Positions 1-64,000 of a DNA stretch of 64,000 nucleotides are shown one piece after another (positions within the stretch are counted from its first letter, which is position 1; each line of letters begins with the position of its first letter). Location: positions 146,005 through 210,004 of the forward strand of contig CAUJCU010000015.1 in NCBI GenBank assembly GCA_963169745.1, in the 5' to 3' direction. Under the pieces are notes generated by a model. It was not told where the DNA came from. It ran no database searches and worked only from the letters and a program-made list of their open reading frames with translations. The position numbers were made by a program, and so were the translations under genes. The stretch comes from Bacteroidota bacterium (GTDB lineage Bacteria > Bacteroidota > Bacteroidia > UBA4408).

Positions 1-1
1 A

Positions 2-580
2 GTATGGTTAGGAAAATACAGTCATGGCATTGATATTCGAGACTTTGGCAGTGGAAATGCTGGAGCTACTAATACTTTTCGAATTTTTGGAAAAAAAATG
101 GGCATAATAGTGTTGATTGTAGATATATTGAAAGGGTGGATTGCTGTAAAGCTATTTTACGTATTGTATGAGAGCGGGCAAAATATGGATGAATTATTTA
201 ATTTAAAAATTCGCTTAGGAATAGCCGCTCTATTAGGCCATGTTTTTCCCATATATGTTGGCTTTAAAGGCGGCAAAGGGGTGGCTACTCTTTTAGGCAT
301 TATTCTGGCCCTAAATCATCAGGCTGCTTTGGTATCAATAGGTGTGTTTTTATTAGTATTGCTAACTACACATTATGTTTCTTTAAGTTCTATGATTGCC
401 GGTTTGTTTTTTCCGGTGGTGGTTATGGTTATATTTAAAACAACCCAACCAATTATGGTTGTTTTTTCATTAATGATTAGTGTTGCAGTAATTATAACAC
501 ATCAGAAAAATATAGAACGCTTATTAAAAAATAAAGAAAGCAGAGCGCAACTATTTAAAAAAAAGAAAAACGTTGACTAA
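2..580 (+). CDS. plsY: glycerol-3-phosphate acyltransferase PlsY (5' end cut by window edge)
   Basis: Frame-2 translation from the first base reads ...DFGSGNAGATNTFRIFGKKMGIIVLIVDILKGWIAVKL..., i.e. the GSGNxGATN and DxLKG signatures of PlsY. The rest is a polytopic membrane protein of the expected size. The listed ORF (98..580) is just the first in-frame Met. Confidence 0.8.
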   Translation, partial: VWLGKYSHGIDIRDFGSGNAGATNTFRIFGKKMGIIVLIVDILKGWIAVKLFYVLYESGQNMDELFNLKIRLGIAALLGHVFPIYVGFKGGKGVATLLGIILALNHQAALVSIGVFLLVLLTTHYVSLSSMIAGLFFPVVVMVIFKTTQPIMVVFSLMISVAVIITHQKNIERLLKNKESRAQLFKKKKNVD

Positions 581-634
581 AGAAATGGGTTTCGTAAATG
601 AAAATAAAGCAAAATATTAGCTAATACATAATTA

Positions 635-3600
635 ATGAAAAGAAAAACGCTGTGCTTAATATTTTCTACCGTGTTAGCTGTGTTTATTGTTAACTTTACT
701 CAAGCCCAGACTGATTTTGGTTCTGAAAAAGAACTTCGAAAACAAGCCGAAAACTATTTTAAAGATGATAAACACTCAGAAGCCTTACCTCTTTTTTCAC
801 AGTTATTGAGCTTATATCCCAAAGACCCCAATTATAATTATAAGTATGGGGTTTGCCTCTTATTTGCTAAAGCCGATAAAGAGAAGCCCTTGGCATACTT
901 AACTTTCGCTTTGGGGAAAGAAGGGGTTGATGATGATATTTATTATTATTTGGGAAAGGCGTACCACTTAAATTATCGATTTGATGATGCCATAGTACAA
1001 TATCAGCTATTCAAGCAAAAGAAAAGCAGAAGTTCAACTAAATTAGAAGTTGATTTGCAGATAAAACAGTGTGAAAATGGAAAGCTGTTACTTAAAAATA
1101 TTACTGATTTAACAGTAATTGACCGTAAAGAAATGAATAGTTCTGAATATTTCAGAGCTTATGATCTTACACAAATTGGGGCAAAACTAGTTGTAAAACC
1201 AGATGAACTTAAGACACCTTTTGACATCAAGAAAAAAGAACAATCTAATGTAGTTATTCGTCAAACCAGTCAGGAAATTTACTTTAGTAGTTATGGAAAT
1301 GACGGCAAGAATGGTCGTGATATATACAAGGTAACCAAGCTACCAAATTTCACATGGGGAAAGCCTGAAAATATTGGAGCAATAGTTAATACCCCGTATG
1401 ACGAGGATTTTCCTTATATCACACCAGATGGAAAGACCTTGTATTTTTGTAGCAAAGGGCATAATAGTATGGGGGGCTACGATGTGTTTCGTTCAGAATT
1501 ACAGCCATCAGGAGCATGGGGGAAGCCCCAAAATCTTGATTTTGCCATTAATACCCCCGATGATGACATTCAGTTTGTAACTGAGGCAGAGAGTGATTTT
1601 GCCTATTTCTCATCTAAAAGAAATAGTCCGGAAGGGAAAATTACCGTTTTCAAAATCAGAACGGTACGCGTTCCGGTAACGATTGCTGCCATAAGTGGTA
1701 AGTTTTATAATGATGACGATCCGAAAAGCAAAAAAGCAAAAATTTCAATTCGTAACATTCAAACAGGAAAATTTTTGGGAGTTTTTGCCAGTTCTGAAAA
1801 AGATGGTGCCTATAGGTTAAATTTAAACAATGGTACAAAGTACGAATATACGGTTGAGCAACCAGGATTACCGCCTCTTACACAAACAGTAGAAATACCG
1901 CCTTTAAAAGAGTTAAGACCTCTAAAACAAGAAATTCATTTGAAAAAGAATGATGGTTCTGCAAGTATGGTAATCTATAACTTTTTTAGCGATACTTTAG
2001 AAAATAACGCACTAGCTACGGCTGAATTGTTTAAAGAGAAAGCCAACTTGGAAGTAAATTATGAAGAGCAAATTCAAGCCGGAATAATTACAGAGGCTAT
2101 GACCAAGTCGCCTCCTGTGGTTGATAACAAAGTACTATCAAATAGAAATGCATATCAGGAAAGTACAGACTCAAGCAATGAGGTAAAAGATACAAGCAAC
2201 TCACTTGCTAATAACCATATAACTAATCAAGTAACTACCGATAAGAAAACCTCTATAACCAAGGAGCCCAACTCTGAAAACAAAAATAACAAGACATCAA
2301 AAACAGGAATAAATAACAATGAATTGTTAGCTATTGCCTTTGAAGATACTAAAGACACTCAAAAAGAAGCAGACGATTTAAGAGATAAAAGCAGACAAGC
2401 ATATTCCTTTGCTCATATAAAAAACAATGCGGCACTAAAAAAGCAAAAAGAAGCTGAAGATAAAGAAGAGTTAGCCGAAAACCGGACTAACCCAAAGGAA
2501 AGACAACAACAACTTGAGGAGGCCGATAATTTGAAAAAGGAGGCCGAACCTCTTCGCCAGCAAGCTGTTGTTGCTTACAATTTAGCAAAAAGTTTAGAGA
2601 GTGAAGCCGATAGTAAGCAAATAGAAGCCCGCCAGGCCGAACAGTATGCGCAAGACTTAGAAAAAGCCATTCAATCTAACTCAGCTGAGGCTATATTAAA
2701 CCTGGAGAAACAAAATAAGGAGCTTGAAAAAAATGACACAACTAAGAAAAATAGCGAATATGATAACTTAATGGCTTTGGCTGATCAAAAAAATAATGAA
2801 ACGCAACAAAAAGAACAGGAAAAAGAAAAAGTAAAATTGCAAATTGAAGAGTCGCTTCTTGAAGAAAAGAAAACAAGAGAGTTAGTCTTAAAAACAAATG
2901 ATGAAAAGGCGAAAGAACAGTACGATAGTCGTATTAGTGCTATTTTAGTAGAAAGAAAAGATAAAGAGACCACTTTGACTGCTATCGAAAATGAAATAAC
3001 CCGATTAAAAAGAGAAACCGAAAATATTACCGAAGAAGCACAAATTAATAAGCAAATATTAGCCGAAATTTCGAGTGGTAACAGTACAACATACACTCAA
3101 CTTGGGCAAGCAGAATTAAAAGCATTAGACAACCACTTGGGGGCAGAACAACAGCATAAACAAACCGGATCCCAGGTAACCCAAGTGTCACAAAAAAACA
3201 CGCCTAATAATTCAACTCCTAAAGAACCAATCACGGCTCCTTCGCTATCTAAATTAGAACAACCTGAAAACTACGAGATATATAAAAACTCTAAAGATGA
3301 AAACCAAAGAGAAAAACTTCTTGCCGAAGCGTTAATGTTCAACAACCGAGCTGACTCCATTTCCGATTTGCTGAAAACAACTTCAGAGGTGTCTGAAAAT
3401 GAGGCATTAACTATAAAGCAAAAACAATTTGAAAATATTGCAGCAAGCAAACAAGTAGCAGCCGGAATAATTTCTTACAATATATTACAGAAAGAATACG
3501 ATGCTAATAGAGATGCTTTATTGCGTAAACAAAAAGAATTACAAGAGTCAGATTTGGCCAACTTTAACAATAGCTTAAGCCAAATTGAAAATGATTATCA

Positions 3601-6600
3601 AAAAGCTGTTGATAGTAAAGAGGCAGCTCTTGCTATAACAAATACTAAAGAGCAACAAGAAGCCTTGAATGTTACTTTAAACACTCAAAATGTCGCTTTA
3701 GTGCGTCAAAGGCAATTACTGGAGCAAGCCAATAGCAGCATTATCCTAAATAAAGGTGAAACCAAAATAGCTCAAGACTTTAAAGGTTTTGAGAAAGATA
3801 GAAATATTAATGCAACTGAGGCGGTAAATAGCCTTAGACCCGATTATTTGAATTATAACTCAACGGTAAAGTTAAGCCCAGAAGAGGCTAACGAACTAAG
3901 AAAGAGTAAAGAATTTATAGAGTTTAGTACACTGATTAAACAAGCTAAAACGTATGAGGAAAATGCAGACAAAAAAGCTATTTCCTATAACACCATAAAA
4001 GAAGAAGGACAAAATAAAATTATTGAGTCTCAACAATTAATAGACTTGGCAGCAGAGGAGAAGAAGAAGGCCAAAAAACAAGCTATGGTAGAGGAAGCAG
4101 TAAGAATAGATAATGAAGGGCAAAATCAACTTGCAATGGCCGATACGGTTAAAATTCAGGCACAAAAAGAAATGCTGAAAGCTGTTGCAGTTAAGGAAGA
4201 AGCTGACAAATACATTGCTGCAATTGAAAAGGAGAGAGCAAATAAAATACTAGCATTATTTAATAATCAAATTGAAGAAAAGCAAGTAACAGAAACAAGA
4301 ACATCTTCTGTTGAAAGCAAGGAAAAAGAACCTCTTACTGTAGATATTACGAAAACATCACAACAAACAAGTTCTACAAATACAAATTCTACGCAACAAA
4401 CTATAGTAACTGCTCCAAAATCTCAGGAAACAACTCCTCCGGAAACAGCAAATCAACTTAAGAATAACAATAATAATAGTACACCTTCTGATATCCAGTC
4501 GGTTCAAATAAAAACTAAAGACCAAATATTGACTGAAATTAAGTCAGATAATGACTATAAAGCATATGCCCAAATAAAAGATGAATCTGAGACCCTTAAA
4601 AAGGCTTCACAGCGTAAAAAATTAGAGGCAGATTCTGCTAGAATACAGGCCGAAAGGGAAGCTATTAACAGCAACGACTTATTTGAATTTGCTGCTGCAC
4701 AACCAAAGAAAAAAGATAGAAAAGAGGCACAGTTAAAAGCAGAGCAATTAGACAAACAAGCTAAAGAAACGGCCTTTAGAGCAGACTCGCTTCAAAATGC
4801 AGCTACTGTTATGGAAAATCAGGCTCAGAGCAAGCAAAACGAAGCAGATGATTTTCTAAGAAAGTTTGATGAAATGAAGTCAAAGAAACTGCTTATGGCA
4901 TATAACAATACAGTCCCCGAAGAATTACTTAAAACGGAGACACCAATCATAGCTACAAAAGACATCAATCAAAATAAAGAAACTTTAATATCTCCAGATT
5001 TTCAAAAAAGCACCCAACAAAAGCAAGATACACTGTCAGTACCTACTAAACCGAAGCAGCCAAGTGTGAAAACTACTCCCGAGTACAACACTTATTTAAG
5101 CTTAAAACAAGAAACTGAAAAGGCCGATGAAACTGCTAAAAAATGGAAACAAACTGTAGATTCATTAAAAACACTAAGTGACGAAAAAGAAGATGCTTCA
5201 AATGCAAAATTAGAAGAAGTAGCAGGTCTTAATAAGAAAAAAAGAAAGCCTCTGGTAAAAGAAGCGGCTGATTTGGATTATCAATCTCAGGTTTTAAACA
5301 GACAAGCAGATTCTTTAAATACATTTGTTAACGAAGCAAACAAAATTGCCAAAGAGAAAAAAGCAGCAGAATCATCCTATATAAATGGCTTGGATAAGCA
5401 GTTGTCATTAAGAATAATGCGAGCTATAGAAGGTATTCCAGAACCTGAGGAGCGTATAGACACCAGCCGTATTCTGGCTCATACCCCACAAAATATTAGC
5501 ACATCATCTAAAGAGTCTTTTGTGGCACCAACAAAAACAAGTACTTCTAATGTATCTTTTACAACAAGAGGCATAACAGGGGCTCAGCCACATACTGCAC
5601 GAAACCCTATAAAAATGAATCCCCAAATGCCTGATGGTCTTGTATTTAAAGTTCAAATAGGTGCTTTCAATCGTCCGGTAGCTGATAACGCTTTTGGTAC
5701 CATAAGTCCGGTAACGGGCGAAACCATAGCCGGAAGTAACTTAATACGTTATACGGCTGGGTTATTTAATAATTTTAATGACGCTGCTGAAGCCCGTAAA
5801 GAGCTGAACCAATTAAATTATAAAGATGCCTTTGTTGTAGCCTACTGTTATGGAGTCAGAATCAGCGTTTCCGAAGCCCGAACCCTTGGAGCTGCTGGAA
5901 AAGATTGTAAAACCAATACACTACTAACACCAGATCAAAAAAGTGAATTGGCAGCACAGTTTAATACTTCTACATCTTCAAATTTGAATTCTGATCTATC
6001 TAAGGAGAGTCTAATTAGAGCATCACAGGCTAACATAAACCCTCCTTCGCAAATAAAAATAGGAGAACTATTACCTCAACAAGATTTAGAAACTATAAAA
6101 GGGTTACTTTATACCGTTCAAGTGGGCGTTTATAGCAAACCCGTAAAAGCCGGACAGCTATATAATATTACACCATTGTATTTTGAATTAAATCAAAAAG
6201 GACAATACCGATACACCAGTGGAATTTTTAATGAATTAAAAGAAGCTTTAAAAGCCAAAGATGTTATTGTGCAAATAGGTGTATCTGATGCCTTTGTTTC
6301 GGCTTATGTAAACGGAAAACGAATACCTATGGAAGAGGCAGCGGCTATGGAACTCCAGAAGGGGAAAACAGTTTTTGCTCAAGTTCCGGGTGTCAATGTG
6401 CAACCAAAAATAATTCCTATGGACAATACTGCTATTACATCGGAAATTACCATGCAAACGTCTCAAACAAAAGAGACCGAGATACTTAATAAAGCAGCAA
6501 ATATTGTTTATAAGGTGCAGTTGGGAGCTTTTAGAAAAGAAGTTTCTGTTGAGATTATGAACAAATTTTTAAGTATTGCCGATAAAGGAATAGCCAACTA

Positions 6601-6772
6601 TAAGAATGGAGATTTAACGATTTATACACTCGGTAATTTTAGTAGCATTACAGATGCTGAAAAATTAAGGGCTGAGGTTATTGCCTTAGGAATTACTGAC
6701 GCCTTTATTGTTGCCTTTAACAAAGGACAAAAAATAACAATTGAGGAAGCTAAGAGTATGGGTGGAAACTAA
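635..6772 (+). CDS. giant secreted envelope protein: signal peptide, TPR-like region, TolB/PD40-like beta-propeller, CarboxypepD_reg-like domain, ~1100-aa K/E/Q-rich coiled-coil spacer, 3 C-terminal SPOR domains
   Basis: Single 2045-aa ORF with an N-terminal signal peptide (MKRKTLCLIFSTVLAVFIVNFTQAQ). There are TPR-like YYYLGKAYHLNYRFDDAIVQYQLF motifs. PD40/TolB blades follow (IYFSSYGNDGKNGRDIYKV; PDGKTLYFCSKGHNSMGGYDVFRS; INTPDDDIQF). Then comes a very long low-complexity helical region. Three SPOR-type repeats follow (FKVQIGAFNRP..., YTVQVGVYSKP..., YKVQLGAFRKE...). The N-terminal ~430 aa are clearly paralogous to CDS 20454..22529. Confidence 0.85.
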   Translation: MKRKTLCLIFSTVLAVFIVNFTQAQTDFGSEKELRKQAENYFKDDKHSEALPLFSQLLSLYPKDPNYNYKYGVCLLFAKADKEKPLAYLTFALGKEGVDDDIYYYLGKAYHLNYRFDDAIVQYQLFKQKKSRSSTKLEVDLQIKQCENGKLLLKNITDLTVIDRKEMNSSEYFRAYDLTQIGAKLVVKPDELKTPFDIKKKEQSNVVIRQTSQEIYFSSYGNDGKNGRDIYKVTKLPNFTWGKPENIGAIVNTPYDEDFPYITPDGKTLYFCSKGHNSMGGYDVFRSELQPSGAWGKPQNLDFAINTPDDDIQFVTEAESDFAYFSSKRNSPEGKITVFKIRTVRVPVTIAAISGKFYNDDDPKSKKAKISIRNIQTGKFLGVFASSEKDGAYRLNLNNGTKYEYTVEQPGLPPLTQTVEIPPLKELRPLKQEIHLKKNDGSASMVIYNFFSDTLENNALATAELFKEKANLEVNYEEQIQAGIITEAMTKSPPVVDNKVLSNRNAYQESTDSSNEVKDTSNSLANNHITNQVTTDKKTSITKEPNSENKNNKTSKTGINNNELLAIAFEDTKDTQKEADDLRDKSRQAYSFAHIKNNAALKKQKEAEDKEELAENRTNPKERQQQLEEADNLKKEAEPLRQQAVVAYNLAKSLESEADSKQIEARQAEQYAQDLEKAIQSNSAEAILNLEKQNKELEKNDTTKKNSEYDNLMALADQKNNETQQKEQEKEKVKLQIEESLLEEKKTRELVLKTNDEKAKEQYDSRISAILVERKDKETTLTAIENEITRLKRETENITEEAQINKQILAEISSGNSTTYTQLGQAELKALDNHLGAEQQHKQTGSQVTQVSQKNTPNNSTPKEPITAPSLSKLEQPENYEIYKNSKDENQREKLLAEALMFNNRADSISDLLKTTSEVSENEALTIKQKQFENIAASKQVAAGIISYNILQKEYDANRDALLRKQKELQESDLANFNNSLSQIENDYQKAVDSKEAALAITNTKEQQEALNVTLNTQNVALVRQRQLLEQANSSIILNKGETKIAQDFKGFEKDRNINATEAVNSLRPDYLNYNSTVKLSPEEANELRKSKEFIEFSTLIKQAKTYEENADKKAISYNTIKEEGQNKIIESQQLIDLAAEEKKKAKKQAMVEEAVRIDNEGQNQLAMADTVKIQAQKEMLKAVAVKEEADKYIAAIEKERANKILALFNNQIEEKQVTETRTSSVESKEKEPLTVDITKTSQQTSSTNTNSTQQTIVTAPKSQETTPPETANQLKNNNNNSTPSDIQSVQIKTKDQILTEIKSDNDYKAYAQIKDESETLKKASQRKKLEADSARIQAEREAINSNDLFEFAAAQPKKKDRKEAQLKAEQLDKQAKETAFRADSLQNAATVMENQAQSKQNEADDFLRKFDEMKSKKLLMAYNNTVPEELLKTETPIIATKDINQNKETLISPDFQKSTQQKQDTLSVPTKPKQPSVKTTPEYNTYLSLKQETEKADETAKKWKQTVDSLKTLSDEKEDASNAKLEEVAGLNKKKRKPLVKEAADLDYQSQVLNRQADSLNTFVNEANKIAKEKKAAESSYINGLDKQLSLRIMRAIEGIPEPEERIDTSRILAHTPQNISTSSKESFVAPTKTSTSNVSFTTRGITGAQPHTARNPIKMNPQMPDGLVFKVQIGAFNRPVADNAFGTISPVTGETIAGSNLIRYTAGLFNNFNDAAEARKELNQLNYKDAFVVAYCYGVRISVSEARTLGAAGKDCKTNTLLTPDQKSELAAQFNTSTSSNLNSDLSKESLIRASQANINPPSQIKIGELLPQQDLETIKGLLYTVQVGVYSKPVKAGQLYNITPLYFELNQKGQYRYTSGIFNELKEALKAKDVIVQIGVSDAFVSAYVNGKRIPMEEAAAMELQKGKTVFAQVPGVNVQPKIIPMDNTAITSEITMQTSQTKETEILNKAANIVYKVQLGAFRKEVSVEIMNKFLSIADKGIANYKNGDLTIYTLGNFSSITDAEKLRAEVIALGITDAFIVAFNKGQKITIEEAKSMGGN
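5641..6760 (+). repeat. three tandem SPOR (sporulation-related repeat, septal peptidoglycan-binding) domain units inside the 635..6772 CDS
   Basis: Protein-level triplication of a ~80-aa unit beginning VQIGAF / VQVGVY / VQLGAF with the downstream YR/YT, GxF and DAF motifs typical of SPOR domains. DNA starts near 5641, 6110 and 6508. Confidence 0.6.
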
Positions 6773-6819
6773 CACTATCTTTGCAACAAAAAACATTAAA
6801 CCGGTAGCTGAAAATAAAT

Positions 6820-7674
6820 ATGACTTACGCAGAGTTGAAATTACTTTGGCGCAACAAGTTGAGCGCTGTTTATGATGAAGATGAATGTGACAATCTATTT
6901 TATTTAACGTGCTATTTTTTAAAAGAATGGGGACGCTCAAGAGTGCTTTTTGAAAAAGACACTGTTTTGAATCAAGACGACAAAAAGCACTTTAATGAAA
7001 TATTAAAATCTCTGGTTACCAATAAGCCTATACAATACATTTTTGGTGAAACAGAGTTTTACGGCCTTAAATTTAAGATAGATGACGATGTGCTTATTCC
7101 AAGACCAGAAACAGAAGAGTTGGTTGATTGGGTTGTAAAAGATTATATGGGAAAACGTAATATTAAGTTTTTAGATATAGGTACAGGTAGTGGCTGTATT
7201 GCGGTTTCTTTAGCCAAAAATATGATTCACCCAGAGGCATACGCAATGGATATTATGCCACAGGCCCTAACCGTGGCCGAGATAAATGCCAGAGAACTAA
7301 ATGTAAACTTAAACTTACTTAAAGCTGATATTTTTGAACTGGCCGATGTCGTTGTTGACGAACAATTTGATTTAATTATAAGCAATCCGCCCTATATCTT
7401 AGAGTCAGAGTCTGCTACTATGCATCCTAATGTGTTGTTTTTTGAACCCCATTCTGCTTTGTTTGTAACCAATAACGACCCTTTACAGTTTTATAAATCT
7501 ATTGCAGATTTTGCACTACTAAATTTAAAGAACGGAGGATGGTTGTATTTTGAAACACATGAAATTTACAATGAAAAAGTAAAACAATTATTAGAAAGCA
7601 AAGGCTTTTTTAAGGTAGAAATAAAAAAAGATTTACAAAATAAACCCAGGTTTATTAAAGCTTTATTACAGTAA
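6820..7674 (+). CDS. prmC: peptide chain release factor N(5)-glutamine methyltransferase (PrmC/HemK)
   Basis: Class I SAM-MTase motifs (LDIGTGSGCIAVSLA) and the N5-glutamine MTase NPPY motif (ISNPPYI); 284 aa. Confidence 0.85.
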   Translation: MTYAELKLLWRNKLSAVYDEDECDNLFYLTCYFLKEWGRSRVLFEKDTVLNQDDKKHFNEILKSLVTNKPIQYIFGETEFYGLKFKIDDDVLIPRPETEELVDWVVKDYMGKRNIKFLDIGTGSGCIAVSLAKNMIHPEAYAMDIMPQALTVAEINARELNVNLNLLKADIFELADVVVDEQFDLIISNPPYILESESATMHPNVLFFEPHSALFVTNNDPLQFYKSIADFALLNLKNGGWLYFETHEIYNEKVKQLLESKGFFKVEIKKDLQNKPRFIKALLQ

Positions 7675-7693
7675 TCTATAGCGGTAAAATGGA

Positions 7694-9703
7694 TTGAAGA
7701 AAAATCGGATAATATTTGCTTTATTATTAGTCACTATTGGTGTTATATTTTTTAGTGTTGAATGCCAATCTCCTAAAAAACAAAATGGCAGCGAAAATTT
7801 GGAAACACCTCATTATCTAAATCATGCTGATTCTGCCCGTTATGTAGGTATCAACGCTTGTAAAACATGCCATTATGAAATTTACACATCGTTTATTGAA
7901 ACCGGCATGGGGCAGTCGTTTGATATTGCTAGTAAAAAGAAGAGTGCTGCTTTATTTGGACCAAGTAATGTAATTTACGATTCTTATTCAGATTTTTATT
8001 ACCATCCTTATTTTTCTGGAGATACTATGAAAATATTGGAATTCCGTATCAATGGTAAAGATACTGTTTACAAGCGTACCGAAACGGTAAACTATATTAT
8101 TGGTTCGGGGCAACATACCAATTCACACATGATGATTCGAGATGGTTTTGTTACCCAAATGCCAATGACCTTTTATACCCAAAAAAAACAATGGGATTTA
8201 CCCCCCGGTTTTGAAAATGGATACAATTCACGGTTTAGCCGGAAAATTGGCTTAGAATGCATGAGCTGCCATAATTCATACCCTGATTTTGTTTTAGGAT
8301 CTGAAAACAAGTTTAATGCTATACCTCATGGAATAGGGTGTGAACGATGCCATGGACCAGGCTCTATTCATGTTGATTTAAAAACAAAAAACCAAATAGT
8401 AGATACCGCTAAAAACATTGATTACAGCATTGTGAATCCGGCTAAATTAGCACCTAATTTACAATTTGATATATGCCAAAGATGCCATCTCCAGGGAAAC
8501 ACTATTTTAAAAGATAATTATTCTTTTTACGATTTTAAACCGGGAAAAAAACTATCTGATTTTATGACTGTTTTTTTGCCTAAATTCAGCCATGCTGATG
8601 ATGAATTTATTATGGCTTCACATGCTGATAGACTCAAGCAAAGCCAATGCTTTATACAAAGTCAGAAATATGTTGACTCCTCTTCCTTAAAACCATATAA
8701 AAATACGATGACATGCGTAACTTGTCATAACCCACATAAAAGTGTAAAGTTTCAGAAAGATGAATTTTTTAATGCAAAATGCAACTCATGTCATGCCGAA
8801 AAACAAGTAGCCACTTGTTCCGAAACTAAATCGAAAATTGATTTGCAAAAGAATAATTGTGTAAGTTGCCACATGCCCAACTCCGGATCTATTGATATTC
8901 CCCATGTTACTGTTCATGATCATTATATTAGAAAACCCAAGCCTGCTACTGAACTTAAAAAGGCTAAAGAGTTCCTAGGATTGATTGCCATTAACGAGTT
9001 AAACCCTAACCATAAAACCAAAGCCCAAGCCTATATTAACCAATACGAAAAATTCGATAAAGTAGCCTATTATCTTGATTCGGCAGAAGTTTATACAAAT
9101 ATTTTACGAAAACAATCATTGACACTCTTCTTGGATGTAATTGTCCATTTGAATTTTCTAAAAGGAAACTACTCACAAATTATTGCTGATGTTGAGAAGA
9201 TTGGTCAGGTAAAACTTATTAACGACATCCTTGTCCATCCTTCTTATAACAATAAGGATGCCTGGTTGTGTTATAGAATTGGAGAAGCCTATCAAACCCA
9301 AATGGAATACACTAAAGCCATGGTTTATTATGCTCAGGCTAACAAGCTTGCACCATACTATCCAGATTTTTTAAACAAGTATGCCGGTGCCTGTCTTAAC
9401 AACAACCAATTGCCACAAGCTCAATCATTATATATAAAACTGACACAAAATTTTCCTGAATTTGCACCGGGTTTTTCAAATTTAGGTTTTATCTATTTAA
9501 CCCAAAATGATAAAGTCAATGCACATAAATACATTACCAAGGCTTTACAATTGGATCCCGATTATGAGTTGGCTCTGATGAACAAAGTAAGTCTTTTATT
9601 GTACGAAAATAACATCAAAGAAGCTCAAAAAATATTAAAGAAAATTATTAAACGAAACCCCAAACAAGAAAAAGCAAAAGAGCTTTTACTGCAGCTTCAT
9701 TAA
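7694..9703 (+). CDS. multihaem c-type cytochrome (7 CXXCH motifs) fused to C-terminal TPR repeats; N-terminal signal/anchor
   Basis: Seven haem-binding motifs read directly from the translation: CKTCH, CMSCH, CERCH, CQRCH, CVTCH, CNSCH, CVSCH. An N-terminal hydrophobic segment is present (IIFALLLVTIGVIFF). The C-terminal ~200 aa are TPR-like (AYQTQMEYTKAMVYYAQANKL..., LGFIYLTQNDKVNAHKYITKALQLDP...). Confidence 0.8.
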   Translation: MKKNRIIFALLLVTIGVIFFSVECQSPKKQNGSENLETPHYLNHADSARYVGINACKTCHYEIYTSFIETGMGQSFDIASKKKSAALFGPSNVIYDSYSDFYYHPYFSGDTMKILEFRINGKDTVYKRTETVNYIIGSGQHTNSHMMIRDGFVTQMPMTFYTQKKQWDLPPGFENGYNSRFSRKIGLECMSCHNSYPDFVLGSENKFNAIPHGIGCERCHGPGSIHVDLKTKNQIVDTAKNIDYSIVNPAKLAPNLQFDICQRCHLQGNTILKDNYSFYDFKPGKKLSDFMTVFLPKFSHADDEFIMASHADRLKQSQCFIQSQKYVDSSSLKPYKNTMTCVTCHNPHKSVKFQKDEFFNAKCNSCHAEKQVATCSETKSKIDLQKNNCVSCHMPNSGSIDIPHVTVHDHYIRKPKPATELKKAKEFLGLIAINELNPNHKTKAQAYINQYEKFDKVAYYLDSAEVYTNILRKQSLTLFLDVIVHLNFLKGNYSQIIADVEKIGQVKLINDILVHPSYNNKDAWLCYRIGEAYQTQMEYTKAMVYYAQANKLAPYYPDFLNKYAGACLNNNQLPQAQSLYIKLTQNFPEFAPGFSNLGFIYLTQNDKVNAHKYITKALQLDPDYELALMNKVSLLLYENNIKEAQKILKKIIKRNPKQEKAKELLLQLH

Positions 9704-9713
9704 AAATTAATTT

Positions 9714-10802
9714 ATGACTCGTAAAAGAAAATCAAGTAAAGAAACTTCGAAAAAGAAAAGCTCAGGTTTTTTCAGAAAAGTACTCATATCTTTATTCTTT
9801 ATTCTTATAATAATTGGAGGCGGAACCGTATATTTTACATACACTGCAGTTTATAAGCCCAATATTAAATTACAGGGAAAAGAAAATACATTTTTATACA
9901 TTAATACAGGGAGTACTTTTAATGAAGTTTTAAAAACCTTGGTTGACAGTCAAATTATAAATAATCAAAGTTCATTTAAATGGGTGGCCGAGCATAAGGG
10001 ATATATAAATAAAGTAAAGCCCGGAAGATATAAAATAAAGAAAGGAATGAGCAACAACGAACTCGTTAATCTGTTACGCAGTGGAGTTCAAGAGCCGGTT
10101 AAACTTATTTTTAATGAAGCTCGAACTAAAAATGATTTTACCGAAATTATTTCAAAACAAATTGAGGCAGAAAAAATAAGTATTGAAAAATTACTTGAAG
10201 ATAATGACTTTTTAAATCAATATCAGGTAAACAACAAAAATGTTTTGACTTTATTTATCCCCAATACCTATGATTTTTTTTGGAACACCAATGCCCAACA
10301 ATTTATAGAGCGAATGGCAGAAGAAAACAATAAATTTTGGACTAAAGAAAGATTAAAGAAAGCTGCCCGATTAAATTTATCAAAAACAGAGGTAAGTATA
10401 TTGGCAAGTATTGTACAGCAAGAGAGCAAGGTGGTTGATGAACAACCTGTAGTTGCCGGAGTTTATCTGAATAGACTTAAAAAAAAGATGTTGCTACAAG
10501 CTGATCCAACTGTGATTTTTGCAGTTGGTGATTTTTCAATCAGAAGAGTACTGAATACACATTTGAATTATGATTCTCCATACAATACCTATAAATATTT
10601 GGGCTTACCACCCGGCCCAATATGTATGCCTTACTCAAACACTATTGATGCGGTATTGAACAGTAAACCCCACAACTATCTTTATTTTTGTGCAAAAGCA
10701 GATTTTAGTGGACGACACAGTTTTGCCAGCACATTGGCACAACACAATAGAAATGCCGAAGCATTTAGAAAGGCCTTAAACAATAAAAAAATTTTTAAAT
10801 AA
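9714..10802 (+). CDS. mltG: endolytic murein transglycosylase MltG (YceG family)
   Basis: N-terminal basic tail plus a single TM anchor. YceG-like domain (…PGRYKIKKGMSNNELVNLL…, …LQADPTVIFA…, YNTYKYLGLPPGPICMP); 362 aa. Confidence 0.85.
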   Translation: MTRKRKSSKETSKKKSSGFFRKVLISLFFILIIIGGGTVYFTYTAVYKPNIKLQGKENTFLYINTGSTFNEVLKTLVDSQIINNQSSFKWVAEHKGYINKVKPGRYKIKKGMSNNELVNLLRSGVQEPVKLIFNEARTKNDFTEIISKQIEAEKISIEKLLEDNDFLNQYQVNNKNVLTLFIPNTYDFFWNTNAQQFIERMAEENNKFWTKERLKKAARLNLSKTEVSILASIVQQESKVVDEQPVVAGVYLNRLKKKMLLQADPTVIFAVGDFSIRRVLNTHLNYDSPYNTYKYLGLPPGPICMPYSNTIDAVLNSKPHNYLYFCAKADFSGRHSFASTLAQHNRNAEAFRKALNNKKIFK

Positions 10803-10845
10803 GTACCCTTAATAATAAGGGGGCTAGTATGCAAACTATGCAATC

Positions 10846-11115
10846 TTGTTATCAAAAAAAATGTTTCCGGTATATCTAAAATATAAAGGCCACTTAACCT
10901 ATTTTAAAATTGAATCTTACCATCAATTTTTGGAGCTAAAAATCTTAGGGCAGTACTTTTGCCTTACCCTGAATACCGCAAAAATATTACCCGACCGTGT
11001 TTTTATTGCCGACCTTCTCGAAGATCAGGGTAAACATGTAGAACGAATTACCCAGTCCGAGTTTGAGGAAATTTTGAAGACCTGTTATCAGACTCGAACA
11101 GAAACTTCTTTTTAA
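10846..11115 (+). CDS. hypothetical small protein (89 aa), function unknown
   Basis: Only an ORF in the 400-bp gap between mltG and cphA, on the same strand. No recognisable motifs. Confidence 0.3.
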   Translation: MLSKKMFPVYLKYKGHLTYFKIESYHQFLELKILGQYFCLTLNTAKILPDRVFIADLLEDQGKHVERITQSEFEEILKTCYQTRTETSF

Positions 11116-11207
11116 GCAGTAATGTACACTTTTTAGAGGTTTTTAATAAAAGTAATTTTTTTTTTATATTGCACCTGATAAGAGTAAAAACGAACTAATT
11201 TTTCCCT

Positions 11208-13859
11208 ATGAACATTATTGATATAAAGGCCATGCGTGGCCCCAATTACTGGAGTATCAGACGACATAAGCTAATTGTTATGAAAATTGATTTGGAAGAA
11301 ATGGAAGAATTTCCTTCCAATAAAATCGATGGCTTTGCCGACCGGTTAGAAAAAATGTTCCCAAGTATGTATGAACACGAATGCAGTGAAAATAAGCCGG
11401 GAGGCTTTTTTTCTCGTGTACGGGAGGGCACCTGGATGGGGCATGTGATTGAACATATAGCTCTTGAAATTCAAACCTTAGCAGGAATGGATACCGGCTT
11501 TGGCCGAACCCGAACAACAGGCGAACATGGGGTGTATAATGTCGTTTTTAGCTATCAGGAAGAAAAAGTAGGAATATATGCTGCAAAGGCTGCTGTGCGT
11601 ATTTGTGAGGCCCTTGCAAAAGACACACCTTATGATTTAGGAGAGGATATTCAAAAAATGCGAGAAATACGTGAAGATGAAAGACTGGGGCCAAGTACAG
11701 GTTCAATTGTAGAGGAAGCTCAGGCACGTGGTATTCCATGGATACGTTTAAACCGTTATAGCCTGGTGCAGTTGGGATATGGCGTTAACCAAAAAAGAAT
11801 ACAAGCTACTGTAACGAGCAACACCAGTAATATTGCAGTTGAAATTGCTTGCGACAAAGAAGAAACTAAAAATTTGCTTGAAGCAGCTTCAATCCCAGTC
11901 CCACGTGGCACCATAATCTATGATGAAGAGGACATGGAACGTGCCGTAAGAAGAATAGGTTACCCTTTAGTGTTTAAACCGGTTAATGGAAATCATGGAA
12001 GAGGTGCTACCATAAATATTCAAAATTGGGATGCGGCTGTTGAAGCTTTGACTCTAGCAAAAAAAGTAAGCCGAGGCGTGATTTGTGAAAAGTTTATCAC
12101 CGGTTTTGACTTTCGTCTTTTAGTAATTAATTATCAGTTAATAGCTGCTGCCAAAAGAACTCCAGCTTGTGTAACAGGAAATGGCAAATCAACTATAAAG
12201 CAGCTTGTTGAGGAGGTAAATAATGACCCCCGCAGAGGTTATGGACACGAAAAAGTACTTACGGCTATTAAGCTAGATGAAATGACATTAAATATTTTGA
12301 AGGATAAAAATCTCAGTATTGATGATGTATTGCCTGATGGTGAAGTGCTTTACTTAAAAAAAACAGCAAACTTAAGTACTGGAGGAACCAGCACAGATGT
12401 TACTGATTTGGTGCACCCTGATAACGTTTTTATGGCCGAAAGAATTGCTCGCATTATTGGTCTTGATATTTGTGGTATTGATATTATGGCCTCCGATTTG
12501 AGTACTCCAATTAGTCAAAATGGTGGAGCTGTTCTGGAAGTGAATGCCGCCCCGGGTTTTAGAATGCATATTGCTCCTGCCGAGGGCTTGCCACGAAATG
12601 TAGCCGAACCAGTCATTGATATGCTATATCCGCCCGGCAGCTCAGCTCGTATTCCAATAATTGCCGTAACAGGAACCAATGGAAAAACAACTACAACCCG
12701 ACTTATGGCTCACATTGTGAAAACAATGGGGCATAAGGTTGGATTTACCACAACAGATGGTATTTATGTGCAAAATCGTATGTTGGAACAAGGAGATTGT
12801 ACGGGGCCGGTTAGTGCCGAGTTTATTTTAAAAGATCCAACGGTTGATTATGCCGTATTGGAATGTGCCCGTGGAGGAATTTTAAGAGCCGGCTTAGGCT
12901 TTCATAAATGCGACATAGCTATTGTAACAAACGTAGCAGCCGACCACTTAGGATTAAAAGATATTAATACTTTAGAAGACATGGCTCGTGTAAAGGGCGT
13001 TGTGCCTGAAAGTGTTATGCCCGAAGGTTATGCCATATTAAATGCAGACGATGATTTGGTGTATAATATGCGTAAAGGCTTAGAGTGTAATGTGGCCTTA
13101 TTCAGCTTAAACGAAAATAATCCACGTATAGTTGAACACTGTAATAAAGGCGGATTAGCAGCTATTGTTGAAAACGGCTATGTTACAATATGCAAAGGCA
13201 CCTGGCGCATTCGTGTGGATAAAGTTGTAAATATTCCACTCACGTTTAGCGGTAAAGCAATCTTTATGATTCAGAATGTTTTACCTGCCATACTTGCCGG
13301 GTTTATTAGAAATTTTAAGACAGAAGATATCAGATTGGCTTTGGGCACTTTTATTCCTTCGCCAACGCAAACTCCAGGACGTATGAACTTATTTCACTTT
13401 AAAAACTTTCAAGTTATGGTGGATTACGCCCATAATACAGCCGGATTCCAGGCCATTGGTAAGTTTTTAGAAAAAATTGAGGCGAAACCTAAAATTGGGA
13501 TTATTGCCGGTGTAGGCGATAGAAGAGATGAAGATATTTACAATTTGGGGAAACAAGCAGCCCAGATGTTTGATAAAATAATCATCAGACAAGATAAAAA
13601 TTTAAGAGGCCGAACAGAGCAGGAGATTATAGATTTAATGAAGAAAGGAATTAATGAAGTAGATGCATTACGATTAGAAAAAATAATTCCAACAGAAAAA
13701 GAAGCCATTGAGTATGCTATTAAAAATGCCCAAAAGGGTTCTTTTATTACAATTTGCAGCGATGTTGTACCTGACGCCTTAGATCAAATTATGAAATACA
13801 AAGAACGAGAAGATAAGTTTGAAATAACTGTTGAAGATATTCAGGACTTACATAAATAA
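11208..13859 (+). CDS. cphA: cyanophycin synthetase CphA1 (N domain + ATP-grasp + Mur-ligase-like domain)
   Basis: N-terminus MNIIDIKAMRGPNYWSIRRHKLIVMKIDLEE matches the conserved CphA N-domain start. An ATP-grasp region (GYPLVFKPVNGNHGRGATINI) follows. A Mur-ligase P-loop (IIAVTGTNGKTTTTRLMAHI) follows and the C-terminal region is Mur-ligase-like. The 883-aa length is typical of CphA1, not the shorter CphA2. Confidence 0.9.
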   Translation: MNIIDIKAMRGPNYWSIRRHKLIVMKIDLEEMEEFPSNKIDGFADRLEKMFPSMYEHECSENKPGGFFSRVREGTWMGHVIEHIALEIQTLAGMDTGFGRTRTTGEHGVYNVVFSYQEEKVGIYAAKAAVRICEALAKDTPYDLGEDIQKMREIREDERLGPSTGSIVEEAQARGIPWIRLNRYSLVQLGYGVNQKRIQATVTSNTSNIAVEIACDKEETKNLLEAASIPVPRGTIIYDEEDMERAVRRIGYPLVFKPVNGNHGRGATINIQNWDAAVEALTLAKKVSRGVICEKFITGFDFRLLVINYQLIAAAKRTPACVTGNGKSTIKQLVEEVNNDPRRGYGHEKVLTAIKLDEMTLNILKDKNLSIDDVLPDGEVLYLKKTANLSTGGTSTDVTDLVHPDNVFMAERIARIIGLDICGIDIMASDLSTPISQNGGAVLEVNAAPGFRMHIAPAEGLPRNVAEPVIDMLYPPGSSARIPIIAVTGTNGKTTTTRLMAHIVKTMGHKVGFTTTDGIYVQNRMLEQGDCTGPVSAEFILKDPTVDYAVLECARGGILRAGLGFHKCDIAIVTNVAADHLGLKDINTLEDMARVKGVVPESVMPEGYAILNADDDLVYNMRKGLECNVALFSLNENNPRIVEHCNKGGLAAIVENGYVTICKGTWRIRVDKVVNIPLTFSGKAIFMIQNVLPAILAGFIRNFKTEDIRLALGTFIPSPTQTPGRMNLFHFKNFQVMVDYAHNTAGFQAIGKFLEKIEAKPKIGIIAGVGDRRDEDIYNLGKQAAQMFDKIIIRQDKNLRGRTEQEIIDLMKKGINEVDALRLEKIIPTEKEAIEYAIKNAQKGSFITICSDVVPDALDQIMKYKEREDKFEITVEDIQDLHK

Positions 13860-13988
13860 TATCCCTTTTTCATAAAGTTCTAATTTCCAATTCTCAACTT
13901 GCTGCATCATGATGATTTTAAGAAAAATAGTGTTTTGTTAAAACAGGGTAGAACGTAAAAAGCGTTTTATTGCTTAAAAAAAGTACCT

Positions 13989-15590
13989 TTGCAGGCTTAT
14001 TTTTTTAAAATGACCACGCTACAAGAGATAGAGAGAAGAAGAACTTTTGGGATTATTAGCCATCCGGATGCCGGAAAAACAACCCTTACCGAAAAGTTGC
14101 TGCTTTTTGGAGGTGCTATTCAAACCGCAGGAGCGGTAAAAAGTAATAAAATTAAAAAACACGCTACTTCCGACTTTATGGAAATAGAAAAGCAGCGGGG
14201 AATATCTGTTGCTACCTCGGTGATGGGTTTTGAGTATAAAAACAAAAAAATTAATTTATTGGATACTCCCGGTCACGAAGATTTTGCAGAGGATACTTAC
14301 CGTACTTTAACCGCTGTTGATAGCGTCATTATGGTTATAGACTGTGTTAAAGGGGTTGAGCCACAAACACGAAAGCTATTGGAAGTTTGTCGTATGAGGA
14401 ATACGCCTGTTATTGTTTTCATTAACAAGCTTGATCGTGAAGGACGTGATCCATTCGATTTGTTGGATGAAATTGAAAAAGAACTCAAAATAAAAGTTCG
14501 TCCGCTTAGTTGGCCCATTGGTATGGGAAAGCAGTTTAAAGGAGTGTACAGTTTATACGAGAAAAGTTTAATATTATTTGATGCAGGAAATAAACAAAAA
14601 CCCGAATCGTCACTTAAAATTGACGATGTAAATGCACCTGAAATTGAAACTAACATTGGAGCTCGTTTTGCAGAAAAACTACGTGAAGAAGTTGAAATTA
14701 TTGAATCTGTATATCCTCAATTTAATCCTGCAGAATACCTGAAGGGAAATATATCGCCAGTCTTTTTTGGTAGTGCCGTAAATAATTTTGGAGTTCGTGA
14801 GTTGTTGGATTGTTTTGTTGACATAGCACCGGTTCCTCAAAGCCGTGAAACAGAACAAAGAGAAGTACAACCAACGGATAAAGATTTTTCAGGTTTTGTT
14901 TTTAAAATACATGCCAATATTGATCCCAAACATCGTGACAGAATAGCTTTTTTACGCATCTGTTCAGGAGTGTTTGAACGAAATAAAAACTACTTTCATG
15001 TACGTGAAAACCGACAATTGAAATTCAGTAACCCTACTGCATTTATGGCTGCTGAAAAAAATGTAATAGATGAAGCCTTCCCGGGCGATATAATAGGACT
15101 ATACGATACTGGCGTGTTTAAAATTGGAGATACGCTTACCGAAGGCTCTAAGGAGTCTTTTAAAGGCATACCCAGTTTTTCTCCCGAAATATTTAGGTAT
15201 GTAAATAATACTGATCCTATGAAGACCAAACAACTAAACAAAGGGTTGGAACAACTTACTGATGAAGGTGTGGCACAGTTGTTTACAAAAACACTGAATA
15301 ACCGAAAAATATTAGGAACCGTAGGTGCCCTTCAGTTTGAAGTTATTCAACATCGTTTAAAAAGTGAATATGGTGCCAGTTGTACTTTTGAAAATATTAA
15401 TTTGTATAAAGCTTGTTGGATAAGCAGCATAGATAAAAACAAATTGAAAAGTTTTATTCAAGAGAAATCGCACCACATGGCTATTGACAAAGATAATAAA
15501 CCTGTATTCTTAGCAGAATCGGCTTGGTCTTTACAAATGGCTCAGGAAAAAAATCCTGAAATAGCGTTTCATTTCAAGTCTGAATTTTAA
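13989..15590 (+). CDS. prfC: peptide chain release factor 3 (RF3)
   Basis: Translational GTPase G1 motif [38 protein letters not shown]; 533 aa. Confidence 0.9.
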
Positions 15591-15621
15591 TATTCATTTT
15601 TCATTCTATTAATCAGCAAGT

Positions 15622-16803
15622 ATGTATCCTAAAGTTATTCTGAGTTCCGGAAAAGACCAGTCAGTTCGGAGGTTTCATCCCTGGATATTTTCAGGAGCAA
15701 TAAAAAAAATAAAAGGTGAAGTAGCCGAAGGAATGATTGTTCAGGTAGTGAGCAATCATGATGAACCTCTAGGCATTGGGCACTATTCAAACGGCAGTAT
15801 TGCGGTTCGTATTTTTAGTTTTGAGAATACTGAAATAAATCAAGATTTTTGGACACAGAAAATAAAAAAAGCCTATGACTTCAGAAATAACATGGGTTTA
15901 ATCAATAATCCAAATACCACTGTTTATCGTTTGGTTCATGCCGAAGGTGACGGATTACCCGGTCTGATTATTGATGTGTATGATGATACGGCTGTAATAC
16001 AGACTCACAGTACGGGTATGCATTTAATAAAGCAAAGTATTACTGAAGCTCTAAAAGAGGTTTATGCATTTCGGTTAAAAGCCATATATGATAAAAGTGC
16101 AGAAACAATGCCGGCTATTTCCGGCTTAGAAATAAGGAACCAATTGTTGTGGGGTAACCCCGAATCAACATACGTTATTGAGCATGGCTTAAAATTTCGC
16201 ATTGATTGGGAGCAAGGACAAAAAACTGGTTTTTTTATTGATCAGCGCAAGAATAGAAAATTACTCCAAAAATACTGTTTCGGAAAAAAAGTACTGAATA
16301 CATTCTGCTATAGTGGTGGTTTTTCTGTTTATGCTTTAGCCGCACAAGCCGCATTAGTTCATTCTGTTGATAGTTCCAAAAAGGCTATTGCTCTTACTGA
16401 TGCTAATGTAGCTTTAAATTTTCCGGAGGCAAATCACCATCAATCATTTGCACAGGATACTTTTTCTTTTTTAGAACAAAGTCAAGAAAAATACGATGTA
16501 ATTATATTAGACCCTCCGGCATTTGCCAAGCATCATCATGTAAAACACAATGCTGTTCAAGGTTATAAAAGATTAAATGCTGAAGCCATACGCAGAGTTA
16601 ATACGGGTGGAGTTATTTTTACTTTTTCATGCTCGCAAGCAGTAGATAAATATTTATTTCAAAATACTGTAATGTCCGCTGCTATTCAAGCTGGGCGCGA
16701 AGTTCGTATATTAGAATATATGTCACAACCGGTGGATCATGCACCAAGTATTTTCCATACCGAAGGAGAATATCTAAAGGGAATAGTGCTAAAAGTTTAT
16801 TAG
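15622..16803 (+). CDS. class I SAM-dependent 23S rRNA (cytosine-C5) methyltransferase, RlmI/RlmK-like, with N-terminal PUA-like domain
   Basis: N-terminal MYPKVILSSGKDQSVRRFHPWIFSGAI is the RlmI family start. The central/C-terminal region is a Rossmann MTase (VLNTFCYSGGFSV, IILDPPAF). Confidence 0.8.
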   Translation: MYPKVILSSGKDQSVRRFHPWIFSGAIKKIKGEVAEGMIVQVVSNHDEPLGIGHYSNGSIAVRIFSFENTEINQDFWTQKIKKAYDFRNNMGLINNPNTTVYRLVHAEGDGLPGLIIDVYDDTAVIQTHSTGMHLIKQSITEALKEVYAFRLKAIYDKSAETMPAISGLEIRNQLLWGNPESTYVIEHGLKFRIDWEQGQKTGFFIDQRKNRKLLQKYCFGKKVLNTFCYSGGFSVYALAAQAALVHSVDSSKKAIALTDANVALNFPEANHHQSFAQDTFSFLEQSQEKYDVIILDPPAFAKHHHVKHNAVQGYKRLNAEAIRRVNTGGVIFTFSCSQAVDKYLFQNTVMSAAIQAGREVRILEYMSQPVDHAPSIFHTEGEYLKGIVLKVY

Positions 16804-16819
16804 GCAAAATTTTCTTTCT

Positions 16820-18154
16820 ATGTTTAGAAACAAAACCTATCGATACATTTGGGCGGTATCTTATCCTATTATCATAGGAGGCATTGGGCAAACCATTATT
16901 AATGTAACCGATTCTGCCTTTTTAGGCCGAATTAGTGAAGTGGCTTTAGGAGCAAGTGCTATTGCAGGTTTGTTTTACGTTACATTTAGTATGTTGGGTT
17001 ATGGATTTGGAGTTGGCATTCAAATTATTATTGCCCGTCTCAATGGTGAGAAAAAATATCATGAAATGGGGAACGTTCTAGACCACTCACTTTACTTTTT
17101 AATGAGTTTATCCGTTCTTTTATTTTGTATTCTGTATTGGGGAGGCCCTTATTTATTACAACATTTTGTACAATCAAAACCTATTCTTGATGCAAGTGTT
17201 AGTTTTATTAAAATAAGAAGTTTTGCAATTTTCTTTTCCTTTCTGGTATTTGTTATTAGAGGTTTTTTTGTGGGTATAGCACAAACTAAAATAGTTATGT
17301 ACACTACTGCTTTAGTAGCAGTTCTAAATATTTTATTCAATTATATTTTTGTATTTGGGCATTGGGGTTTTCCTCGTATGGAGATAGCTGGGTCAGCCTG
17401 GGCTAGTACTTTAGCTGAATTTATTGCCGCAATTTATGCTATTGCTTACACTTTTAAAAAAGTAGATATAAAGAAGTACCGCTTATTTACCTTTCACACT
17501 TTTCGGTACAGCTATTTAAAAGATGTGCTGTACACTGCTGCACCCGTTATGTTGCAAATGTTTATTTCTTTAACCTCATGGTTTATTTTTTTTATGATTG
17601 TTGAGAAAATGGGAGAACGCCCTTTAGCAATAAGCAACATTATTCGTAATGCCTATATGATTTTAATGATTCCGATGGTAGGTTTTAGCTCTGCTACAAA
17701 CACTCTTGTAAGTACGCTAATAGGGGAGCGAAAGCCCGAAAAGGTATTTGATATGATCAAAAAGGTTTGTTTCCTTAGCTTTAGTATCACACTCGTTTAT
17801 ATGCTAATACTGAATATTTCACCCGAAATAATGTTGCGTATTTTTACCGGTGACAACGAGTTAATTAAAGCCACTATTCCATCGCTGCGTGTTATTGATG
17901 GCTCGCTTTTGTTATTCTCTGTTTCGGCTGTGTTACTTAGTGCAGTTTCTGGATCTGGAAACACCCTAGTGTCATTGATTATTGAAATAATAACTATTTT
18001 GTTTTACTTATTTGCAACCTATTTGGTGGCCGTAAATTTACAATTATCAATAGCTTGGGTGTGGAGTGTAGAATATGTTTACTTTATATTTATGGCAACC
18101 GTGTCTTTGTTCTATTTAAAGCATTTAGCCAAACAAAATTGGTCTATAAAATAG
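16820..18154 (+). CDS. MATE family efflux transporter
   Basis: 444 aa, ~12 predicted TM helices, internal two-fold repeat. MATE-like start (YRYIWAVSYPIIIGGIGQTIINVTDSAFLGR). Confidence 0.8.
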   Translation: MFRNKTYRYIWAVSYPIIIGGIGQTIINVTDSAFLGRISEVALGASAIAGLFYVTFSMLGYGFGVGIQIIIARLNGEKKYHEMGNVLDHSLYFLMSLSVLLFCILYWGGPYLLQHFVQSKPILDASVSFIKIRSFAIFFSFLVFVIRGFFVGIAQTKIVMYTTALVAVLNILFNYIFVFGHWGFPRMEIAGSAWASTLAEFIAAIYAIAYTFKKVDIKKYRLFTFHTFRYSYLKDVLYTAAPVMLQMFISLTSWFIFFMIVEKMGERPLAISNIIRNAYMILMIPMVGFSSATNTLVSTLIGERKPEKVFDMIKKVCFLSFSITLVYMLILNISPEIMLRIFTGDNELIKATIPSLRVIDGSLLLFSVSAVLLSAVSGSGNTLVSLIIEIITILFYLFATYLVAVNLQLSIAWVWSVEYVYFIFMATVSLFYLKHLAKQNWSIK

Positions 18155-18195
18155 GAGTGCCCTTCGGTTTTTATTATATGCTTTCTATTTATTTT

Positions 18196-18750
18196 CTACT
18201 TACGAGCTCGCCAAGGAATTTCAGGAACTTGAAGTATGAAACCGGTATAGCGTGCCAACATAAATAAATAGTCGCTTAACCTATTTATATATTTAATAAT
18301 TAACTCGTTTACGTATTCGTTCTCGGCCAAATGTATTATGTTCCTTTCAGCTCTACGACACACACAGCGTGCTAAATGGCAATAACCTACAAGAGTGTGC
18401 CCTCCGGGTAAAATAAAAAAACGCATTTCAGGAAGCTGCTCGTTCATCACGTCTATTTGCTTTTCAAGAAGCTCAATATCACTTTCATGTAAATCAGGAA
18501 TTTTCATTTTACTCTTTTCAGGATCTGAGGCTAAGTTTGACCCAATGGTAAACAATCGATCTTGAATTTCACTTAGCGTATTTCTCGTATCTTCGGGGAG
18601 CTCAGCTACTTTTAACATGCCTACCCAAGAATTCAACTCATCAATGGTGCCATAGGCTTCAATACGTATGTGAAATTTAGGAACACGGGTGCCACCTATC
18701 AATGATGTTTGACCTTTATCACCGGTTTTGGTATAAATTTTCATAGTCAT
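18196..18750 (-). CDS. ATP:cob(I)alamin adenosyltransferase, PduO type
   Basis: MKIYTKTGDKGQTSLIGGTRVPKFHIRIEAYGTIDELNSWVG is the canonical PduO/MMAB N-terminus; 184 aa. Confidence 0.85.
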   Translation of the reverse strand: MTMKIYTKTGDKGQTSLIGGTRVPKFHIRIEAYGTIDELNSWVGMLKVAELPEDTRNTLSEIQDRLFTIGSNLASDPEKSKMKIPDLHESDIELLEKQIDVMNEQLPEMRFFILPGGHTLVGYCHLARCVCRRAERNIIHLAENEYVNELIIKYINRLSDYLFMLARYTGFILQVPEIPWRARK

Positions 18751-18784
18751 AATTTTGGCATTAAAGTTAATAAATAAAAAGTGT

Positions 18785-19495
18785 TTAATTCTCTCGAATG
18801 GGCTGGTTTTTAAAAGGACCGAAATGATAAGTAAAGCCTAATCCAAATGTGATAAATTGATTGAATTTTTCAATATCATCTTTTACTACATTCTTGTTTA
18901 TTATGTTAAAATTATAGGTAAAGGGGTCGAAACTATATTGTTGATAATGATAGCTGATTTGAAGGCTAAAAGATAAATTTTCATCGGTAAAAAAACTCAA
19001 ATAGGTATTTAGTGCATATTCATTAAACTGCTGATTAAGGCTTGGTTTCTGTGTTACAGTATCGGGAAGCATACTTTTACTAAATCGGCCAAATGATTTA
19101 TGGTATGCAAACTCAAGGCCTATATTAAAAGGGCTTCCATCAAAATATTGATACCCTACAAAAATATTAGGCGACAGGATATGGTGCTTAACCTCTAGTG
19201 ACCCAATGTTAAAATTTCGACTATTTGCTGTTTTGTTTTGCTGGTAATAAAATCCTGATCCTGCAAATAATCCTTTCTTACTATAAAAAACAAAGGAAGG
19301 GTTGATGGCAATTACACCACTAAAGGTTTTCTTATAGGCTGCACTACCTTGCAGTGTTGGTATCGAAAAATTAGACTTAATACTATATTTATAAATAGGT
19401 ATTTGAGCCTGAATACACGGGGTAATGAACAACAATAACAGAAAAAAAGATACTCTTTTTTTGCTATTCTTTTCTGCTGTCATTATTAGGTACAC
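18785..19495 (-). CDS. small outer-membrane beta-barrel protein (porin-family/PorT-like), hypothetical
   Basis: Signal peptide (LLLLFITPCIQAQ). Alternating aromatic/hydrophilic beta-strand pattern. C-terminal aromatic-rich end, 236 aa. Confidence 0.5.
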   Translation of the reverse strand: MYLIMTAEKNSKKRVSFFLLLLFITPCIQAQIPIYKYSIKSNFSIPTLQGSAAYKKTFSGVIAINPSFVFYSKKGLFAGSGFYYQQNKTANSRNFNIGSLEVKHHILSPNIFVGYQYFDGSPFNIGLEFAYHKSFGRFSKSMLPDTVTQKPSLNQQFNEYALNTYLSFFTDENLSFSLQISYHYQQYSFDPFTYNFNIINKNVVKDDIEKFNQFITFGLGFTYHFGPFKNQPIREN

Positions 19496-19504
19496 ATTGT
19501 AAAT

Positions 19505-20326
19505 CTATTGATTAGCTTTATTAAAATCTTCAATCATTGCCGTTGTAATTCCGGTACTGGAATAGCCTCCATCATGATATAGATTTTGCATAGTTACCAT
19601 ACGTGTAAGGTCACTGAAAAGGGTTATACAGAAATTGGCGCAGTCTTCGGCACTGGCATTTCCTAATGGCGATTGTTTACCGGCAAAGTTATAAAATGAA
19701 TCAAAACCTTTAATTCCTGAACCGGCAGATGTTTTGGTAGGCGATTGAGAAACCGAGTTAATACGTGTTTTGTTTTTTAAACCATAATGATAACCAAAGT
19801 TGCGGCAAATGGATTCTAACATTGCTTTAATATCAGACATATCTGTATAAAAAGGATATACTCTTTGAGCAGCAATATAAGTAAGAGCTACAACAGAACC
19901 GTAATCGTTTATTGCATCCATTTTATAGGCAACACTTAGCAATTTATGTAATGATAGAGCACTTACATCTATACCTTTGGCAAAATATTCATAATTGGAC
20001 TCCGTATAGGGAACCTTTTTACGAATATTTACAGACATTCCAATAGAATGCAATACAAAATCAATTTTACCTCCCAAAATGTCCATAGATTGGGTGTATA
20101 AATTTTCTAAATCATCAGTTGAGGTTGCATCAGCAGGTATAATCTTGGCCTGACATTGCTCGGCAAGTTTATTTATTTCTCCCATTCTCATAGCAATAGG
20201 AGCGTTAGTTAAAGTAAAAGTAGCTCCTTGCTCATAAGCTTTTTCTGCCACTTTCCAAGCTATAGAGTTACTGTCTAATGCTCCTGTAATAATTCCTCTT
20301 TTCCCTTTTAGTAAATTGTTGCTCAT
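19505..20326 (-). CDS. fabI: enoyl-[acyl-carrier-protein] reductase (NADH), FabI
   Basis: SDR fold with FabI-type N-terminus (LKGKRGIITGALDSNSIAWKVAEKAYEQGA) and internal SIGMS..., YxxxxxxK region; 273 aa. Confidence 0.8.
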   Translation of the reverse strand: MSNNLLKGKRGIITGALDSNSIAWKVAEKAYEQGATFTLTNAPIAMRMGEINKLAEQCQAKIIPADATSTDDLENLYTQSMDILGGKIDFVLHSIGMSVNIRKKVPYTESNYEYFAKGIDVSALSLHKLLSVAYKMDAINDYGSVVALTYIAAQRVYPFYTDMSDIKAMLESICRNFGYHYGLKNKTRINSVSQSPTKTSAGSGIKGFDSFYNFAGKQSPLGNASAEDCANFCITLFSDLTRMVTMQNLYHDGGYSSTGITTAMIEDFNKANQ

Positions 20327-20453
20327 TTGTAAAAAAAATTTCTTTAGGTAGCCAAATGTACTAGTTTTTTTGTAATGCTGTAGTGCTAATAAATTAAGTT
20401 TTAAACATGGTTTTTATTAGTTAATTACTTATAATTCCTAACCAATAAACAAA

Positions 20454-22529
20454 CTAACGACTTAAAATTTTAAATTCGGTTCTCCGGTTTAACTGGCGCC
20501 CTTCATCGGTGTCATTTCCTGCAATAGGTTGTGTTAAGCCATAGCCCTTGTATTCTAATCGATCTTTTGATATTCCATTGCTTACCAAATATTCTACTAC
20601 TGATTTGGCTCTGCTTTCCGATAAGGTTTGATTATATTGGGCTGCTCCTTTGTTGTCGGTATGCCCACTAATTTCTATTTTTAGTGTAGGTACATCGTTA
20701 AGCAATTTGGTTAAACGCTCTAGTTCATTGTTTGACTCAGGCCTTAAAGTGGCTTTATCAAAATCAAAGAAAATATTACGCAATACAATTTTTTGACCCA
20801 CTTGTACATTTTTAAGTAGAACGTCTTTAACCACTTCCTGATAACCACTTGACGAAGGAATATCAAAGTTTTCGGAATGAAATAAATAACCCTCAGCTTT
20901 AACGGCAATCCCATAATTCTTTCCAGATGGCAGGGTAACCAAGTATTTACCTGTTTTATTATTTGATTTAAAGGTAGCTAGTTCCACGTTTTGAGTATTG
21001 TCCACCAATACAATTTCTGCACTAAGTGGTTTGTTTGAAATGGCATCTGTAATAACACCCTTTAAAAGAGTTACCGAATTCGATTCAATTTTTGCCGGAG
21101 GTGCAATAAAAACTTCACTTACAGGGGCTTCAATATTGGCAAAAAGATTGTCCTCATTACTTAACTGAACAGGTTTTTCGGGACCTAAAAAGGTTATCAT
21201 ATAGATGTCCTTATCACCTATGCCTTCATTCTTTATTGAGGCGTAATAACCATGCTTACCGCTTGCCGAAATAACAAAGAAAACATCATCATCCGGGGTA
21301 TTTATCGGATATCCTAAATTTACAGGTTCACTCCATACTCCATTTTTAAGTTCACACTTAAAAATATCAAATCCTCCCATACTGCTGTGTCCTTCTGAGC
21401 TGAAGTATAGAGTCTTACCATCGGGAACAATAAATACTCCCTCTTCATTATATTTTGTATTTATAGTAGTTCCAATGTTTACAGCCTCGCTCCATTTGTC
21501 TTTTTGATTTTTATCTACATACCAAATATCACGGCCACCTAAACTGCCATCCTTGCGGTCGCTTACAAAAAATAAGGTCTTTCCATCGTATGAGATAGAG
21601 GCCGATGATTCATGATCACTACTGTTTATTGATTTGGCCATTTTTTCGGGTTCAGTCCATTTGTCTCCTTTCAATATGCTCTCATAAATATTTCCATATC
21701 CCTTATCATCACGGTACGTATAGAGTGTTTGCCCATCGGGCGATAGGTTCACGGTTGCATCATGCCCAGGCGTATTAATAGGAGGGCCAATATTGGTAGG
21801 TACACCCCATTCTTCATTAAATTTATAGGTAACAAAAATATCCTCAAAGTATTCATCATAGTTTTCATCTATTTTACCACCGGTTGTTGTGTTTCTACGT
21901 GAGGTAAACATTAAAATATCTTCATCAGCAGAAATTACCGGTCCATAATCAGGATAAGTTGAGTTTACTTTATTCCCTAAATTATCAATAAAAACCCTTA
22001 CCGGAGTTTTTACCAGTATTTTCCCATGATTACATTCGGCTATTTTTTTGTTTACATCCTCAATTAAAAAAACTTGATCCTTTTTCTTTGGGTCTAATCC
22101 ATTACGAAACAATTGATACTCTTCAATAGCCTTATCCCACTCCATATTTAAATGATGGCCGCGTCCCAAATAATAGTGTATTTCAGCATCTACTTGAGGG
22201 TTTAGACTGTAGGCACGTTCAAAAAACTCTTTAGCTTTATATTTAAAGTTACCATTGATGTAACATACTCCAATTCTGAAATTTAGTTCCGAATTATTAG
22301 GGTTAAATGCTTGAGCCCTTAAATAGGGTTCTAACGCAAACTTATATTTTCCCGGGCGCTTGCCTAAAAACTCTTCATTCCCCATATCTAAAGCACTTTT
22401 GGCATCTCGAAGTTGATCTTTTTGTCCCGGAAAATTACTTTTTTCAAAAGGAATATCTTTTGCATTTTGAGCATTTGTTTGTATAGCGTAGTAGCTTACT
22501 AGTAACAGTATGAGGATAATTTTTTTCAT
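20454..22529 (-). CDS. TPR / TolB-like beta-propeller / CarboxypepD_reg-like / OmpA_C peptidoglycan-binding domain envelope protein (TolB-Pal-like fusion)
   Basis: Signal peptide. TPR-like N-terminus. PD40 blades (PDGKTLYFSSEGHSSMGGFDIFKCEL, INTPDDDVFFV). C-terminal OmpA_C (NIFFDFDKATLRPES…ISGHTDNKGAAQYNQTLSESRA…NRRTEF). Paralog of the N-terminal third of CDS 635..6772. Confidence 0.85.
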   Translation of the reverse strand: MKKIILILLLVSYYAIQTNAQNAKDIPFEKSNFPGQKDQLRDAKSALDMGNEEFLGKRPGKYKFALEPYLRAQAFNPNNSELNFRIGVCYINGNFKYKAKEFFERAYSLNPQVDAEIHYYLGRGHHLNMEWDKAIEEYQLFRNGLDPKKKDQVFLIEDVNKKIAECNHGKILVKTPVRVFIDNLGNKVNSTYPDYGPVISADEDILMFTSRRNTTTGGKIDENYDEYFEDIFVTYKFNEEWGVPTNIGPPINTPGHDATVNLSPDGQTLYTYRDDKGYGNIYESILKGDKWTEPEKMAKSINSSDHESSASISYDGKTLFFVSDRKDGSLGGRDIWYVDKNQKDKWSEAVNIGTTINTKYNEEGVFIVPDGKTLYFSSEGHSSMGGFDIFKCELKNGVWSEPVNLGYPINTPDDDVFFVISASGKHGYYASIKNEGIGDKDIYMITFLGPEKPVQLSNEDNLFANIEAPVSEVFIAPPAKIESNSVTLLKGVITDAISNKPLSAEIVLVDNTQNVELATFKSNNKTGKYLVTLPSGKNYGIAVKAEGYLFHSENFDIPSSSGYQEVVKDVLLKNVQVGQKIVLRNIFFDFDKATLRPESNNELERLTKLLNDVPTLKIEISGHTDNKGAAQYNQTLSESRAKSVVEYLVSNGISKDRLEYKGYGLTQPIAGNDTDEGRQLNRRTEFKILSR

Positions 22530-22552
22530 TGGTAACTTGTTTTTGTCCTTGA

Positions 22553-23632
22553 TTACTTACAGTCTTCAGTATATTTGCCGGCTAATTCGATACCCAGATT
22601 TTTAGCTTTTTCCCAATCTGTACAAGCCCCTTTAGGGTCGCGAAGCATTTCTTTTGCAATACCTCTGTTTAAATAAGCTACGGCATAATCGCTGTTTAAT
22701 TGTATAGCTTTTGTTGCATCATCTACCGAACCGTTGTAATCTTTTATCTTAAATTTAGCAGCCGATCGGTTGTTATATGCATAAGTGTAATCTCCTTTTA
22801 TTTTAATGGCATTTGAAAAGTCGTCAATAGCTCCTTTGTAATCACCTAAATCAAACCGGGCGCTGCCCCTGTTATTCAAAGCAATGTAACTGTCAGGTTT
22901 GGAGGCAATGGCTTTACTGTAACTTTCAATGGCACCTTTTAAATCGCCACTTTTTCGTTGGGCTGAGCCTAAGTTGTTATAAGTAAAAGTCATATCAGGG
23001 TTAAACTGTAATGCTTTTAAATAGTCACTAATAGCACCGTTATAATCTTCCATTTGCCTTTTGGTGCTACCTCGGTCATTGTAGGCATAAGCAAAATCGG
23101 GTTTTAAAACAATGGCTTGTGAAAAATCATCTATTGCCTCTTTGTATTTCTTTAAATTAAGGTAAACACTGCCTCTATGGTAATAAGCTTGGCTCTTGTT
23201 TTCGTTTCGCTCAATAGATTTTGTATAATAGGATATTGCTTTTTCATTTTCTTTTAATAATTCAAAAGTTTGTGCCATGTTGTACATAACATCCTGCAAG
23301 GAGTCGGTTAAAGATAGGCACTTCTCAAAATCTTGAATAGCTGCTCCATATTGTTTATTCTCTTTTTTAGCTACCCCCCGGTTAAAGTATGATTTTCCCC
23401 AATCGGGTTTTATGGCCAATGATTGAGTAAAAAAATCAATAGCCGCTTTATAATCACCAATTTTCATTTTTTCAATGCCCTCGTTATAGGCTTTTTCGGC
23501 CTCTTGAGAAGGAATTAAATTAATGATACTGTCTTTACTTTCAGATTGTGGAGTAGGGGAGTCGTTATTTTGTGCTTGCAATACTCCATATAAACAAGCA
23601 AGAAAAGCACAACAGCTTAGAATTTTTTTCAT
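22553..23632 (-). CDS. TPR-repeat lipoprotein/secreted protein
   Basis: At least 8 TPR-like repeats (AYYHRG…, AYNDRG…, TYNNLG…, ALNNRG…, AYNNRS…, AYLNRG…). Likely start at the internal MKKILSCCAFLAC signal/lipobox rather than the upstream MTIK. Directly upstream and co-directional with 20454..22529. Confidence 0.75.
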   Translation of the reverse strand: MKKILSCCAFLACLYGVLQAQNNDSPTPQSESKDSIINLIPSQEAEKAYNEGIEKMKIGDYKAAIDFFTQSLAIKPDWGKSYFNRGVAKKENKQYGAAIQDFEKCLSLTDSLQDVMYNMAQTFELLKENEKAISYYTKSIERNENKSQAYYHRGSVYLNLKKYKEAIDDFSQAIVLKPDFAYAYNDRGSTKRQMEDYNGAISDYLKALQFNPDMTFTYNNLGSAQRKSGDLKGAIESYSKAIASKPDSYIALNNRGSARFDLGDYKGAIDDFSNAIKIKGDYTYAYNNRSAAKFKIKDYNGSVDDATKAIQLNSDYAVAYLNRGIAKEMLRDPKGACTDWEKAKNLGIELAGKYTEDCK

Positions 23633-23865
23633 AAAAATGATAATTACTTTAATTGTCAAATTTAATTTCTTCTGTTAAATAATGAAAAAAAAATTAATAA
23701 TTGTTCATATTGTAGCAAGCTGCTTTATAAAGTGGGTAAAAAAGCTTTAAAATCCTACCCAACTTTAAAGCCCACTACTGTGTGAAGTATAAACTATAAT
23801 TACAGGTACACTTTTTGATTCTTTTAAAGTTAAATAGGATATTTGATAAGTATAAATCAATTTAA

Positions 23866-24348
23866 ATGAAGAGACTTTTTTTAATAAGACACGCAAAAGC
23901 CGAACCACCAAGTTTTCAAAAAAATGATTTTGATCGTGAACTAACAGATAAAGGAAAAGCAGATGCCGAAAAAATGGCTGTATTTATTAAGAATATACAA
24001 CCTTGTCCGGATCTAATTTCCACTAGTACAGCAAAAAGATCCTGGAGTACTGCTAAGCGCTTTGCAAATGCATACAAAATTGATAAAGCAAAAATACATT
24101 TAGCGCCTGAAATATATCAGGCATCGTCAGATTCTCTTTTGGAATGGATAAGGAGTATGAATAATGAGCACGAAACCCTAATGCTTTTTGGTCATAATCC
24201 ATCTTTAAGTCAATTAGCGTCTTTTCTGAGTCAGAATATGGACATCGAAATGGCTCCTTGTGGCGTATGTATGCTCCAATTTGAATTAGAGAAATGGGAA
24301 TATTTAGCCTATCAAAATGGGAAATTAAAATTATATTATTGTCCTTAA
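23866..24348 (+). CDS. histidine phosphatase superfamily protein, SixA-like phosphohistidine phosphatase
   Basis: LIRHAKAE catalytic RHG-type motif at the N-terminus, LFGHNPSL second His motif, 160 aa. Confidence 0.7.
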   Translation: MKRLFLIRHAKAEPPSFQKNDFDRELTDKGKADAEKMAVFIKNIQPCPDLISTSTAKRSWSTAKRFANAYKIDKAKIHLAPEIYQASSDSLLEWIRSMNNEHETLMLFGHNPSLSQLASFLSQNMDIEMAPCGVCMLQFELEKWEYLAYQNGKLKLYYCP

Positions 24349-24742
24349 AGTCTTACCATTTTTTTTGAAGAAACTATAAAAGGAGATTTTATTTTTCCCT
24401 TTACTTAATTTCTTCTATGTCTATTCTGAATTTAAGGGATTATACCTATTATTTCTACTAAATTATTCTTTATAAAAATGGGTAATCCTTATCTTTTAAT
24501 GATCTTAATGAAAACACATTTAAACAAACTTCCTTCTTTACTTTCTCAGTACCTATAATTAGATTCTATTTGATGTGTGTTTTTAGAAGAAAATGAATAA
24601 TAACTCCTAACAAGTCAATTTCGTTCATGATAGTACCGGGTATTAGATCTACAGCTTTTAAGTTTGTATATAAATAGAAACTGTATCTGATGTATGTTAA
24701 CCCAAAAGAATTCTGACTAACGTAAATAATATCTACTGTATA

Positions 24743-26105
24743 TCAATTAGTTATAATCCCCAATTCTTCATTAGTCAGTCCAAATTTAGTAATTTGTTTT
24801 TGTATTCTTTTTACTATTCCCAACTTTCTTTTCTGGTCTAAAAATAAATAACCTTCCGGGTTGATGTATTGCACATTTTTTACAACCATGTTCCATATAA
24901 TTACTCCAAATTTTCGGGCAGTAGCACTTATTGCAGAAACTCTACCTTTTCTAAAATTTATTCTTTGGAAAAAGTCTCTTAAAGGTGTTGAGTCTTTAAG
25001 ATTTCCTATGGCATTAGCAGCATTTCGAAATGCTATTTTCAGTCTGTTACTCCCTTTAGGCACTTTACTTGAAAGTACTTTGCCACCACTAACTTTGTTG
25101 TTTGGAGCAAGTCTGAGCCAGGAGCAAAAGTGTTTTGCAGTTGGAAACTTTTTTATTCCTTCTATACCTACTTCACTCATTATGGCAAGCACTGTAGCGT
25201 GACTCATGCCTTCTATTGCCAGCAAATCTGTACTTTCAAACATTTGATACGATTTTAGATTAAGATCTATGTCTTTGGGCGTATTTTTATTGATTCGCTT
25301 ATGCGGTTTTGAATCTATGTGGTGCTGTTTTTTATTTTCATCATTGTTAATGATTTCATCGAGCATTAATGCAATCATCTTGTCACATTCCATCATTTTA
25401 TTTTGGATGTGGTCATAAGTATCGAGTTCCTGCTGGAGTGTAAATAAATAATCTGTTCTTCCATTGCTTTGTAAAGCTTTGGCAATTTCCTCTTCACTCT
25501 TGCGACAGTTGGCATGTCGAAGTGCTGCAAGCTTTTGAGGATTTGCTTCTCCATCGCAGATAGCTCTGATAATGCGTAGTCCGGTAAGTCCACAAACATC
25601 ATTGACCACCACATCTAAGCGCAAATTTAAGAGTCTCAAATATTTCTGCATTTTTTTGCTTGTAGAAGCTGCATTGTGCAAGAGATTGGCTCTGTGTCGG
25701 CAAAAGGTTCTGAGTTGCTCTGTTTTTCCGTCTAGGAGGAAACTACTGCTCAAAAGTCCTAAGCTGTGCAACATTTGAATCCATTGGCAATCTTTAATAT
25801 CGGTCTTTTTGCCCTTGATGTTTTTGGTAAACTTTCCATTGCAAAGGATAACATGGAATCCCTTTGAGATTAAAACGGCATAAAGATTTTTGCCAGTAAG
25901 TACCGGTGCTTTCCATGGCTATGGTTCTAATCTTGTGCTCGTGAAGCCAATCGGCCATTTCATAAAGGTCTTGGTTAAATACGCCAAACGCTCTCACATC
26001 ATTTTCATGTTGCCCTACAGCTACCCAGTGGGAGCGACTACCAACATCAATTCCTGCGGCTAAAGGATTGACAATGTCCATTGGTATTTTTTCTTCTTCT
26101 ACCAT
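24743..26105 (-). pseudogene. IS110-family DEDD recombinase/transposase disrupted by a 1-nt frameshift in a homopolymer (two ORFs 25794..26105 and 24743..25774)
   Basis: The N-terminal ORF ends ...ESTGTYWQKSLCRF... The overlapping frame continues ...NLYAVLISKGFHVILCNGKFTKNIKGKKTDIKDCQWIQMLHSLGLL..., which is the conserved IS110 sequence. Removing one A from the A5 run (minus-strand caaaaatc; plus-strand T5 at 25887..25891) restores ESTGTYWQNLYAVLISKGF. Confidence 0.75.
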
Positions 26106-26446
26106 AAAATAATATTTTATTAAAAATGCTCTACGAAGATGTGCTTTTGGCTAAGTAAATATTCTGAACGGGGTTGTTCTGTTTTCACAAAACACCGCCA
26201 CTGAAGTCATCGCAAACATCTCAACCAGGATTGCGCCCCTACTCGAGGTAACAGTTCTAAAATCGGCCTTGCAAAGAGCAAGTCAAATATAAGGATTTGT
26301 AATTTTTAAATAACTCCCTACGTTAGCTTGAGAAGTCAATGGAGGCGGTATAGGGAGGATTGCTGGTAACACTTTATTAAAGCAAAGTAGGATGTCATTA
26401 CGTATTTGTTACCATACAGAATGATGATTGCGAAACTATTTTTTTA
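26106..26446 (-). ncRNA. candidate IS110 bridge-RNA (seekRNA)-encoding 5' leader of the recombinase
   Basis: Inference only. A 340-bp non-coding region lies immediately upstream of the recombinase start. Its composition is distinctly more GC-rich and less homopolymeric than the surrounding intergenic DNA (26161..26400). It contains potential stems (e.g. CTCCCTA…TAGGGAG, CCGCC/GGCGG). IS110-group elements are known to encode their bridge RNA in exactly this position. Confidence 0.25.
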
Positions 26447-27424
26447 CTAACTAAATTGTCGGTGTTCGGTTTTGAATAATTCTTCTTTAGGTAGTGACTT
26501 AAAATACTCATACGTAATTTTTAAACCCTCACTACGGTTAACTTTTGGCTCCCAACCTAGTATTTCTTTGGCTTTTGTAATGTCTGGCCTTCTTTGTTTA
26601 GGATCATCTGCTGGTAAAGGCAGGCTTATTAATTTTTGTTTAGCTCCGGTTAATTTTAATATTTCCTCACCAAATTCCTTAATGGTTATTTCACTTGGAT
26701 TGCCAATATTAACAGGTAATGTATAATCACTTAAAAGCAAACGGTATATCCCTTCAACCAAATCTGAAACGTAACAAAATGAGCGCGTTTGCGAGCCATC
26801 TCCAAACATGGTTAAATCTTCGCCTCTTAAAGCCTGTCCAATAAATGCCGGCAAAACCCTGCCATCATTTAGACGCATACGGGGGCCATATGTGTTAAAT
26901 ATACGAACTATACGGGTTTCAAGATGGTGCACATTTTGGTAGGCCATAGTAATGGCTTCCATAAATCGTTTGGCTTCATCATAACAACCGCGCGGGCCAA
27001 CCGGGTTAACATTCCCCCAATATTCTTCGGGTTGGGGATGTACGGCAGGGTCGCCATAAACTTCTGATGTGGAGGCAACTAAAACTCTTGCTTTTTTTAC
27101 CCTTGCTAAGCCAAGTATATTATGTGTCCCCAATGAGCTTACTTTTAGAGTTTGAATGGGAATCTTTAAATAATCAATGGGGCTGGCAGGGGAAGCAAAA
27201 TGCAAAATATATTTGAGTTCACCCGGCACATGAACATATTTAGAAACATCGTGATGATAAAACTCAAAATGTTCCAGTTTCATTAAATGTTCAATATTTT
27301 TCATATCACCGGTTACTAAGTTGTCCATCCCAATAACATGATATCCGGCCTGTATAAATTTGTCGCACAAATGCGAACCCAAAAAACCGGCTGCTCCGGT
27401 TATCAATACTCTTTCTTTACTCAT
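26447..27424 (-). CDS. UDP-glucuronate decarboxylase (UDP-xylose synthase, UXS; SDR family)
   Basis: [14 protein letters not shown] Rossmann motif, [15 protein letters not shown] catalytic motifs. Near-colinear with eukaryotic/bacterial UXS over 325 aa. Confidence 0.85.
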
Positions 27425-27435
27425 TCTTTAAGGAA

Positions 27436-28845
27436 TTAATTACCCAATAATACTTTTTTAGCTGCATCTAAAATTGCAAATGCTTTTTCTTTGGTCTCGG
27501 CCTCGGCATAGGTTCGTAAAACAGGCTCAGTGCCTGAGGCTCTTATCATCAGCCATTCATGATCTGAGAAAAAGAATTTCCATCCATCTAAATCTTCTAT
27601 TCTTTGAACTTTATAGGCTCCAAATTCTTTGTAAACATTGTTTTTGCAATTAGCTACTATAGTGTTTTTAAGTTCTTCTTTTAAATGAAGGTCGTTTCGC
27701 TCAAACCAAAAAGGACCAGTAATTTCATATACTTCCTGAATAAGTTCTTTTAAAGATTTTCCTGTTTTTGCCATATATTCCCAAATAACCAATCCCATCC
27801 ATATACCATCTCGCTCAGGTATATGTCCTTTTATAGCAATTCCACCTGATTCTTCACCCCCAATCAGCACATCTTCAGTAATCATTAGGCCGCAAATATA
27901 CTTAAAGCCAATCTTTACAACCTCTAAATCAAGATTGTAATGACGGCACATATCTTTAATTTTTACGGTTGTTGAGAAGGCGGTACAAACTTTTCCGCTA
28001 TATTTTTTATACTTTACCAAGTAATGGGTTAAAAGCAAAATGATGTGGTGTGAATCTACAAAGTCGCCATCGCTATTATATAAACCAATTCGGTCGGCAT
28101 CACCATCTGTTACCAAGCCGCAATCAATTTCACCGCTCATTTTTATTAATTCCGAAAACTCGGTTAAATTTTTATGAATAGGTTCTGGTGCTTGACCATC
28201 AAAGGAAGGGTTATAGTCACAATGTAAAAAAGTAATATCTGGAAATAACCTTCTCATTACATTTTGACCAGCTCCAAACATGGCATCATAAGCAAACTCC
28301 ATTTTAGAGTTTCTAATGGCTGCTAAATCAAAATTCTTCTCTACATGCTCTACATACAGCGTTTCAAGGTCAATATATTTTATTTTTCCTTCTTGAACTA
28401 AATCTTCTATGGTTTTAGAACGGATATTAAGGGAGCATGAGTCAGTAATCATGTCCTCAATTTCCTGTACTTTATCGGGCATTAATGGGCCACCATAATT
28501 TCCTTTTATTTTAAACCCATTATAAGCCGGAGGATTATGACTTGCCGTAATAATAATTCCAATATCGGCTCCTTGCTTTACAGTGCCTAAAGAAATCATT
28601 GGGGTAGAAACAAAGCCTTTTGCCAAATAAACCTGAATCCCATAATGAGCCATTACAAAGGCACATGTTTCAGCAAAAAGCTCTCCGGCAAAGCGACAAT
28701 CGTGCCCTAGAACTACGGACTTATTTTTCCCATTTTTTAATATCCACTTTGCTGTAGCTTCAGAAACTCTAGCCACATTGTTTACAGTAAAATCTTCAGC
28801 AATAATGGCCCGCCATCCATCTGTTCCAAATTTAATTTTCGTCAT
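27436..28845 (-). CDS. alpha-D-phosphohexomutase (phosphomannomutase/phosphoglucomutase family)
   Basis: FGTDGWRA N-terminus, active-site TASHNPPAYNGFK, Mg-binding DGDADR; 469 aa. Confidence 0.8.
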   Translation of the reverse strand: MTKIKFGTDGWRAIIAEDFTVNNVARVSEATAKWILKNGKNKSVVLGHDCRFAGELFAETCAFVMAHYGIQVYLAKGFVSTPMISLGTVKQGADIGIIITASHNPPAYNGFKIKGNYGGPLMPDKVQEIEDMITDSCSLNIRSKTIEDLVQEGKIKYIDLETLYVEHVEKNFDLAAIRNSKMEFAYDAMFGAGQNVMRRLFPDITFLHCDYNPSFDGQAPEPIHKNLTEFSELIKMSGEIDCGLVTDGDADRIGLYNSDGDFVDSHHIILLLTHYLVKYKKYSGKVCTAFSTTVKIKDMCRHYNLDLEVVKIGFKYICGLMITEDVLIGGEESGGIAIKGHIPERDGIWMGLVIWEYMAKTGKSLKELIQEVYEITGPFWFERNDLHLKEELKNTIVANCKNNVYKEFGAYKVQRIEDLDGWKFFFSDHEWLMIRASGTEPVLRTYAEAETKEKAFAILDAAKKVLLGN

Positions 28846-29136
28846 AATTAACTATTATTTGAATAAGGATTGCAAAGATACAATTTACAAAGAAATTATT
28901 ATAAATAAAATATAAATTAAATTCTAAATCAAGGCTTTCACAATACTTATTCTAATTTATTTCTAGCCTATCAGATCTATTAATACGATGATAGCAAAGC
29001 GGCTCTTAATAGACTTTAGATAAGATTTAATAAAGCGAATATTGGGTTGTTTTTTCACTTTAGGCAGTGCCCATAATTTTTATGAATCATTATAAAGCTG
29101 TAAAAAAAAAGTTATATTAGCTGCTCAATTTGTTTA

Positions 29137-32100
29137 GTGAAAAACTTAGAACAAAAATCAAAAGATGAATTAATTGAATACATCAAATTGCTGCAAAGCA
29201 AGATTGATAATGTAAATCTATACTTCCCCGGCTTTGGTGTAATCAATAAGTATGAGAAAATCAATACACAAACTATTGATAAGTATCGACTTATGTTTCA
29301 AAAATCTAATGATGCCATTCTGGTTCTTAAAAAAAATATAGTTACCGAATGCAATTTTAAAAGCGAAAGTGTTTTTGGAATACACAAAGAGCATATTATT
29401 GGAAAATTTCTTTATGACTTTACACCCATGATTCAGCCTGATGGGTCAAATAGTAAAGAGAAAATTCACCAGTTTTTAAAAGAGAGTAACTCCAAGCACC
29501 AACAAATTCCATTACAAATTAAGATGTTGAAAAATGGGCTCAATTTGTTTGATGCAGAACTAAATTTTTCTGAATTTACAATTGATGAAGATACCTTTGT
29601 TTATCTCGTAATTAGAGATGTTTCAGAACGGATGGAGTTAAGCCGCCAGCTTAAAGATGAGTATGAAAAACGAATTGAAGAGCAAGATTTAACCCAAAGT
29701 GGAAATTGGGAATTTAATGCCAATAATTTTGATGTTTATTGGTCACCATCAGCCTATGCCATACATGACCTTTCACGCCATATAAAAGCACCCACATTAA
29801 ATGAATATTTTGCTCAATATGTGCACCCCGATGAGCATGATATTTTGTTTCAGGCAATTCAGGAAAGTATTAGAACGGGCCATAATTTTAGTATGGACTA
29901 CAAAATTAGGACCAAAAATCAAAAAATGAAATACCTGCATGTTAAGGGCAAAGCGGTATATCAGTTAAATGGTGAGGTTGATAAAGTTGTTGGTACAGTT
30001 GTAGATATTACAGAAAGAAAATTATTGGAAATTAAACTAAATGATAGTAAAGAGCAATATCAGAATTTGATTGAAAAATTGCCTGAAGGGGTAATTATCT
30101 ACAACCTCCAAAAAATACTGTATGCCAATATTAGTGCTTTTCAAATACCTAAGGTTAACTCTCTAAAAGAAGATTGTTCAGCATATTCAATTTTTGATTT
30201 TATTTTACCTCAATATAAAAATGAAGTTGAAAGAAAAATAAAGTTCCTAATTGAAGGCAAATCATTGGGAACTGTAGAAATGAGAATAAAAAATGCAGAG
30301 GGCAAAATTATAGATATTGAGGTTAGAAGTAACCCTGTGGTTCATAATGGAGAAGTGGCCATACAGGCTATTTTTTCAGAAATAACCTATAGAAAATATG
30401 TGGAACGGAAACTTCGTGAAAGTGAGCGCAGATTGAGTACCTTAATTGGTAATTTACAAGGAATGGTGTATAGGTGCAAAAATGATCCCTCTTGGACTAT
30501 GGAGTTTGTTAGCGATGGCTGTTTAGAGCTTACAGGTTATGATAGAGAAGCCATGTTAAATAATACATCTATACATTATAGCGAATTAATTCTTGATGAA
30601 GATAGGGAATCTGTTTGGCAAAAAGTACAAGAGGCGGTTTCAGAACGAAGAGTATTTACTCTTTCTTATCGTATTAGAACAAAAAATGGAACCATAAAAT
30701 GGCTCCACGAACAGGGTAAAGGTATTTTTGATGATCAAAATAAACTTTTGGCATTGGAGGGCTTTATTACCGATGTGTCAAGAGAAAAATATGCCGAAAT
30801 TGCCTTAAAGGAAAGATATAACGATTATAAGAATATTGTTGACTTTGTACCTGAAGGAATGCTTATACATAAGCACGGAACTATTGTTTTCGCAAATCAG
30901 GTAGCGCTCGGTATTTTTGGCTATAATACCAATGATGAGTTAAAAGGCCTTTCCATGATGAATTTTATTCTTCCGGAATTCCATGAAAAAGTTAAAAAGC
31001 GTGTTGAAGGCTCTTATAAAGGAATGCCTCAAACCTTTACTGAAATTAAGGTTTATACTCGAAATGGGGGGGTATTGGAAGTAGAAACTCGAAGTATTCC
31101 ATTTGTGTATGAAAACGAACAATGTGTTTTAGTTGCAGTTCACGCTATTGATGCTCAGAAACAGCTTGCAAAAGAAACTATAAGAGCAAAATTAGCTGAG
31201 GAAGCAAATGAAGCTTTAAAAAAGGAAATAGAGCAAAAAGTGATTGCTCAAAATGAATTAATTACTTCTCAGAACTATGTAAAGAATATCATTAATAGTT
31301 CGTTGGATATGATTATTGCCTCTGATAGGAACAATAAAGTAACGGAATTCAATAAAGCTGCGCAGATTGTTTATGGCTATAAAGAAAGTGAAATTATTGG
31401 ACAAGAGTTAAGTGTTTTAACATCTGCTCCTGAGGTGCTTTTGAAGGTTCAAGATGTACTGCATAAAGAAGGATACTTCTCAGGAGAGGTACTCAATATC
31501 AGAAAAAATGGGGAATTGTTCGATTGCTTCTTAACGGCTACTTTACTGCTCAACGAAAAAGGAGAGGTAATAGGAAGCATGGGGGTTTCGCGAGATTTAA
31601 CGAAACTAAAAAAAGATCGCGAACGCTTCCATCTAAGTGAAGAAAGATATAAAGCTATTTTCAACCAAGTTTTTGTTGGAATAGCTCGTTTAGACATATC
31701 CGGAAAGTTTACCCAGGTTAACCAAAGATTTTGTACTATATTAGGATATACAGAAGAAGAATTGTTAGAGCTTTATTTTCAAGATAAAAGCGTTGAGCAT
31801 ACTGTTAATGGCTTTGAGAATTTATTGGATTATTTAATTAGGAAAAAAATCAATGACTATACATTCGAGCAAAATTATTATCATAAAGATGGTCATATTG
31901 TAAATACCCAAATAAACATTTCATTAGTATTAAGTGCCAATAACAGCCCTATGTACTTTGTATTGGTTTGTGCTGATATTACTGAAAATAAGCGAAACCA
32001 TGAATTAGCCTTAAAACAAACGGCCAAGCTAAATTCATTAATTGAGAGCAGCAATTATATGGTAATGGCAATTGATAAAAAAGAAAGGCTAACAACATTT

Positions 32101-33417
32101 AATTCCAATACCACTAAATTCATAAAAGAATTTTATGGCATAGAGGCTCTAGTGGGTTTAGAAATGACCAAAGGCTCTTTAGTATCAAGTGTTAAAGCAA
32201 ACCAGTTTTGGATTAAGAGAGTTAAAGAAACATTAAAGGGAAAATCACAGTTTTTTGAATATGTTGCTTTTGATAAAGAAGGGCAACAAAAAAACTTTGA
32301 GTTCTATCTAACCCCTGTTAGAAGTGCAGAGAACATTATTAATGAAGTTGCTATTGTTGGTTACGATATTACTGAAAAGAAAAAAATCGAAGAAAAAATT
32401 ATTAACCAAGGAGCCAAATTAAGTGCAATTTTTGAAAACAGTTCACACCAAATTTATACCATTGACAAACTTTTTAAACTAACATCTTTTAATGAGCTTT
32501 TTGCTAAAACGTTGTATAAAGATTACGGTTTGGAAGCTACACTTGGAATGAATTTAAAAAAAGAGGCTCAAGTCCAAATGCCGGTATCGTATTTTAAGAA
32601 TTTTGTAAAATTACATAAGTCTGCTTTAAAAGGGAATGCCATACGTGTAGAATCAAAAGTGAAGGATACTAAAGAGCGCACTTCATATTATATGTTTTAC
32701 TTAGATCCCATTGTTTTGCCTGATGGAAAGATCAACGAAGTTTCATATATAGCACATGATATCACAGATAAAAAATTAGCCGAAAAGAGTATTGTAGAAT
32801 CTTTAAAAGAGAAAGAAATATTACTTAAAGAAGTACATCATAGAGTTAAAAATAATTTACAAGTAATTTCGAGCATACTTAATTTGCAAAGCGCTTATCA
32901 TAAAGATAAAAATACCGTTAATTTGTTTCGCGAATTACAAAATCGGGTCAGAACCATGAGTTTTATCCATGAAAGCCTCTACCAAACGAGTGACTTTAGT
33001 AACTTGAATTTTAGAGTTTATTTGGAGAATCTCATTGCCAATTTGATGCATAGTTATATGATTGACAATAATCAAATTGAAGTACAATTTGATTGCGATA
33101 ACTTATTTCTAAATTTAGATTTTTCAATTCCATGTGGATTAATAATCAATGAGCTGATTTCAAATGCTCTAAAATATGCATTTAACGATAATCAGAAAGG
33201 GGTGATACGCATATCTGTAAAAAAGTTGAAAAATAAAGTTACGTTTGTTGTAGCCGATAACGGAAAAGGGATTGCTCCTGAAATAGATATAAGAAACACA
33301 GAAACCTTAGGGTTACAATTAGTTGTATCTCTTGTTGACCAAATTTATGGTAAACTTTTTTACAAAGATTTGAATCCCGGAACCAAAATTAAGTTTACCT
33401 TTGAACTAAAAAGCTAA
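29137..33417 (+). CDS. cytoplasmic multi-PAS/PAC sensor histidine kinase with HisKA_2-type phosphoacceptor domain and HATPase_c
   Basis: 1426 aa, no TM segments, at least 7-8 PAS/PAC-like modules (repeated ...TDITERK..., ...ITDVSREK..., ...DITEKKK..., ...DITDKKLAEK... PAC ends). The kinase core has HHRVKNNLQVISSILNLQS (HisKA_2 H-box) and the N/G boxes (NELISNALKYAF, VADNGKGI, ETLGLQLV). Confidence 0.85.
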   Translation: MKNLEQKSKDELIEYIKLLQSKIDNVNLYFPGFGVINKYEKINTQTIDKYRLMFQKSNDAILVLKKNIVTECNFKSESVFGIHKEHIIGKFLYDFTPMIQPDGSNSKEKIHQFLKESNSKHQQIPLQIKMLKNGLNLFDAELNFSEFTIDEDTFVYLVIRDVSERMELSRQLKDEYEKRIEEQDLTQSGNWEFNANNFDVYWSPSAYAIHDLSRHIKAPTLNEYFAQYVHPDEHDILFQAIQESIRTGHNFSMDYKIRTKNQKMKYLHVKGKAVYQLNGEVDKVVGTVVDITERKLLEIKLNDSKEQYQNLIEKLPEGVIIYNLQKILYANISAFQIPKVNSLKEDCSAYSIFDFILPQYKNEVERKIKFLIEGKSLGTVEMRIKNAEGKIIDIEVRSNPVVHNGEVAIQAIFSEITYRKYVERKLRESERRLSTLIGNLQGMVYRCKNDPSWTMEFVSDGCLELTGYDREAMLNNTSIHYSELILDEDRESVWQKVQEAVSERRVFTLSYRIRTKNGTIKWLHEQGKGIFDDQNKLLALEGFITDVSREKYAEIALKERYNDYKNIVDFVPEGMLIHKHGTIVFANQVALGIFGYNTNDELKGLSMMNFILPEFHEKVKKRVEGSYKGMPQTFTEIKVYTRNGGVLEVETRSIPFVYENEQCVLVAVHAIDAQKQLAKETIRAKLAEEANEALKKEIEQKVIAQNELITSQNYVKNIINSSLDMIIASDRNNKVTEFNKAAQIVYGYKESEIIGQELSVLTSAPEVLLKVQDVLHKEGYFSGEVLNIRKNGELFDCFLTATLLLNEKGEVIGSMGVSRDLTKLKKDRERFHLSEERYKAIFNQVFVGIARLDISGKFTQVNQRFCTILGYTEEELLELYFQDKSVEHTVNGFENLLDYLIRKKINDYTFEQNYYHKDGHIVNTQINISLVLSANNSPMYFVLVCADITENKRNHELALKQTAKLNSLIESSNYMVMAIDKKERLTTFNSNTTKFIKEFYGIEALVGLEMTKGSLVSSVKANQFWIKRVKETLKGKSQFFEYVAFDKEGQQKNFEFYLTPVRSAENIINEVAIVGYDITEKKKIEEKIINQGAKLSAIFENSSHQIYTIDKLFKLTSFNELFAKTLYKDYGLEATLGMNLKKEAQVQMPVSYFKNFVKLHKSALKGNAIRVESKVKDTKERTSYYMFYLDPIVLPDGKINEVSYIAHDITDKKLAEKSIVESLKEKEILLKEVHHRVKNNLQVISSILNLQSAYHKDKNTVNLFRELQNRVRTMSFIHESLYQTSDFSNLNFRVYLENLIANLMHSYMIDNNQIEVQFDCDNLFLNLDFSIPCGLIINELISNALKYAFNDNQKGVIRISVKKLKNKVTFVVADNGKGIAPEIDIRNTETLGLQLVVSLVDQIYGKLFYKDLNPGTKIKFTFELKS

Positions 33418-33428
33418 CAATATTCAAA

Positions 33429-34187
33429 ATGAGTAAAACAAATATCTTAATAGTTGAGGACGAAAGCATAGTTGCCAAAGATATTCAACACAGCCTGAAA
33501 AACCTTGGATATAATGTAGTTGGCATTGTGCCAACCGGTGAAGGTGCTGTTGCTACAGCCGTAGAAAAAACGCCAGACTTGGTGCTTATGGACATTATGT
33601 TGAAGGGCACAATGAGCGGCATAGATGCTGCCCAAGAGATAAAGGAAAAGCTTAATATCCCGGTTATATTTTTAACTGCTTATGCCGATCAAATTACTTT
33701 TAATAAAGCTAAAATTACCGAGCCTTATGGGTATCTTATTAAGCCATTTAAAGAAATTGATTTGCATACTTCAATCGAGATGGCTATTTATAAACATGAG
33801 AAAGTTAGTGATGTAGAGAAAGAAAGGGATTTTTTATATTCTCTTGTTGAAAATAAAGAATCGTCTGTAAAAGATAGTATATTTATTAGAGCCAATAGCA
33901 GATTAACAAAAGTAAAAAATAAGGATATTGTTTTTATTGAAGCCCTAAAGGATTACGTAACAGTAAATGCTATTAATACACGCTATACCATTCATAGCAC
34001 AATGAAAGATATATTAGTGAAACTTCCACCTACCGAGTTTATCAGAATTCATCGCTCTTTTATTGTACGTATTGACCGTATTGCAGCTATCGAATACCCA
34101 AATCTAATTTTAGATATAGATAAAAAGGTATTGCCTATAGGTGGCTCATACAGAAACGATTTGCTGAATAAAATTAACTTGATCTAA
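33429..34187 (+). CDS. two-component response regulator, receiver + LytTR DNA-binding domain
   Basis: Receiver motifs (ILIVEDE, DLVLMDIML, phospho-Asp in LMD, FLTA). C-terminal LytTR (FIRIHRSFIV…). 11 bp downstream of the kinase. Confidence 0.85.
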   Translation: MSKTNILIVEDESIVAKDIQHSLKNLGYNVVGIVPTGEGAVATAVEKTPDLVLMDIMLKGTMSGIDAAQEIKEKLNIPVIFLTAYADQITFNKAKITEPYGYLIKPFKEIDLHTSIEMAIYKHEKVSDVEKERDFLYSLVENKESSVKDSIFIRANSRLTKVKNKDIVFIEALKDYVTVNAINTRYTIHSTMKDILVKLPPTEFIRIHRSFIVRIDRIAAIEYPNLILDIDKKVLPIGGSYRNDLLNKINLI

Positions 34188-34191
34188 CTTC

Positions 34192-34758
34192 TTGTTACAC
34201 CTATTTGCTCTCTTCTTTAAACTAAAGGGATGGAAACTAAATGGCTTTATTCCTACGCACATAACCAAATGTGTAATTATAGCAGCACCTCATACAAGTA
34301 ATTGGGATTTTGTTTACTCTTTAGGAGCCCTCAAAATATTGGGTTATAAAGTAAGTTATATGGTAAAAAGTGAACTGTTTTTTTTCCCTTTTTCTATTCT
34401 CCTAAAAAAATCTGGAGCTATTGCTGTAAATAGAAAATCAAGCAATAATGTTGTTGATCAAATGGTAAAACAAATCAAAGATGCTGATTCTATATACTTA
34501 ATGCTTTCGGCCGAAGGAACAAGGAAAAGAGTAGATAAGTGGAAATCTGGTTTCTATTATGTAGCACAAAAGGCACAGGTTCCTGTTTGCACAGGATATT
34601 TAGATTATAAAAAAAAAGAAGCAGGTTTTGGACCCGTAATTTCATTAACCGGTAATGTAACTCATGATATGGGAAAAATCAAGGATTTTTATAGTACAAT
34701 TACACCCCATACCCCTGAAAATTTTAATCAAGATGGAATTATTATTAAAACACAATAA
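34192..34758 (+). CDS. 1-acyl-sn-glycerol-3-phosphate acyltransferase-like (PlsC-family) acyltransferase
   Basis: HxxxxD acyltransferase motif (HTSNWD), AEGTR motif (LSAEGTRKR); 188 aa. Starts 4 bp after the response regulator stop. Confidence 0.65.
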   Translation: MLHLFALFFKLKGWKLNGFIPTHITKCVIIAAPHTSNWDFVYSLGALKILGYKVSYMVKSELFFFPFSILLKKSGAIAVNRKSSNNVVDQMVKQIKDADSIYLMLSAEGTRKRVDKWKSGFYYVAQKAQVPVCTGYLDYKKKEAGFGPVISLTGNVTHDMGKIKDFYSTITPHTPENFNQDGIIIKTQ

Positions 34759-34779
34759 AAATTACCTAAAGAATTAATT

Positions 34780-36276
34780 TTATTGTGTGCCGCTAATACG
34801 ATTTGCATTTTCTAAAATGACAAATCCATTTTCTTGATAAATTTCTTTTAAAGAGCTAAAGTTGTAGCCCATATAATCAGTTATAGGTTTCTTTTTAGAA
34901 AGTACTATATAAGCAATTTGTCCATTGTTATAGGCTTGTTTATATTTACTGTAATTAAATGGAGATAAGCGAGGTACAATTTCCTTATTTGGAATTACTA
35001 TATGACGAGCTAACATAGCGTTAATGTGGGGGTCAAAACAGAGAAAGTAGTTTCCTAGAGCAAGTTTCTTAGCCATAATTTGAGCTACCTTTTGCTTTTC
35101 ATTATATTCTTTCTTACTGGCTCTTATATTGTAATAGTACTCATGAAAAAAGCCTTGCATTAGGGCATTTCCCATTAGTGATATGATCACTACAGCAATG
35201 AATAATAATGCTGTTTGTGCAATATTCTTTCCCACATTATGAAGTGATATTTTATTCATTTGCTGGGCTGCTAATATAATTACAGCAACAATAAATTCAT
35301 TGTAGTAATTAACCCATGAACCCTCTTTAGCACTTGTAACTAGGGCAAAAACAAATAATCCAATGATATTAAAACTTAAAAATCGAACACGATCAGAACT
35401 TTCTTTTTTAAAATACAAATAAGAAAGAAAAAAGCCGCAAATAAATAGAAGCTGTGATCTAAAATACAAATTTGAGAATACTTCATAAGTACGTATCAAA
35501 GAAAAACCATTGCGAAGCCCTCTTGTGGTATTAACGAAAAAATTTTCACCATAAACACCATAAAAGGTCAAATATACAAAGCCAAATAAAAACGCTTGCA
35601 TAATACAAACTTTCAGAAATAATTTATACTCTCTGTTTAGAAGTATAAAAAAAGGTATGATAATTATAAACTGAAGCCCACTTTGCTTGACAAAAAAAGA
35701 TAGTGTTGCGAATAGCACTCCTAAATACAAGAAAATGTTTTTTTTAGGCAGACTAAAGTAGGCTATAAAACAGTACAGATATAAAACAGAAAAAAGACTG
35801 AATAGGGCATCTGGCCGAACTGCAAAATGAACTTTAGTGAGACTTATAAAATAGATTATACTAGCTATAAATGCTATTTCGTACCTTGTTTTTAGGACAG
35901 AAAACAATAGTTTATAAATAAAAATTACAGTCAGTATGTTGAACAACAGGCTTACAATTCTCCCGGTCAAATAAATCTCGTGTAAATGGTATAATGGTTT
36001 TAATCCCATTAGCTTACAAAGTAATATCGGTAAATAGTATGATAAAGGAGTATATTGTGTAATTGCAAAATTCTCAGCTTCAGGATTACTGTATAATTTC
36101 CCCCCTTCAAGCACATTGCATATACTATACACAACATTGTTTTCAACACCTCCAATATCAGCCGAATAAGAAGTAATGAGACCAATTACTAAAATTACAA
36201 ATAAAAAGGCTATGGCTTTACTATAACCTGTTATCCATTTTAATAATGGGAAGTTCTTATGCTCAGGTACTTTCAA
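34780..36276 (-). CDS. polytopic membrane protein, putative GT-C fold glycosyltransferase (ArnT/PMT/GT39-83-like)
   Basis: 498 aa, ~11-13 predicted TM helices with a loop-rich N-terminal third and a C-terminal soluble tail. Architecture resembles lipid-linked-sugar transferases. No diagnostic motif confirmed by eye. Confidence 0.4.
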   Translation of the reverse strand: MKVPEHKNFPLLKWITGYSKAIAFLFVILVIGLITSYSADIGGVENNVVYSICNVLEGGKLYSNPEAENFAITQYTPLSYYLPILLCKLMGLKPLYHLHEIYLTGRIVSLLFNILTVIFIYKLLFSVLKTRYEIAFIASIIYFISLTKVHFAVRPDALFSLFSVLYLYCFIAYFSLPKKNIFLYLGVLFATLSFFVKQSGLQFIIIIPFFILLNREYKLFLKVCIMQAFLFGFVYLTFYGVYGENFFVNTTRGLRNGFSLIRTYEVFSNLYFRSQLLFICGFFLSYLYFKKESSDRVRFLSFNIIGLFVFALVTSAKEGSWVNYYNEFIVAVIILAAQQMNKISLHNVGKNIAQTALLFIAVVIISLMGNALMQGFFHEYYYNIRASKKEYNEKQKVAQIMAKKLALGNYFLCFDPHINAMLARHIVIPNKEIVPRLSPFNYSKYKQAYNNGQIAYIVLSKKKPITDYMGYNFSSLKEIYQENGFVILENANRISGTQ

Positions 36277-36378
36277 GATACTGAAATATGGTTTAAATAC
36301 AAAGCAAATGTATAATAAATACGATGAAAAATTAAGTCTTAAATAAGACTGTCAACTTGTAAAGCAAGTTCCACAACT

Positions 36379-36954
36379 TTACATACTATGCTCTATACCT
36401 TGCACCAGTAAATGAATTATTTTAATGTGTATTTCTTGTGCCCTGTCAGAATATTTTGAGTAGGGTGCCCTAATTTCAATATCAGCCATCTCAGAAAGTT
36501 GCCCTCCGTTTTTTCCGGTAAGGGCTATTATTTTCATTTGTTTTTTTCGGGCGCATTGAACAGCTTTAAGTACATTGGCCGAGTTGCCACTAGTACTTAT
36601 AGCTAACAATATATCTCCGCTAACGCCAACTCCATCAATATAACGCGAAAAAACAGAATCAAACCCATAGTCATTGGCTGTACAAGTAATATACGCTGGG
36701 TCAGATATGGCAATAGCCGGCCACGGTTGACGGTCATCTCTGTACCGACCGGTTAGTTCTTCGGCAAAATGCATGGCATCACTCATGCTACCCCCGTTGC
36801 CACAACTAATTATTTTTTTTTGATCTTTTAATGCAGCTACCATTAAATTAACAGCATCCTCTATCAATGAAATGTTTTTAGGTTCATTTATAAAAATATT
36901 TAACAGGGCAGATGCTTCTTGTAGTTCAGTGAGTATCTGTTGTTTGATAGGCAT
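36379..36954 (-). CDS. gmhA: D-sedoheptulose-7-phosphate isomerase (GmhA, SIS domain)
   Basis: SCGNGGSMSDAMHFAEEL matches the GmhA SIS motif (GNGGSxxDAxHFAxEL); 191 aa. Confidence 0.8.
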   Translation of the reverse strand: MPIKQQILTELQEASALLNIFINEPKNISLIEDAVNLMVAALKDQKKIISCGNGGSMSDAMHFAEELTGRYRDDRQPWPAIAISDPAYITCTANDYGFDSVFSRYIDGVGVSGDILLAISTSGNSANVLKAVQCARKKQMKIIALTGKNGGQLSEMADIEIRAPYSKYSDRAQEIHIKIIHLLVQGIEHSM

Positions 36955-36967
36955 AAGAAGAAATTAA

Positions 36968-38008
36968 TTAATTTTTCATAACCCAAGCATCAGAACCTTG
37001 GGCTTTAATATTTTGAATGGTTTGTTGTGCGTCATTAAAACTATTGAAACGACCACAAGAAACTCGATACAAACCACTTGGAGAACGCTCCATTAACTGT
37101 GCTTGAATATTTTTAGTCTCCAATATTTGGATTTGCCGTTCGGCATTTTCTAATATAGAAAAACAACCCGAAATAACTATAAAATTTCCAAGTTCATTAA
37201 AAGTATTGTGTGTTGTAATAGGGGCATTCAATTGTTCAACTGCGTTTTTAGAGACATTTTCTAAATTATTTATAGCTGCGTTTGAATGTTCTGAAGTTAC
37301 AGCTTCAGCCATTTGCAAGGGCACAATTAAGGCTTCTTGAAGTTGAAACTGATGCGCATTTGGGGTGTATAACTTAACTTCTTCAGAACTATTGAAATAA
37401 CCCGATGTTTGAATGGCAATTCTGTTCTTTAAATCGGAGCCAAAAGGAGCTAAATACAATGCTAGGGCAATTGGAATCATTAATAAAGGCACAAGATACT
37501 TTTGATATACTTTTGTTTTTGACTTCTCTTTTTTAGTAGGCCGATCAATAAAAGTCTTTTCAACTTTTAAGCGTGTAGCTTCACGTTTTATAGTAGCTGA
37601 CTGAAAATTGAAGAGTCCAAATGACTCGGTATTATAGTTAACACTGTTAGATGGGAAAAATTGAATGTTTTTTTCAACATCTAACTTTAAAAAACCTGTT
37701 GAATTAATTGTAACTTTTTCACCGGTAGCAAGTAGATGCTTTATTTTAAAAACTTCTTTTTCAATAAATTCTAAAGCTTCAGGATAAGCTATAGATTCTT
37801 TTTGAGCGATATAATTAGCCAGTAAACCATCATTAACTGTGAGGCTTTTATTAAATGCAATTTGTTTGCAGGGGGCAGTAAATATATGTTGTGTAGGATG
37901 AATCTCAGCCCCTTTGTAATTTCCAACAAAACCACCAAAAGCAGGAATAATAACACAGTTGTGCTCATAAAGCAATTCGTGAATATAACTATCTATTTTT
38001 AATTCCAT
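36968..38008 (-). CDS. HU-like (HU-CCDC81-type) N-terminal domain + C-terminal SPOR domain protein
   Basis: N-terminus ELLYEHNCVIIPAFGGFVGNYKGAEIHPTQHIFTAP… resembles the HU/IHF-like DNA-binding fold found fused to SPOR in Bacteroidota. The middle has a TM/basic linker (TKKEKSKTKVYQKYLVPLLMIPIALALYL). The C-terminal SPOR is YRVSCGRFNSFNDAQQTIQNIKAQGSDAWV. Start assumed at the internal MELKID. Confidence 0.6.
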   Translation of the reverse strand: MELKIDSYIHELLYEHNCVIIPAFGGFVGNYKGAEIHPTQHIFTAPCKQIAFNKSLTVNDGLLANYIAQKESIAYPEALEFIEKEVFKIKHLLATGEKVTINSTGFLKLDVEKNIQFFPSNSVNYNTESFGLFNFQSATIKREATRLKVEKTFIDRPTKKEKSKTKVYQKYLVPLLMIPIALALYLAPFGSDLKNRIAIQTSGYFNSSEEVKLYTPNAHQFQLQEALIVPLQMAEAVTSEHSNAAINNLENVSKNAVEQLNAPITTHNTFNELGNFIVISGCFSILENAERQIQILETKNIQAQLMERSPSGLYRVSCGRFNSFNDAQQTIQNIKAQGSDAWVMKN

Positions 38009-38313
38009 ACTCCAAATATAGGTATTAATTACCAATTACAGGCTAAGAAAAAAAAGGTAGCCACCTTAACTATATGAATGGCAATAAAAACAAAAAAAAA
38101 TCGTTTTTACAATGAGGTCTATTTGTTTTAAATTTTATGATTTTGATAAAATTTTTAAACAGATGAAAGTGAGAAAAAGTGGATACGTTAAAAAAATGCA
38201 ATTTCTTTTATTTAAAGAAACAATTTTTTAAATTTGATAGTAACATTAACTAGAAAGAATAATACTTATTAGAGTATATAAAATATTTTTAACTAACCTA
38301 AAAATAAATCATC

Positions 38314-38517
38314 ATGTCAAAAATGTTAGAACTCAGCAAAAAAATTTTGACTAAGGTAAGTTTTGATAAATCGCTGTTCAAAAAGGAATTAATAAAAGCA
38401 CAGAATTTGTTGGTAGCTGAAGAAAAAATTATGCTTAAAATATGGTGTCTGGCTACCTTTGGATATGTGTATCGCGATGTTATTATGCACGTATTCCGAA
38501 ATGTTTCTAAGACCTGA
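38314..38517 (+). CDS. hypothetical small protein (67 aa)
   Basis: Isolated ORF on the opposite strand between two minus-strand genes. Overlaps the queG stop by 11 nt. No motifs. Confidence 0.2.
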
Positions 38518-39439
38518 TAAATTTTAGATTCCGAATCAGTCCTTTATACTTGGTGCGTTTAACCGCTGATTTTTTGAAAATAGTTTGAAAAATATCTTCA
38601 GTTATTTCCATCCATTCTGCCTCATTTAAATTGAGCATAGCCTCATTAGGTTTGAATGCATCATTTTGATGCGCTTTAGAAAATCGGTTCCACGGACACA
38701 CATCTTGGCAAATATCGCATCCAAAAGCCCAATCTTCAAACTGCCCTTTAAATGATTCGGGTATCTCATCTTTTAATTCAATAGTAAGGTAACTTATACA
38801 CTTTGATGCATCAAGTTGATACGGTGCTATTATGGCATCGGTAGGGCAAGCATCAATACATCGGGTACACGTTCCGCAGTAGTCTTTAATGGCATGGTCA
38901 GGTTCTAATACCAAGTCAGTAATTAGCTCAGCAATAAAATAAAATGAGCCATGATTTTTATTGATAATAGTTGTGTTTTTTCCCATCCATCCTAAACCCG
39001 ATTTTTTTGCCCATACTTTATCCATTACCGGAGCCGAGTCAACAAATACACGACCTTCAATTGGACCAATTTTTTCTTTTAAAACGCTCATGAGTTCAAA
39101 CAACTTGTCTTTGATAAGCTCATGGTAATCATCACTAAAAGCATATTTACTTATTTTTGGCGCATTGGGGTCGGTTTGTTTTTTGGAGGGGTAATAATTT
39201 TGCATCAAAGAAATAACACTTTTAGCACCTGGAACTAGAATTCTGGGGTCAAGTCGTTTGTCAAAGTAATTCGCCAGATAGCCCATTGAACCATGATAGT
39301 TTTGGGTTAACCAATTTTCAAGATAGCGGGCTTCATCTTCCAAGAAGCTAGCTTGTGATATTCCACAAAAATCAAAACCCAATCGTGCGGCCTCCTGTTT
39401 AACAATAAAAGTATTTTTCTGAATGTTACTGTATGACAT
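38507..39439 (-). CDS. queG: tRNA epoxyqueuosine(34) reductase QueG
   Basis: Two 4Fe-4S ferredoxin motifs ([23 protein letters not shown]) in the QueG arrangement, 310 aa. Confidence 0.85.
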
Positions 39440-39458
39440 GAATTAAAAGAATCCCATA

Positions 39459-41735
39459 CTATTCAAATACTTTGTTTTTTACCTGAGCATCGGCTGCTGC
39501 TAAAGTTACCATATTTACAATTTCACGAACACTACTTCCTAATTGTAGTATATGAACCGATTTGTTTAACCCTAACAACACCGGCCCAATAGCCTCCATT
39601 CCCATTTGTTGCATTAGCTTATAGGCTATATTGCCTGACGATAAATTTGGGAAAATTAAAGTATTCACATTACCATCTTTTAGCGGAGTAAACGGAAATT
39701 GTTCAGATAGTAAATCTTTGTTCATTGCAAAATTAGCTTGCACTTCGCCATCAACAATTAAATCAGGATAATCATGATGTAATATTTGAATAGCTTCTCT
39801 AAGTACCTTAGTTTCGGCATTATCAATAGAACCAAAGTTAGAGTACGAGAGTAACGCAATGCGGGGAACAATATTCATAAGCCTTACAGCATTGGCCGTG
39901 AGCAAAACAATTTTAACCAGTTGCTCTGCTGTAGGCGATACGTTTATGGTTGTGTCAGCTAAAAAGAATGGGCCTTTCTTAGTAATCATAATGTACATTC
40001 CGGCTACCATACCAATTTCTTTTTGAACACCTATAATTTGTAATGACGGCCTTATGGTATCTGAGTATTTTCTGGTTAAACCACTAATCATGGCATCAGC
40101 TTCTCCGGCTTCAACCATCATGGCTCCATAATAGTTTCGTTCTAGCATGGCCTTATGTGCCTCAAATAAAGTATAGCCTCTTCGACCTCGTTTTTCAAAG
40201 AAAATATTGCCAAATGCAATTCTTTTCTCTTCATATTTTTTTTGTCTGATATCTATTATCTGAATATCATTTAAACTTAAATTGTTTTCTTTAATCAAGG
40301 CGGCTATTTTTTCTTGATCTCCTAATAAAATAGGAATGGCAATCCCCTCATCGCGTACCTGCTGTGCAGCCTTCAAAACTTTGTAATGATCAGCTTCAGC
40401 AAAAACAACACGTTGCGGTTTTTGTTTAGCCCTTATGGTAATATTCTTAATCAGTTTATTATCTAAATCCAAACGTTGAATAAGCTCGTTTTCATAGGCC
40501 TCCCAGTCGGTAATAATTTTTCGTGCTACTCCCGAATCAATAGCTGCTTTGGCAACTGCCGGGGCTACTTTATAAATTAAACGATTATCAACCGGTTTGG
40601 GAATAATGTAATCTTTCCCGAAAATTATATTTTTTTTATTGTAGGCTAAATTTACATTATCCGGAACAGTCTCTTTTGTTAATTCTGCTAACGCATATAC
40701 TGCAGCAAGCTTCATTTCCTCATTAATTTTGGTGGCTCTTACATCAAGAGCGCCTCTAAAAATGTATGGAAATCCTAAAACATTGTTTACTTGGTTGGGA
40801 TAATCACTTCTGCCGGTCGCTACTATGGCATCGGGTCGGGCTTCTACAGCATCAGGAAAAGATATCTCTGGAACCGGGTTTGCCAATGCAAATATAATAG
40901 GATTGGGAGCCATTGTGGCAAGCATTTCTTTACTTACTACGTTGCCTTTTGATAAACCTAAAAAAACATCAGCTCCTATTAATGCTTCTGAAAGAGTGTG
41001 TATATCACGATTGGTGGAAAAAAATGATTTGATAGAATCTAAGTTTTCACGATCGTCTCGAATAACACCGTTACTATCGAGCATTACAATATTTTCTTTT
41101 TGGGCCCCTAAAGTCAAATATAATCGGGTGCATGAAATAGCCGAAGCACCGGCTCCATTCACCACAATTTTTACTTCCTCAATCTTTTTGTTTGAAATTA
41201 ACAAAGCGTTTAACAAGGCTGCACTCGATATAATAGCTGTACCATGCTGATCATCGTGCATTATGGGAATATCCAAATCTTCTTTCAAGCGTCTTTCAAT
41301 TTCAAAGCATTCTGGTGCTTTAATATCTTCTAAATTTATACCTCCAAAAGTTGGACTTATTGCTTTAACTGTTCTAACAAAAGCATCAATGTCTGTTTCG
41401 GCAATTTCAATATCAAAAACATCAATATCAGCATATATCTTAAAAAGTAAGCCCTTACCCTCCATTACCGGTTTTGAAGCCTCGGGCCCAATATTACCAA
41501 GGCCCAAAACAGCGGTACCATTACTTATTACAGCTACTAAATTTCCTTTGGCAGTATATTTATATACATCTTCCGGGTTTTTTTCTATTTCTATACATGG
41601 TTCTGCTACCCCCGGAGAGTATGCTAAACTTAAGTCACGTTGGGTGTTATAGGGTTTTGTAGGAGTTACTTCGATTTTACCGGGTCTTCCCTCGGAGTGA
41701 TAGTCAAGAGCGTCTTGCTTAGCAATTTTTACCAT
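39459..41735 (-). CDS. maeB: NADP-dependent malic enzyme (malic enzyme domain + phosphotransacetylase-like C-terminal domain), MaeB type
   Basis: 758 aa. N-terminal malic enzyme region ([10 protein letters not shown]…[12 protein letters not shown]…). Rossmann region GAGASA. C-terminal PTA-like domain. Confidence 0.9.
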
Positions 41736-41904
41736 AATAAATTTCAGTATTTAAAACAAGACACAAAGGTAATTTTTTGAAAACCAATTGCAATGAAACT
41801 TGAATTAATTGTATGTCTTTAGCGATACCACGAAAATAGTAAATCATTTTTCCTAATTTTGTTTTTTCATTTCAATATCAATTAAAGTAAGAATTAATCA
41901 ATTA

Positions 41905-42825
41905 ATGATTAGAAATTTTCTATTCCATAGAGTAAACCCCAAACGCGATGCGCTATGGGATCCTATGGATGTGTCCCTTTTCGATAAGTGTGTGAAGCAT
42001 ATTTCAAATAAATATGAAACAATATTATTTGAAGAATTAGCTTTTTCGGATAACATAAATACGGCTAACCGCTATGCTACGATTATGTTTGATGATGGCT
42101 TTAAAGATAATATGGAATACGCCATTCCTATTCTTGAAAAATATAGATGCAAAGCCTCTTTTTATGTAGTTACCGATTGCATTGATAAAAATATCCCAAC
42201 ATGGACCTTCATTTTGGAGTTCTTATTCCAGTTCTCGGAAAACGAGGACTTAATACTTGATTTTGAATTTTTACTTCCTGAGCTGCGTATTAAGAAATTA
42301 GTTGGGAAAGAGGCCAAATTGAATTATGTAAAAAAATTAAAACCTTTTTTAAAGAAATTATCTGACCATGAAAGAGATAAAGTAATTAATTGCATTACTG
42401 CTTCATTTTCTGATGTTGAGCTGCCAAGAATTATGATGAATTGGGATGATTTAAAGGAAATACAAAACGCAGGGCACTACATAGGTTCTCACACACTAAG
42501 CCATCAAATGCTTGGAACCATGTCTAACTCGACCGAAATAAAAAATGAATTGCTTGGCTCCGGAAATAGAATTAAAGAAATGCTGGGCTACTTTCCACTA
42601 ACTATTTCATATCCTGTAGGGAGTTACAACGAAACCACTAAGAAAATTGCACAAGAAACAGGATACAAAATTGGATTGGCTGTAAAACAAAATATTTTCA
42701 ACCCTCAAAAGGATGATATGTTTGAAATACCAAGAATTGAACTTTATAACGAATCATGGTTTAAAACCAAATTAAGAATATCCAATACTTTAGAAAATAT
42801 AAAATCTCTAATTCGTTACAGATGA
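41905..42825 (+). CDS. polysaccharide deacetylase family (NodB-homology/CE4-like) protein
   Basis: MFDDGFKDN (TFDDG-type Asp motif), …GSHTLSHQML… His motif; 306 aa. Confidence 0.7.
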   Translation: MIRNFLFHRVNPKRDALWDPMDVSLFDKCVKHISNKYETILFEELAFSDNINTANRYATIMFDDGFKDNMEYAIPILEKYRCKASFYVVTDCIDKNIPTWTFILEFLFQFSENEDLILDFEFLLPELRIKKLVGKEAKLNYVKKLKPFLKKLSDHERDKVINCITASFSDVELPRIMMNWDDLKEIQNAGHYIGSHTLSHQMLGTMSNSTEIKNELLGSGNRIKEMLGYFPLTISYPVGSYNETTKKIAQETGYKIGLAVKQNIFNPQKDDMFEIPRIELYNESWFKTKLRISNTLENIKSLIRYR

Positions 42826-43631
42826 AAATTGTTCTTTGGATTGGAAGCCATTCGTACCAGCGGGCTTTAGCGAATAAAGTAAATGCTGATTTTGATGTTT
42901 GCGGAATAATTGTTGAAAGCAAGGCCACTCATAATAAAATTACATTTAGGAAAATCATTGATAAGCTCATTGAAAGAATATTTTTTAGTGCATTGCATAA
43001 ATCATGGACCAATTTAATCACATATTTTGATAAGCAGTTTTCGGATTATCCTGATGTGCCCATTTTGCATGTTGAGAACATTAATTGTAAAGAGGCATTT
43101 GATTTCTCATCCAACTTAAATCCCGATTTAATATTAGTTTCAGGAACAAGAATTATTAAAGAAAAAATGTTATCAGTTCAGTCCAATATTGGAATTTTAA
43201 ATTTGCATACAGGGCTCTCTCCTTATGTAAAAGGGGGGCCTAACTGCACCAATTGGTGTATTGCCACCCAGCAATTTCATTTAATAGGAAATACAATAAT
43301 GTGGATTGATGCCGGAATTGACTCGGGAAATATATTAACAACAGAGTTTACTGAGCTAAATGGCAATGAAGATTTCAGTCAAGTACATATAAAAGTAATG
43401 AACCATGCTCATGAACTATATCTCAAGGCTATTCAATATTTGGCCAAAGGGAATAAACAAAGCTTTTCTCAAAGTGTTGTAGGACATGGTAAAACCTATT
43501 ATTCAAAGAATTGGGATCTGCAAAAAAAGTTTGCTCTTATTCAAAATTTTAGTGCTTTTAAGGAATATTATAAATTAAAAAAACAAGAGCAAGAGAGACA
43601 ACTTGTTAAGGTATTTAAAATTCAGGAATAA
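42822..43631 (+). CDS. formyltransferase-family protein (Fmt/ArnA-N/sugar N-formyltransferase-like, N10-formyl-THF dependent)
   Basis: ILNLHTGLSPYVKGG corresponds to the NxHxSLLPxxRG catalytic loop. WIDAGIDSGNIL carries the conserved Asp. Overlaps the deacetylase gene by 4 nt (ATGA). Confidence 0.65.
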   Translation: MKIVLWIGSHSYQRALANKVNADFDVCGIIVESKATHNKITFRKIIDKLIERIFFSALHKSWTNLITYFDKQFSDYPDVPILHVENINCKEAFDFSSNLNPDLILVSGTRIIKEKMLSVQSNIGILNLHTGLSPYVKGGPNCTNWCIATQQFHLIGNTIMWIDAGIDSGNILTTEFTELNGNEDFSQVHIKVMNHAHELYLKAIQYLAKGNKQSFSQSVVGHGKTYYSKNWDLQKKFALIQNFSAFKEYYKLKKQEQERQLVKVFKIQE

Positions 43632-43749
43632 TACTTACCATATACTTATTCAGGAATGTTTAAGGTTTATATTATAAATGTGTTAAATATTCTAATATTG
43701 AAATCTTTTAAGAAGCTCCAAATAGAGAAACATTTATCTTTGCGCCCGA

Positions 43750-44055
43750 ATGAACGATAAGAGTACAATTATTATTATGAAATCAGCACTTATGTTGCTG
43801 ATTCTGTTTTCTATTTCATATATAACAATTGGAAAACTTTTGCCATCAAAAGCGCTTATAACCCACACTACATCTGCTGAAGCTACTTTAGCGGTTGAAA
43901 ATGCTGAAGTTAAAATTACAGAATCTTCTTTTGTTGATTATTTCATAACACCAAGCAGTTCGGTTCAATTTATTTCTCAATTTATTTTCTTTACCCATAG
44001 CGTAATTATTTCTTCCTTACCTCGAGAAGTTGAGTTTCCTCCTCCCGAATTTTAA
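43750..44055 (+). CDS. hypothetical ORF (101 aa) with one N-terminal hydrophobic segment; may be non-coding
   Basis: Only ORF in the 510-bp gap before the RND operon. Weak coding character. Confidence 0.2.
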   Translation: MNDKSTIIIMKSALMLLILFSISYITIGKLLPSKALITHTTSAEATLAVENAEVKITESSFVDYFITPSSSVQFISQFIFFTHSVIISSLPREVEFPPPEF

Positions 44056-44140
44056 GGCTGCGCCCTCTCAATTTTTTATTTTTAAATAACCATAATAGTC
44101 GCAACGATTATTATACATTTTCTATTCCATTTTAATCAAG

Positions 44141-45247
44141 ATGAAACAAATTTCGTTTGTAATAACAGCTATCTTATTTAGCATTACAACTGCATGTACA
44201 ACCCAAGAAAAACCGGAAAGTCCGGATACTTATAAAGTAGTAAAGCCCATTATAAGGGATACAGTTTACACACATGAATATATTGCTGAAATTCATGCCC
44301 TACAAAACGTTGAATTGAGAAGCAGAATAGCCGGTTTCGTTGAAAAAAATATTGCTGACGAAGGACAATCTGTTAAAGAAGGACAAGTTTTATTTATTAT
44401 CAGTGGTAGGAAGTATCAACAGGAACTTTTAAAAGCAGAAGCTGCAACTAAAAGTGCTATGGCTGAATTAAAATCAGCCGAAATTGAACTTGAAAATACG
44501 CAAAGGTTATTTGATAAGAATATTATATCAAAATCAGAACTAGAATTGTCAAAGGCTAAAATTGAAATGCGAAAAGCATCTGTTATTGAGGCCGAGGCTA
44601 ATGAAGCTCAGGCCGAATTAAATCTTTCGTACACTAAAGTTCAAGCCCCTTTTGCGGGTATAATTAATCGAATTCCAAATAAAACAGGAAGCTTGGTAGA
44701 GGAAGGAACATTACTTACCTCCATTTCTGACAGTAAGGATATGCTTGCTTATTTCAACATTTCGGAGAAAGATTATATTGATTATCTCAAAACAAAAGAT
44801 AAAAAGGAGTCGAAAGAAGTGGCTCTTGTTTTGGTAAATGGTGATGAATACGACCACTTAGGAGCAGTAGAAACAGTTGAAAGCGAGTTCGATAAATCAA
44901 CTGGGAATATTGCATTTAGAGCAAAGTTCCCTAATCCCAAAGGAATCCTTAAACATGGCTCAAGTGGCAAGATTATAGAAAAAAAACATATAAATAAGGC
45001 GCTTATTATTCCTCAAAAGTCAACATTTGAAATTCAAGATAAACTTTATGTTTTTGTTTTAAATAAAAATAATGAATTAGAGCAACGAAATATAATACCT
45101 CAAATGCGATTACCACATGTTTATATTCTTGAATCGGGCTTATCGCCTGAGGAAACAATTTTGTTTGAAGGCATACAACATGTTAGAGCCGGAGATAAAA
45201 TTATACCGGATTTTGTCAGCAATTGGCTTTTAAATATTAACCAATAA
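44141..45247 (+). CDS. RND efflux periplasmic adaptor (membrane fusion protein, HlyD family)
   Basis: Lipoprotein-type signal (ITAILFSITTACTTQ). Coiled-coil hairpin region. Beta-barrel/MP domains; 368 aa. Confidence 0.85.
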   Translation: MKQISFVITAILFSITTACTTQEKPESPDTYKVVKPIIRDTVYTHEYIAEIHALQNVELRSRIAGFVEKNIADEGQSVKEGQVLFIISGRKYQQELLKAEAATKSAMAELKSAEIELENTQRLFDKNIISKSELELSKAKIEMRKASVIEAEANEAQAELNLSYTKVQAPFAGIINRIPNKTGSLVEEGTLLTSISDSKDMLAYFNISEKDYIDYLKTKDKKESKEVALVLVNGDEYDHLGAVETVESEFDKSTGNIAFRAKFPNPKGILKHGSSGKIIEKKHINKALIIPQKSTFEIQDKLYVFVLNKNNELEQRNIIPQMRLPHVYILESGLSPEETILFEGIQHVRAGDKIIPDFVSNWLLNINQ

Positions 45248-45261
45248 TTGGGAGCAAACGT

Positions 45262-48200
45262 ATGACTTCAAAATTTATTCATCGACCCGTACTATCTATT
45301 GTAATTTCAGTTCTAATTACCCTTATAGGTTTAATTTCTCTTTCGCAACTCCCGGTTACTCAATACCCCGATATAGCTCCTCCCGAAGTTAATGTAACTA
45401 CACGCTTTGTTGGTGCTAATGCTGATGCTTGTGTTAAAGCTGTTGTAATGCCTTTGGAAAGAGCCATTAACGGTGTGCCGGGTATGGCTTATATGTCTTC
45501 GGTTTCTGGAAACGATGGAACAAGTGTTATCCAAATAATATTTAAATCTGGTACAAATCCTGAAATTGCTGCCATCAACGTTCAGAACCGAGTTTCGTCT
45601 GCTCTCGATGAGCTCCCTGAAGAAGTTATAAAGCAAGGAGTTATTGTTGAAAAAGTGCAAAACAGCATGTTGCTCTATCTTAATATTTTAACTACCGACT
45701 CAACAATGGACGAAAAATTCCTTTACAATTTTGTTGATATTAATATTCTTAAAGAACTTAAACGCGTTGAAGGAGTGGGTTTTGCCGAACTACTTGGAGC
45801 ACGAGATTATGCCATGAGGGTTTGGCTAAAACCTGATAAGATGACGATGTATAACATCTCTGCAAGCGAAGTTATAGATATTCTTCGTAAACAGAATGTT
45901 GAGGCAGCTCCCGGAAAAATAGGAGAGAGTTCGGGCAAAGATGCACAAACGTTACAATATGTATTAAAATATACGGGAAAATTTAAAACTGAAGAGGCCT
46001 ATGAAAATATTGTAATTAGAAGCAATGAAACTGGTGATATACTTCGGCTGAAAGATATTGCTGAAATTGATTTTGATTCTAAAGATTATAATGTTGTTTC
46101 AAAAGAAAATGGCCGCCCTTCAGCAGCTATATTATTGAAGCAACGCCCGGGGAGTAATGCCAAAGAAGTTATTAAAAATGTGAAAGACAAAATTGCTGAA
46201 ATTAAGCAAGCTTCATTCTTACCCGGAATGGATTATACCATCAGTTATGATATTTCCCAGTTTTTAGATGCCTCTATATACGAAGTTTTGAAAACCTTAA
46301 TTGAAGCCTTTATACTTGTAGCTCTTGTTGTATTCTTGTTTCTTCAAGATACACGTTCCACTATAATTCCCATTCTTGCCGTTCCTGTTTCTCTTATTGG
46401 GACTTTCTTTTTTATGCAGCTCATGGGGTTTTCTCTAAACTTAATTACACTTTTTGCATTAGTGTTGGCAATTGGAATTGTAGTTGATAATGCTATTGTA
46501 GTAGTAGAAGCTGTGCATGCTAAAATGGAACATTCTAAACTAAACGCAAGGAGGGCAACCGAACAGGCCATGAGAGAGATTAGTGGGGCTATTATTGCAA
46601 TTACCCTGGTTATGTCGGCAGTATTCATTCCGGTAGCTTTTTTAGATGGCCCAACAGGTGTTTTTTATCGTCAGTTTTCATTAACAATGGCTGTTGCAAT
46701 TGTGTTGTCGGGGGTAACGGCTTTAACTTTAACACCTGCTCTTTGTGCCTTGTTTTTAAAAAATATGCATACTAAGGAAAAAGGGCGTAAAAATAAGTTG
46801 ACTATCTTCTTTGATAAATTTAATAATTCATATTCAAAAATTTCTGAAAAGTACCAAAAGTTGATTGCTTTAATTGCCAATCGCAGAGTGATAACATTAG
46901 GATTATTATTGGCTTTTAGTATAGGAACTGGTTTAACAAGTAGTTTTGTTCCATCTGGTTTTATCCCCGAAGAAGATCAGGGGGCTATTTATGCCAATAT
47001 TACGGCACCGCCAGGGGCTACCTTAGAACGTACTGAAAAAGCTGTTGATGAGGTGCAGAAAACGGCCTCTTCATTAGAAGCTGTTAACTCTGTTTCTGGA
47101 TTAGCCGGATTTAGTATCCTCTCAGAAGGTAACGGGGCTATTTATGGAATGAATCTTATTAACCTAAAAAACTGGAAAGAACGTAAAGAATCGGATAAAG
47201 AGATTATCCAAATATTAGAGGAAAAAACAAAGTATATTAAAGATGCTAAAATTGAATTTTTTACACCACCGCCAGTGCCTGGATATGGAAATTCAAGTGG
47301 GTTTGAATTGCGCCTCCTCGATAAGTCGGGTGTAGATGACCTTACTAAGCTTCAGAAAGTTGCTGATGATTTTGTAAGGGTTTTAAATAAACGTCCTGAA
47401 ATTAATAATGCTTTTACCACATATAACGCAAACTTTCCACAGTATTTGTTACATATTGACAAAGACAAAGCAGCTCAAAAAGGGATAACATCCGAAAATG
47501 CTATGAGTACGCTGCAAACATTAATTGGAAGTGAATATGCTACTAATTTTATTCGCTTTGGTCAAATGTATAGAGTAATGGTGCAAGCCCTTCCTGAGTA
47601 CCGCAGGCAACCGGAAGACATCTTGAAGCTCTATATAAAGAATGATTATGGAGAGATGATTCCTTTCTCCTCATTTTTAAGAATGGAAAAGGTTTATGGG
47701 GTGGAACAAATTATGCGCTATAATATGTACACAGCCGCCATGATTAATGGTCAACCCGCCCCGGGATATAGCAGCGGACAAGCTATTCAGGCAATAAAAG
47801 AAGCCGCAAAAGAAGCCCTGCCTAAGAGTTATGGTTATGATTGGTCAGGATCATCGCGCGACCAAGCAAATACGGGCAATCAAGCTATTGGTATTTTTGC
47901 AATATGCCTGTTATTTGTTTATTTATTGTTGGCTGCACAATACGAAAGTTTTTTATTGCCATTTGCTGTAATACTTTCTTTACCGGCAGGGATATTTGGC
48001 TCTTTCCTTTTTCTTATGCTGTTAGGACTCGAAAACAACATCTACGCCCAAATTGCTATGATTATGCTCATTGGTATTTTAGGTAAAAATGCTATCCTAA
48101 TTATCGAATTTGCAATTATGAAAAATCAAGGCGGTGCTTCCATATTACAGGCAACTATGTCAGGAGCTGCTGAGCGGCTAAGGCCTATCTTAATGACTTC

Positions 48201-48420
48201 TTTTGCATTTGTTGCAGGACTTATTCCCTTAATGATTGCAAATGGGGCCGGAGAAATAGGAAATAATACCATTGGCGCAGCTGCTGTTGGAGGAATGCTT
48301 CTTGGAACCATTTTTGGAGTTGTTATCATTCCGGGCTTGTATTTTATTTTTGCTTCAATTGCTGAAAAGTTAAATAAAAGAAAACGCAAAAAATTAAAAC
48401 CTTACTCAGAAACAATTTAA
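45262..48420 (+). CDS. RND efflux transporter permease, AcrB/HAE1 family
   Basis: 1052 aa, 12 TM helices with two large periplasmic loops. Classic start MTSKFIHRPVLSIVISVLITLIGLISL. Confidence 0.9.
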   Translation: MTSKFIHRPVLSIVISVLITLIGLISLSQLPVTQYPDIAPPEVNVTTRFVGANADACVKAVVMPLERAINGVPGMAYMSSVSGNDGTSVIQIIFKSGTNPEIAAINVQNRVSSALDELPEEVIKQGVIVEKVQNSMLLYLNILTTDSTMDEKFLYNFVDINILKELKRVEGVGFAELLGARDYAMRVWLKPDKMTMYNISASEVIDILRKQNVEAAPGKIGESSGKDAQTLQYVLKYTGKFKTEEAYENIVIRSNETGDILRLKDIAEIDFDSKDYNVVSKENGRPSAAILLKQRPGSNAKEVIKNVKDKIAEIKQASFLPGMDYTISYDISQFLDASIYEVLKTLIEAFILVALVVFLFLQDTRSTIIPILAVPVSLIGTFFFMQLMGFSLNLITLFALVLAIGIVVDNAIVVVEAVHAKMEHSKLNARRATEQAMREISGAIIAITLVMSAVFIPVAFLDGPTGVFYRQFSLTMAVAIVLSGVTALTLTPALCALFLKNMHTKEKGRKNKLTIFFDKFNNSYSKISEKYQKLIALIANRRVITLGLLLAFSIGTGLTSSFVPSGFIPEEDQGAIYANITAPPGATLERTEKAVDEVQKTASSLEAVNSVSGLAGFSILSEGNGAIYGMNLINLKNWKERKESDKEIIQILEEKTKYIKDAKIEFFTPPPVPGYGNSSGFELRLLDKSGVDDLTKLQKVADDFVRVLNKRPEINNAFTTYNANFPQYLLHIDKDKAAQKGITSENAMSTLQTLIGSEYATNFIRFGQMYRVMVQALPEYRRQPEDILKLYIKNDYGEMIPFSSFLRMEKVYGVEQIMRYNMYTAAMINGQPAPGYSSGQAIQAIKEAAKEALPKSYGYDWSGSSRDQANTGNQAIGIFAICLLFVYLLLAAQYESFLLPFAVILSLPAGIFGSFLFLMLLGLENNIYAQIAMIMLIGILGKNAILIIEFAIMKNQGGASILQATMSGAAERLRPILMTSFAFVAGLIPLMIANGAGEIGNNTIGAAAVGGMLLGTIFGVVIIPGLYFIFASIAEKLNKRKRKKLKPYSETI

Positions 48421-48427
48421 ATATCAG

Positions 48428-49858
48428 ATGAAGAGAGTTTATAAAACCATTTTTACATTATTTTTCGTACAGTCAATCTTAGCTTGTAAAACGCCAAAGC
48501 CGGGAGTAGTAAATGCTAAGATAAAATTGCCATCAAATTATGAACTGCTTCCTGATTCAAATAACATCTCAAAAATTAATTGGAGAAGTTATCTAGGAGA
48601 TCCTATATTAATTAGTCTTATTGATACTGCAATAAAAAATAATCTGGACCATAAAATTGCTATGCAGAGAATTGCAATAGCCCAATCATGGGTTCGTATG
48701 GCAAAAGGAGAAATGTTCCCCAAGGTGTATGGCAATGTAGGTATAGGTAGCAACAAGTATGCTCAATACACACAAGAGAATTTAGGAAATTCAAGTACCG
48801 AATACCAGCCCGGAAAAACAATTCCTAATCCTTTACCCGATATTTATACAGGATTAGCATCAAGTTGGGAAATAAACTTATGGGGCAAAGTACGCAGTAA
48901 ACGAAAAGGATTTCAACAACGCTTTTGGGCAAGTATTGAAGGGAAAAAGCTTGTACTATCTAATGTAATTGAAGAATTAACATTGAATTACTTTGAGTTA
49001 CTTGCATTAGACAGAGAGCAGGCTATAATAAACCAAACACTCTTAAAGCAAGAAGAAGCATTAGAAGTAGTGAAGATTCAGAAAGAAACAGGACGCACAA
49101 ATGAGTTAGCTGTACAGCAATTTAATGCCCAGCTCCTAAGTACTCAAGCTTTAGAGAAGGAGATTTCACAAAAGATTATAGAAACAGAAAACAGAGTAAA
49201 CTTTTTATTGGGTAGGTTGCCTCAGAAAATAGAGAGAACAAGTACTTCTTTATTTCAAGATAACTCTGAATTGGTGCTGTCTGGTGTTCCTGCTCAACTA
49301 CTCGTAAACCGCCCCGACATTAAAGAAGCAGAATATGCACTTAATGCAACATACTTTGATTTACAAGTAGCCCGATCGGCTTTTTTTCCTACAATTAATT
49401 TAGCAAGTGCCATCGGTTTTCAATCATTTAATCCACAGTTCTTGTTAAACGTTCCTGCATCTCTTGGCTATTCTATATCTGGAGCTCTTCTAGCTCCTTT
49501 GGTTAATAGAAGTGCTATACAATCTCATTTTAAAACTGCCCAGTCTGAACAACTTACGGCTCTGTACCAATACCAAAAAACGATTATTTATGCCTATGCA
49601 GAAGTACTTTCTGAGCTCTCAAATAAAAAACATTTAGAGACAATTTTTGAACTTAAAAAGGAGCAAAATAGAATACTAGAAAATGCTGTGCAAACTTCAA
49701 GCGAGCTATACCGAACCGTTAAGGCAAATTATCTTGAGGTATTATTAGCCCAGCAAAACTCCTTACAGGCAGAAATTGAACTTATAGAAGTTGCAAAACG
49801 AAAGAAGGTAGCAACAATTAAACTATATAAAGTTTTGGGCGGTGCATGGGTAAATTAA
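48428..49858 (+). CDS. efflux outer-membrane factor (TolC/NodT family)
   Basis: Signal peptide, two-repeat TolC-like helical/barrel pattern, 476 aa. Third gene of the adaptor-pump-OMF operon. Confidence 0.85.
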   Translation: MKRVYKTIFTLFFVQSILACKTPKPGVVNAKIKLPSNYELLPDSNNISKINWRSYLGDPILISLIDTAIKNNLDHKIAMQRIAIAQSWVRMAKGEMFPKVYGNVGIGSNKYAQYTQENLGNSSTEYQPGKTIPNPLPDIYTGLASSWEINLWGKVRSKRKGFQQRFWASIEGKKLVLSNVIEELTLNYFELLALDREQAIINQTLLKQEEALEVVKIQKETGRTNELAVQQFNAQLLSTQALEKEISQKIIETENRVNFLLGRLPQKIERTSTSLFQDNSELVLSGVPAQLLVNRPDIKEAEYALNATYFDLQVARSAFFPTINLASAIGFQSFNPQFLLNVPASLGYSISGALLAPLVNRSAIQSHFKTAQSEQLTALYQYQKTIIYAYAEVLSELSNKKHLETIFELKKEQNRILENAVQTSSELYRTVKANYLEVLLAQQNSLQAEIELIEVAKRKKVATIKLYKVLGGAWVN

Positions 49859-50045
49859 TGGGAATTAAAATGTAATTTTTTTCTCAACAAAAAATTTGGA
49901 ATAGAAATATTATTTGTATCATTGCAGCAACAAATTCTTGTTTAAAGGGCAATTTCAGTGCCTAAAAATTTCTATATTAATGTATTTTAATTTCCAATGC
50001 TTGATTTCTTCAGGCCATTTTTTGTAATAAACCAGTTGTTATTAT

Positions 50046-51734
50046 ATGTACACCGAAAACGAACTTAGTGATAAGCTTGTAGGAGAGCTTAAAAGTATAG
50101 CTGCTTCTTTGAATATCGAAAAAGCTGAATCCCTAACAAAAAAAGATCTTGTTGCTGCAATAATGTCTAAAAATGAGATGCGTATCCCAAACAATGAAGA
50201 TACCCCCAGAAAAAGAACCAGAAAACCTAAAATTGCTGCAAGAGAATCAGTTGACCCTATTTTGGACATTACCGAGAATACAGCCTTTGAACAGGCCCGA
50301 GAAAGAGAAATTATTCTTGAAACAGAACCACAAACTCCTTTAATTCAGGATGAAGCAACACAAATACTTGAAAGTAGTATTGAACCAGCTAATACTGAAC
50401 CTGCTGCTGTATTGGAACTTACTCCAGTAAATTCAAGTGAAACAGGAACTAATGAGTCGCTTACTTTTGAGCCACCCTCAGACGAAATGCGGCAAACACA
50501 ACAAGGACATACGCGCGACCCATTAAAAAATCAGGAGTATCGACAAAAAGGGAATGAGCAAAACTTTCATAGAAAGTATCCACAACAAGAACGTAAACCT
50601 GAAAATAATTTTAATTTTGATGGCATCGTTCTAAGCGAGGGTGTACTTGAGATTATGCCTGATGGGTATGGCTTTTTACGCTCCTCTGACTATAATTACT
50701 TAAACTCCCCTGATGACATTTATGTGTCGCAATCACAAATTAAATTATTTGGGTTAAAAACAGGAGATACTGTAAAAGGCGCTATACGACCGCCACGTGA
50801 AGGCGAAAAATATTTTCCATTAATTAAAGTTGACAATATTAACGGGCGCGAACCTTCTTATATTAGAGACCGGGTGCCTTTTGATTTTTTAACCCCCTTG
50901 TTTCCATACGAAAAATTTAAACTTACCGGTCATGCTCAAAATAATATGAGCACCCGTATTTTTGATTTGGTTACACCAATTGGAAAGGGGCAACGTGCTT
51001 TAATAGTTGCACAACCTAAAACGGGTAAAACAGTATTGCTGAAAGATATTGCTAATGCTATTGCTGCAAATCACCCGGAGGTATATTTAATTATTTTATT
51101 GATAGATGAACGACCGGAAGAGGTTACAGATATGGCTCGGAGTGTTAAAGCCGAAGTTATTGCCTCAACCTTTGATGAACCGGCCGACAGACATGTAAAA
51201 ATTGCCAATATTGTACTCGAGAAAGCTAAAAGAATGGTTGAATGTGGCCATGATGTAGTTATCTTGTTAGATAGTATAACTCGCTTAGCACGTGCCTACA
51301 ATACAGTACAGCCTGCATCAGGTAAGGTTTTAAGCGGTGGTGTAGATGCCAATGCTTTACACAAACCGAAACGATTTTTTGGCTCAGCTCGAAAAATTGA
51401 AAACGGTGGCTCTTTAACCATCATTGCAACAGCGTTAACCGAAACAGGCTCTAAAATGGATGAAGTTATTTTTGAAGAATTTAAAGGTACAGGCAATAGT
51501 GAATTACAACTTGAAAGAAAAATTGCCAACAAACGTGTGTTCCCTTCAATTGATATTGTGGCTTCAAGTACCCGAAGAGACGACTTATTGTTAGATAAAG
51601 AAACCTTGCAGCGCTTGTGGGTATTACGAAAGTATTTGGCTGATATGACACCTTTAGAAGCTATGGAGTTTTTACAAGAACGTTTGCGTAATACGCAAAG
51701 TAATGATGAATTTTTGCTGGCTATGAACAGTTAG
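50046..51734 (+). CDS. rho: transcription termination factor Rho with extended low-complexity N-terminal insertion
   Basis: Rho N-terminal helix-bundle start ([18 protein letters not shown]). ~150-aa polar insertion. RNA-binding OB ([14 protein letters not shown]). RecA-type ATPase with Walker A ([17 protein letters not shown]). Confidence 0.9.
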
Positions 51735-51751
51735 TCAAAACACCCCACACT

Positions 51752-52411
51752 GTGAACACTGAAGCATACTGGAACATAAAGAAAACCATTCCGGAATTAG
51801 TTACTCTTGTGGCTGTTTCTAAAACAAAATCAATTGATGATATTTTGAGTGTTTACAACTGCGGTCAAAGGGTTTTTGGCGAAAATAAAGTTCAGGAGCT
51901 GTGCCAAAAACAGGAACAATTGCCTAAAGATATTCACTGGCACATGGTTGGTCATTTACAAACCAACAAGGTAAAATATATAGCTCCATTTGTAACACTA
52001 ATCCATGGAGTTGACAGCTTAAAACTACTAAAAGAAATAAACAAACAAGCTTTGCAAAACAAAAGAACTATTAACTACTTGTTACAAATTGATATAGCTC
52101 GTGAAGAAACAAAGTTTGGCTTAAGTTATACAGCTGCAAAACAGCTTTTATTAAGTCAGGAATTAAAAGTCTTGAATAATATAAATCTTATGGGATTAAT
52201 GGGTATGGCAACCAACACTGATGATCAAAATATTGTATCAGGTGAATTTACCCGACTTCATAATTTTTTTGATGAAATGAAAAAGATCGTTATCGAAAAT
52301 TACCCAAATTTTTCGGTTTTAAGTATGGGGATGAGCAATGATTATCAATTGGCCATAACATGCGGAAGTACTATGGTACGTGTAGGCAGTTCTATTTTTG
52401 GAAGTAGGTAA
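51752..52411 (+). CDS. yggS: YggS-family pyridoxal-phosphate homeostasis protein
   Basis: LVAVSKTKS (PLP Lys), HMVGHLQTNK, MGMSNDY motifs; 219 aa. Confidence 0.85.
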   Translation: MNTEAYWNIKKTIPELVTLVAVSKTKSIDDILSVYNCGQRVFGENKVQELCQKQEQLPKDIHWHMVGHLQTNKVKYIAPFVTLIHGVDSLKLLKEINKQALQNKRTINYLLQIDIAREETKFGLSYTAAKQLLLSQELKVLNNINLMGLMGMATNTDDQNIVSGEFTRLHNFFDEMKKIVIENYPNFSVLSMGMSNDYQLAITCGSTMVRVGSSIFGSR

Positions 52412-52416
52412 GTTAT

Positions 52417-53370
52417 ATGAGCGGTGAGTTTTATGGACTTTTAACCGCCTTATTGTGGGCAGTAGGAATATTCCCTTTTGCACACAGCACTAAATATTTC
52501 AGTGCAAACGATATCAATGTTCTAAGATTGTTCATAGCAGTTTTGATGTTGAGCCCATTTATTCCGTTACATGAAGGCTTATCATTAACGGATTTATTTA
52601 CTACTGTTCATCTTAACCAGTGGCTTTGGTTAGGTCTTTCGGGTTTGGTTGGTTTGGCTCTGGGTGATTATTTTTCTTTTTCGGCATTCAAACACATTGG
52701 TGCCCGTAATTCCAGTATATTTTCTACTTTAGCCCCTGGAGCAGCCTTGTTTTTCGGATTTTTTGTAACAAACGAATCACTAAACTTTATCGGTATTTTT
52801 GGAATATTGGTAACACTTTTGGGACTAATCTTTATGAGTTTGCAAAAAAAAGACCACCAAGAACCTATTAATTTCATTGGTATTACTCATGCTGTGGGGG
52901 CAGCCGTATGTCAAGGAATAGGTATTGTATTGGCAAAAAAGGCATATATAAATGAAGCCATCAGTATTTCACCATTTCATGCAGCATGGATAAGAATTAC
53001 AGTGGCACTTTGTGCTTTATTATTTTATTATGTATTAAGTATGCAAATTAGACCCCTGCTACGCAATACATTCAAAAGACAACAAACAAAGGGTTGGATG
53101 TTTCTTTTAACAGGGACGCTGATTGGGACTGTTTTAGGCTTGGCTTTTGCAATGCAATCAGTGTCAAAAATTAATTCGGCACTAGCTCAAACTATTTTCT
53201 CATTAGTGCCTGTACTTGCCATCCCATTAGCTTATTTATTTCACCGAGAGCGCATAACACGTAACGTGCTTTCAAGTGCCTTGGTAGCTGTTGCAGGCGT
53301 TATTATCCTAATTTGGCGCGAGGCTGTTGAACAGTTTATGAGGAGTACTGCTTCATTTCTACCATACTAA
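52417..53370 (+). CDS. DMT superfamily (EamA-type) transporter
   Basis: 317 aa, 10 TM helices in two homologous halves. Confidence 0.65.
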   Translation: MSGEFYGLLTALLWAVGIFPFAHSTKYFSANDINVLRLFIAVLMLSPFIPLHEGLSLTDLFTTVHLNQWLWLGLSGLVGLALGDYFSFSAFKHIGARNSSIFSTLAPGAALFFGFFVTNESLNFIGIFGILVTLLGLIFMSLQKKDHQEPINFIGITHAVGAAVCQGIGIVLAKKAYINEAISISPFHAAWIRITVALCALLFYYVLSMQIRPLLRNTFKRQQTKGWMFLLTGTLIGTVLGLAFAMQSVSKINSALAQTIFSLVPVLAIPLAYLFHRERITRNVLSSALVAVAGVIILIWREAVEQFMRSTASFLPY

Positions 53371-53426
53371 ATTAAATTATTTTTGTAACTTTGTGCCATT
53401 CAAATAATTTCATATTTTTAAAACCT

Positions 53427-53861
53427 ATGGCCATGTTTAATAAAAACAACTCCAACTTTATGACCAAAAACCAGGATATTGATACTGGAAGTATTAATCT
53501 TATAGGTGTTGGTACAAGTATTAACGGAGATATTAAATCTAACGGAGATGTTCGAATTGATGGTACCTTAGTAGGATCTGTAAATACAAAAGGTAAAGTG
53601 GTAATTGGCGGTACTGGTAACGTTGAAGGAGAAATATTTTGTCAAAATGCCGATATTTCGGGAGCTATACAAGGAAATATTACCGTTGCTGAACTGCTCT
53701 CTTTGAAATCAACTGCCAATTTAAAAGGTGAAATAATAACGAACAAACTTTCTATTGAACCGGGAGCAAATTTTAGTGGTTCATGTAGTATGGGCGGTGT
53801 TGTAAAAGACCTGAAACATGCCGAGCAAGGAAGAGATAAAAAAATCGAAAAAACAGCCTGA
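53427..53861 (+). CDS. bactofilin (polymer-forming cytoskeletal protein)
   Basis: Repetitive beta-helix pattern …IGVGTSINGDIKSNGDVRIDGTLVGSVNTKGKVVIGGTGNVEGEIFCQNADISGAIQGNITV… typical of the bactofilin DUF583 domain. Start taken at the internal MAMFNKNN rather than the upstream MCHS. Confidence 0.8.
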   Translation: MAMFNKNNSNFMTKNQDIDTGSINLIGVGTSINGDIKSNGDVRIDGTLVGSVNTKGKVVIGGTGNVEGEIFCQNADISGAIQGNITVAELLSLKSTANLKGEIITNKLSIEPGANFSGSCSMGGVVKDLKHAEQGRDKKIEKTA

Positions 53862-54060
53862 CTTTAAATCGGGAAACAACCTATTACGCTATAGTGGTAT
53901 GGGCTTTCAAATGGGAGCCATTATTTTTTTAGGAGCATGGGTAGGTTTAAAACTTGATGCCTGGCTTCACATCACAAACAAATTATTTACCGCTGTACTA
54001 ACCATATTGGCTGTGTTTGTTGCACTTTACTTTTCCATTAAAGATTTCATAAAAAAGTAG
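53818..54060 (+). CDS. AtpZ/AtpI-family small membrane protein (putative)
   Basis: …LRYSGMGFQMGAIIFLGAWVGLKLDAWL… resembles the AtpZ two-TM signature. The annotated start overlaps the bactofilin end by 44 nt. The true start may be the internal Met at ~53899. Confidence 0.45.
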   Translation: MPSKEEIKKSKKQPDFKSGNNLLRYSGMGFQMGAIIFLGAWVGLKLDAWLHITNKLFTAVLTILAVFVALYFSIKDFIKK

Positions 54061-54068
54061 CCTCTCTT

Positions 54069-54446
54069 ATGCTTAAACGATACCTCTTGTGGTTTGTGCT
54101 ATTTAATCTTTTTTTTGTAGCAATACTATACCTAACCGGAACATATATTGCTGCTTTACCTTTATCAAAAATAACTTGGTTTATTTATGTTGTTTTTGTG
54201 TTCTCAACCTTGCTCATGCATTTATTTCTGACTTCAGACAAAGAGGAATATTCACAGGCTTTTATTCGAAAATTTATGCTGGCCACAAGCCTTAAGCTAT
54301 TTTTGTATTTAGGCATAATAGTGCTTTTCTTTTTGCTGTATAAGTCAAAAGCTAAAGAATTTATTCTTTGGTTTTTGATGCACTATGTTTGTTTTACAGC
54401 ATTTGAAACTTTAATGCTGTATTCAAGAAATAGAAAACAACCTTAG
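54069..54446 (+). CDS. hypothetical 4-TM membrane protein (125 aa)
   Basis: Four hydrophobic segments. Followed by a strong intrinsic terminator. Confidence 0.5.
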   Translation: MLKRYLLWFVLFNLFFVAILYLTGTYIAALPLSKITWFIYVVFVFSTLLMHLFLTSDKEEYSQAFIRKFMLATSLKLFLYLGIIVLFFLLYKSKAKEFILWFLMHYVCFTAFETLMLYSRNRKQP

Positions 54447-54456
54447 GTTGTTTTTT
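54434..54456 (+). terminator. rho-independent terminator overlapping the stop codon of 54069..54446
   Basis: AAAACAACC-tta-GGTTGTTTT perfect 9-bp stem with 3-nt loop followed by TTTTAATT. Confidence 0.6.
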
Positions 54457-54667
54457 AATTCAAATTCAAAAGAATCGTTTTTCCGTCCTGAAATTTGGTA
54501 ACTTCCAATGATTTGGAATAATTGAGCAATAATTCTACAATGTGTTTTCGGGGCTTGATACCCTGTATTTGGGACTTACTTGTAGGAACTAATTTTTCAT
54601 TTTTAGAGTAAATTTTTTGCATTCAAATAAATTAAGGGTTCACCATATCAACGAACCTATTTTCAAT

Positions 54668-55270
54668 TTATTGTGCAGTAAGCTCAAAATATTTTTTTAA
54701 ATCGTCAGAATCATGGTAGTGTTTCCGTAAATGCTTTAAAGCATTGTGCATTCTTCCTAGTGCCGTATTAATTCCTACCGATTGAACTTGTGCTATTTCA
54801 TTAAAACTCATATCAAAGTAGGTGCGCAAAATAACTACTTCACGCATTTCTTTTGGAAGTTTCATAATAACATTACGAAGCTTTTTTCTTTCCTTTCTTC
54901 TGTCAAATTCCTCTTCACGATCATTCTCAACAGCAATTACCACATCAAACACATCAAAATCTTCTGTTCCGCTGTACGTATGTATTTTTCCGTGATCTCT
55001 AAAATAGTCCATTAAATGATTTCGGGCTACTCTAATTATCCAACTGCTAAACTTTCCCTCTTCCTGGTACTTTTTAAGTTTTAAAGAGTTTATAACTTTA
55101 ATAAATATATCCTGAAATAAATCTTCAGCTAATTCCTGATTCTTTACTTTTTTAAAGATAAAAGAAAATAATTTTTGCTGATGTCGGTTAATAAGCTCGG
55201 TTAAACAAGCTTCATTTCCGTTAATGTATAATCTTACTAATTCAGCATCTTCGATTAAAGCGAACAACAT
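54668..55270 (-). CDS. RNA polymerase ECF-type sigma-70 factor
   Basis: Region 2 (…LAEDLFQDIFIKVINSL…SWIIRVARNHLMDYFR) and region 4 (…REVVILRTYFDMSFNEIAQVQSVGINTALGRMHNALKHLR). 200 aa with an acidic/basic insert between them. Confidence 0.8.
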   Translation of the reverse strand: MLFALIEDAELVRLYINGNEACLTELINRHQQKLFSFIFKKVKNQELAEDLFQDIFIKVINSLKLKKYQEEGKFSSWIIRVARNHLMDYFRDHGKIHTYSGTEDFDVFDVVIAVENDREEEFDRRKERKKLRNVIMKLPKEMREVVILRTYFDMSFNEIAQVQSVGINTALGRMHNALKHLRKHYHDSDDLKKYFELTAQ

Positions 55271-55663
55271 TGTTTACAATTTATAATTTAACAAAAAATT
55301 AATTAAAAGTAAATATGTTTTATAGGCTTAATCGATTTAAAAAGTGTGAAAATAATTAAAAATTTATGTCAAAATTTTCCCCAAAGATATATTTTGAAAT
55401 TAATAATCAAAAAAAATATTTTCTTTATTTCCCAAATGTTAAAATTATAGGCACTTAAAATTTCCTACGTTAAGTTTTTAAGAAAAAACGCATTCAATTT
55501 CACTATTCAATCCAATCTCTTTATAAAACAACACTTTAAAACACATAAATCCTGTTTTACTAGGTGCCATTTTTAGAATAATCAATCAATAAATATATAT
55601 AATGTTACTGATAAACAATATATTAGAATGAAAAAAACTTTTTTTTATCAGTTCATATTTCTA

Positions 55664-55695
55664 TTTGGTAAAATTTAATTGTTATTCTATATTTG
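55664..55695 (+). promoter_or_regulatory. candidate Bacteroidota sigma-A-type promoter for secDF (-33 TTTG … 20 bp … -7 TATATTTG)
   Basis: TTTG at 55664..55667 and TAtaTTTG at 55688..55695 match the TTTG/TAnnTTTG consensus with 20-bp spacing, ~85 bp upstream of the secDF ATG. Confidence 0.3.
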
Positions 55696-55778
55696 CGGGC
55701 TTTAAAAAAGAATAAAATTTTGATAAAAGCCTCTCAACAAATTACGAGGCCATTTGTGAAAGAATAACAATTTAAATT

Positions 55779-58700
55779 ATGCAAAATAAAGGAGCCATTA
55801 AATTTTTTGCAATTGCGTTAGCGGTTGTATGTATTTTTCAGTTGTCATTTACATTGATTACATATCGTGTAGAAAGCAAAGCAAATGACTATGCAGCCGA
55901 AAAATTAGCTAAAAGCAAATCAGCATCAACCAACAAAGATTCTCTTCTTGCAGTTTACAACAAACATTTTTTAGACTCTGTAGCAACTGTTCCGGTTTAT
56001 AACATATTGCTGAAAAATTATACCTACAAGGAGTGCAAGGAAAAAGAAATTAACTTGGGCTTAGACTTACGTGGTGGTATGAACGTAATTTTAGAGGTGT
56101 CTATTGCAGACATAGTGCGCTCCATGAGCAATTACAGTACAGATAGCACTTTTAACAAAGCATTAAATAGAGCATTAAAAGATCAAACAAACAGTCAAAA
56201 AGATTTTGTGAGCTTGTTTTATGAAGAATTTCAGAAAATAGACCCCAATGCAAAATTAGCACCTATTTTCAGCACACTTGATTTAAAAGACAAAATCAAA
56301 TTTGAAAGTACAAATGACCAGGTTATTTCAGTAATTAAAAAGGAGGCTTCTGATGCAGTTGATCGCTCTTTCAATATTTTAAGAACACGTATCGATAAAT
56401 TTGGTGTAACACAGCCCAATATTCAAAAATTAGGCATTTCAGGACGTATTTTAATTGAACTACCGGGTGTAAAAGATAAAGAACGTGTTAGAAAATTATT
56501 ACAGGGTACGGCAAATCTTGAATTTTGGGAAACATACGATAATAAGGACATTGCTGGAAAACTAATTGAAGCTGATAAAAAGCTGGCTATTTTAATAGGC
56601 GGGAAAGTAGATACTGCGAAAACAACTCTAACTGAAACCACGGATACTTCAAAAACTACCGTACTGGCACAGGCTGATACTACGCATCAAAACACCGAAG
56701 AGTCTTCTTTATTAGATGCTGCCAAAAAAGATAGTGCTTCAAATAAATTAGCTGCAAACGACTCATTAAACAAAAAAGAAGCAAGCCCTTTATTCGAAAT
56801 TCTTCAGCCTATGTTGAATAGAACTAAGGATGGTTATTTCCCTTCTGAAGGACCTGCAGTGGGAATTGCTGCTGTTAAAGATACTGCTAAAGTTATGGCT
56901 ATGTTAAGAATGCCACAGGTAAAATCCTTGTTCCCTCGCGATTTGCGTTTACTATGGACAGTAAAATCTTTTGATGGTGCCGGAAAATTTTTACAGTTGG
57001 TAGCTATTAAATCAAAAGGACGCGATGGTCGTGCACCATTAGGTGGCAATGTAATTACCGATGCCAGTGGAGATTTTGCTCAAAACAGCTCCAAAGCCGA
57101 AGTAAGCATGACCATGAACCCTGAAGGTGCCGAAACCTGGAGAAAACTAACCAAAGAGAATATTGGAAAAAGCATTGCTATTGTATTAGATGATTATGTA
57201 TATTCATTCCCAACAGTACAAGGTGAAATTGGAGGCGGACGCTCATCTATTACCGGAAACTTTGATATAACTGAGGCTAAAGACTTAGCCAACATATTAA
57301 AGGCCGGAAAAATGCCTGCAAGAGCTAAAATTGTTCAGGAAGATATCGTAGGTCCTTCTTTAGGACAAGAAGCTATCAATGCCGGTCTAATTTCTTTTGT
57401 GATTGCCTTAATTATGGTTCTTGGTTTTATGGCCTTTTACTATAGTAAAGCCGGACTTGTTGCCGATATTGCATTGTTTGCCAACGTATTTTTCTTAATG
57501 GGCATTTTATCCTCATTAGGTGCTGTGTTAACTCTACCGGGTATTGCAGGTATCGTTCTAACCATCGGTCTGTCAGTTGATGCCAATATCCTTATTTTTG
57601 AACGTGTACGCGAAGAAATTGACTTAGGTCATAATATGAAGTCGGCCGTTAGAGAAGGTTTTCATAATGCGATGTCATCTATTATAGATTCAAACATCTC
57701 AACTTTAATTTTGGGTATTATCCTTTATGTATTTGGAAATGGTCCTATACAAGGTTTTGCTACCACTTTAATTATAGGTATTTTAACCTCTCTTTTCTCA
57801 GCTATATTTATTTCTCGTTTAGTTTTTGAATATTTATTTGATAAAAACAAAAACGTAACTTTTAGCACTAAACTTACAGAGCACGCTTTCAAAAATATTA
57901 ATATCAACTTCGTAGGGAATCGTAGAAAGTTTTATGCTGTTTCAGCATCCATCATTTTACTGGGAGTTATTTTCTTTATAAAAGGAGGCCTAAACTTTGG
58001 GGTTGATTTTAAAGGAGGTAGAAGTTATATTGTTCGCTTTGACCGTGATATGACAACTACTGAAGTAAGAGATGCACTTACAGAAAGCTTTGGCTCGGCT
58101 CCCGAAGTGAAAACTTTTGGGAAAAGCAATCAGCTAAAAATAACAACCGCATATAATATTGAAAGTAATGCCGATGATGCCGATGAGAAAGTAGAACAAA
58201 AATTGGAGGAAGGCTTGAGTAAAATACCAAGTATCAAAGAGCATCAGATAATGAGTTCACAAAAAGTTGGTGAAAATATTTCTGATGACATTAAGCAATC
58301 TTCTGTTTGGGCTATTTTCTTCTCTTGTGTGCTAATTTTCTTGTATATTTTTATACGATTCAAAAAATGGCAATTTGGCTTAGGTGCAGTGGTAGCCTTG
58401 ATGCATGATGTTTTAGTATTATTATCTGTTTTCGCTATCTTTAATGGAGTATTACCTTTCTCTTTAGAAATAGATCAACATTTTATAGCTGCTGTTTTAA
58501 CAGTAATGGGCTACTCTATGACCGATACTGTTGTGGTATTTGACCGGATACGGGAATATTTGAATAAGAGTAAAAAGTCCGATTTGGTTGGATCGGAAAG
58601 AGTACATGTTATTAATACTGCTGTAAACGCAACATTAAGTCGTACTATTAATACTTCACTTACATTATTCTTTGTGTTGTTATCTATCTTTATTTTTGGT

Positions 58701-58838
58701 GGTGAAGTTATTAGAGGTTTCTCTTTTGCTTTATTATTAGGAGTAATTTTTGGAACTTATTCTTCAATTTGTATAGCTACTCCTATTGTGCTTGATTTCG
58801 ACAGAAAAAATAATGTTGACCAACACCATGCAAAATAG
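55779..58838 (+). CDS. secDF: protein translocase subunit SecDF (fused SecD-SecF)
   Basis: 1019 aa. N-terminal TM, large periplasmic domain, and two 6-TM bundles with the SecD/SecF conserved stretches (…LDLRGGMNVILEV…, …GLSVDANILIFERVREE…, …LTVMGYSMTDTVVVFDRIRE…). Confidence 0.9.
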   Translation: MQNKGAIKFFAIALAVVCIFQLSFTLITYRVESKANDYAAEKLAKSKSASTNKDSLLAVYNKHFLDSVATVPVYNILLKNYTYKECKEKEINLGLDLRGGMNVILEVSIADIVRSMSNYSTDSTFNKALNRALKDQTNSQKDFVSLFYEEFQKIDPNAKLAPIFSTLDLKDKIKFESTNDQVISVIKKEASDAVDRSFNILRTRIDKFGVTQPNIQKLGISGRILIELPGVKDKERVRKLLQGTANLEFWETYDNKDIAGKLIEADKKLAILIGGKVDTAKTTLTETTDTSKTTVLAQADTTHQNTEESSLLDAAKKDSASNKLAANDSLNKKEASPLFEILQPMLNRTKDGYFPSEGPAVGIAAVKDTAKVMAMLRMPQVKSLFPRDLRLLWTVKSFDGAGKFLQLVAIKSKGRDGRAPLGGNVITDASGDFAQNSSKAEVSMTMNPEGAETWRKLTKENIGKSIAIVLDDYVYSFPTVQGEIGGGRSSITGNFDITEAKDLANILKAGKMPARAKIVQEDIVGPSLGQEAINAGLISFVIALIMVLGFMAFYYSKAGLVADIALFANVFFLMGILSSLGAVLTLPGIAGIVLTIGLSVDANILIFERVREEIDLGHNMKSAVREGFHNAMSSIIDSNISTLILGIILYVFGNGPIQGFATTLIIGILTSLFSAIFISRLVFEYLFDKNKNVTFSTKLTEHAFKNININFVGNRRKFYAVSASIILLGVIFFIKGGLNFGVDFKGGRSYIVRFDRDMTTTEVRDALTESFGSAPEVKTFGKSNQLKITTAYNIESNADDADEKVEQKLEEGLSKIPSIKEHQIMSSQKVGENISDDIKQSSVWAIFFSCVLIFLYIFIRFKKWQFGLGAVVALMHDVLVLLSVFAIFNGVLPFSLEIDQHFIAAVLTVMGYSMTDTVVVFDRIREYLNKSKKSDLVGSERVHVINTAVNATLSRTINTSLTLFFVLLSIFIFGGEVIRGFSFALLLGVIFGTYSSICIATPIVLDFDRKNNVDQHHAK

Positions 58839-58863
58839 ATAGAATATAAACTTATATACAAAA

Positions 58864-58890
58864 GCGCTCTTCTTTGAAGGGCGTTTTTAT
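58864..58890 (+). terminator. rho-independent terminator after secDF
   Basis: GCGCTCTTC-ttt-GAAGGGCGT (one G·U wobble) followed by TTTTATTTTTG. Confidence 0.55.
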
Positions 58891-58953
58891 TTTTGTTTTA
58901 TTACTTTTATATAAAAACAAGGCATTATATTTGTTTCATTAATTAAACAAAAA

Positions 58954-59676
58954 ATGAAAAAACTAACACCACTATTACTTCTTTTTACCGTACTTATTTT
59001 TCTGCAAAGCTGTACTCCTGAGGAAACACCAACAAAACTTGCTATGCAAGGCAATTGGGAACTGGTTTCGGCAGTGGACGCATCAGGTAATGATATCACT
59101 TCACAAATTGCATTTCCTGTAACTGCCATTCAACTTACAGACGATAACGGCATGTTGGGAACTCAAGGGCCTATGTTTACACGAATTGTATATGGTGATA
59201 GCAAGTGGATAGAAGTATCAGGAAAAATTAAACAAGTTTTTGACTACGCAAATCTACGTTTAAATACCGGTGAGTTTTTTGTTGGAGAAAATGTACAGCC
59301 GATTTTTACAGTTGAAGCAAAGCTTCAGGCTACAGCAGCAGCAGGAGGGGTGCTTTCTGATATATTACAGTTAGTAGGAGTTAATTCCAGTTATTTCCAG
59401 CAAGTTATTTATCACAAGTTTACTAATGTAAAAGTTAGTTTTCCGAATAAAGCAAAAAATGAAAGCTTTCTTAACCCTGATAAAAATAAGAGTGACCGCT
59501 ATAATACGATGGTTTGGGAGTTCACAAATGAAACACAGGCATTTTATAATTATAAAGATGCCAATGGAAACAGTGTAGTATGGAACGGCTTTCCGGTTGC
59601 CGATTTTAAAAAAGGAACCTACACATTTAAGAAATTCACTACGGGGCTCAATGATTTTGTAAAATCGAAGCAATAA
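58954..59676 (+). CDS. hypothetical lipoprotein (240 aa)
   Basis: Signal peptide with lipobox-like LFLQSC. No recognised domain. Confidence 0.55.
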   Translation: MKKLTPLLLLFTVLIFLQSCTPEETPTKLAMQGNWELVSAVDASGNDITSQIAFPVTAIQLTDDNGMLGTQGPMFTRIVYGDSKWIEVSGKIKQVFDYANLRLNTGEFFVGENVQPIFTVEAKLQATAAAGGVLSDILQLVGVNSSYFQQVIYHKFTNVKVSFPNKAKNESFLNPDKNKSDRYNTMVWEFTNETQAFYNYKDANGNSVVWNGFPVADFKKGTYTFKKFTTGLNDFVKSKQ

Positions 59677-59698
59677 CCCTACTTAATACTAAGAAAAA

Positions 59699-60943
59699 TT
59701 GCTTGTAACCGAAATAGTTGTTGAGAGTGTTAAGTTTGCTTGGCATTCATTTTCAGCTAATAAGTTACGTACTTTTTTATCAATGTTGGGTATTACCATT
59801 GGTATTTTCTCAATCATTATTGTTTTTACGGTGGTTGATTCGTTAGAGGCAAACATCCGTAAATCTGTTGCCTCTTTAGGCGAAAATGTAATTTTTATTC
59901 AAAAATGGCCTTGGGAGTTCACAAATGACTTTCCTTGGTGGAAGTATATGAATCGCCCGGTTCCTATAGTTGAAGAATTACCCGTGATTACTCAAAAAAG
60001 TACCTTGGCCGCAAGCACCGCTTTTGTTGCATCCACATCAAAAACTGTAAAATATCGCAACAATAGTATGGAGCAAGTTGAAGTGAAATGTGTTTCATTC
60101 CATTTTGATGAAGTAAAATCATTTGAAATAACAGATGGACGATATTTTACCGAACAAGAAAGCCAAAGCGGAAAAAATAAAACACTAATTGGCTTTGCAA
60201 TAGCACACAACCTGTTTGGAAGTATAAGTCCTATAGGGAAACAAATACAAGTACTTGGACGAAAATATGAAGTAATTGGTGTTTTTGCAAAAGAAGGGAA
60301 TAGTGTTACCGGAAACTCTATGGACAATGTAGTGCTGATTCCAATTAACAATGCCCGCAACTTACTTGATTTACGAAGTGAAAGATTAGATCCTACAATT
60401 TACGTTAAAGCCAAAAACGGAGTTTCTATTGAGGCTCTTAAAGATGAAATAACCGGAATTATGCGAAATGTTCGTAAACTAAAGCCTAGTGCTGAGGTTG
60501 ATTTTTCACTAAATGAAATTAGCATGTTGACTAAAGGATTTGATGGTATTTTTTTAGTGATAGGAATAGCCGGTTGGATAATAGGTGGCTTTTCTATTAT
60601 TGTAGGAGGGTTTGGTATAGCCAATATTATGTTTGTTTCGGTAAAGGAGCGAACATCACAAATTGGAATTCAAAAAGCTCTTGGGGCAAGAAATATTTTT
60701 GTTCTTTCACAATTTCTTGTAGAGTCTGTTTTTCTTTGTTTACTTGGTGGCATAATAGGCTTATTACTTGTACTGGCAGTTTTATATGGTGTAAACACTT
60801 GGTTAGATTTTTCGATTACATTAACGTATTCAAACATCATTTTGGCCTTAACCATATCTGTTTTAATTGGCATTATATCAGGTTTTGTTCCGAGTTATAC
60901 AGCCTCGCAACTTGATCCTGTTGAAGCAATGCGTTCTGTTTAA
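59699..60943 (+). CDS. ABC transporter permease, FtsX/MacB-like (4 TM with large periplasmic domain)
   Basis: TM1 (LSMLGITIGIFSIIIVFTVV), ~230-aa periplasmic MacB-PCD-like region, then three C-terminal TMs of the FtsX fold. No ATPase gene adjacent. Confidence 0.8.
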   Translation: MLVTEIVVESVKFAWHSFSANKLRTFLSMLGITIGIFSIIIVFTVVDSLEANIRKSVASLGENVIFIQKWPWEFTNDFPWWKYMNRPVPIVEELPVITQKSTLAASTAFVASTSKTVKYRNNSMEQVEVKCVSFHFDEVKSFEITDGRYFTEQESQSGKNKTLIGFAIAHNLFGSISPIGKQIQVLGRKYEVIGVFAKEGNSVTGNSMDNVVLIPINNARNLLDLRSERLDPTIYVKAKNGVSIEALKDEITGIMRNVRKLKPSAEVDFSLNEISMLTKGFDGIFLVIGIAGWIIGGFSIIVGGFGIANIMFVSVKERTSQIGIQKALGARNIFVLSQFLVESVFLCLLGGIIGLLLVLAVLYGVNTWLDFSITLTYSNIILALTISVLIGIISGFVPSYTASQLDPVEAMRSV

Positions 60944-60977
60944 TTATGCTTATTCCTATCTTTTATAAGAACCCACT

Positions 60978-61550
60978 TCATGAAGAAGTTAACCAGTTTT
61001 GCAAAATTAAATCACCATAAGGTGTCATAACTGATTCCGGATGAAATTGAATGCCATAAATGGCATACTTTTTATGCTTAAAAGCCATAATACCACCCTG
61101 TTTATTTTGTGCCAAAATACGCAAACATGTCGGAAAGTTTTGTTTGCTGAGTACCCATGAATGATAATGACCGGTTAATATTGTAGGCGGTACATGGGTA
61201 AAAATTGCTTCTGAGTTTGTGATTTGCGTACTTAACTGAACTCCATGTAGGACTTTGGGTACAGGAATAAGCTGCGCCCCAAAAAAAGAGCCTAGCGCCT
61301 GATGACCAAGACATATTCCTAAAATTGGAACTTTTTGGTAATACGTTTCGATAAAGGACATTAACTGCCCGGCCTCACTGGGCAACCCGGGACCTGGTGA
61401 TAGAACAACCTTACAAAAATCAAATTCCTGAACTTGATGTAATAAATCGTTTCTTACAACACAAACTTCAATATCCGAAACTTTTTCCAAGCTGTGAAGC
61501 AGGTTGTATGTAAATGAATCGTAATTATCAATGAGCAATACCTTTTTCAC
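60978..61550 (-). CDS. glutamine amidotransferase component II of anthranilate/aminodeoxychorismate synthase (TrpG/PabA type)
   Basis: MKKVLLIDNYDSFTYNL…, catalytic Cys in GICLGHQAL, His-Glu at the C-terminus (QFHPES); 190 aa. Confidence 0.8.
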   Translation of the reverse strand: MKKVLLIDNYDSFTYNLLHSLEKVSDIEVCVVRNDLLHQVQEFDFCKVVLSPGPGLPSEAGQLMSFIETYYQKVPILGICLGHQALGSFFGAQLIPVPKVLHGVQLSTQITNSEAIFTHVPPTILTGHYHSWVLSKQNFPTCLRILAQNKQGGIMAFKHKKYAIYGIQFHPESVMTPYGDLILQNWLTSS

Positions 61551-61568
61551 AAATTAAATAGATGTTTT

Positions 61569-62285
61569 CTAATCGTCAATCCGCATATTGTGATATACGG
61601 CTTGAACATCTTCGTCTTCTTCAAACTTTTCAATTAAAGCCAAGAGCTTTTCTTTTTGCTCAGAGCTTACTTCAGCATAGCTTGTAGGAATTCGTTGAAG
61701 TTGAGAACTGATAACGTTAAGGTTTCTGTCTTCTAAGGCTTTTTGCAAGTTCCCAAATTCTGTAAATGGGGCAGTTACAACTATTTCTTCATCATCACCT
61801 TCCACTTCCTCAGCGCCATAGTCAATAAGCTCAAGCTCTAGTTCATCTTTATTAATTCCTGCCGCTGAAAGGTGAAACACTGCTTTACGTTCAAACATAA
61901 AGTCTAGTGAGCCGGTTTTTCCTAATGTACCTTCGTTACGGGTAAAATACATTCTAATATTGGCTACAGTACGTGTGGGATTATCGGTGGCACATTCACA
62001 CAATATACCCACTCCGTATGGTCCGTAGCCCTCATACACAACTTCTTCATAATCTTTTTCGTCTTTACTGCTGGCGCGTTTAATAGCCGCTTCAACACGG
62101 TCTTTTGGCATATTGGCACCTTTTGCATTTTGAATTACTACCCGTAACTTGGCATTGTTAGCCGGATCTGGTCCACCAGCTTTTACAGCAATTACTATAT
62201 CGCGTCCTATTCGGGTAAAAATACGGGCCATATTACCCCATCTTTTCAGTTTTCTAACTTTTCGAAATTCAAATGCTCTTCCCAT
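61569..62285 (-). CDS. yebC: YebC/PmpR-family DNA-binding transcriptional regulator
   Basis: N-terminus MGRAFEFRKVRKLKRWGNMARIFTRIGRDIVIAVKAGGPDPANN is the family hallmark; 238 aa. Confidence 0.9.
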   Translation of the reverse strand: MGRAFEFRKVRKLKRWGNMARIFTRIGRDIVIAVKAGGPDPANNAKLRVVIQNAKGANMPKDRVEAAIKRASSKDEKDYEEVVYEGYGPYGVGILCECATDNPTRTVANIRMYFTRNEGTLGKTGSLDFMFERKAVFHLSAAGINKDELELELIDYGAEEVEGDDEEIVVTAPFTEFGNLQKALEDRNLNVISSQLQRIPTSYAEVSSEQKEKLLALIEKFEEDEDVQAVYHNMRIDD

Positions 62286-62464
62286 ATAATTTTATATTTT
62301 TCTCTGCAAAAGTAAAAGCATTCAAAAAATATTAAAAATTATTTTATTATATTTTTAACACGATAATAAGCTTTAAAAACTATTTTACTTCTCTAAAATG
62401 AAGAGTTAAATAATTCGAATTCTCAGCCTATTTTGCTACCTTTGTATTTAAATTTAATAGAAAA

Positions 62465-63697
62465 ATGGCTATTTTAATGAATGATTATAAGAAATCCTCA
62501 CATTTTATAGAACTTGAAGATAAGTTTGGGGCACACAATTACCATCCTATTCCGGTTGTATTAGAGCGTGGGGAAGGTGTATTTTTATGGGATGTGGATG
62601 GTAACAGGTATTACGATTTTTTGTCAGCCTACTCTGCTGTAAATCAAGGGCACTGTCACCCTAAAATTATTGAAGCGCTTACTACGCAAGCGCAACAACT
62701 TACATTAACTTCCAGAGCATTTTACAACAATGTTTTAGGTGAATATGAAAAATATATTACCCAATACTTTGGTTACGATAAGGTGTTACCTATGAATACA
62801 GGTGTAGAAGGGGGTGAAACAGCAGTGAAATTAGCCCGCAAATGGGGGTACACGATTAAAAATATACCTGAAAATGAGGCTAAAATCGTTTTTGTTCAAG
62901 GAAATTTTTGGGGACGTACCATAGCGGCAATATCTTCAAGTACTGACCCCACTAGTTATAGTGGTTTTGGCCCCTTTGTGTCCGGTTATGAAATAATTCC
63001 TTATAACGATTTAGTTGCCCTTGAAAATGCCCTGAAAAACCCTCATGTATGTGCGTTTATGTTTGAACCTATACAAGGAGAGGCCGGAGTAATAGTACCG
63101 GATAATGGCTATATTGCTGCTGCCAAAGCACTTTGTGAAAAATACAATGTTTTGATGATTGCCGATGAGGTACAAACTGGGCTTGGAAGAACAGGAAAAA
63201 TGTTAGCCTGTGACCATGAAAACGTGAAGCCGGACATACTCATTTTAGGGAAAGCACTTTCGGGTGGTGTTCTCCCCATATCGGCTGTACTCTGTAATAA
63301 TGAAATTATGCTTACCATAAAACCCGGTGAGCATGGCTCAACATTTGGTGGTAACCCATTAGCTTGTTGTGTTGCCATGGCGGCTCTAAAAGTGCTTAAA
63401 GAAGAAAAATTAGCTGATAATGCCGCTCGGCTTGGTTTAATTTTACGCAGAGAATTAAGTGAGATACAAAGCGATATGATTACTGCTGTTAGAGGAAAGG
63501 GGTTGTTAAATGCCATTGTTATAAAGCCTAAAAATGGAAAAGATGCTTGGGACGTTTGCCTGGCTTTAATGAAAAATGGACTATTAGCTAAACCAACTCA
63601 TGGCGATATTATACGTTTTGCCCCTCCTTTGGTTATGAATGAAGAACAACTGATGGAATGCATTGGCATCATTAAAAGAACTCTGGCTCAGTTTTAA
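62465..63697 (+). CDS. rocD: ornithine--oxo-acid aminotransferase (class III PLP aminotransferase)
   Basis: Near-colinear with OAT (…[48 protein letters not shown]…; PLP Lys region [12 protein letters not shown]). Confidence 0.85.
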
Positions 63698-63843
63698 AAA
63701 ATGTTATTATTGATTTTTTTAATTAATCGAGCACAATAATTGTTCTTATTGAAACGTTATTAATAACTTAAAAAATTAAAGATCCTATCAACCTTTACAA
63801 GAAAAGGTTGGTTGAATAATTATTTTACGTCTAGTTACATAGA

Positions 63844-64000
63844 ATGATATTAAAAAATAGATTCCTTTTCATTTTCCTATCCTTGCTATTTGCCGGTAAA
63901 CTTTATGCACAGGATACTAAAAAACAAAGAAACTATATTGTTGAAGGTAGTGTTACTGTTGATGGAAAGTCTCCGGCTGTGGATGGCGTAATTTTAGTGG
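63844..64000 (+). CDS. N-terminus of a SusC/TonB-dependent receptor-like outer-membrane protein (3' end beyond window)
   Basis: Signal peptide (FLFIFLSLLFAGKLYAQ) followed by a carboxypeptidase-regulatory-like opening (YIVEGSVTVDGKSPAVDGVILV) typical of Bacteroidota TBDRs. Confidence 0.45.
   Translation, partial: MILKNRFLFIFLSLLFAGKLYAQDTKKQRNYIVEGSVTVDGKSPAVDGVILV

Follow-up and report, generated by a model that had tools for sequence, protein, structure and literature searches.

Results

Locus and reading frame

The window analysed here, a stretch of 64,000 nucleotides from a Bacteroidota genome, carries an open reading frame of 2045 codons that lies, as the first-pass annotation of this DNA had stated, between plsY (PF02660) upstream and prmC (PrmC_N/MTS) downstream. 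The frame is real and intact: it is uninterrupted, as first annotated, and the remaining five frames of the same interval contain 81-246 stops. A product 100% identical in sequence (P0001) is encoded on 11 contigs of independent public assemblies; the P0001 gene call comes to 2033 aa because the start was placed 12 codons downstream, and the N-termini of homologues favour the ATG at 635. The features identified along the protein, and a paralog encoded in the same window, are collected in Table 1.

Table 1. Features of the 2045-aa protein and its paralog. Coordinates are positions in the window.
Feature	Residues	Coordinates	Strand	Evidence and remarks
Whole ORF	2045 aa	635..6772	+	ATG to stop; identical product in independent assemblies
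Signal peptide, SPI type	1-24	635..706	+	Cleavage between TQA and Q; no lipobox; N-terminal helix 2-25 in model
Three-TPR domain with capping helices	31-152	725..1090	+	
Shortened PD40 (TolB-type) propeller region	161-345	1115..1669	+	PD40 36.5 bits; model strand pattern
CarboxypepD_reg-like beta-sandwich	350-451	1682..1987	+	Eight strands in model
Linker 1, S/T/N-rich, variable length	482-573	2078..2353	+	Composition
Hairpin copy 1	574-678	2354..2668	+	Family HMM iE 8e-16; hhalign 94.8%
Hairpin copy 2, probable, divergent	703-813	2741..3073	+	hhalign 53% probability, E 1.3e-4
Helix-prone spacer segment	880-1085	3272..3889	+	Helix-propensity segments
Hairpin copy 3	1086-1211	3890..4267	+	HMM iE 1e-33; hhalign 99.1%
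Hairpin copy 4 (modelled copy)	1300-1425	4532..4909	+	AF2 pLDDT 97.6; hhalign 99.4%
Hairpin copy 5	1476-1599	5060..5431	+	HMM iE 3e-34; hhalign 99.9%
SPOR 1, motif VQIGAF	1668-1745	5636..5869	+	Pfam SPOR 25.4 bits
SPOR 2, motif VQVGVY	1822-1899	6098..6331	+	Pfam 17.4 bits (below cut-off); family HMM iE 1e-28
SPOR 3, motif VQLGAF	1955-2036	6497..6742	+	Pfam SPOR 25.7 bits
Paralog: full-length head (TPR, four PD40 stretches, CRD) and OmpA_C		20454..22529	-	CHU_0125/PorE-like

The composition of the middle of the protein is strongly biased, and one might suspect a non-functional gene: a frame open by chance, an artefact of low complexity or a chimeric assembly. However, the probability of meeting no stop over 2045 codons, computed from base composition, is ~1e-69, hundreds of orthologues have conserved ends, and DNA tandem repeats amount to a single 41-bp array. 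Together with the independent assemblies, the stop statistics and the tandem-repeat check exclude an assembly or repeat artefact, and we regard the non-functional explanation as already refuted, with practically no weight left to it.

The protein begins with a signal peptide that, throughout the family alignment, closes on an Ala-Gln cleavage site. Q25, the residue right after the cut, is at least 90% conserved and fits the Q-rule described for Bacteroidetes (PMC5837995). The lipobox Cys is absent family-wide from the N-termini of the alignment, and a Pfam and NCBIfam search of the 2045-aa protein returned no Por_Secre_tail match. We therefore rejected the idea of a T9SS cargo or surface lipoprotein, both the C-terminal secretion domain and the lipobox being absent. 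Signal peptide, missing lipobox and missing T9SS tail together point to a periplasmic location.

Across 80 related loci, gene order is not conserved, no division or T9SS genes occur in the neighbourhood, and synteny offers no functional clue. plsY lies upstream in 24-27 of these loci; ClpS and an M48 peptidase, instead of the prmC seen in this one, lie downstream in others. The two arrangements recur in different lineages, and there are no other recurrent neighbours. A YceG/MltG gene 3 kb downstream in the window is absent from the 80 related loci. A scan for sigma-70 promoters and terminators gave no more hits than expected from shuffled sequence, the sigma-70 model being inapplicable to Bacteroidota promoters.

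A PorE/CHU_0125-type head without its OmpA_C anchor

The N-terminal head, 438-456 aa long across the family, had been described as a TolB-like propeller. Its PD40 blades, TPR domain and beta-sandwich are all present; its closest kin, however, are PorE and CHU_0125, and it has only three blades. The best NCBIfam match to the head is CHU_0125_OmpA (NF053607; 102.1 bits over aa 210-408, threshold 620), followed by PorE (NF052230; 99.3 bits over blades and sandwich, aa 209-403, threshold 600), both scores falling far short of the family thresholds. In the predicted structure the PD40 region consists of two lead-in strands and three blades, an array that cannot close into a propeller by itself, and only one PD40 stretch in the whole protein passes Pfam. 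TolB is the best match in a comparison of propeller folds, but the match is weak and local (E ~2e-3). TolB is defined by an N-terminal alpha/beta domain with a closed six-bladed PD40 propeller; the protein does not have this makeup, and the NCBIfam models for TolB, TolA and Pal do not match the protein at E <= 0.1.

The paralog on the opposite strand is instructive here. It carries the OmpA_C domain that the first-pass annotation had assigned to it (OmpA 87 bits) and scores 340 bits with the CHU_0125 model. The head of the 2045-aa protein matches it at E 6e-36: the PD40 region aligns with the paralog's final three blades, and the sandwich with its CRD (hhalign probability 97.8%), the sandwich's score against Pfam CarboxypepD_reg being 19.7 bits, below cut-off. 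Judged by these alignments, it is with PorE/CHU_0125-type proteins rather than with TolB proper that the head shares homology, and the same docking-head module is elsewhere in Bacteroidota fused to an OmpA_C peptidoglycan anchor. No OmpA match is found in the 2045-aa protein with either Pfam or NCBIfam. The comparison agrees with the original suggestion that a long helical spacer, followed by three SPOR domains, has taken the anchor's place. We also considered whether aa 442-470 are a relic of the first OmpA_C strand and helix; only the strand aligns confidently, and we set this aside as a weak lead.

How far does the resemblance to PorE extend? In PorE (PG1058), a component of the Porphyromonas gingivalis T9SS, TPR, PD40 blades and CarboxypepD_reg-like sandwich are arranged as they are here, with a peptidoglycan-binding module after them, and sequence homology spans blades and sandwich. 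PorE is, however, an outer-membrane lipoprotein with five blades in ~270 aa and OmpA_C directly after the sandwich, whereas the protein studied here has an SPI signal, three blades in ~185 aa, a ~1200-aa spacer and three SPOR domains. In PorE, the propeller reportedly takes part in the interaction with PorP, and the OmpA_C domain binds peptidoglycan and is essential for function (PMC12773672). One could imagine a T9SS or gliding accessory whose PorE-like head binds a PorP/SprF-type outer-membrane protein and whose SPOR tail gives that complex a long-range anchor in the wall, and T9SS cargo genes do lie near the locus in family genomes. Yet the PorE score is far under its cut-off and the CHU_0125 model scores slightly higher, T9SS component genes are not adjacent, and OmpA_C is missing, as are the lipid anchor and two of PorE's five blades. 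Lacking that anchor and those blades, the head may not bind PorE's class of partner, and we think such an accessory role improbable.

A spacer predicted to be a chain of helical hairpins and linkers

Between head and tail lies a spacer of ~1200 aa (aa ~455-1665), rich in K (12%), E (11.8%), A (9.8%), N (8.6%) and Q (8.2%). The first-pass annotation had put it at ~1100 aa and was right about its helical, K/E/Q/A-rich and low-complexity character; it had also pictured one coiled coil or one helix of a length well beyond the width of the periplasm, and this picture finds no support. The spacer is modular. It is made up of antiparallel helical hairpins of ~122 aa, four confident copies and one probable one, separated by low-complexity S/T/N/P/Q-rich linkers of 50-92 residues. 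For the probable copy 2, the hhalign match spans nearly the whole repeat, the HMM match alone not being significant. The segment at aa 880-1085 matches neither the hairpin repeat (hhalign) nor Pfam. Conservation in the family alignment is highest, within the spacer, over aa 561-840, including copy 1, and conservation and occupancy are lowest in linker 1.

The hairpin fold was modelled on copy 4 alone. The AF2 model (pTM 0.83) predicts helices at residues 7-56, 60-110 and 114-125, with arms of ~50 residues or ~7.5 nm. A search of 1.84 billion representatives returned 102 matches to the repeat, which is essentially restricted to this protein family. Pfam yields nothing meaningful for the four confident copies and aa 683-1075; among PDB sequences, the repeat profile finds only designed helical proteins and Rop, a compositional similarity; and Foldseek with the hairpin model returns nothing at E <= 1e-3, its weaker matches being generic antiparallel hairpins. 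By these searches the repeat is a previously undescribed, putatively periplasmic hairpin domain without a Pfam or PDB relative.

This modularity bears on the notion, raised in the first-pass annotation, of a rigid periplasmic ruler that sets the distance from outer membrane to wall or from inner to outer membrane. Complete genes all encode a long spacer (818-2088 aa), and in cultured Crocinitomicaceae (Brumimicrobium, Fluviicola), which carry the architecture, spacer length is kept while spacer sequence is not. But folded-back hairpins joined by flexible low-complexity linkers give a spacer without a fixed length, and that length differs 2.5-fold between species. We consider a rigid ruler very improbable.

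Three SPOR domains at the C-terminus

As originally annotated, the protein ends in three tandem SPOR domains. Units 1 and 3 exceed the curated Pfam cut-off (PF05036, 21 bits), and the units are clearly paralogous to one another. All three motifs are in register with the start of the Pfam SPOR alignment, and at profile positions 8 and 12, those of the RlpA glycan contacts Q270 and F274, all three units keep the Gln and the aromatic residue, respectively; both are conserved family-wide. Within the family, Q1674 and F1678 of SPOR 1 and Q1829 of SPOR 2 are invariant, and Q1962 of SPOR 3 is at least 90% conserved. A phmmer search with the SPOR region gave no match among PDB sequences. CHU2221, a Bacteroidota SPOR domain, is found at division sites and binds denuded glycans at ~0.8 uM; by homology, the SPOR units described here would likewise bind denuded glycan.

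C-terminal SPOR domains with the conserved Gln and aromatic residue are also found in FtsN, DamX, DedD and RlpA of E. coli and Pseudomonas. These have one SPOR domain each on short disordered linkers, with a transmembrane-helix anchor in FtsN, DamX and DedD and a lipid anchor in RlpA, which connects denuded glycans at the septum with the outer membrane. The 2045-aa protein differs from them in having three SPOR domains, a folded and presumably periplasmic head, a giant modular spacer and, in place of a membrane anchor, a cleavable signal peptide; it has neither a match to the DPBB lytic-transglycosylase domain, which precedes SPOR in RlpA, nor the lipobox expected of RlpA.

The combination of head, long spacer and SPOR domains is conserved in at least 578 species genomes. 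Three SPOR units are present in 121 of 121 family proteins tested and in 44 of 53 complete genes (range 2-4). As first supposed, this is not a characterised, named family: no database source gives it a functional name, and we found no paper describing the architecture in the literature searched.

Discussion

SPOR domains occur also in proteins working outside division. Might the protein then be a general envelope-integrity tether or scaffold, its SPOR units binding wherever amidases remodel the wall, either in the manner of CHU_0125 and Pal or as a loose mesh built by hairpin self-association? Three SPOR domains, widely spaced by their linkers, could span several glycan strands, division genes are not nearby, and the head type is shared with CHU_0125 of Cytophaga hutchinsonii, an envelope-tethering protein whose loss damages outer-membrane integrity and raises vesicle release sixfold (PMC5891637). 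On the other hand, the SPOR domains described in the literature we compared are binders of denuded glycans that accumulate at septa. Moreover, a CHU_0125-like OmpA_C paralog is already present in the genome, which would make another general tether superfluous. The CHU_0125 family has OmpA_C where the present protein lacks it and, going by domain type, CHU_0125 would target stem peptides and the 2045-aa protein denuded glycans. We regard a general, division-independent role as rather unlikely.

With a docking head, three SPOR domains and a chain of hairpins and linkers in one polypeptide, the protein probably connects the outer membrane with the wall of the dividing cell, and we tentatively favour the view that it is a long-reach periplasmic tether between an outer-membrane-side partner and amidase-processed (septal) peptidoglycan. 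A soluble periplasmic protein of ~230 kDa would leave the cytoplasm through Sec, with signal peptidase I removing the signal peptide; its head, by analogy with PorE and PorP, would dock to an outer-membrane or outer-membrane-associated protein, and its three SPOR domains would bind amidase-denuded glycan strands with avidity. It is at the division septum that such strands are most plentiful. Five hairpin rods (one of them probable), a helical segment and five flexible linkers would give the spacer its reach, allowing the two ends to sit tens of nanometres apart or along the wall and imposing no fixed distance. It is domain homology that suggests septal targeting and outer-membrane contact, and with them a role in coordinating outer membrane and cell wall at division.

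A bolder version of this long-reach tether, which we consider a long shot, would make it a counterpart of Tol-Pal and CpoB in a single polypeptide across a large part of Bacteroidota. Two three-blade heads would pair into a six-bladed TolB-like pseudo-propeller gripping an outer-membrane protein, paired hairpin chains would serve as an arm that can extend, six SPOR domains would hold denuded septal glycans, and the outer membrane would be drawn in behind the closing septum without an energised inner-membrane motor. The likeness to the proteobacterial Tol-Pal system with CpoB/YbgF goes no further than domain types, and an energised inner-membrane component is absent. If this version were true, the hairpin repeat would constitute a new rod domain of the periplasm, and reach would be adjusted by the number of copies.

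Little is understood of how Bacteroidota match invagination of the outer membrane to wall synthesis at the septum, and to our knowledge the outer-membrane-to-wall tethers described in the phylum are OmpA_C/Pal-type proteins. Here, in a conserved and so far unstudied family of Bacteroidota periplasmic proteins, the same docking head appears to have been re-tooled in hundreds of species toward denuded glycans, by way of a very long, length-conserved spacer. Its occurrence in cultured Crocinitomicaceae makes experiments feasible, and the family offers a concrete candidate for a septum-directed outer-membrane tether.

The giant gene and its relatives

The frame considered here, whose product consists of a head, a long spacer and three SPOR units, is open from ATG to stop, and the remaining five frames of the same stretch carry 81-246 stops each; computed from base composition, the probability of 2045 codons without a stop is ~1e-69. 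The first-pass annotation allowed for the frame being broken on resequencing. It is left intact, because the database protein P0001, 100% identical to the product, is encoded on 11 contigs of independent public assemblies. Note that the public gene call (2033 aa) starts 12 codons inside the ATG at 635 and thereby strips the signal peptide of its charged n-region (window 635-670). Read from the ATG at 635, the protein has a canonical signal peptide resembling that of the homologues, whose N-termini favour this start. Tandem DNA repeats within the gene are limited to one trivial array of 41 bp. We conclude that the protein is real, exported and conserved; that it is an artefact rather than the product of a functional gene is improbable to the point of being negligible.

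With the full-length protein as query, 2045 proteins were returned at E <= 1e-5; the 120 best of them are all 1400-2437 aa long, stem from Bacteroidia/Bacteroidota metagenome bins and are named just 'hypothetical protein' or 'PD40 domain-containing protein'. Relatives are encoded at at least 578 loci in species-representative genomes. Across 53 complete genes, head length is 438-456 aa and spacer length 818-2088 aa (median 1312), with three SPOR units in 44 of the 53. With a Fluviicola-lineage member as query, cultured Crocinitomicaceae are reached, among them Brumimicrobium salinarum (CW751_14620, 2115 aa), B. mesophilum and Fluviicola sp. This branch retains the head, an E/K/N/L/Q-rich spacer of 945-1378 aa and two recognisable SPORs, differs in the C-terminal ~150-200 aa, and yields 0 copies of the spacer hairpin described below when its 74 full-length proteins are scanned with the hairpin HMM. 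Spacer length is thus kept even where its sequence diverges. In Crocinitomicaceae the position of the third SPOR (aa ~1950-2115 in the B. salinarum protein P0293) holds an unrelated C-terminal region of ~150-200 aa.

Features of the giant protein (aa) and of its neighbourhood (nt of the window, strand in brackets)
Feature	Position	Source or score
Open reading frame, 2045 aa	635-6772 (+)	
Signal helix	head N-terminus	AF2 model
TPR helices	aa 31-152	AF2 model
Two lead-in strands, then three blades	blades aa 205-342	AF2 model
Eight-stranded sandwich	aa 350-451	AF2 model
Hairpin repeat, four copies	aa 573-681, 1089-1210, 1302-1424, 1478-1597	family-iterated HMM, iE 1e-16 to 1e-37
Probable divergent repeat copy	aa 703-813	profile-profile comparison, 53%, E 1.3e-4
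SPOR 1	aa 1668-1745	25.4 bits, VQIGAF
SPOR 2	aa 1822-1899	17.4 bits, VQVGVY
SPOR 3	aa 1955-2036	25.7 bits, VQLGAF
Cytochrome-TPR protein	7694-9703 (+)	
YceG/MltG	9714-10802 (+)	
Cyanophycin synthetase	11208-13859 (+)	
OmpA_C paralog	20454-22529 (-)	
OmpA_C paralog with adjoining TPR protein	20454-23659 (-)	
Multi-PAS histidine kinase	29137-33417 (+)	

A shortened PorE/CHU_0125-type head

In the head (aa 1-455), PD40 passes the Pfam cut-off (36.5 bits) and the TPR and CarboxypepD_reg matches are sub-cut-off only. Two NCBIfam models match residues ~209-408: CHU_0125 family OmpA-like outer-membrane integrity protein at 102 bits, and T9SS PorE at 99 bits. Both scores fall far short of the curated cut-offs of 600-620 for these models. 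The label 'TolB-like', given at first pass, holds for the type of blade only, the nearest models being otherwise these two. The paralog proposed at the same time does have OmpA_C, scores 340 bits with the CHU_0125 and 303 bits with the PorE model, and pairs by BLASTP with head residues 22-160 (paralog 43-175) and 186-453 (paralog 285-589; 30% identity, E 6e-36), an alignment that leaves the head without ~110 residues of the paralog, about two blades. Adjoining the paralog is a 368-aa secreted protein that is nearly all TPR (seven TPR_1 stretches), and the two may form an operon pair.

The head was modelled with AF2 from 51 family sequences (pLDDT 83.5, pTM 0.68). A lone three-blade array is unable to close as a propeller; two heads might pair to give a pseudo-propeller of six blades, an attractive but hypothetical idea. 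Family N-termini are SPI-type and have Q25 conserved, with A|Q ends that agree with the Bacteroidetes Q-rule (PMC5837995); a lipobox was looked for in them and none was found. The published description of PorE is of a lipoprotein in which three TPRs are combined with a propeller of five blades, a CRD and OmpA_C (PMC5053529). Matching the CHU_0125 and PorE models with about two blades missing and no lipobox, the head is therefore related to that of PorE/CHU_0125, in a shortened form that is not lipidated. In a profile alignment of family versus paralog (97.8% probability) the match extends from the sandwich into the strand that immediately precedes OmpA_C in the paralog, after which confidence drops; an ancestor of the family may perhaps have borne OmpA_C.

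A modular spacer with a new repeat

The spacer (aa ~455-1665) is high in K, E, A, N, Q and L and low in G, P and aromatics, non-uniformly along its length. Four copies of a ~122-residue repeat are confirmed by profile-profile comparison (94.8-99.9%), which adds a probable divergent copy and matches nothing to aa ~860-1085; multiple copies occur in all 121 of the 121 family proteins tested. The alignment of 28 diverse copies is near-gapless; common to them are a conserved Tyr, an 'ADS' motif and a loop at the centre that contains P/G. The AF2 model built on it (pLDDT 97.6, pTM 0.83; helices 7-56, 60-110 and 114-125) predicts an antiparallel hairpin with ~50-residue arms of roughly 7.5 nm and a short third helix.

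Between copies lie S/T/N/P/Q-rich stretches of 50-92 residues, which are the columns of lowest conservation and greatest length variation in the family alignment. Given hairpin copies and variable linkers, the spacer is a modular chain, in which modelled rods alternate with flexible strings, and therefore not one helix of ~180 nm, the length to which the single-helix picture of the first-pass annotation would amount. A rigid ruler, for which the retained length might speak and against which the flexible linkers stand, is a very unlikely reading; the spacer would provide reach, not a set distance.

The repeat has no match in Pfam, and its profile finds designed helical proteins only among PDB sequences. 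Foldseek with the hairpin model gave zero matches at E <= 1e-3, the top geometry matches being long hairpins of generic type, as in chemoreceptor shafts, colicin receptor-binding hairpins and CT398. When 1.84 billion representative proteins were searched exhaustively with hmmsearch, only 102 repeat matches came back at E <= 1e-3; the 90 new ones comprise 48 with full head-repeat-SPOR architecture, 29 head-plus-repeat or repeat-plus-SPOR pieces and 13 with the repeat alone. Three of these 13, the metagenomic proteins P0134, P0148 and P0172 (~210-230 aa; precisely, 210-227 aa), have their own signal peptides, a single hairpin copy each and no Pfam match, and may be free-standing forms of the new hairpin domain.

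Three SPOR domains

The three SPOR domains anticipated at first pass were recovered: with the units scanned one by one, two exceed the Pfam cut-off of 21 bits and unit 2 falls below it. A SPOR profile derived from the tail finds exactly three units in 121 of 121 family proteins. In the RlpA-SPOR structure the best-conserved glycan contacts are Gln at profile position 8 and Phe at position 12 (PMC6895207). The motifs of the three units are in register, their Gln is invariant or nearly so family-wide, and all three domains have their glycan-contact residues intact.

Genomic context and proposed role

Upstream of the gene lies plsY, truncated at the start of the window; prmC lies downstream. In 24-27 of 80 related loci plsY lies upstream on the same strand; in another lineage ClpS and an M48 metallopeptidase are found 3' of the giant gene, also on the same strand (14447-15601 of L085, a related locus in another genome, and 24-26 more related loci). 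Directly after prmC comes a 669-aa secreted protein with an unusual domain pairing, MtrC/MtrF-like multihaem cytochrome domains (several CXXCH) with C-terminal TPR repeats. The peptidoglycan endolytic transglycosylase YceG/MltG is encoded 3 kb 3' of the giant gene on the same strand, a proximity sought in related loci and not conserved (0/80). Cyanophycin synthetase and a 1426-aa multi-PAS histidine kinase (HisKA_2/HWE-type) are large and otherwise ordinary-looking. Beside the gene, the related loci examined show no recurrent division or T9SS component genes, and a T9SS or gliding accessory, towards which the PorE match would point, is improbable.

Published work on PorE implicates its propeller in the interaction with PorP, an outer-membrane protein, and finds its OmpA_C peptidoglycan-binding and essential and its CRD dispensable (PMC12773672). 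SPOR domains bind denuded glycans, which are enriched at septa (PMC6895207; bioRxiv 10.1101/2022.07.01.498525); in the same phylum, the C. hutchinsonii CHU2221 SPOR binds them at ~0.8 uM and is found at division sites (bioRxiv 10.1101/2022.07.01.498525). We tentatively suggest that the giant protein could well be a division-linked tether from the outer membrane to the septal wall: the head would dock at the outer-membrane side, and the SPOR tail would grip amidase-processed wall with avidity. A non-septal tether or mesh serving envelope integrity, which would be in keeping with the outer-membrane damage that follows loss of CHU_0125 (PMC5891637) and less so with the septal enrichment of SPOR ligands, appears rather unlikely.

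PorE, CHU_0125, TolB, FtsN/DamX/DedD and RlpA were considered as identities and rejected, the protein falling outside the membership of each, and a literature search for the head-spacer-SPOR architecture found no paper describing it. All globular parts but the hairpin belong to known domain families. The protein is best described as a variant of outer-membrane-to-peptidoglycan tethers and SPOR proteins that carries a new, family-specific hairpin repeat.

Follow-up and report, generated by a model that had tools for sequence, protein, structure and literature searches.

A predicted seven-haem cytochrome fused to TPR repeats in Bacteroidota belongs to a large undescribed family and may serve periplasmic electron transfer

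INTRODUCTION

What does a cytochrome with seven haem-binding motifs do when it ends in TPR repeats and is encoded in a housekeeping operon? Cytochromes of the OcwA/OmhA/MccA/c554 clade, with which we compare the protein below, are known from metal-reducing Firmicutes and from specialists of the nitrogen and sulfur cycles. The gene that raises the question lies in the window, the stretch of 64,000 nucleotides of Bacteroidota DNA analysed here, and was singled out by a first-pass annotation made from the sequence.

RESULTS

A gene for a predicted seven-haem cytochrome

The open reading frame is a genuine gene (Table 1), and 13 public contigs carry an identical call of the 669-residue protein. 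Seven CXXCH motifs had been reported in it, and exactly the same seven were recovered: CKTCH at residue 56, CMSCH at 189, CERCH at 216, CQRCH at 261, CVTCH at 341, CNSCH at 363 and CVSCH at 389 (nucleotides 7859, 8258, 8339, 8474, 8714, 8780 and 8858, respectively). A scan of the 669 residues for CXXCK or CX3-4CH variants found none. The cysteine and histidine content of the protein leads one to expect 0.02 CXXCH by chance, the maximum in 20,000 shuffles of the protein was two, and the remaining six-frame translations of the 64 kb contain only two other intact CXXCH. All seven motifs are kept in 119 of 120 close homologues, and relatives from Rhodothermia, at 30-36% identity (about 33%), have seven motifs with the same spacing and a TPR tail as well. 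Family alignments revealed that the haem domain is the best-conserved region of the protein. Multihaem c-type cytochromes are recognized as exported proteins with at least two CXXCH; with seven motifs behind an N-terminal signal, the protein is, as judged from its sequence, a multihaem c-type cytochrome fused to TPR repeats.

Table 1. Features of the cytochrome gene and its two neighbours (window coordinates)
Feature	Coordinates	Strand	Details
prmC (release-factor glutamine methyltransferase)	6820..7674	+	Pfam PrmC_N + MTS; 19 bp upstream
Heptahaem cytochrome c-TPR lipoprotein gene (predicted)	7694..9703	+	ORF of 669 aa, TTG start, stop included
Lipoprotein-type signal peptide, aa 1-24	7694..7765	+	MKKNRIIFALLLVTIGVIFFSVEC; Cys24 = predicted lipidated residue
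Variable tether, aa 25-37	7766..7804	+	low confidence
Haem motif 1 (CKTCH, aa 56-60) through invariant GMGxSF	7859..7921	+	Met72
Beta-sheet subdomain, aa 94-168, between haems 1 and 2	7973..8197	+	with GSGQHTNSH (His141, His145)
Haem motifs 2-4	8258..8488	+	CMSCH aa 189, CERCHGPGSIH aa 216-226, CQRCH aa 261
Invariant SHADRLKQSQC, aa 309-319	8618..8650	+	His310, Arg313, Lys315, Cys319
Haem motifs 5-7 and IDIPHVTVHDH	8714..8926	+	CVTCHNPH aa 341-348, CNSCH aa 363, CVSCHMP aa 389-395; His404, 408, 410
Helical repeat (TPR) domain, aa 440-669	9011..9700	+	14 helices; canonical TPR motifs aa 519-668
mltG (YceG-family endolytic transglycosylase)	9714..10802	+	Pfam YceG 283 bits; 10 bp downstream

The N-terminus, which had been read as a plain signal or anchor, is instead a lipoprotein-type signal that ends in Cys24. 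This cysteine is conserved in 99% of 120 homologues, and of the 369 full-length proteins of the family, 319 carry a lipobox-like L-[ASVFT]-[GAS]-C; the window protein itself has an atypical Glu at position -1 of the lipobox. The combination of a signal peptide and a lipobox with an invariant cysteine suggests that the protein is lipidated. The segment that follows is not conserved and had a pLDDT below 50 over residues 22-43 in the first AlphaFold run, and across the family the distance from the lipid cysteine to haem motif 1 has a median of 32 residues.

The modelled haem domain resembles the N-terminal part of OcwA

The first AlphaFold model, built from close homologues only, gave pLDDT 40-70 in the haem domain, which was left out of the fold inference. 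Since a fold search with the full-length model returned helical-repeat proteins only, almost all of them TPR proteins, the haem domain was modelled again on its own by AlphaFold from a two-phylum alignment; the result (pLDDT 83, pTM 0.82) represents the protein without haem. The strands of the beta-sheet subdomain reached pLDDT 75-97 in both models. Foldseek with the haem-domain model returned OcwA only (E 1.2e-8, 431 alignment columns), and the best fold matches of the domain were OcwA and OmhA, which are cell-surface cytochromes of Gram-positive metal reducers. At the sequence level, single-sequence phmmer against PDB sequences gave weak cytochrome matches, which became stronger with a 41-sequence profile in hmmsearch: OcwA at 6.7e-14, MtrA at 6.9e-11, OmhA at 1.2e-7 and NrfA at 1.7e-6. 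With both fold topology and profile similarity pointing the same way, the modelled haem domain (residues ~45-430) is placed in the OcwA/OmhA/MccA/c554 branch of the NrfA/HAO multihaem superfamily.

The closest known relative is OcwA, the nonahaem outer-cell-wall cytochrome of Thermincola potens (PDB 6I5B), whose haem chain and family relations have been described previously (PMC6703420; PMC9250108). Haems 1-4 of OcwA superpose on c554, and OcwA and MccA have an extra beta-sheet domain in common (PMC6703420). The order seen in the window protein, haem 1, beta-sheet subdomain and haems 2-7, matches the first seven of the nine haems of OcwA, with haems 2-4 part of a c554-like module. Haem motifs 2-4 align in order with CAGCH, CEQCHGPGAKH and CGQCH of OcwA, YVGxxxCxxCH and CExCHGPGxxH are found in both proteins, and the Pfam matches to C554 and MtrC/MtrF_II-IV begin at haem motifs 2-4. 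Nevertheless, sequence identity is only about 20%, and OcwA resides in the cell wall of a Gram-positive metal reducer, whereas the window protein is a predicted lipoprotein of a Gram-negative bacterium. Where OcwA and NrfA carry their last haems and a three-helix bundle, the window protein has a TPR superhelix of about 230 residues. With seven motifs only and this C-terminus, it is not OcwA proper, which is nonahaem and includes an NrfA-like C-terminal pentahaem module with the three-helix bundle.

The other members of the branch differ from the window protein in further ways. OmhA, the undecahaem S-layer cytochrome of Carboxydothermus ferrireducens (6QVM), has another haem number and no TPR domain, and its S-layer context is absent here. 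MccA, the octahaem sulfite reductase of Wolinella (4RKM), likewise differs in haem number and lacks a TPR domain, and its CX15CH motif and copper site have no counterpart in the window protein. Cytochrome c554 of Nitrosomonas europaea (1BVB/1FT5) is a soluble carrier with four haems; the Pfam PF13435 match covers only positions 49-84 of 84 and the profile E value against 1BVB, 0.054, is not significant, so that the seven-haem protein is not c554 proper. The earlier suggestion of a c554-like module therefore stands for the N-terminal part, for which OcwA is the best structural match, although the Pfam C554 match is partial. The likeness to NrfB that had also been proposed was not borne out (profile match E 0.2, not significant); assignment to NrfA, NrfB or NrfH is further contradicted by the lack of CXXCK, an NrfH score of 12 bits against a cut-off of 134, and the absence of nrf genes from the window. 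MtrA (6R2Q chain A) has CxxCHNPH(x)S repeats in common with the window protein but is not among the top fold matches, and the gene of an MtrA-type porin partner is absent here. The weak NCBIfam matches to the decahaem families DmsE and GSU2203 (46.2 against a cut-off of 192.2 and 70 against 325, respectively) and the haem number of seven, not ten, exclude membership of the MtrA/DmsE and GSU2203 groups.

A TPR domain joined to the haem domain in thousands of proteins

The C-terminal domain consists of tandem 34-residue helix-turn-helix repeats that form a predicted superhelix, as in TPR domains, and conservation within it follows the generic TPR pattern only. The TPR repeats first reported are thus real, but the helical repeat domain is about 230 residues long, not the ~200 given.

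The fusion, which had been taken to be unusual, is common. The architecture recurs in over 6,400 protein clusters and in the genomes of at least 586 species of Bacteroidota, and nearly all of the full-length matches among the best 150 representatives have 600-750 residues and seven motifs. Judging from these matches, the heptahaem-TPR fusion is a fixed arrangement that thousands of proteins share across two phyla, Bacteroidota and Rhodothermia. The family is undescribed and uncharacterized: Pfam and NCBIfam hold no dedicated model for it, and a search of the literature on multihaem and TPR cytochromes in Bacteroidota found no publication on it. Database names of its members are 'TPR protein', 'PilF/TadD' and 'multiheme c-type cytochrome'.

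The cytochrome gene is paired with mltG in about half of the loci

Pfam confirmed that the gene lies between prmC and mltG, as first described. The two neighbours differ in meaning. Upstream prmC was confined to the contigs of the window itself and one further locus (L005), and this adjacency is lineage-specific. By contrast, 37 of 71 related loci have mltG immediately 3′ of the cytochrome gene in the same orientation, and in the other 34 it is absent from that position. The two genes often overlap, and the gap between them is -14 to +26 bp in 27 of the 37 paired loci, which come from metagenome-assembled genomes labelled Flavobacteriales, Sphingobacteriaceae, Chitinophagales and Cryomorphaceae, and both flanks of the pair vary, with 13 families upstream of the cytochrome gene and at least 23 downstream of mltG. 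The pairing with mltG is the sole recurrent genomic link in Bacteroidota. The view of the locus as a housekeeping neighbourhood thus holds as far as the presence of prmC and mltG is concerned, but not for mltG as a mere housekeeping gene, given its conserved tight coupling in about half of the loci.

The cytochrome gene and mltG are probably co-transcribed in the window's lineage. A scan for sigma-70 promoters and terminators was uninformative, with fewer promoter-like sites than the shuffled expectation and no terminator between prmC, the cytochrome gene and mltG. No tRNA or Rfam features were found in the window. In agreement with the first-pass annotation, no redox partner or oxidoreductase gene is present in the window, nor within ±10 kb in about 80 related loci, and genes for an electron donor or acceptor were absent nearby in all of about 87 loci. 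A rhodanese gene lies directly upstream in some loci (the family occurs in 13), but a sulfur link was set aside because the rhodanese protein lacks a signal peptide.

DISCUSSION

In this study, we found that a gene of the window encodes a typical member of a very large family, and as a single gene it is therefore ordinary; finding such a member in a housekeeping operon is a modest result. What matters is the family: a pruned seven-haem TPR fusion, predicted to be lipid-anchored, belongs to the standard gene set of Bacteroidota and Rhodothermia in at least several hundred species, from lineages that are abundant in soil, freshwater and the sea, and almost everywhere it is annotated as a plain 'TPR protein' or misnamed PilF/TadD.

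Based on the conserved haem motifs, a predicted fold like that of OcwA, the presence of a TPR domain, the size of the family and the gene context, the reading in which we place moderate confidence is that the protein is a Sec-exported, lipid-anchored, seven-haem electron-transfer module of the periplasm, docked to a partner through its TPR domain. Such a putative electron-transfer adaptor, as proposed in the first-pass annotation, is still the most economical reading of the data. Our results also support the earlier statement that this is not a standard respiratory subunit. The protein would be exported by Sec and lipidated, most likely facing the periplasm, and after haem attachment its seven closely spaced haems would form one electron-transfer chain. 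Electrons may enter this chain from periplasmic or membrane respiratory carriers; the TPR domain would hold the protein partner that receives them, or else a small molecule would take them up at haem 2. In this scheme we infer the lipidation, the topology, the ligands of the haems, the partner and which way the electrons flow. Identifying the partner would supply a missing element of periplasmic electron transfer in both phyla.

The candidate haem ligands, taken from conservation, bear directly on how the chain might work. Conserved distal His/Met residues of the kind found in multihaem cytochromes are present: His226, His310, His348, His404, His410 and Met72 are invariant across both phyla, and Met72 aligns with the His of 'ETSHG' in OcwA. 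Most of the haems would be bis-His and one probably His/Met through Met72. Met394 of the CHMP motif is likewise invariant in Bacteroidota and Rhodothermia and is probably structural. With six universal His/Met ligands for seven haems, however, a wire of seven six-coordinate haems is not assured. Haem 2 would have a distinct distal environment made up of Arg313, Lys315 and Cys319.

It is a real possibility, though an unlikely one, that this shortfall marks an enzyme and not a relay. Haem 2 (CMSCH), five-coordinate or with a Cys ligand, would then carry out redox chemistry on a small molecule in the periplasm, fed by the other six haems; nitrite, hydroxylamine, NO, sulfite, thiosulfate, tetrathionate and peroxide are candidate substrates. 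The motif HH281/282 of OcwA sits over the open face of its haem 2 (PMC6703420), with which haem 2 of the window protein aligns, and the invariant H310-A-D-R313-L-K315-Q-S-x-C319 (SHADRLKQSQC) aligns with the OcwA stretch that bears this distal motif (TKHAKNSHH). Furthermore, Cys319 is invariant in both phyla, and in Rhodothermia its equivalent is the sole cysteine outside the haem motifs and the lipobox. The pocket alignments, however, score low and shift by 1-3 residues from one search to the other, the residues that they place opposite HH281/282 are R/K/Q, and the window family does not conserve the His-His distal motifs that OcwA has at its five-coordinate haems 2 and 5. In Bacteroidota, His141 and His145 are invariant (Ala/Tyr in Rhodothermia) and could complete six-coordination, and the partner of Cys319 may simply be Cys375, a residue that 99% of the Bacteroidota homologues retain. 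Neither CXXCK nor an MccA-like copper-site cysteine pair is present, and genes of the corresponding pathways are absent nearby.

A purely respiratory role would leave the tight coupling to mltG unexplained. TPR lipoproteins that organize peptidoglycan enzymes, such as NlpI and LpoA, are an established class, and the cytochrome might be an adaptor of this kind, acting with MltG or other peptidoglycan enzymes while its haem chain reports or transmits the redox state of the periplasm. We consider this improbable, although the recurrence of the pair at short gaps between variable flanks speaks for it, and other recurrent neighbours are envelope or peptidoglycan genes as well: dapF (20 loci), a PGM/GlmM-like gene (12), a gene for a PASTA-domain protein (10) and HtrA (17). 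In the window, a 2045-residue SPOR-domain protein is encoded two genes upstream of the cytochrome gene. Against this, gene order is the sole evidence, mltG is found in mixed housekeeping operons of other bacteria, and the link is missing from the remaining 34 of the 71 loci as well as from each of the six Rhodothermia loci that were examined. The envelope TPR lipoproteins NlpI, LpoA and PilF/PilW have no haem domain, and the window protein's likeness to them is generic to TPR proteins and lies under every curated cut-off (for NlpI, 19 bits against 250). We know of no redox-dependent step in peptidoglycan remodelling. A specific form of this idea, to which we give a small chance, is that the TPR domain binds MltG or another peptidoglycan enzyme and so links the processing of glycan strands to the periplasm's redox or respiratory state, with sensing or reaction taking place in the Cys319/Arg313/Lys315 pocket at haem 2; it draws only on the conserved cytochrome-mltG gene pair and the peptidoglycan theme of the neighbourhood. 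A functional mltG link would tie redox chemistry to cell-wall remodelling, and a redox-responsive adaptor, if real, would be the first link of a multihaem cytochrome with peptidoglycan remodelling.

The best fold matches, OcwA and OmhA, are at home on the cell surface, and many lipoproteins of Bacteroidota are displayed there, so the protein might instead, like these two, be exposed at the surface and act as the terminal reductase in extracellular electron transfer, which we judge to be distinctly improbable. In five of six Rhodothermia loci, the cytochrome gene is preceded on the same strand by genes for a TonB-dependent-receptor-like outer-membrane protein, a T9SS-type C-terminal-tail protein of 1150-1300 residues and a PorV/PorQ-family barrel, and homologues of the TonB-receptor-like and T9SS-tailed proteins lie about 3.5 kb from the gene in two Bacteroidota loci. 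The wide synteny among these five Rhodothermia loci means that the cluster may reflect relatedness only, and a search of the window for such a cluster gave no matches. An acidic stretch resembling the surface-export signal of Bacteroidota (at least two D/E at +2 to +5 behind the lipobox cysteine) occurs in only 14% of family members, there is no porin-cytochrome conduit or further multihaem gene nearby, and the hosts include aerobic heterotroph lineages, such as that of Rhodocaloribacter litoris, which carries a family member.

Finally, it is extremely improbable that the protein is a TPR scaffold for pilus assembly (PilF, PilW, TadD) or cytochrome c maturation (CcmH/CycH/NrfG-like) with incidental haem motifs, as the source names 'Tfp pilus assembly protein PilF' and 'pilus assembly protein TadD' of family members and weak matches to PilW and TPR_CcmH_CycH might suggest, since the haem domain is the part best conserved, no pilus or ccm/ccs genes occur nearby in the window or the related loci, and the scores (46.6 bits against a cut-off of 154 for PilW; 27.6 bits against a gathering threshold of 42 for TPR_CcmH_CycH, PF23914) exclude either identity. 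On the latter model, the cytochrome is outscored by an unrelated TPR protein encoded at 22553-23656 of the window, which reaches 37.7 bits.

Gene and family

The cytochrome-TPR reading frame of the window is a genuine gene, and its product is an ordinary member of a widespread, uncharacterised family. The ORF listing gives a protein of 669 aa with a TTG start codon, and 13 public metagenome contigs carry a called protein identical to it. The seven CXXCH motifs named in the first-pass annotation are all present (aa 56, 189, 216, 261, 341, 363, and 389), and the motif scan detected no CXXCK or longer-spaced variant in the protein. Its own Cys and His content predicts 0.02 such motifs by chance, against the seven observed, with a maximum of two in 20,000 shuffles. 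That the protein is exported, probably lipidated, and endowed with seven haem-attachment sites is secure.

At least 6,485 related clusters were found by word-indexed search (E ≤ 1e-5); the best 120 are covered over their full length at 52-69% identity, the exception being one truncated 598-aa entry, and their most specific name is 'tetratricopeptide repeat protein'. Scanning one genome per species confirmed at least 586 relatives, and almost all of the best 80 carry Bacteroidota labels (Bacteroidia, Flavobacteriales, Sphingobacteriaceae, Chitinophagales/Flavipsychrobacter, Saprospiraceae, and Cryomorphaceae). An exhaustive search that used only the haem domain returned 1,359 50%-identity representatives (E ≤ 1e-30), and full-length members among the best 150 are nearly all 600-750 aa long with seven equally spaced motifs, down to 33% identity. 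The Rhodothermia, including the cultured Rhodocaloribacter litoris, form a distant branch. Membership of this large, undescribed family is established, and the fusion, seen in one sequence in the first-pass annotation, is an architecture to which thousands of proteins hold. The family has no Pfam or NCBIfam model of its own, and its highest NCBIfam scores lie far under the cut-offs (GSU2203, 70 vs 325; DmsE, 46 vs 192; PilW, 47 vs 154).

Fold and haem ligands

Re-modelling of the haem domain (aa 38-436) with an alignment of Bacteroidota and Rhodothermia homologues raised confidence to pLDDT 83 and pTM 0.82. For this model OcwA (6I5B) was the sole significant Foldseek target in the PDB (E 1.2e-8, ~430 alignment columns); fold-comparison figures for other proteins were 12.2 for OmhA, 7.7 for MccA, 5.3 for octahaem nitrite reductase, and 4.9 for NrfA. 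A 41-sequence profile run against PDB sequences gave E-values of 6.7e-14 for OcwA, 6.9e-11 for MtrA, 1.2e-7 for OmhA, and 1.7e-6 for NrfA. The resemblance to c554 proposed earlier from sequence is real but only partial (fold-comparison figure 5.2; profile E 0.054), and the proposed likeness to NrfB (profile E 0.2) is unsupported. The protein is not one of the established subunits of nitrite or hydroxylamine reductases.

OcwA has nine haems, of which 1-4 superpose on c554 and 5-9 on NrfA; haems 2 and 5 lie beneath His-His motifs and are five-coordinate, haem 9 has His/Met ligation, and an extra beta-sheet domain is common to OcwA and MccA (PMC6703420, whose numbering is the OcwA chain numbering + 29). 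Motifs 1-7 of the window protein align in order with OcwA motifs 1-7, and its beta-sheet subdomain (aa 94-168) lies at the equivalent place, whereas Met72 stands at the His of the OcwA 'ETSHG'. Another invariant segment, SHADRLKQSxC (aa 309-319), falls opposite OcwA TKHAKNSHH, home of the haem-2 distal motif HH281/282. All these alignments with OcwA score low, and they differ by as much as three residues from one method to another. An OcwA-like fold is securely predicted for the haem domain, and it is equally secure that a TPR domain replaces the C-terminal helix bundle of OcwA and NrfA. OcwA, OmhA, MccA, and c554 form one clade (PMC9250108), and the family is best filed among the multihaem cytochromes of that clade. 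A TPR-tailed OcwA-like cytochrome that is standard in lineages including aerobic heterotrophs will be notable to specialists and does not overturn current understanding.

The 14 haem cysteines and seven proximal histidines are invariant in both phyla, as are His226, His310, His348, His404, His410, Met72, and Cys319. With these five histidines and Met72 universal, there are six universal candidate His/Met ligands for seven haems; the seventh could be served by Cys319, by a lineage-specific residue, or by none. Met394, also invariant, belongs to a CHMP motif found in OcwA and OmhA too, and its role is probably structural. His141, His145, Met307, Cys375, and His408 are fixed in Bacteroidota only, the Rhodothermia having Ala, Tyr, Val, a variable residue, and Thr, respectively; this coordinated switch may mean that, at one haem, the two phyla differ in how ligands or disulfides are arranged. 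The 16 cysteines of the Rhodothermia proteins comprise 14 haem cysteines, the lipobox Cys, and the counterpart of Cys319, which is therefore unpaired there.

We infer that the protein is most likely a periplasmic electron-transfer chain in itself, docked to a partner through its TPR domain, and we hold this with about even confidence; the cautious 'adaptor' idea of the first-pass annotation stands as such a reading. The main rival reading, which is unlikely, places a reactive site at haem 2, as is the case in OcwA, MccA, and c554. The shortfall of universal ligands and the conserved Arg313/Lys315/Cys319 segment support a reactive haem 2; the additional histidines found in Bacteroidota speak against it, as does the disulfide that Cys319 and Cys375 may form.

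Gene neighbourhood

The two neighbours named in the first-pass annotation, prmC and mltG, are correct (see the table), and mltG, beyond what one sequence could tell, is a partner gene that has been conserved. Clustering covered every ORF within ±10 kb at 81 loci, the window's own and 80 related. Of the 71 with enough downstream sequence, 37 have mltG as the next gene downstream, on the same strand, and in 27 of these 37 the gap is -14 to +26 bp. Since the cytochrome gene is preceded by 13 different families, and mltG followed by at least 23, the pair has stayed together through rearrangement of the genes around it. The link is missing in the other 34, mostly in the lower-identity half and including Flavipsychrobacter and Taibaiella MAGs.

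Recurrent neighbours are a GNAT acetyltransferase (27 loci), dapF (20), HtrA (17), tyrS (14), a rhodanese without signal peptide (13), a PGM/GlmM-like gene (12), a PASTA-domain protein (10), T9SS-tailed proteins (10), and Fe/Mn SOD (10), with no redox partner among them within ±10 kb at the 81 loci; the window itself has no respiratory, ccs/ccm, or nrf gene. Several of these neighbours are peptidoglycan-related, as is the window's 2045-aa secreted protein. This protein begins with a TPR-like/PD40 region, continues through a very long low-complexity middle rich in K/E/Q, and ends in SPOR-type repeats, which are a peptidoglycan-binding domain; its arrangement recurs in loci L001 and L005. An envelope or peptidoglycan role together with MltG, for which gene order is the sole basis, is improbable.

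In the Flavipsychrobacter/Chitinophagales loci (L053-L072), a ~205-aa signal-peptide protein with no Pfam match lies downstream of the cytochrome gene (nine loci), tyrS is usually upstream, and an Fe/Mn superoxide dismutase extended at its N-terminus by ~58 aa is within ~1.5 kb in some, such as L053. In five of six Rhodothermia loci (L085-L089) a same-strand trio precedes the cytochrome-TPR gene, to which we give little weight because these five genomes share wider synteny. In two Bacteroidota loci (L007 and L012), ~3.5 kb separates the cytochrome gene from homologues of the first two trio genes, and the window contains no homologue of the trio. A thioredoxin-reductase-like gene converges on the cytochrome-TPR gene in L085-L089.

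Localization and naming

The N-terminus, MKKNRIIFALLLVTIGVIFFSVEC, ends in Cys24, which is kept in 99% of 120 homologues; the preceding residue, Glu, is atypical for a lipobox. In 319 of 369 full-length family members, L-[ASVFT]-[GAS]-C comes after a hydrophobic stretch. A variable linker would act as the tether, and the lipid Cys and haem motif 1 are a median of 32 residues apart. The export signal of Bacteroidota lipoproteins bound for the cell surface is described as acidic. Since at least two acidic residues are present at positions +2 to +5 from the Cys in only 14% of the 369 members, the protein would be a lipoprotein retained on the periplasmic side. Its reading as a lipoprotein likewise goes beyond what the first-pass annotation could know. 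A surface role in extracellular electron transfer is poorly supported and slightly less probable than a role with MltG. Members also bear the database names 'PilF', 'TadD', and occasionally 'multiheme c-type cytochrome', and a pilus or maturation role drawn from such names, likewise poorly supported, is very improbable.

Other features of the window

No tRNA gene or Rfam family (gathering thresholds) was found in window positions 1-64000. The cyanophycin synthetase gene, in a Bacteroidota-like genome, is preceded by an 89-aa ORF without family match. No mobile-element signature other than the transposase gene was seen in the window, and the HU-CCDC81 protein is the window's second SPOR protein.

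Features of the window and of the Rhodothermia loci
Feature	Position	Strand	Description
Secreted protein	635-6772	+	2045 aa; two genes upstream of cytochrome gene
prmC		+	19 bp upstream of cytochrome gene
Cytochrome-TPR gene	7694-9703	+	Seven haem motifs
mltG/YceG		+	10 bp downstream of cytochrome gene
Small ORF	10846-11115		89 aa
Cyanophycin synthetase	11208-13859	+	Cyanophycin_syn and Mur ligase domains
Transposase	24743-25774	-	IS110/IS116/IS902 family
Sensor kinase, then LytTR response regulator	29137-34187	+	Kinase of 1426 aa; many PAS domains, HisKA_2/HWE-type core
HU-CCDC81 protein	36968-38035	-	Two HU-CCDC81 domains, C-terminal SPOR domain
Rhodothermia trio, gene 1	trio at ~1-6900 in each locus	as cytochrome-TPR gene	CarboxypepD_reg/TonB-receptor-like outer-membrane protein, ~1130 aa
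Rhodothermia trio, gene 2		as cytochrome-TPR gene	1134-1295 aa; T9SS-type C-terminal tail, no Pfam domain
Rhodothermia trio, gene 3		as cytochrome-TPR gene	PorV/PorQ-family barrel (NF033709, 105-138 bits)

What the first reader, a model, noticed from the sequence alone, without database searches (positions are those of the whole stretch)
11208..13859. Full-length CphA1-type cyanophycin synthetase with no cyanophycinase or isoaspartyl dipeptidase in the neighbourhood
The 883-aa ORF has the N domain, the ATP-grasp domain (backbone Asp addition) and the Mur-ligase-like domain (Arg addition) of CphA1. That is the enzyme for non-ribosomal synthesis of the multi-L-arginyl-poly-L-aspartate N/C storage polymer. 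In cyanobacteria and many heterotrophs, cphA is paired with cphB. Here it is flanked by mltG, an 89-aa unknown ORF and prfC. Bacteroidota cyanophycin metabolism is little studied. The orphan arrangement suggests either degradation encoded elsewhere or a different fate for the polymer.
Basis: partly seen in the sequence, partly recalled or inferred. Interest (0 to 1): 0.55.

Follow-up and report, generated by a model that had tools for sequence, protein, structure and literature searches.

The report
Ordinary cyanophycin synthetase, degradation gene elsewhere
This is an intact, ordinary cyanophycin synthetase gene from an uncultured freshwater Bacteroidia bacterium; it looks "orphan" only because its partner, the cyanophycin-degrading enzyme gene, almost certainly lies on another stretch of the same genome.

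Summary
The ORF at 11208-13859 (+) encodes an 883-aa CphA1. It scores 1285 bits against the NCBIfam cyanophycin synthetase equivalog (cutoff 850) and is 52% identical to the solved Synechocystis enzyme. Every active-site residue I mapped in all three domains is conserved. No cyanophycinase, IaaA, IadA or M14/CphZ-type gene, and no remnant of cphB or iaaA, lies anywhere in the 64-kb window.

The "orphan" reading does not hold up. Of 80 related Bacteroidota loci, 50 have cphB within 500 bp of cphA, and 30 also carry iaaA. The window's small clade has lost that linkage. In a sister species, cphB lies about 10 kb upstream of cphA.

A cyanophycinase 88% identical to the sister's cphB turns up in the same metagenome samples as the window's own contigs. 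It has the same downstream gene order as in the sister, the same divergence (dN about 0.08), and a tetranucleotide signature indistinguishable from the window's. So degradation is very probably encoded elsewhere in this genome.

Published genome surveys already report that cphA1 and cphB are unclustered in 19% of genomes that have both. This is a new member of a known kind, of low interest. The only unexplained item is a conserved, clade-specific 84-aa gene directly upstream of cphA.

The parts
11208..13859 (+). cphA1, cyanophycin synthetase 1 (883 aa plus stop)
   Evidence: TIGR02068 equivalog at 1285 bits (cutoff 850), full length. Matches PDB 7lg5 SuCphA1 at E=5e-300, with 51.6% identity over 859 aligned residues. 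dN/dS about 0.04 against a sister species.
11208..11687 (+). N domain (about aa 1-160), with the cryptic metallopeptidase-like primer-generating site
   Evidence: Pfam PF18921 covers aa 25-137. The Cx19HxxEH motif residues C59, H79, E82 and H83, plus H57, F67, R70 and E87, are all conserved. The residue list comes from PMC9262961.
11442..11456 (+). HxxEH motif (H79-V-I-E82-H83) of the N-domain active site; C59 is at 11382-11384
   Evidence: Direct reading of the translation and mapping onto SuCphA1.
11688..12635 (+). G domain (about aa 161-476), the ATP-grasp / glutathione-synthetase-like domain that adds Asp to the backbone C-terminus
   Evidence: ATP-grasp Pfam hits and a GshAB-type match over aa 163-475. 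E212, H263 (G-domain P-loop), R303, R317, N388 and R452 correspond to E215, H267, R309, R323, N394 and R458 of Su/TeCphA1 (PMC9427784, PMC9262961).
12636..13856 (+). M domain (about aa 477-883), the Mur-ligase-like domain that adds Arg to the Asp side chain
   Evidence: Mur_ligase_M covers aa 487-697 and Mur_ligase_C covers aa 724-851. N491, K493, T494, T516, E552, D579, H580, F686, R725 and H742 correspond to N497, K499, T500, T522, E558, D585, H586, F692, R731 and H748.
10861..11115 (+). Conserved 84-aa gene of unknown function directly upstream of cphA.
9714..10802 (+). mltG/yceG (context only; not part of the system)
   Evidence: PF02618 at 283 bits and TIGR00247. It is next to cphA in no other locus examined.
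13989..15590 (+). prfC, release factor 3 (context only). The real start is probably the ATG at 14011.
   Evidence: NF001964 at 791 bits. A Bacteroidota -7 box, TACCTTTG, sits at 13984. prfC is next to cphA in no other locus examined.

Best explanation
The ORF encodes a functional, primer-independent CphA1. Its G (ATP-grasp) domain phosphorylates the C-terminal backbone carboxylate of a growing chain and adds L-Asp. Its M (Mur-ligase-like) domain phosphorylates the new Asp side-chain carboxylate and adds L-Arg. Its N domain holds the polymer and uses a Zn-type HxxEH site to cut chains into primers. The product is cyanophycin, an intracellular nitrogen/carbon reserve. Degradation is not missing; the cphB gene is simply unlinked from cphA. 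In most related Bacteroidota, cphB sits divergently within a few hundred bp of cphA, often with iaaA. In the genus-level clade that contains this window, genome rearrangement separated the two genes. This organism carries its cphB on another contig, at the head of a cphB / DCC1-like / S8 peptidase / hypothetical gene block. The sequence-level identity of cphA and cphB is shown. The assignment of cphB to the same genome is strongly inferred. The enzymology is inferred from characterised homologues.
For: Identity and integrity of cphA: with all mapped catalytic and ligand residues conserved. Purifying selection: dN 0.08 with saturated dS, dN/dS about 0.04.

Ancestral linkage: cphB lies within 500 bp of cphA in 50 of 80 relatives and at 0.5-10 kb in 6 more; iaaA is present in 30. 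In the CphA NJ tree the window clade is nested among lineages with adjacent cphB. In the sister species (CphA 88.8% identical), cphB lies 9.3 kb upstream of cphA.

cphB of this organism: P0016 is a TIGR02069 equivalog at 226.7 bits against a cutoff of 126.6. It is 88% identical to the sister's CphB. It occurs in Logan samples ERR10655372, ERR10655375 and ERR10643351, which also carry the window's own small ORF and cphA contigs. Its downstream block S51 / DCC1-like / S8 / hypothetical is syntenic with the sister species. Its divergence from the sister (nt identity 0.785, dN 0.086) matches that of cphA (0.78, 0.076-0.08). Its contigs correlate with the window's tetranucleotide profile at r = 0.96-0.98, the same as the window's own quarters. 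Sister species give 0.90-0.93 and all other loci 0.95 or less.

Literature: cphA1 and cphB are unclustered in 19% of genomes that have both, and all 86 complete Bacteroidota genomes with CphA1 have a cyanophycinase (PMC10206079).
Against: I could not show physical linkage of the cphB contig to the window's genome. A very close co-occurring strain or species could own P0016. No isoaspartyl dipeptidase (IaaA, IadA or CphZ type) could be assigned to this organism. No recognisable Bacteroidota -7 promoter box lies directly upstream of cphA, so how it is expressed is unknown. No biochemical or expression data exist for this gene.
Confidence: 0.85

Rival explanations
1. True orphan. The organism makes cyanophycin but has no cyanophycinase, and P0016 belongs to a co-occurring relative. 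The polymer would then be turned over by an unknown enzyme, by the slow endo-cleavage of CphA1's own N domain, or released for other community members.
For: No cphB within 11 kb upstream or 50 kb downstream of cphA. Same-genome assignment of P0016 rests on co-occurrence, composition and matched divergence, not on physical linkage. Many cphA1 genomes, mostly beta-proteobacterial, lack a recognisable cyanophycinase (PMC10206079). The N-domain HxxEH site is intact.
Against: All 86 complete Bacteroidota genomes with CphA1 have a cyanophycinase (PMC10206079). The sister species keeps cphB. P0016 matches the window in sample distribution, tetranucleotide profile and divergence.
Confidence: 0.08
2. 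The small ORF and cphA form a module that was recently moved or horizontally acquired and inserted between mltG and prfC. That relocation is what broke the link to cphB. This is a mechanism for the unlinking and is compatible with the best explanation.
For: The small ORF stays with cphA in at least three different contexts. An IS110 transposase lies 11 kb downstream.
Against: The GC content of cphA (0.36-0.38) is close to the window background of about 0.35. No repeats or integrase flank the pair. CphA phylogeny groups the window with its taxonomic neighbours, so transfer between phyla is unlikely. The direction of the rearrangement, that is which context is ancestral, is not resolved.
Confidence: 0.3
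3. The enzyme has drifted in function. It might be inactive, make a different polymer, or act only as a CphA2-like dipeptide polymerase.
For: None specific. Substrate specificity cannot be read from sequence with certainty.
Against: All mapped residues of the G, M and N sites are conserved. The protein is full length and scores above the equivalog cutoff. dN/dS is about 0.04. CphA2-type structures (629-642 aa) align only to aa 133-575, whereas this protein has a complete M domain with an intact P-loop.
Confidence: 0.03

Closest known systems
Synechocystis sp. UTEX2470 CphA1 (SuCphA1; PDB 7LG5, 7LGJ, 7LGQ, 7TXU, 7TXV)
   Same: Same N-G-M architecture. 51.6% identity over 859 residues. The same catalytic residues in the G and M domains and an intact Cx19HxxEH N-domain site, so I predict a primer-independent enzyme (PMC9262961).
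   Different: The host is a heterotrophic Bacteroidia rather than a cyanobacterium. E90, a polymer-contacting residue in SuCphA1, is T90 here. cphB is not adjacent.
Trichodesmium erythraeum CphA1 (TeCphA1; PDB 7WAC-7WAF)
   Same: E=3.6e-291. All residues shown by mutagenesis to matter are conserved: E215, H267, R309, R323, N394, R458 and K499 (PMC9427784).
   Different: TeCphA1 has a longer C-terminus (910 aa against 883 aa).
Canonical Bacteroidota iaaA-cphB-cphA cluster (for example loci L027, L042, L060)
   Same: The CphA proteins are orthologous, 67-81% identical. The cphB assigned to this organism is orthologous to their adjacent cphB, about 70-76% identical as measured for the sister species' 88%-identical CphB.
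   Different: Here cphB is not within the 64-kb window, and no iaaA has been found for this organism.
Beta-proteobacterial cphA1 genomes without recognisable cyanophycinase (PMC10206079)
   Same: cphA1 has no neighbouring cphB.
   Different: In those genomes cyanophycinase is absent genome-wide (only 2.8% have one). Here a cphB ortholog is present in the same population.

Membership tests
CphA1 (cyanophycin synthetase 1, TIGR02068) | Full-length match to the curated equivalog model above its trusted cutoff | tested here: met
   1285.3 bits against a cutoff of 850, covering aa 2-864 and model positions 1-861 of 862.
CphA1 (cyanophycin synthetase 1, TIGR02068) | Three-domain architecture: N domain, ATP-grasp G domain, Mur-ligase-like M domain | tested here: met
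   PF18921, ATP-grasp families, PF08245 and PF02875, in that order. End-to-end alignment to 7lg5.
CphA1 (cyanophycin synthetase 1, TIGR02068) | G-domain catalytic and substrate residues (SuCphA1/TeCphA1 E215, H267, R309, R323, N394, R458) | tested here: met
   E212, H263, R303, R317, N388 and R452 are all identical. The residue list comes from PMC9427784 and PMC9262961.
CphA1 (cyanophycin synthetase 1, TIGR02068) | M-domain ATP/Mg2+ and catalytic residues (N497, K499, T500, T522, E558, D585, H586, F692, R731, H748) | tested here: met
   N491, K493, T494, T516, E552, D579, H580, F686, R725 and H742 are all identical.
CphA1 (cyanophycin synthetase 1, TIGR02068) | ATP-dependent polymerisation of Asp and Arg into multi-L-arginyl-poly-L-aspartate | not testable with these tools
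   Needs expression and an in vitro or in vivo polymer assay.
Primer-independent CphA1 subclass | Complete Cx19HxxEH motif in the N domain (present in 83% of CphA1s at 70% non-redundancy) | tested here: met
   C59, H79, E82 and H83, plus H57, F67, R70 and E87, are present (PMC9262961).
CphA2 (dipeptide-polymerising synthetase) | Shorter protein (about 630-640 aa) without a complete, active M domain; N-domain motif absent | tested here: not met
   The protein is 883 aa with a complete M domain and P-loop. CphA2-type chains 7ta5 and 8fxh align only to aa 133-575.
Clustered cphA-cphB locus (cphB within 5 kb, as defined in PMC10206079) | A cyanophycinase gene within 5 kb of cphA1 | tested here: not met
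   No S51 gene or remnant anywhere in the 64 kb.
Genome-wide orphan cphA1 (no cyanophycinase in the genome) | Absence of cphB, cphE or cphI from the whole genome | tested here: inconclusive
A cyanophycinase equivalog (P0016) with matching samples, composition, synteny and divergence argues against orphan status.

The most novel reading that the evidence does not exclude
The conserved, clade-restricted 84-aa protein encoded directly upstream of cphA (10861-11115) is a previously unknown cyanophycin-associated factor, for example a regulator of CphA1 or a granule-associated protein. On this reading it was retained next to cphA after this lineage lost the cphB linkage. It stays with cphA in at least three different genomic contexts and has a confident, compact predicted fold with no informative structural match.
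Probability: 0.1. Interest if true: 0.4.

Novelty: new member of a known kind. Interest (0 to 1): 0.12.

Why it matters
It matters little beyond annotation. The result adds one more uncultured freshwater Bacteroidia lineage predicted to store nitrogen as cyanophycin. It also shows that apparent "orphan" biosynthetic genes in a limited window should be checked against relatives and against the same samples before a new pathway is inferred. One side result is mildly useful. Within 80 Bacteroidota relatives, the divergent cphB-cphA pair is the ancestral layout, often with iaaA, and it has been broken several times independently. The isoaspartyl dipeptidase step remains unassigned for this organism, in line with the open question raised in PMC10206079.

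Tried and rejected
1. I looked for a decayed cphB or iaaA between mltG and cphA, and anywhere else in the window. I used six-frame translation and profiles built from relatives, with filters off. Nothing turned up.

2. I tested whether the 205-aa gene that occupies the "cphB position" in L007 and L018 is a truncated cyanophycinase. It is an OmpW-like beta-barrel protein.

3. I tried to get NCBI accessions linking P0016 to the window's contig. None were returned; the records list only "NCBI, Logan" as sources and longest contigs of 339,682 and 229,411 bp.

4. I searched for the organism's IaaA with the nearest relative's IaaA as query. No hit shared the window's contig lengths. The one candidate I followed up (P0168) comes from a different genome, with tetranucleotide r = 0.815.

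6. The sigma-70 promoter scan found no more sites than shuffled sequence (18 against an expected 19). The terminator-like scan found 10 sites against 4.5 in shuffles, and I did not follow these up. The Bacteroidota -7 box search found no exact match directly upstream of cphA.

7. Rfam and tRNA scans of the window were empty.

8. The M20 peptidase next to the presumed cphB is not a conserved neighbour in any other locus. I did not promote it to a candidate dipeptidase beyond a passing note.

Full report
**Observation.** The ORF at 11208-13859 (+) exists as described: ATG start, 883 codons plus stop. Pfam finds, in order, the cyanophycin-synthase N domain (aa 25-137, 166 bits), ATP-grasp families (aa about 210-320), Mur_ligase_M (aa 487-697) and Mur_ligase_C (aa 724-851). 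NCBIfam's equivalog model for cyanophycin synthetase, TIGR02068, matches end to end at 1285 bits against a curated cutoff of 850. The best solved relatives are the CphA1 enzymes of Synechocystis sp. UTEX2470 (7lg5, E=5e-300) and Trichodesmium (7wac, E=4e-291).

They are prmC, a multihaem cytochrome/TPR protein, mltG (9714-10802), a small ORF (10846-11115), cphA, prfC (13989-15590), an rlmI-like methyltransferase and a MATE transporter, all on the + strand.

**Is the enzyme intact?** I mapped the residues that structural and mutational papers identify as essential onto the window protein, using the HMMER alignment to SuCphA1 (51.6% identity over 859 positions).
- G domain: E215, H267, R309, R323, N394 and R458 correspond to E212, H263, R303, R317, N388 and R452.
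- M domain: N497, K499, T500, T522, E558, D585, H586, F692, R731 and H748 correspond to N491, K493, T494, T516, E552, D579, H580, F686, R725 and H742.
- N domain: the Cx19HxxEH metallopeptidase-like site that creates primers (C59, H79, E82, H83, with H57, F67, R70 and E87) is complete.

The residue lists come from PMC9427784 and PMC9262961. The second paper reports the motif in about 83% of CphA1s and links it to primer independence. Against sister species, cphA shows dN about 0.08 with saturated dS, so dN/dS is about 0.04. This is a functional-looking, probably primer-independent CphA1.

**Is degradation really absent nearby?** Yes, within the window. I scanned essentially all ORFs of 110 aa or more across the 64 kb against Pfam or NCBIfam. 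None is a Peptidase_S51, Asparaginase_2 (IaaA), IadA-type amidohydrolase or M14/AstE_AspA (CphZ-type) protein. To exclude pseudogenes, I built cphB and iaaA profiles from relatives and searched all six frames of the window with filters off. The best E-values were above 1.

**What do relatives look like?** The exact protein occurs only in metagenome assemblies (Logan ERR10643345 and others) and an NCBI MAG. A scan of species-representative genomes returned 80 loci, all with a Bacteroidota CphA, though a few records carry other taxon labels. The closest are freshwater lake Bacteroidia MAGs at 88-89% identity. I clustered the flanking ORFs and then ran a six-frame HMM search, with these results:
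- 50 of 80 loci have a roughly 290-aa gene within 500 bp of cphA, almost always divergent.
- 6 more have it at 0.5-10 kb.
- 13 have none despite at least 5 kb of flank on both sides.
- 11 have none but sit on short contigs.

That gene is cyanophycinase (TIGR02069, 240 bits against a cutoff of 127). Thirty loci also carry an IaaA-like beta-aspartyl peptidase next to cphB (NF007589, 387 bits, below that equivalog's cutoff). In an NJ tree of CphA, the window's clade is nested among lineages with adjacent cphB. The unlinked state is therefore derived, and it has arisen several times.

**Where is this organism's cphB?** The small ORF upstream of cphA served as a handle on the clade. In the sister species (CphA 88.8% identical), the gene order is S51 peptidase / DCC1-like / S8 peptidase / 250-aa protein / Y1 transposase / beta-helix protein (-) / PDDEXK_1 (-) / small ORF / OMP (-) / cphA. 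cphB lies 9.3 kb upstream of cphA. That S51 protein scores 484 bits against my cphB profile.

Searching the protein collection with it gave P0016, which is 88% identical and comes from NCBI plus Logan only. P0016 passes the cyanophycinase equivalog cutoff (226.7 against 126.6). Four lines of evidence tie it to the window's organism:
1. It is encoded on contigs from ERR10655372, ERR10655375 and ERR10643351. These are the samples that also carry contigs identical to the window's small ORF and cphA region.
2. Its downstream block, cphB / DCC1-like / S8 / hypothetical, is syntenic with the sister species.
3. Its divergence from the sister (nt identity 0.785, dN 0.086) matches that of cphA (0.78, 0.076-0.08).
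4. The tetranucleotide profiles of its contigs correlate with the window at r = 0.96-0.98. The window's own quarters give the same values. Sister species give 0.90-0.93 and all other Bacteroidota loci 0.95 or less.

I could not obtain physical linkage or accessions, so this is a strong inference, not proof.

**Context of the unlinking.** The mltG and prfC flanks occur next to cphA in no other locus. In three other species of the clade, the order is PDDEXK_1 (-) / small ORF / OMP (-) / cphA. The small-ORF-plus-cphA pair has therefore ended up in different contexts through rearrangement. Composition gives no hint of foreign origin.

**Comparison with what is known.** Sharon et al. (PMC10206079) surveyed 27,349 complete genomes. 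They found 1614 with cphA1, of which only 658 also had a cyanophycinase. The two genes were within 5 kb of each other in 81% of genomes that had both. All 86 Bacteroidota genomes with cphA1 had a cyanophycinase, but only 22% had IaaA or IadA. An unclustered cphA1 is thus a known, fairly common situation, and a Bacteroidota genome is expected to have cphB somewhere, as found here. The same paper notes that the Bacteroidota isoaspartyl dipeptidase is often unidentified. I likewise could not assign one to this organism.

**Mechanism.** This is inferred from characterised homologues. The G domain extends the poly-Asp backbone at the C-terminus through an acyl-phosphate. The M domain attaches Arg to the new side chain. 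The N domain tethers the polymer and cleaves it into primers. CphB, encoded elsewhere, releases beta-Asp-Arg dipeptides. An unidentified dipeptidase completes the breakdown.

**Verdict.** The gene is an ordinary, intact CphA1, a new member of a known family. Its "orphan" status is a local feature of the locus and very probably does not apply to the whole genome. Interest is low.

Noticed in passing
window 10861-11115 (+): An 84-aa protein restricted to this Bacteroidia clade (13 clusters in the whole protein collection). It has an invariant AKILPDRVFIADLLED motif and sits directly upstream of cphA. Its AF2 fold is confident (four strands, two helices) but has no informative PDB match.
   Followed up: yes
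window 7694-9703 (+): A 669-aa protein with an N-terminal hydrophobic segment suggesting export. It has seven CxxCH haem-binding motifs, MtrC/DmsE-like Pfam and NCBIfam hits, and C-terminal TPR repeats. This is a multihaem cytochrome in a freshwater Bacteroidia.
   Followed up: partly
window 13984-14013 (+): The ORF list starts prfC at the TTG at 13989. A Bacteroidota-type -7 box (TACCTTTG) lies at 13984 and an ATG at 14011, so the true start is probably 14011 and prfC has its own promoter.
   Followed up: partly
window 24743-25774 (-): An IS110/IS116/IS902-family transposase gene, about 11 kb downstream of cphA.
   Followed up: no
window 635-6772 (+): A 2045-aa protein with an N-terminal hydrophobic leader that looks like a signal peptide, a PD40 beta-propeller repeat and a C-terminal SPOR (peptidoglycan-binding) domain.
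   Followed up: no
L095 5826-9418 (and L090 898-4494): The presumed cphB of this organism heads a tightly packed block: cphB / DCC1-like thiol-disulfide oxidoreductase / S8 subtilisin-like peptidase / 237-aa hypothetical. The block is conserved in the sister species. None of the three partners is a known cyanophycin gene.
   Followed up: partly
L095 4116-5582 (-): A 488-aa M20 family peptidase lies divergent from cphB in this organism only. It is a weak candidate for the unidentified Bacteroidota beta-Asp-Arg dipeptidase and is not a conserved neighbour elsewhere.
   Followed up: partly
L007 9187-9804 (-), L018 88-699 (-), L089-L092, L099-L102: In most species of the clade, an OmpW-like beta-barrel gene of about 200 aa is wedged, on the opposite strand, between the small ORF and cphA. 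It is absent from the window and from L006.
   Followed up: partly
window 29137-34187 (+): A 1426-aa multi-PAS HisKA_2 histidine kinase is followed by a LytTR response regulator. LytTR regulators (my cluster 4) also appear near cphA in a few relatives, such as L038 and L052.
   Followed up: no

Follow-up and report, generated by a model that had tools for sequence, protein, structure and literature searches.

A conserved gene pair of Bacteroidota encoding a predicted exported TPR protein and an OmpA-family protein of the PorE/CHU_0125 superfamily

The pair of minus-strand genes at positions 20454-23632 of a 64,000-nucleotide stretch of Bacteroidota DNA (the whole stretch that was analyzed, here called the window) is, as predicted from gap and gene order, a conserved two-gene operon of Bacteroidota, in which the gene of an exported TPR-repeat protein comes first and is followed on the same strand by the gene of a 691-aa protein of the PorE/CHU_0125 superfamily. 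The pair is very widespread in Bacteroidota and is present in several orders. The superfamily itself is already recognized, and PorE has previously been interpreted in print as Tol-Pal-like (PMC12204202); within this superfamily the 691-aa protein and its orthologs are assigned by sequence comparison to a separate orthogroup, because with both curated NCBIfam models they reach about half of the cut-off score. We consider it somewhat probable (about 0.55) that the two products form a peptidoglycan-anchored periplasmic scaffold for envelope tethering. The features of the locus are as follows:

20454..22529, minus strand: gene of the 691-aa PorE/CHU_0125-superfamily protein (ORF; signal peptide, TPR, five-bladed PD40 propeller, CRD, OmpA_C)
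20460..20792, minus strand: OmpA_C peptidoglycan-binding domain, residues 580-690 (PF00691 1e-24; D625, N633, R640)
20814..21074, minus strand: CarboxypepD_reg-like beta-sandwich (CRD), residues 486-572 (CarboxypepD_reg 4e-4; AF2)
21189..21995, minus strand: five-bladed PD40 beta-propeller, residues 179-447 (PD40 2.3e-24; AF2 strand pattern; best PDB folds TolB)
22014..22421, minus strand: TPR-like helical domain, residues 37-172 (AF2 pLDDT mostly >90; TPR_2/TPR_1 sub-threshold)
22530..22552, minus strand: intergenic spacer of 23 nt that separates the OmpA-family gene from the TPR gene and has no terminator-like hairpin
22553..23632, minus strand: gene of the 359-aa exported TPR-repeat partner (ORF; TPR_1 1.6e-56 with 7 stretches)
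23657..23664, minus strand: TAAATTTG, weak putative match to the Bacteroidetes -7 consensus TAnnTTTG, 24 nt upstream of the TPR-gene ATG

In the 23-nt gap between the genes (22530-22552) neither a scan nor reading of the sequence detected a terminator-like site. Upstream of the TPR gene, TAAATTTG was labeled as a weak, putative promoter-like element by its match to TAnnTTTG, the -7 consensus of Bacteroides promoters; this short AT-rich motif overlaps an alternative TTG start. A sigma-70 promoter scan returned 11 sites, which is fewer than the 20.1 obtained in shuffles, and such a scan is ill-suited to Bacteroidota promoters. The TTG at 23659 was considered as the start of the TPR gene and was dropped in favor of the ATG at 23632, because gene callers on identical contigs choose the ATG, because orthologs begin with an MKK-type signal peptide, and because the TTG overlaps the promoter-like sequence. 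The neighbors of the pair are fabI, a His_Phos_1 gene and an IS110 element. The identical 691-aa sequence is present on 12 public contigs, and an exact look-up in the protein collection gave no identical entry for the TPR partner or for the giant paralog described below.

Of the 73 informative orthologous loci that were compared, 71 have a TPR ortholog immediately upstream of the OmpA-family gene and in the same orientation; the loci were drawn from Hymenobacter, Chitinophagales, Rikenellaceae, Prevotellaceae, Flavobacteriales and unclassified Bacteroidia. The spacer between the two genes ranges from -41 to 578 nt, with a median of about 40 nt. The pair is conserved at 52-81% identity across Bacteroidota orders, and the divergence of the TPR gene correlates with that of the OmpA-family gene (r=0.79). 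No other conserved neighbor was found, including porP/sprF, tol genes and T9SS cargo, and the next commonest neighbor cluster was present at 15 of 82 loci.

The AF2 model of the 691-aa protein (mean pLDDT 82) contains five propeller blades and a low-confidence linker at residues 453-481, which precedes the CRD. The TPR and CarboxypepD_reg matches in Pfam are below gathering scores, and both domains are backed by the model. When the propeller was compared with solved structures, TolB proteins were the best matches (Foldseek E ~2e-10, 15-16% identity). The Pfam OmpA match covers residues 587-682 (1e-24), which bears out the OmpA_C end given to this protein by the initial annotation, and, among solved structures, 6TOP, PorE's C-terminal domain, is the top OmpA-domain match (8e-26). 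Residues D625, N633 and R640 are unchanged across 38 orthologs, and their spacing equals that of D576, N584 and R591 of PorE, which contact the stem peptide in 6TOP. In PorE it is by this Asp/Asn/Arg set that diaminopimelate in the stem peptide of peptidoglycan is held, and the same role is predicted here. The flexible linker together with the CRD sandwich parts the OmpA_C domain from the propeller and the TPR domain, which are platforms for protein binding.

Each gene product has a predicted Sec signal peptide bearing an Ala-Gln site for signal peptidase I. The signal peptide of the 691-aa protein ends in TNA, followed by QN, with no Cys, while the site in the TPR partner lies between VLQA and QNN. 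A cleavage-type site of the form [ASG]-Gln was found in 71 of 72 TPR orthologs and in 76 of 77 OmpA-family orthologs, and a lipobox-like motif in two orthologs of each set. The presence of Gln after the cleavage site agrees with the Bacteroidetes Q-rule (PMC5837995). A TPR lipoprotein had been described next to the gene of the 691-aa protein; the same-strand adjacency at 23 nt stands, and the lipoprotein assignment does not, as it is ruled out by the poorly kept signal-peptide cysteines 7, 8 and 13 (retained in 1, 8 and 2 of the 72 orthologs, respectively) together with the conserved Ala-Gln site. Given the Ala-Gln signal peptidase I sites, both products should be soluble periplasmic proteins and not lipoproteins.

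The TPR partner contains about eight TPR motifs, and Pfam finds in it TPR families only, with no coiled-coil trimerization domain. Its C-terminal cysteines C337 and C358 are kept in 71 of 72 orthologs, and this pair probably forms a disulfide. The partner scored 40.3 bits with the CpoB/YbgF model (TIGR02795), the cut-off of which is 90.1, and membership in CpoB was ruled out by this score.

To place the 691-aa protein among known families, its scores were compared with the NCBIfam cut-offs for PorE (NF052230, 600 bits), CHU_0125 (NF053607, 620 bits) and Pal (TIGR02802, 125 bits). The best matches were CHU_0125_OmpA with 340 bits and T9SS_PorE with 303 bits, and ten orthologs scored 308-363 and 269-325 bits with these models, respectively. 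The Prevotellaceae and Rikenellaceae orthologs, which belong to the order of P. gingivalis, scored 319-322 bits with the PorE model, and none of the 60 nearest cluster representatives reached E<=1e-150 in a test of PorE-family membership. Because Hymenobacter orthologs, from the order of Cytophaga, stay at 321-334 bits with the CHU_0125 model, CHU_0125 appears to belong to a different orthogroup. Membership of the 691-aa protein in the PorE, CHU_0125, TolB and Pal families was rejected, since it misses at least one defining test of each.

The closest architectural parallel to the 691-aa protein in P. gingivalis is PorE (PG1058/PGN_1296), in which the same four domains are found in the same order, namely TPR, a five-bladed WD40/PD40 propeller, CRD and OmpA_C, with boundaries at residues 25-149, 167-435, 441-527 and 534-668 (PMC7192894), near those of the 691-aa protein. 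In contrast to PorE, a lipoprotein of the outer membrane, the 691-aa protein lacks a lipobox and carries a site for signal peptidase I, and it has a fixed TPR-gene partner, while none is reported for porE in the literature examined. For PorE, the peptidoglycan-binding motif is required and the WD40 domain probably takes part in PorP binding (PMC12773672), and a fused CpoB-TolB-Pal tether was proposed for it in 2025 (PMC12204202). The 'Pal-like' CHU_0125 of Cytophaga hutchinsonii shares TPR, PD40 and OmpA_C content with the 691-aa protein, whose residues 58-690 align end to end with positions 31-638 of the CHU_0125 model. Deletion of CHU_0125 resulted in outer-membrane defects and leakiness and about sixfold more vesicles, a phenotype known from C. 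hutchinsonii only, with a deletion construct that covers three flanking genes in 2.4 kb (PMC5891637); in this layout a ~1-kb TPR gene may or may not be the direct upstream neighbor.

The initial annotation had also called the pair a Pal/TolB-like module, which holds at the level of folds and coupling but not of family membership. The propeller resembles TolB, the C-terminus matches OmpA_C/Pal-type domains, the coupling to TPR is conserved, and the three folds are those of CpoB/YbgF, TolB and Pal in the Tol-Pal system of Proteobacteria. The N-to-C order of the folds is that of the cpoB/tolB/pal-type fusion described for PorE (PMC12204202), and the separate TPR partner resembles CpoB. In contrast to TolB, which has TolB_N and six blades, the 691-aa protein has five blades in the AF2 model and gave no match to TolB_N (PF04052) at E<=0.01. 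Its Pal score of 86 bits against the cut-off of 125 derives from the C-terminal domain only, and it has three extra domains and no lipobox. The tolQRA-tolB-pal context is absent, the TPR gene being the only conserved neighbor. A further parallel is the T-ring of the Vibrio flagellum, in which MotX (secreted, disulfide-containing, Sel1/TPR-like) and MotY (a secreted, non-lipidated OmpA_C protein) anchor the machine to the wall. MotY is not known to have a propeller or CRD; the two-protein logic resembles that of the TPR partner and the 691-aa protein, with no sequence kinship beyond OmpA_C and TPR-like folds.

The window also contains a giant relative of the 691-aa protein:

635..6772, plus strand: paralog of 2045 aa (TPR, three PD40 blades and CRD in residues 1-450; spacer at 461-1650; SPOR-like repeats from 1670, 1825 and 1958)

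The N-terminal modules of the two proteins are homologous, as had been proposed from shared peptides that are indeed present (YYYLGKAYHLNYRFDDAIVQYQLF and PDGKTLYFCSKGHNSMGGYDVF in the giant, HYYLGRGHHLNMEWDKAIEEYQLF and PDGKTLYFSSEGHSSMGGFDIF in the 691-aa protein). A pairwise BLASTP comparison gave E=6e-34 at 31% identity, with a further 2e-20 for the TPR part, and hhalign of the two family alignments gave E=2.4e-74 over 415 columns. The SPOR model (PF05036) matched the whole giant with 35.8 bits, above the gathering score of 21 bits, and its C-terminal 456 aa with 51.2 bits in two stretches. SPOR domains bind denuded septal glycan. A literature search on SPOR proteins of Bacteroidota gave nothing relevant. 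The architecture of the giant is kept in all 46 complete metagenomic ORFs. However, the claim that the two paralogs differ only in the peptidoglycan-binding end is contradicted by the alignment, because the giant has no equivalent of residues ~175-290 of the 691-aa protein, which correspond to two blades (three blades versus five), and because it contains a charged spacer of about 1,200 residues rich in K, E, A and Q. The genomic contexts are also distinct: plsY is a neighbor in half of the giant's loci and never lies beside the pair, and the giant was never found within 10 kb of the pair in 80 metagenomic loci. Those relatives of the giant that carry a name are of Flavobacteriales type or unclassified Bacteroidia; the pair, by contrast, occurs throughout the phylum. 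By these comparisons the giant and the 691-aa protein are old, separate lineages, each with its own orthologs.

As to function, the TPR partner would most likely be a direct binding partner of the 691-aa protein, as suggested by gene order only. The two together would form a wall-anchored periplasmic scaffold that keeps outer-membrane components in place and would contribute to the tethering and integrity of the outer membrane, in line with what is reported for CHU_0125 and with the proposal that PorE is a compact analogue of Tol-Pal. Because both curated cut-offs were missed, this transfer of function is by architecture. The lack of a lipid anchor on either product would make a direct Pal-like tether impossible, so that the link to the outer membrane would need a third, outer-membrane partner; no gene for such a partner was linked to the pair among the neighborhoods scanned.

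An alternative is that the 691-aa protein is the functional PorE of the T9SS, with its propeller binding a PorP/SprF-type barrel and its OmpA_C domain fixing the secretion/attachment complex to the wall. The four-domain architecture, the five blades and the peptidoglycan-binding triad are as in PorE, contigs of relatives carry T9SS-related genes, close by or at other places (T9SS_plug at locus L004 and a Por_Secre_tail protein at locus L087), and the absence of a lipobox, which distinguishes the 691-aa protein from PorE of P. gingivalis, is shared with PorE homologs in F. johnsoniae (PMC7192894). We nevertheless regard this explanation as unlikely, as the PorE-model scores are about half of the cut-off even for the Prevotellaceae and Rikenellaceae orthologs, no T9SS gene was found among the window ORFs scanned, and the partner that is kept across loci is a TPR protein. 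Unlike in the porE-like operons of F. johnsoniae (PMC12618676), the 80 loci show no conserved porP/sprF-like or type B cargo gene beside the pair; since porE and porP are likewise unlinked in P. gingivalis, gene order is not decisive on PorP binding.

The initial annotation had proposed a single tethering function in two versions, with the 691-aa protein directed to general and the giant to septal (denuded) peptidoglycan. The homologous N-terminal modules, the SPOR repeats and the constant architecture of the giant are consistent with this proposal, and septal trafficking of PorE has been speculated (PMC12204202). On the other hand, blade number, spacer and operon partner all differ, identity is only ~31%, and the separate orthologs, distinct taxonomic ranges and consistent distance of the loci from each other argue against it, which makes it quite improbable. 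It is similarly doubtful that the pair stands in, as a housekeeping system of the phylum, for Tol-Pal's periplasmic part, with the giant, whose three-blade propeller is open, as a division-site counterpart that would connect the same kind of outer-membrane partner to the septal peptidoglycan as the cell constricts. TPR proteins abound in Bacteroidota, and their gene could adjoin an OmpA-family gene without functional meaning, each protein acting independently. This explanation is highly improbable in view of the nearly constant same-strand adjacency across several orders with a short median gap, the correlated divergence of both genes, and the lack of any other conserved neighbor.

Tol-Pal loci are reported as not identifiable in Bacteroidetes (PMC12204202), and it is an open question by what means these bacteria keep the outer membrane attached to the wall, and draw it inward as they divide, when no recognizable Tol-Pal system is present. 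PorE has been put forward as the answer, yet it is a lipoprotein linked with type IX secretion. Our data add a separate, more widely conserved and, as predicted, non-lipidated orthogroup of the PorE/CHU_0125 superfamily, a fixed TPR partner for this orthogroup, and evidence that the SPOR-ended giant relative is a conserved family. Taken alone, the result amounts to a correct annotation of the domains in a common 'OmpA family protein'; in the wider context, the genes of the pair and of the giant offer concrete candidates to study in tractable Bacteroidota.

The locus consists of two tandem open reading frames on the minus strand at 20454-23632 of the window, encoding a tetratricopeptide protein (the TPR partner) and a 691-aa OmpA-family protein.

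18785-19495, minus strand: 236-aa protein, signal peptide present, no Pfam match
20454-22529, minus strand: 691-aa protein
22553-23632, minus strand: 359-aa TPR partner
24743-26105, minus strand: IS110-family transposase in two reading frames, DEDD_Tnp_IS110 (103 aa) and Transposase_20 (343 aa)

As the initial annotation had stated, the TPR gene lies directly upstream of the 691-aa gene on the same strand, with 23 nt between its stop codon and the ATG of the 691-aa frame (22529-20454). No terminator-like hairpin was found between the two genes, and co-transcription is likely. The TPR partner could start at TTG 23659 (368 aa) or ATG 23632 (359 aa). The ATG was taken as the probable start, because gene callers use it on identical public contigs, because orthologs open with the same MKK-type signal peptide, and because the TTG sits within the promoter-like TAAATTTG; the 368-aa form was rejected on the same grounds. 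This weak, AT-rich motif fits the Bacteroidetes -7 promoter consensus. An enoyl-ACP reductase gene follows the 691-aa gene after 127 nt, and a His_Phos_1 gene in the opposite orientation lies 233 nt upstream of the TPR partner gene. The IS110 element beyond it is probably a disrupted copy, and the fact that public contigs with the 691-aa gene stop inside it suggests that it is repeated in the genome. The 236-aa protein, encoded two genes downstream of the 691-aa gene, is suspected from its sequence to be a small outer-membrane beta-barrel; it is present only in contigs identical to the window, and hence is outside the conserved unit.

The conservation of the pair was analyzed in an ortholog scan using one genome per species, which gave 80 loci with orthologs of the 691-aa protein (52-81% identical). 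Upstream DNA sufficed for the comparison in 73 loci, and 71 of these have a TPR partner ortholog (34-66% identical) as the next gene upstream on the same strand, with a median spacer of about 40 nt (range -41 to 578 nt). One exception (L042) has an unrelated 408-aa gene upstream of the ortholog. In the other (L044, one MAG), the pair is separated by two inserted genes, an extra PorE-like one ending in an EF-hand and a TPR-SpoIIE one, which is a local operon expansion; the order at 2364-10079 of this locus is TPR partner, 871-aa PorE-like protein (two matches of the CarboxypepD_reg type and a C-terminal EF-hand), 662-aa TPR-SpoIIE phosphatase and 691-aa ortholog. When the reading frames of the loci were clustered, just these two genes were conserved, in 82 and 70 loci, and the cluster ranking next covered 15 loci. 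No porP/sprF-like, tol or T9SS cargo gene was linked to the pair. The divergence of the two proteins was correlated across loci (r=0.79). The pair forms a two-gene unit that is self-contained and inherited vertically.

The TPR partner consists of TPR along its entire length (Pfam TPR_1, 1.6e-56, seven stretches). In the 691-aa protein, Pfam matched OmpA (1e-24, residues 587-682), which bears out the OmpA_C end proposed initially, and PD40 (2.3e-24), while the TPR and CarboxypepD_reg matches were weaker. An AlphaFold2 model built from 38 orthologs (mean pLDDT 82, pTM 0.72) divided the protein as follows.

Residues 1-20: signal peptide
Residues 37-172: helical TPR domain
Residues 179-447: five-bladed propeller
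Residues 453-481: low-confidence linker
Residues 486-572: beta-sandwich, CarboxypepD_reg-like (CRD)
Residues 580-690: OmpA_C domain

[quoted passage not shown] The latter was also the best OmpA-domain sequence match among solved structures (8e-26). The residues that hold the stem peptide in 6TOP are Asp576, Asn584 and Arg591 (PMC7192894); D625, N633 and R640 of the 691-aa protein align with this triad at identical spacing, and are invariant across the ortholog alignment.

PorE of P. gingivalis, with TPR at 25-149, a five-bladed propeller at 167-435, CRD at 441-527 and OmpA_C at 534-668 (PMC7192894), has the same domain order and boundaries as the 691-aa protein. The top NCBIfam model, CHU_0125_OmpA, aligned end to end with 340 bits, below its cut-off of 620, and T9SS_PorE gave 303 bits, below its cut-off of 600. 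Ten orthologs from Hymenobacter, Rikenellaceae, Prevotellaceae, Chitinophagales, Flavobacteriia and unclassified Bacteroidia scored 308-363 and 269-325 bits, respectively, and E<=1e-150 was reached with neither model by any of the 60 closest representatives of 50%-identity clusters (39-56% identical). Distance alone cannot explain the low scores, because orthologs from the orders of C. hutchinsonii and P. gingivalis also fail. Judged by these scores, the 691-aa protein and its orthologs are an orthogroup separate from PorE and CHU_0125. Of the "Pal/TolB-like module" initially proposed, the folds were recovered, but not the family membership. The superfamily is very large: it comprises 11,803 cluster representatives at E<=1e-30, and a word-indexed search scored more than 7,900 homologs, with generic source labels where named ("OmpA family protein", "PD40 domain-containing protein"). 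The top-scoring representatives, P0241-P0243, are multi-propeller giants of the same superfamily (1,800-2,100 aa, 7-8 matched stretches). Gliding Bacteroidota have many PorE homologs, most or all without lipoprotein status (PMC7192894, PMC12773672), and F. johnsoniae has five or six in operons with an SprF/PorP-like barrel and type B cargo (PMC9143113, PMC12618676).

The TPR partner had been described as a lipoprotein, which the orthologs contradict. In the window its signal peptide contains Cys7, Cys8 and Cys13, which recur in 1, 8 and 2 of 72 orthologs, respectively, while an [ASG]-Gln site ends the hydrophobic stretch in 71/72 TPR and 76/77 OmpA-family orthologs; lipobox-like motifs occur in two of each. 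A cleavage site followed at once by glutamine is what the Bacteroidetes "Q-rule" describes for signal peptidase I substrates (PMC5837995, PMC10653852). Because the [ASG]-Gln sites are conserved and the signal-peptide cysteines and lipobox are not, both proteins are most likely soluble in the periplasm, unlike PorE and Pal, which are lipid-anchored. Two C-terminal cysteines of the TPR partner, kept in 71/72 orthologs, would fit a periplasmic disulfide.

The paralog of the 691-aa protein, the 2045-aa giant, and further genes on the plus strand are as follows.

635-6772, plus strand: giant, with TPR, PD40, CarboxypepD_reg and C-terminal SPOR (Pfam)
7694-10802, plus strand: 669-aa multihaem cytochrome c whose C-terminal part is TPR, and directly after it an MltG/YceG endolytic transglycosylase gene, both shortly downstream of the giant
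11208-13859, plus strand: 883-aa cyanophycin synthetase-type protein (Cyanophycin_syn N-domain, ATP-grasp, Mur ligase M and C domains)
29137-34187, plus strand: 1,426-aa histidine kinase, rich in PAS domains and built on an HisKA_2/HWE-type core, then a LytTR response regulator

The SPOR match (51 bits, two stretches) is in the last 456 residues, where VxKVQxGAF-type repeats start at 1670, 1825 and 1958. The peptides first quoted for the two paralogs are present, YYYLGKAY... and ...FCSKGHNSMGGYDVF in the giant and the other two in the 691-aa protein. The N-terminal homology claimed for them was confirmed by BLASTP (6e-34, 31% identity over 285 columns; 2e-20 for the TPR part) and by profile-profile comparison of the family alignments (probability 100%, E=2.4e-74, 415 columns), which put it far beyond chance. 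No third paralog was found within the 64,000-nt window. The paralogs do not, as had been suggested, differ only in the peptidoglycan-binding end. The AlphaFold2 model of giant residues 1-460 (pLDDT 88) and the profile alignment agree on TPR, CRD and just three PD40 blades versus five, the counterpart of residues ~175-290 of the 691-aa protein being a short segment, and a K-, E-, A-, Q- and N-rich spacer spans 461-1650. As modeled, three blades alone are an open, incomplete propeller, which might be closed by oligomerization through the long charged spacer.

Orthologs of the giant N-terminal module (34-57% identity) are mostly cut by contig ends. All 46 complete reading frames among 80 metagenomic giant loci (1,780-3,363 aa, median 2,147) have a terminal part homologous, in frame, to the SPOR region of the window, so that by sequence the giant is a conserved family of its own, with a PorE-like N-terminus and a SPOR-homologous C-terminus. 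The plsY gene is immediately upstream in 33/74 loci, and likewise in the window and in two other homologous loci, L086 and L087. In none of the 80 loci was the TPR-OmpA pair within 10 kb of the giant. Named relatives of the giant are of Flavobacteriales type (Crocinitomicaceae, Vicingaceae, Salibacteraceae, Fluviicola) or unclassified Bacteroidia, and the pair is spread over several orders. The duplication separating the two proteins is old.

Both proteins of the pair carry export signals, and the 691-aa protein has a PorE-type architecture with a flexible linker and an intact peptidoglycan-binding triad; its operon with the TPR gene is conserved. We suggest, with a probability of about 0.55, that it has a general envelope-tethering or scaffolding role, because the pair is highly conserved across orders, the CHU_0125 model aligns end to end and linkage to the T9SS is lacking. 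The OmpA_C domain would bind stem peptides non-covalently, the CRD and linker would serve as a spacer, and the propeller, the TPR domain and the TPR partner would jointly bind other envelope proteins, thereby fixing an outer-membrane component to the wall. Since neither protein is predicted to be lipidated, a third, outer-membrane partner would be required. [quoted passage not shown] The main rival explanation is a PorE-type role of the 691-aa protein in the T9SS. The 691-aa protein shares the architecture of PorE, but T9SS linkage of the pair is absent, and we consider this role unlikely. Still more doubtful is the proposal that the pair stands in for Tol-Pal as a housekeeping system of the phylum, with the giant as its division-site counterpart.

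The Pal/TolB-like idea is already in print for PorE, which a 2025 paper proposed to be a CpoB-TolB-carboxypeptidase-Pal fusion, "an extremely compact Tol-Pal system", with possible septum traffic (PMC12204202, section 10). In the cited literature we did not find an orthogroup apart from PorE and CHU_0125, its non-lipidated state, its fixed TPR partner gene, or the SPOR-ended giant relative with a three-blade propeller as a conserved family. The distinct, apparently non-lipidated orthogroup, its fixed TPR partner and the giant family are useful refinements within a known superfamily.
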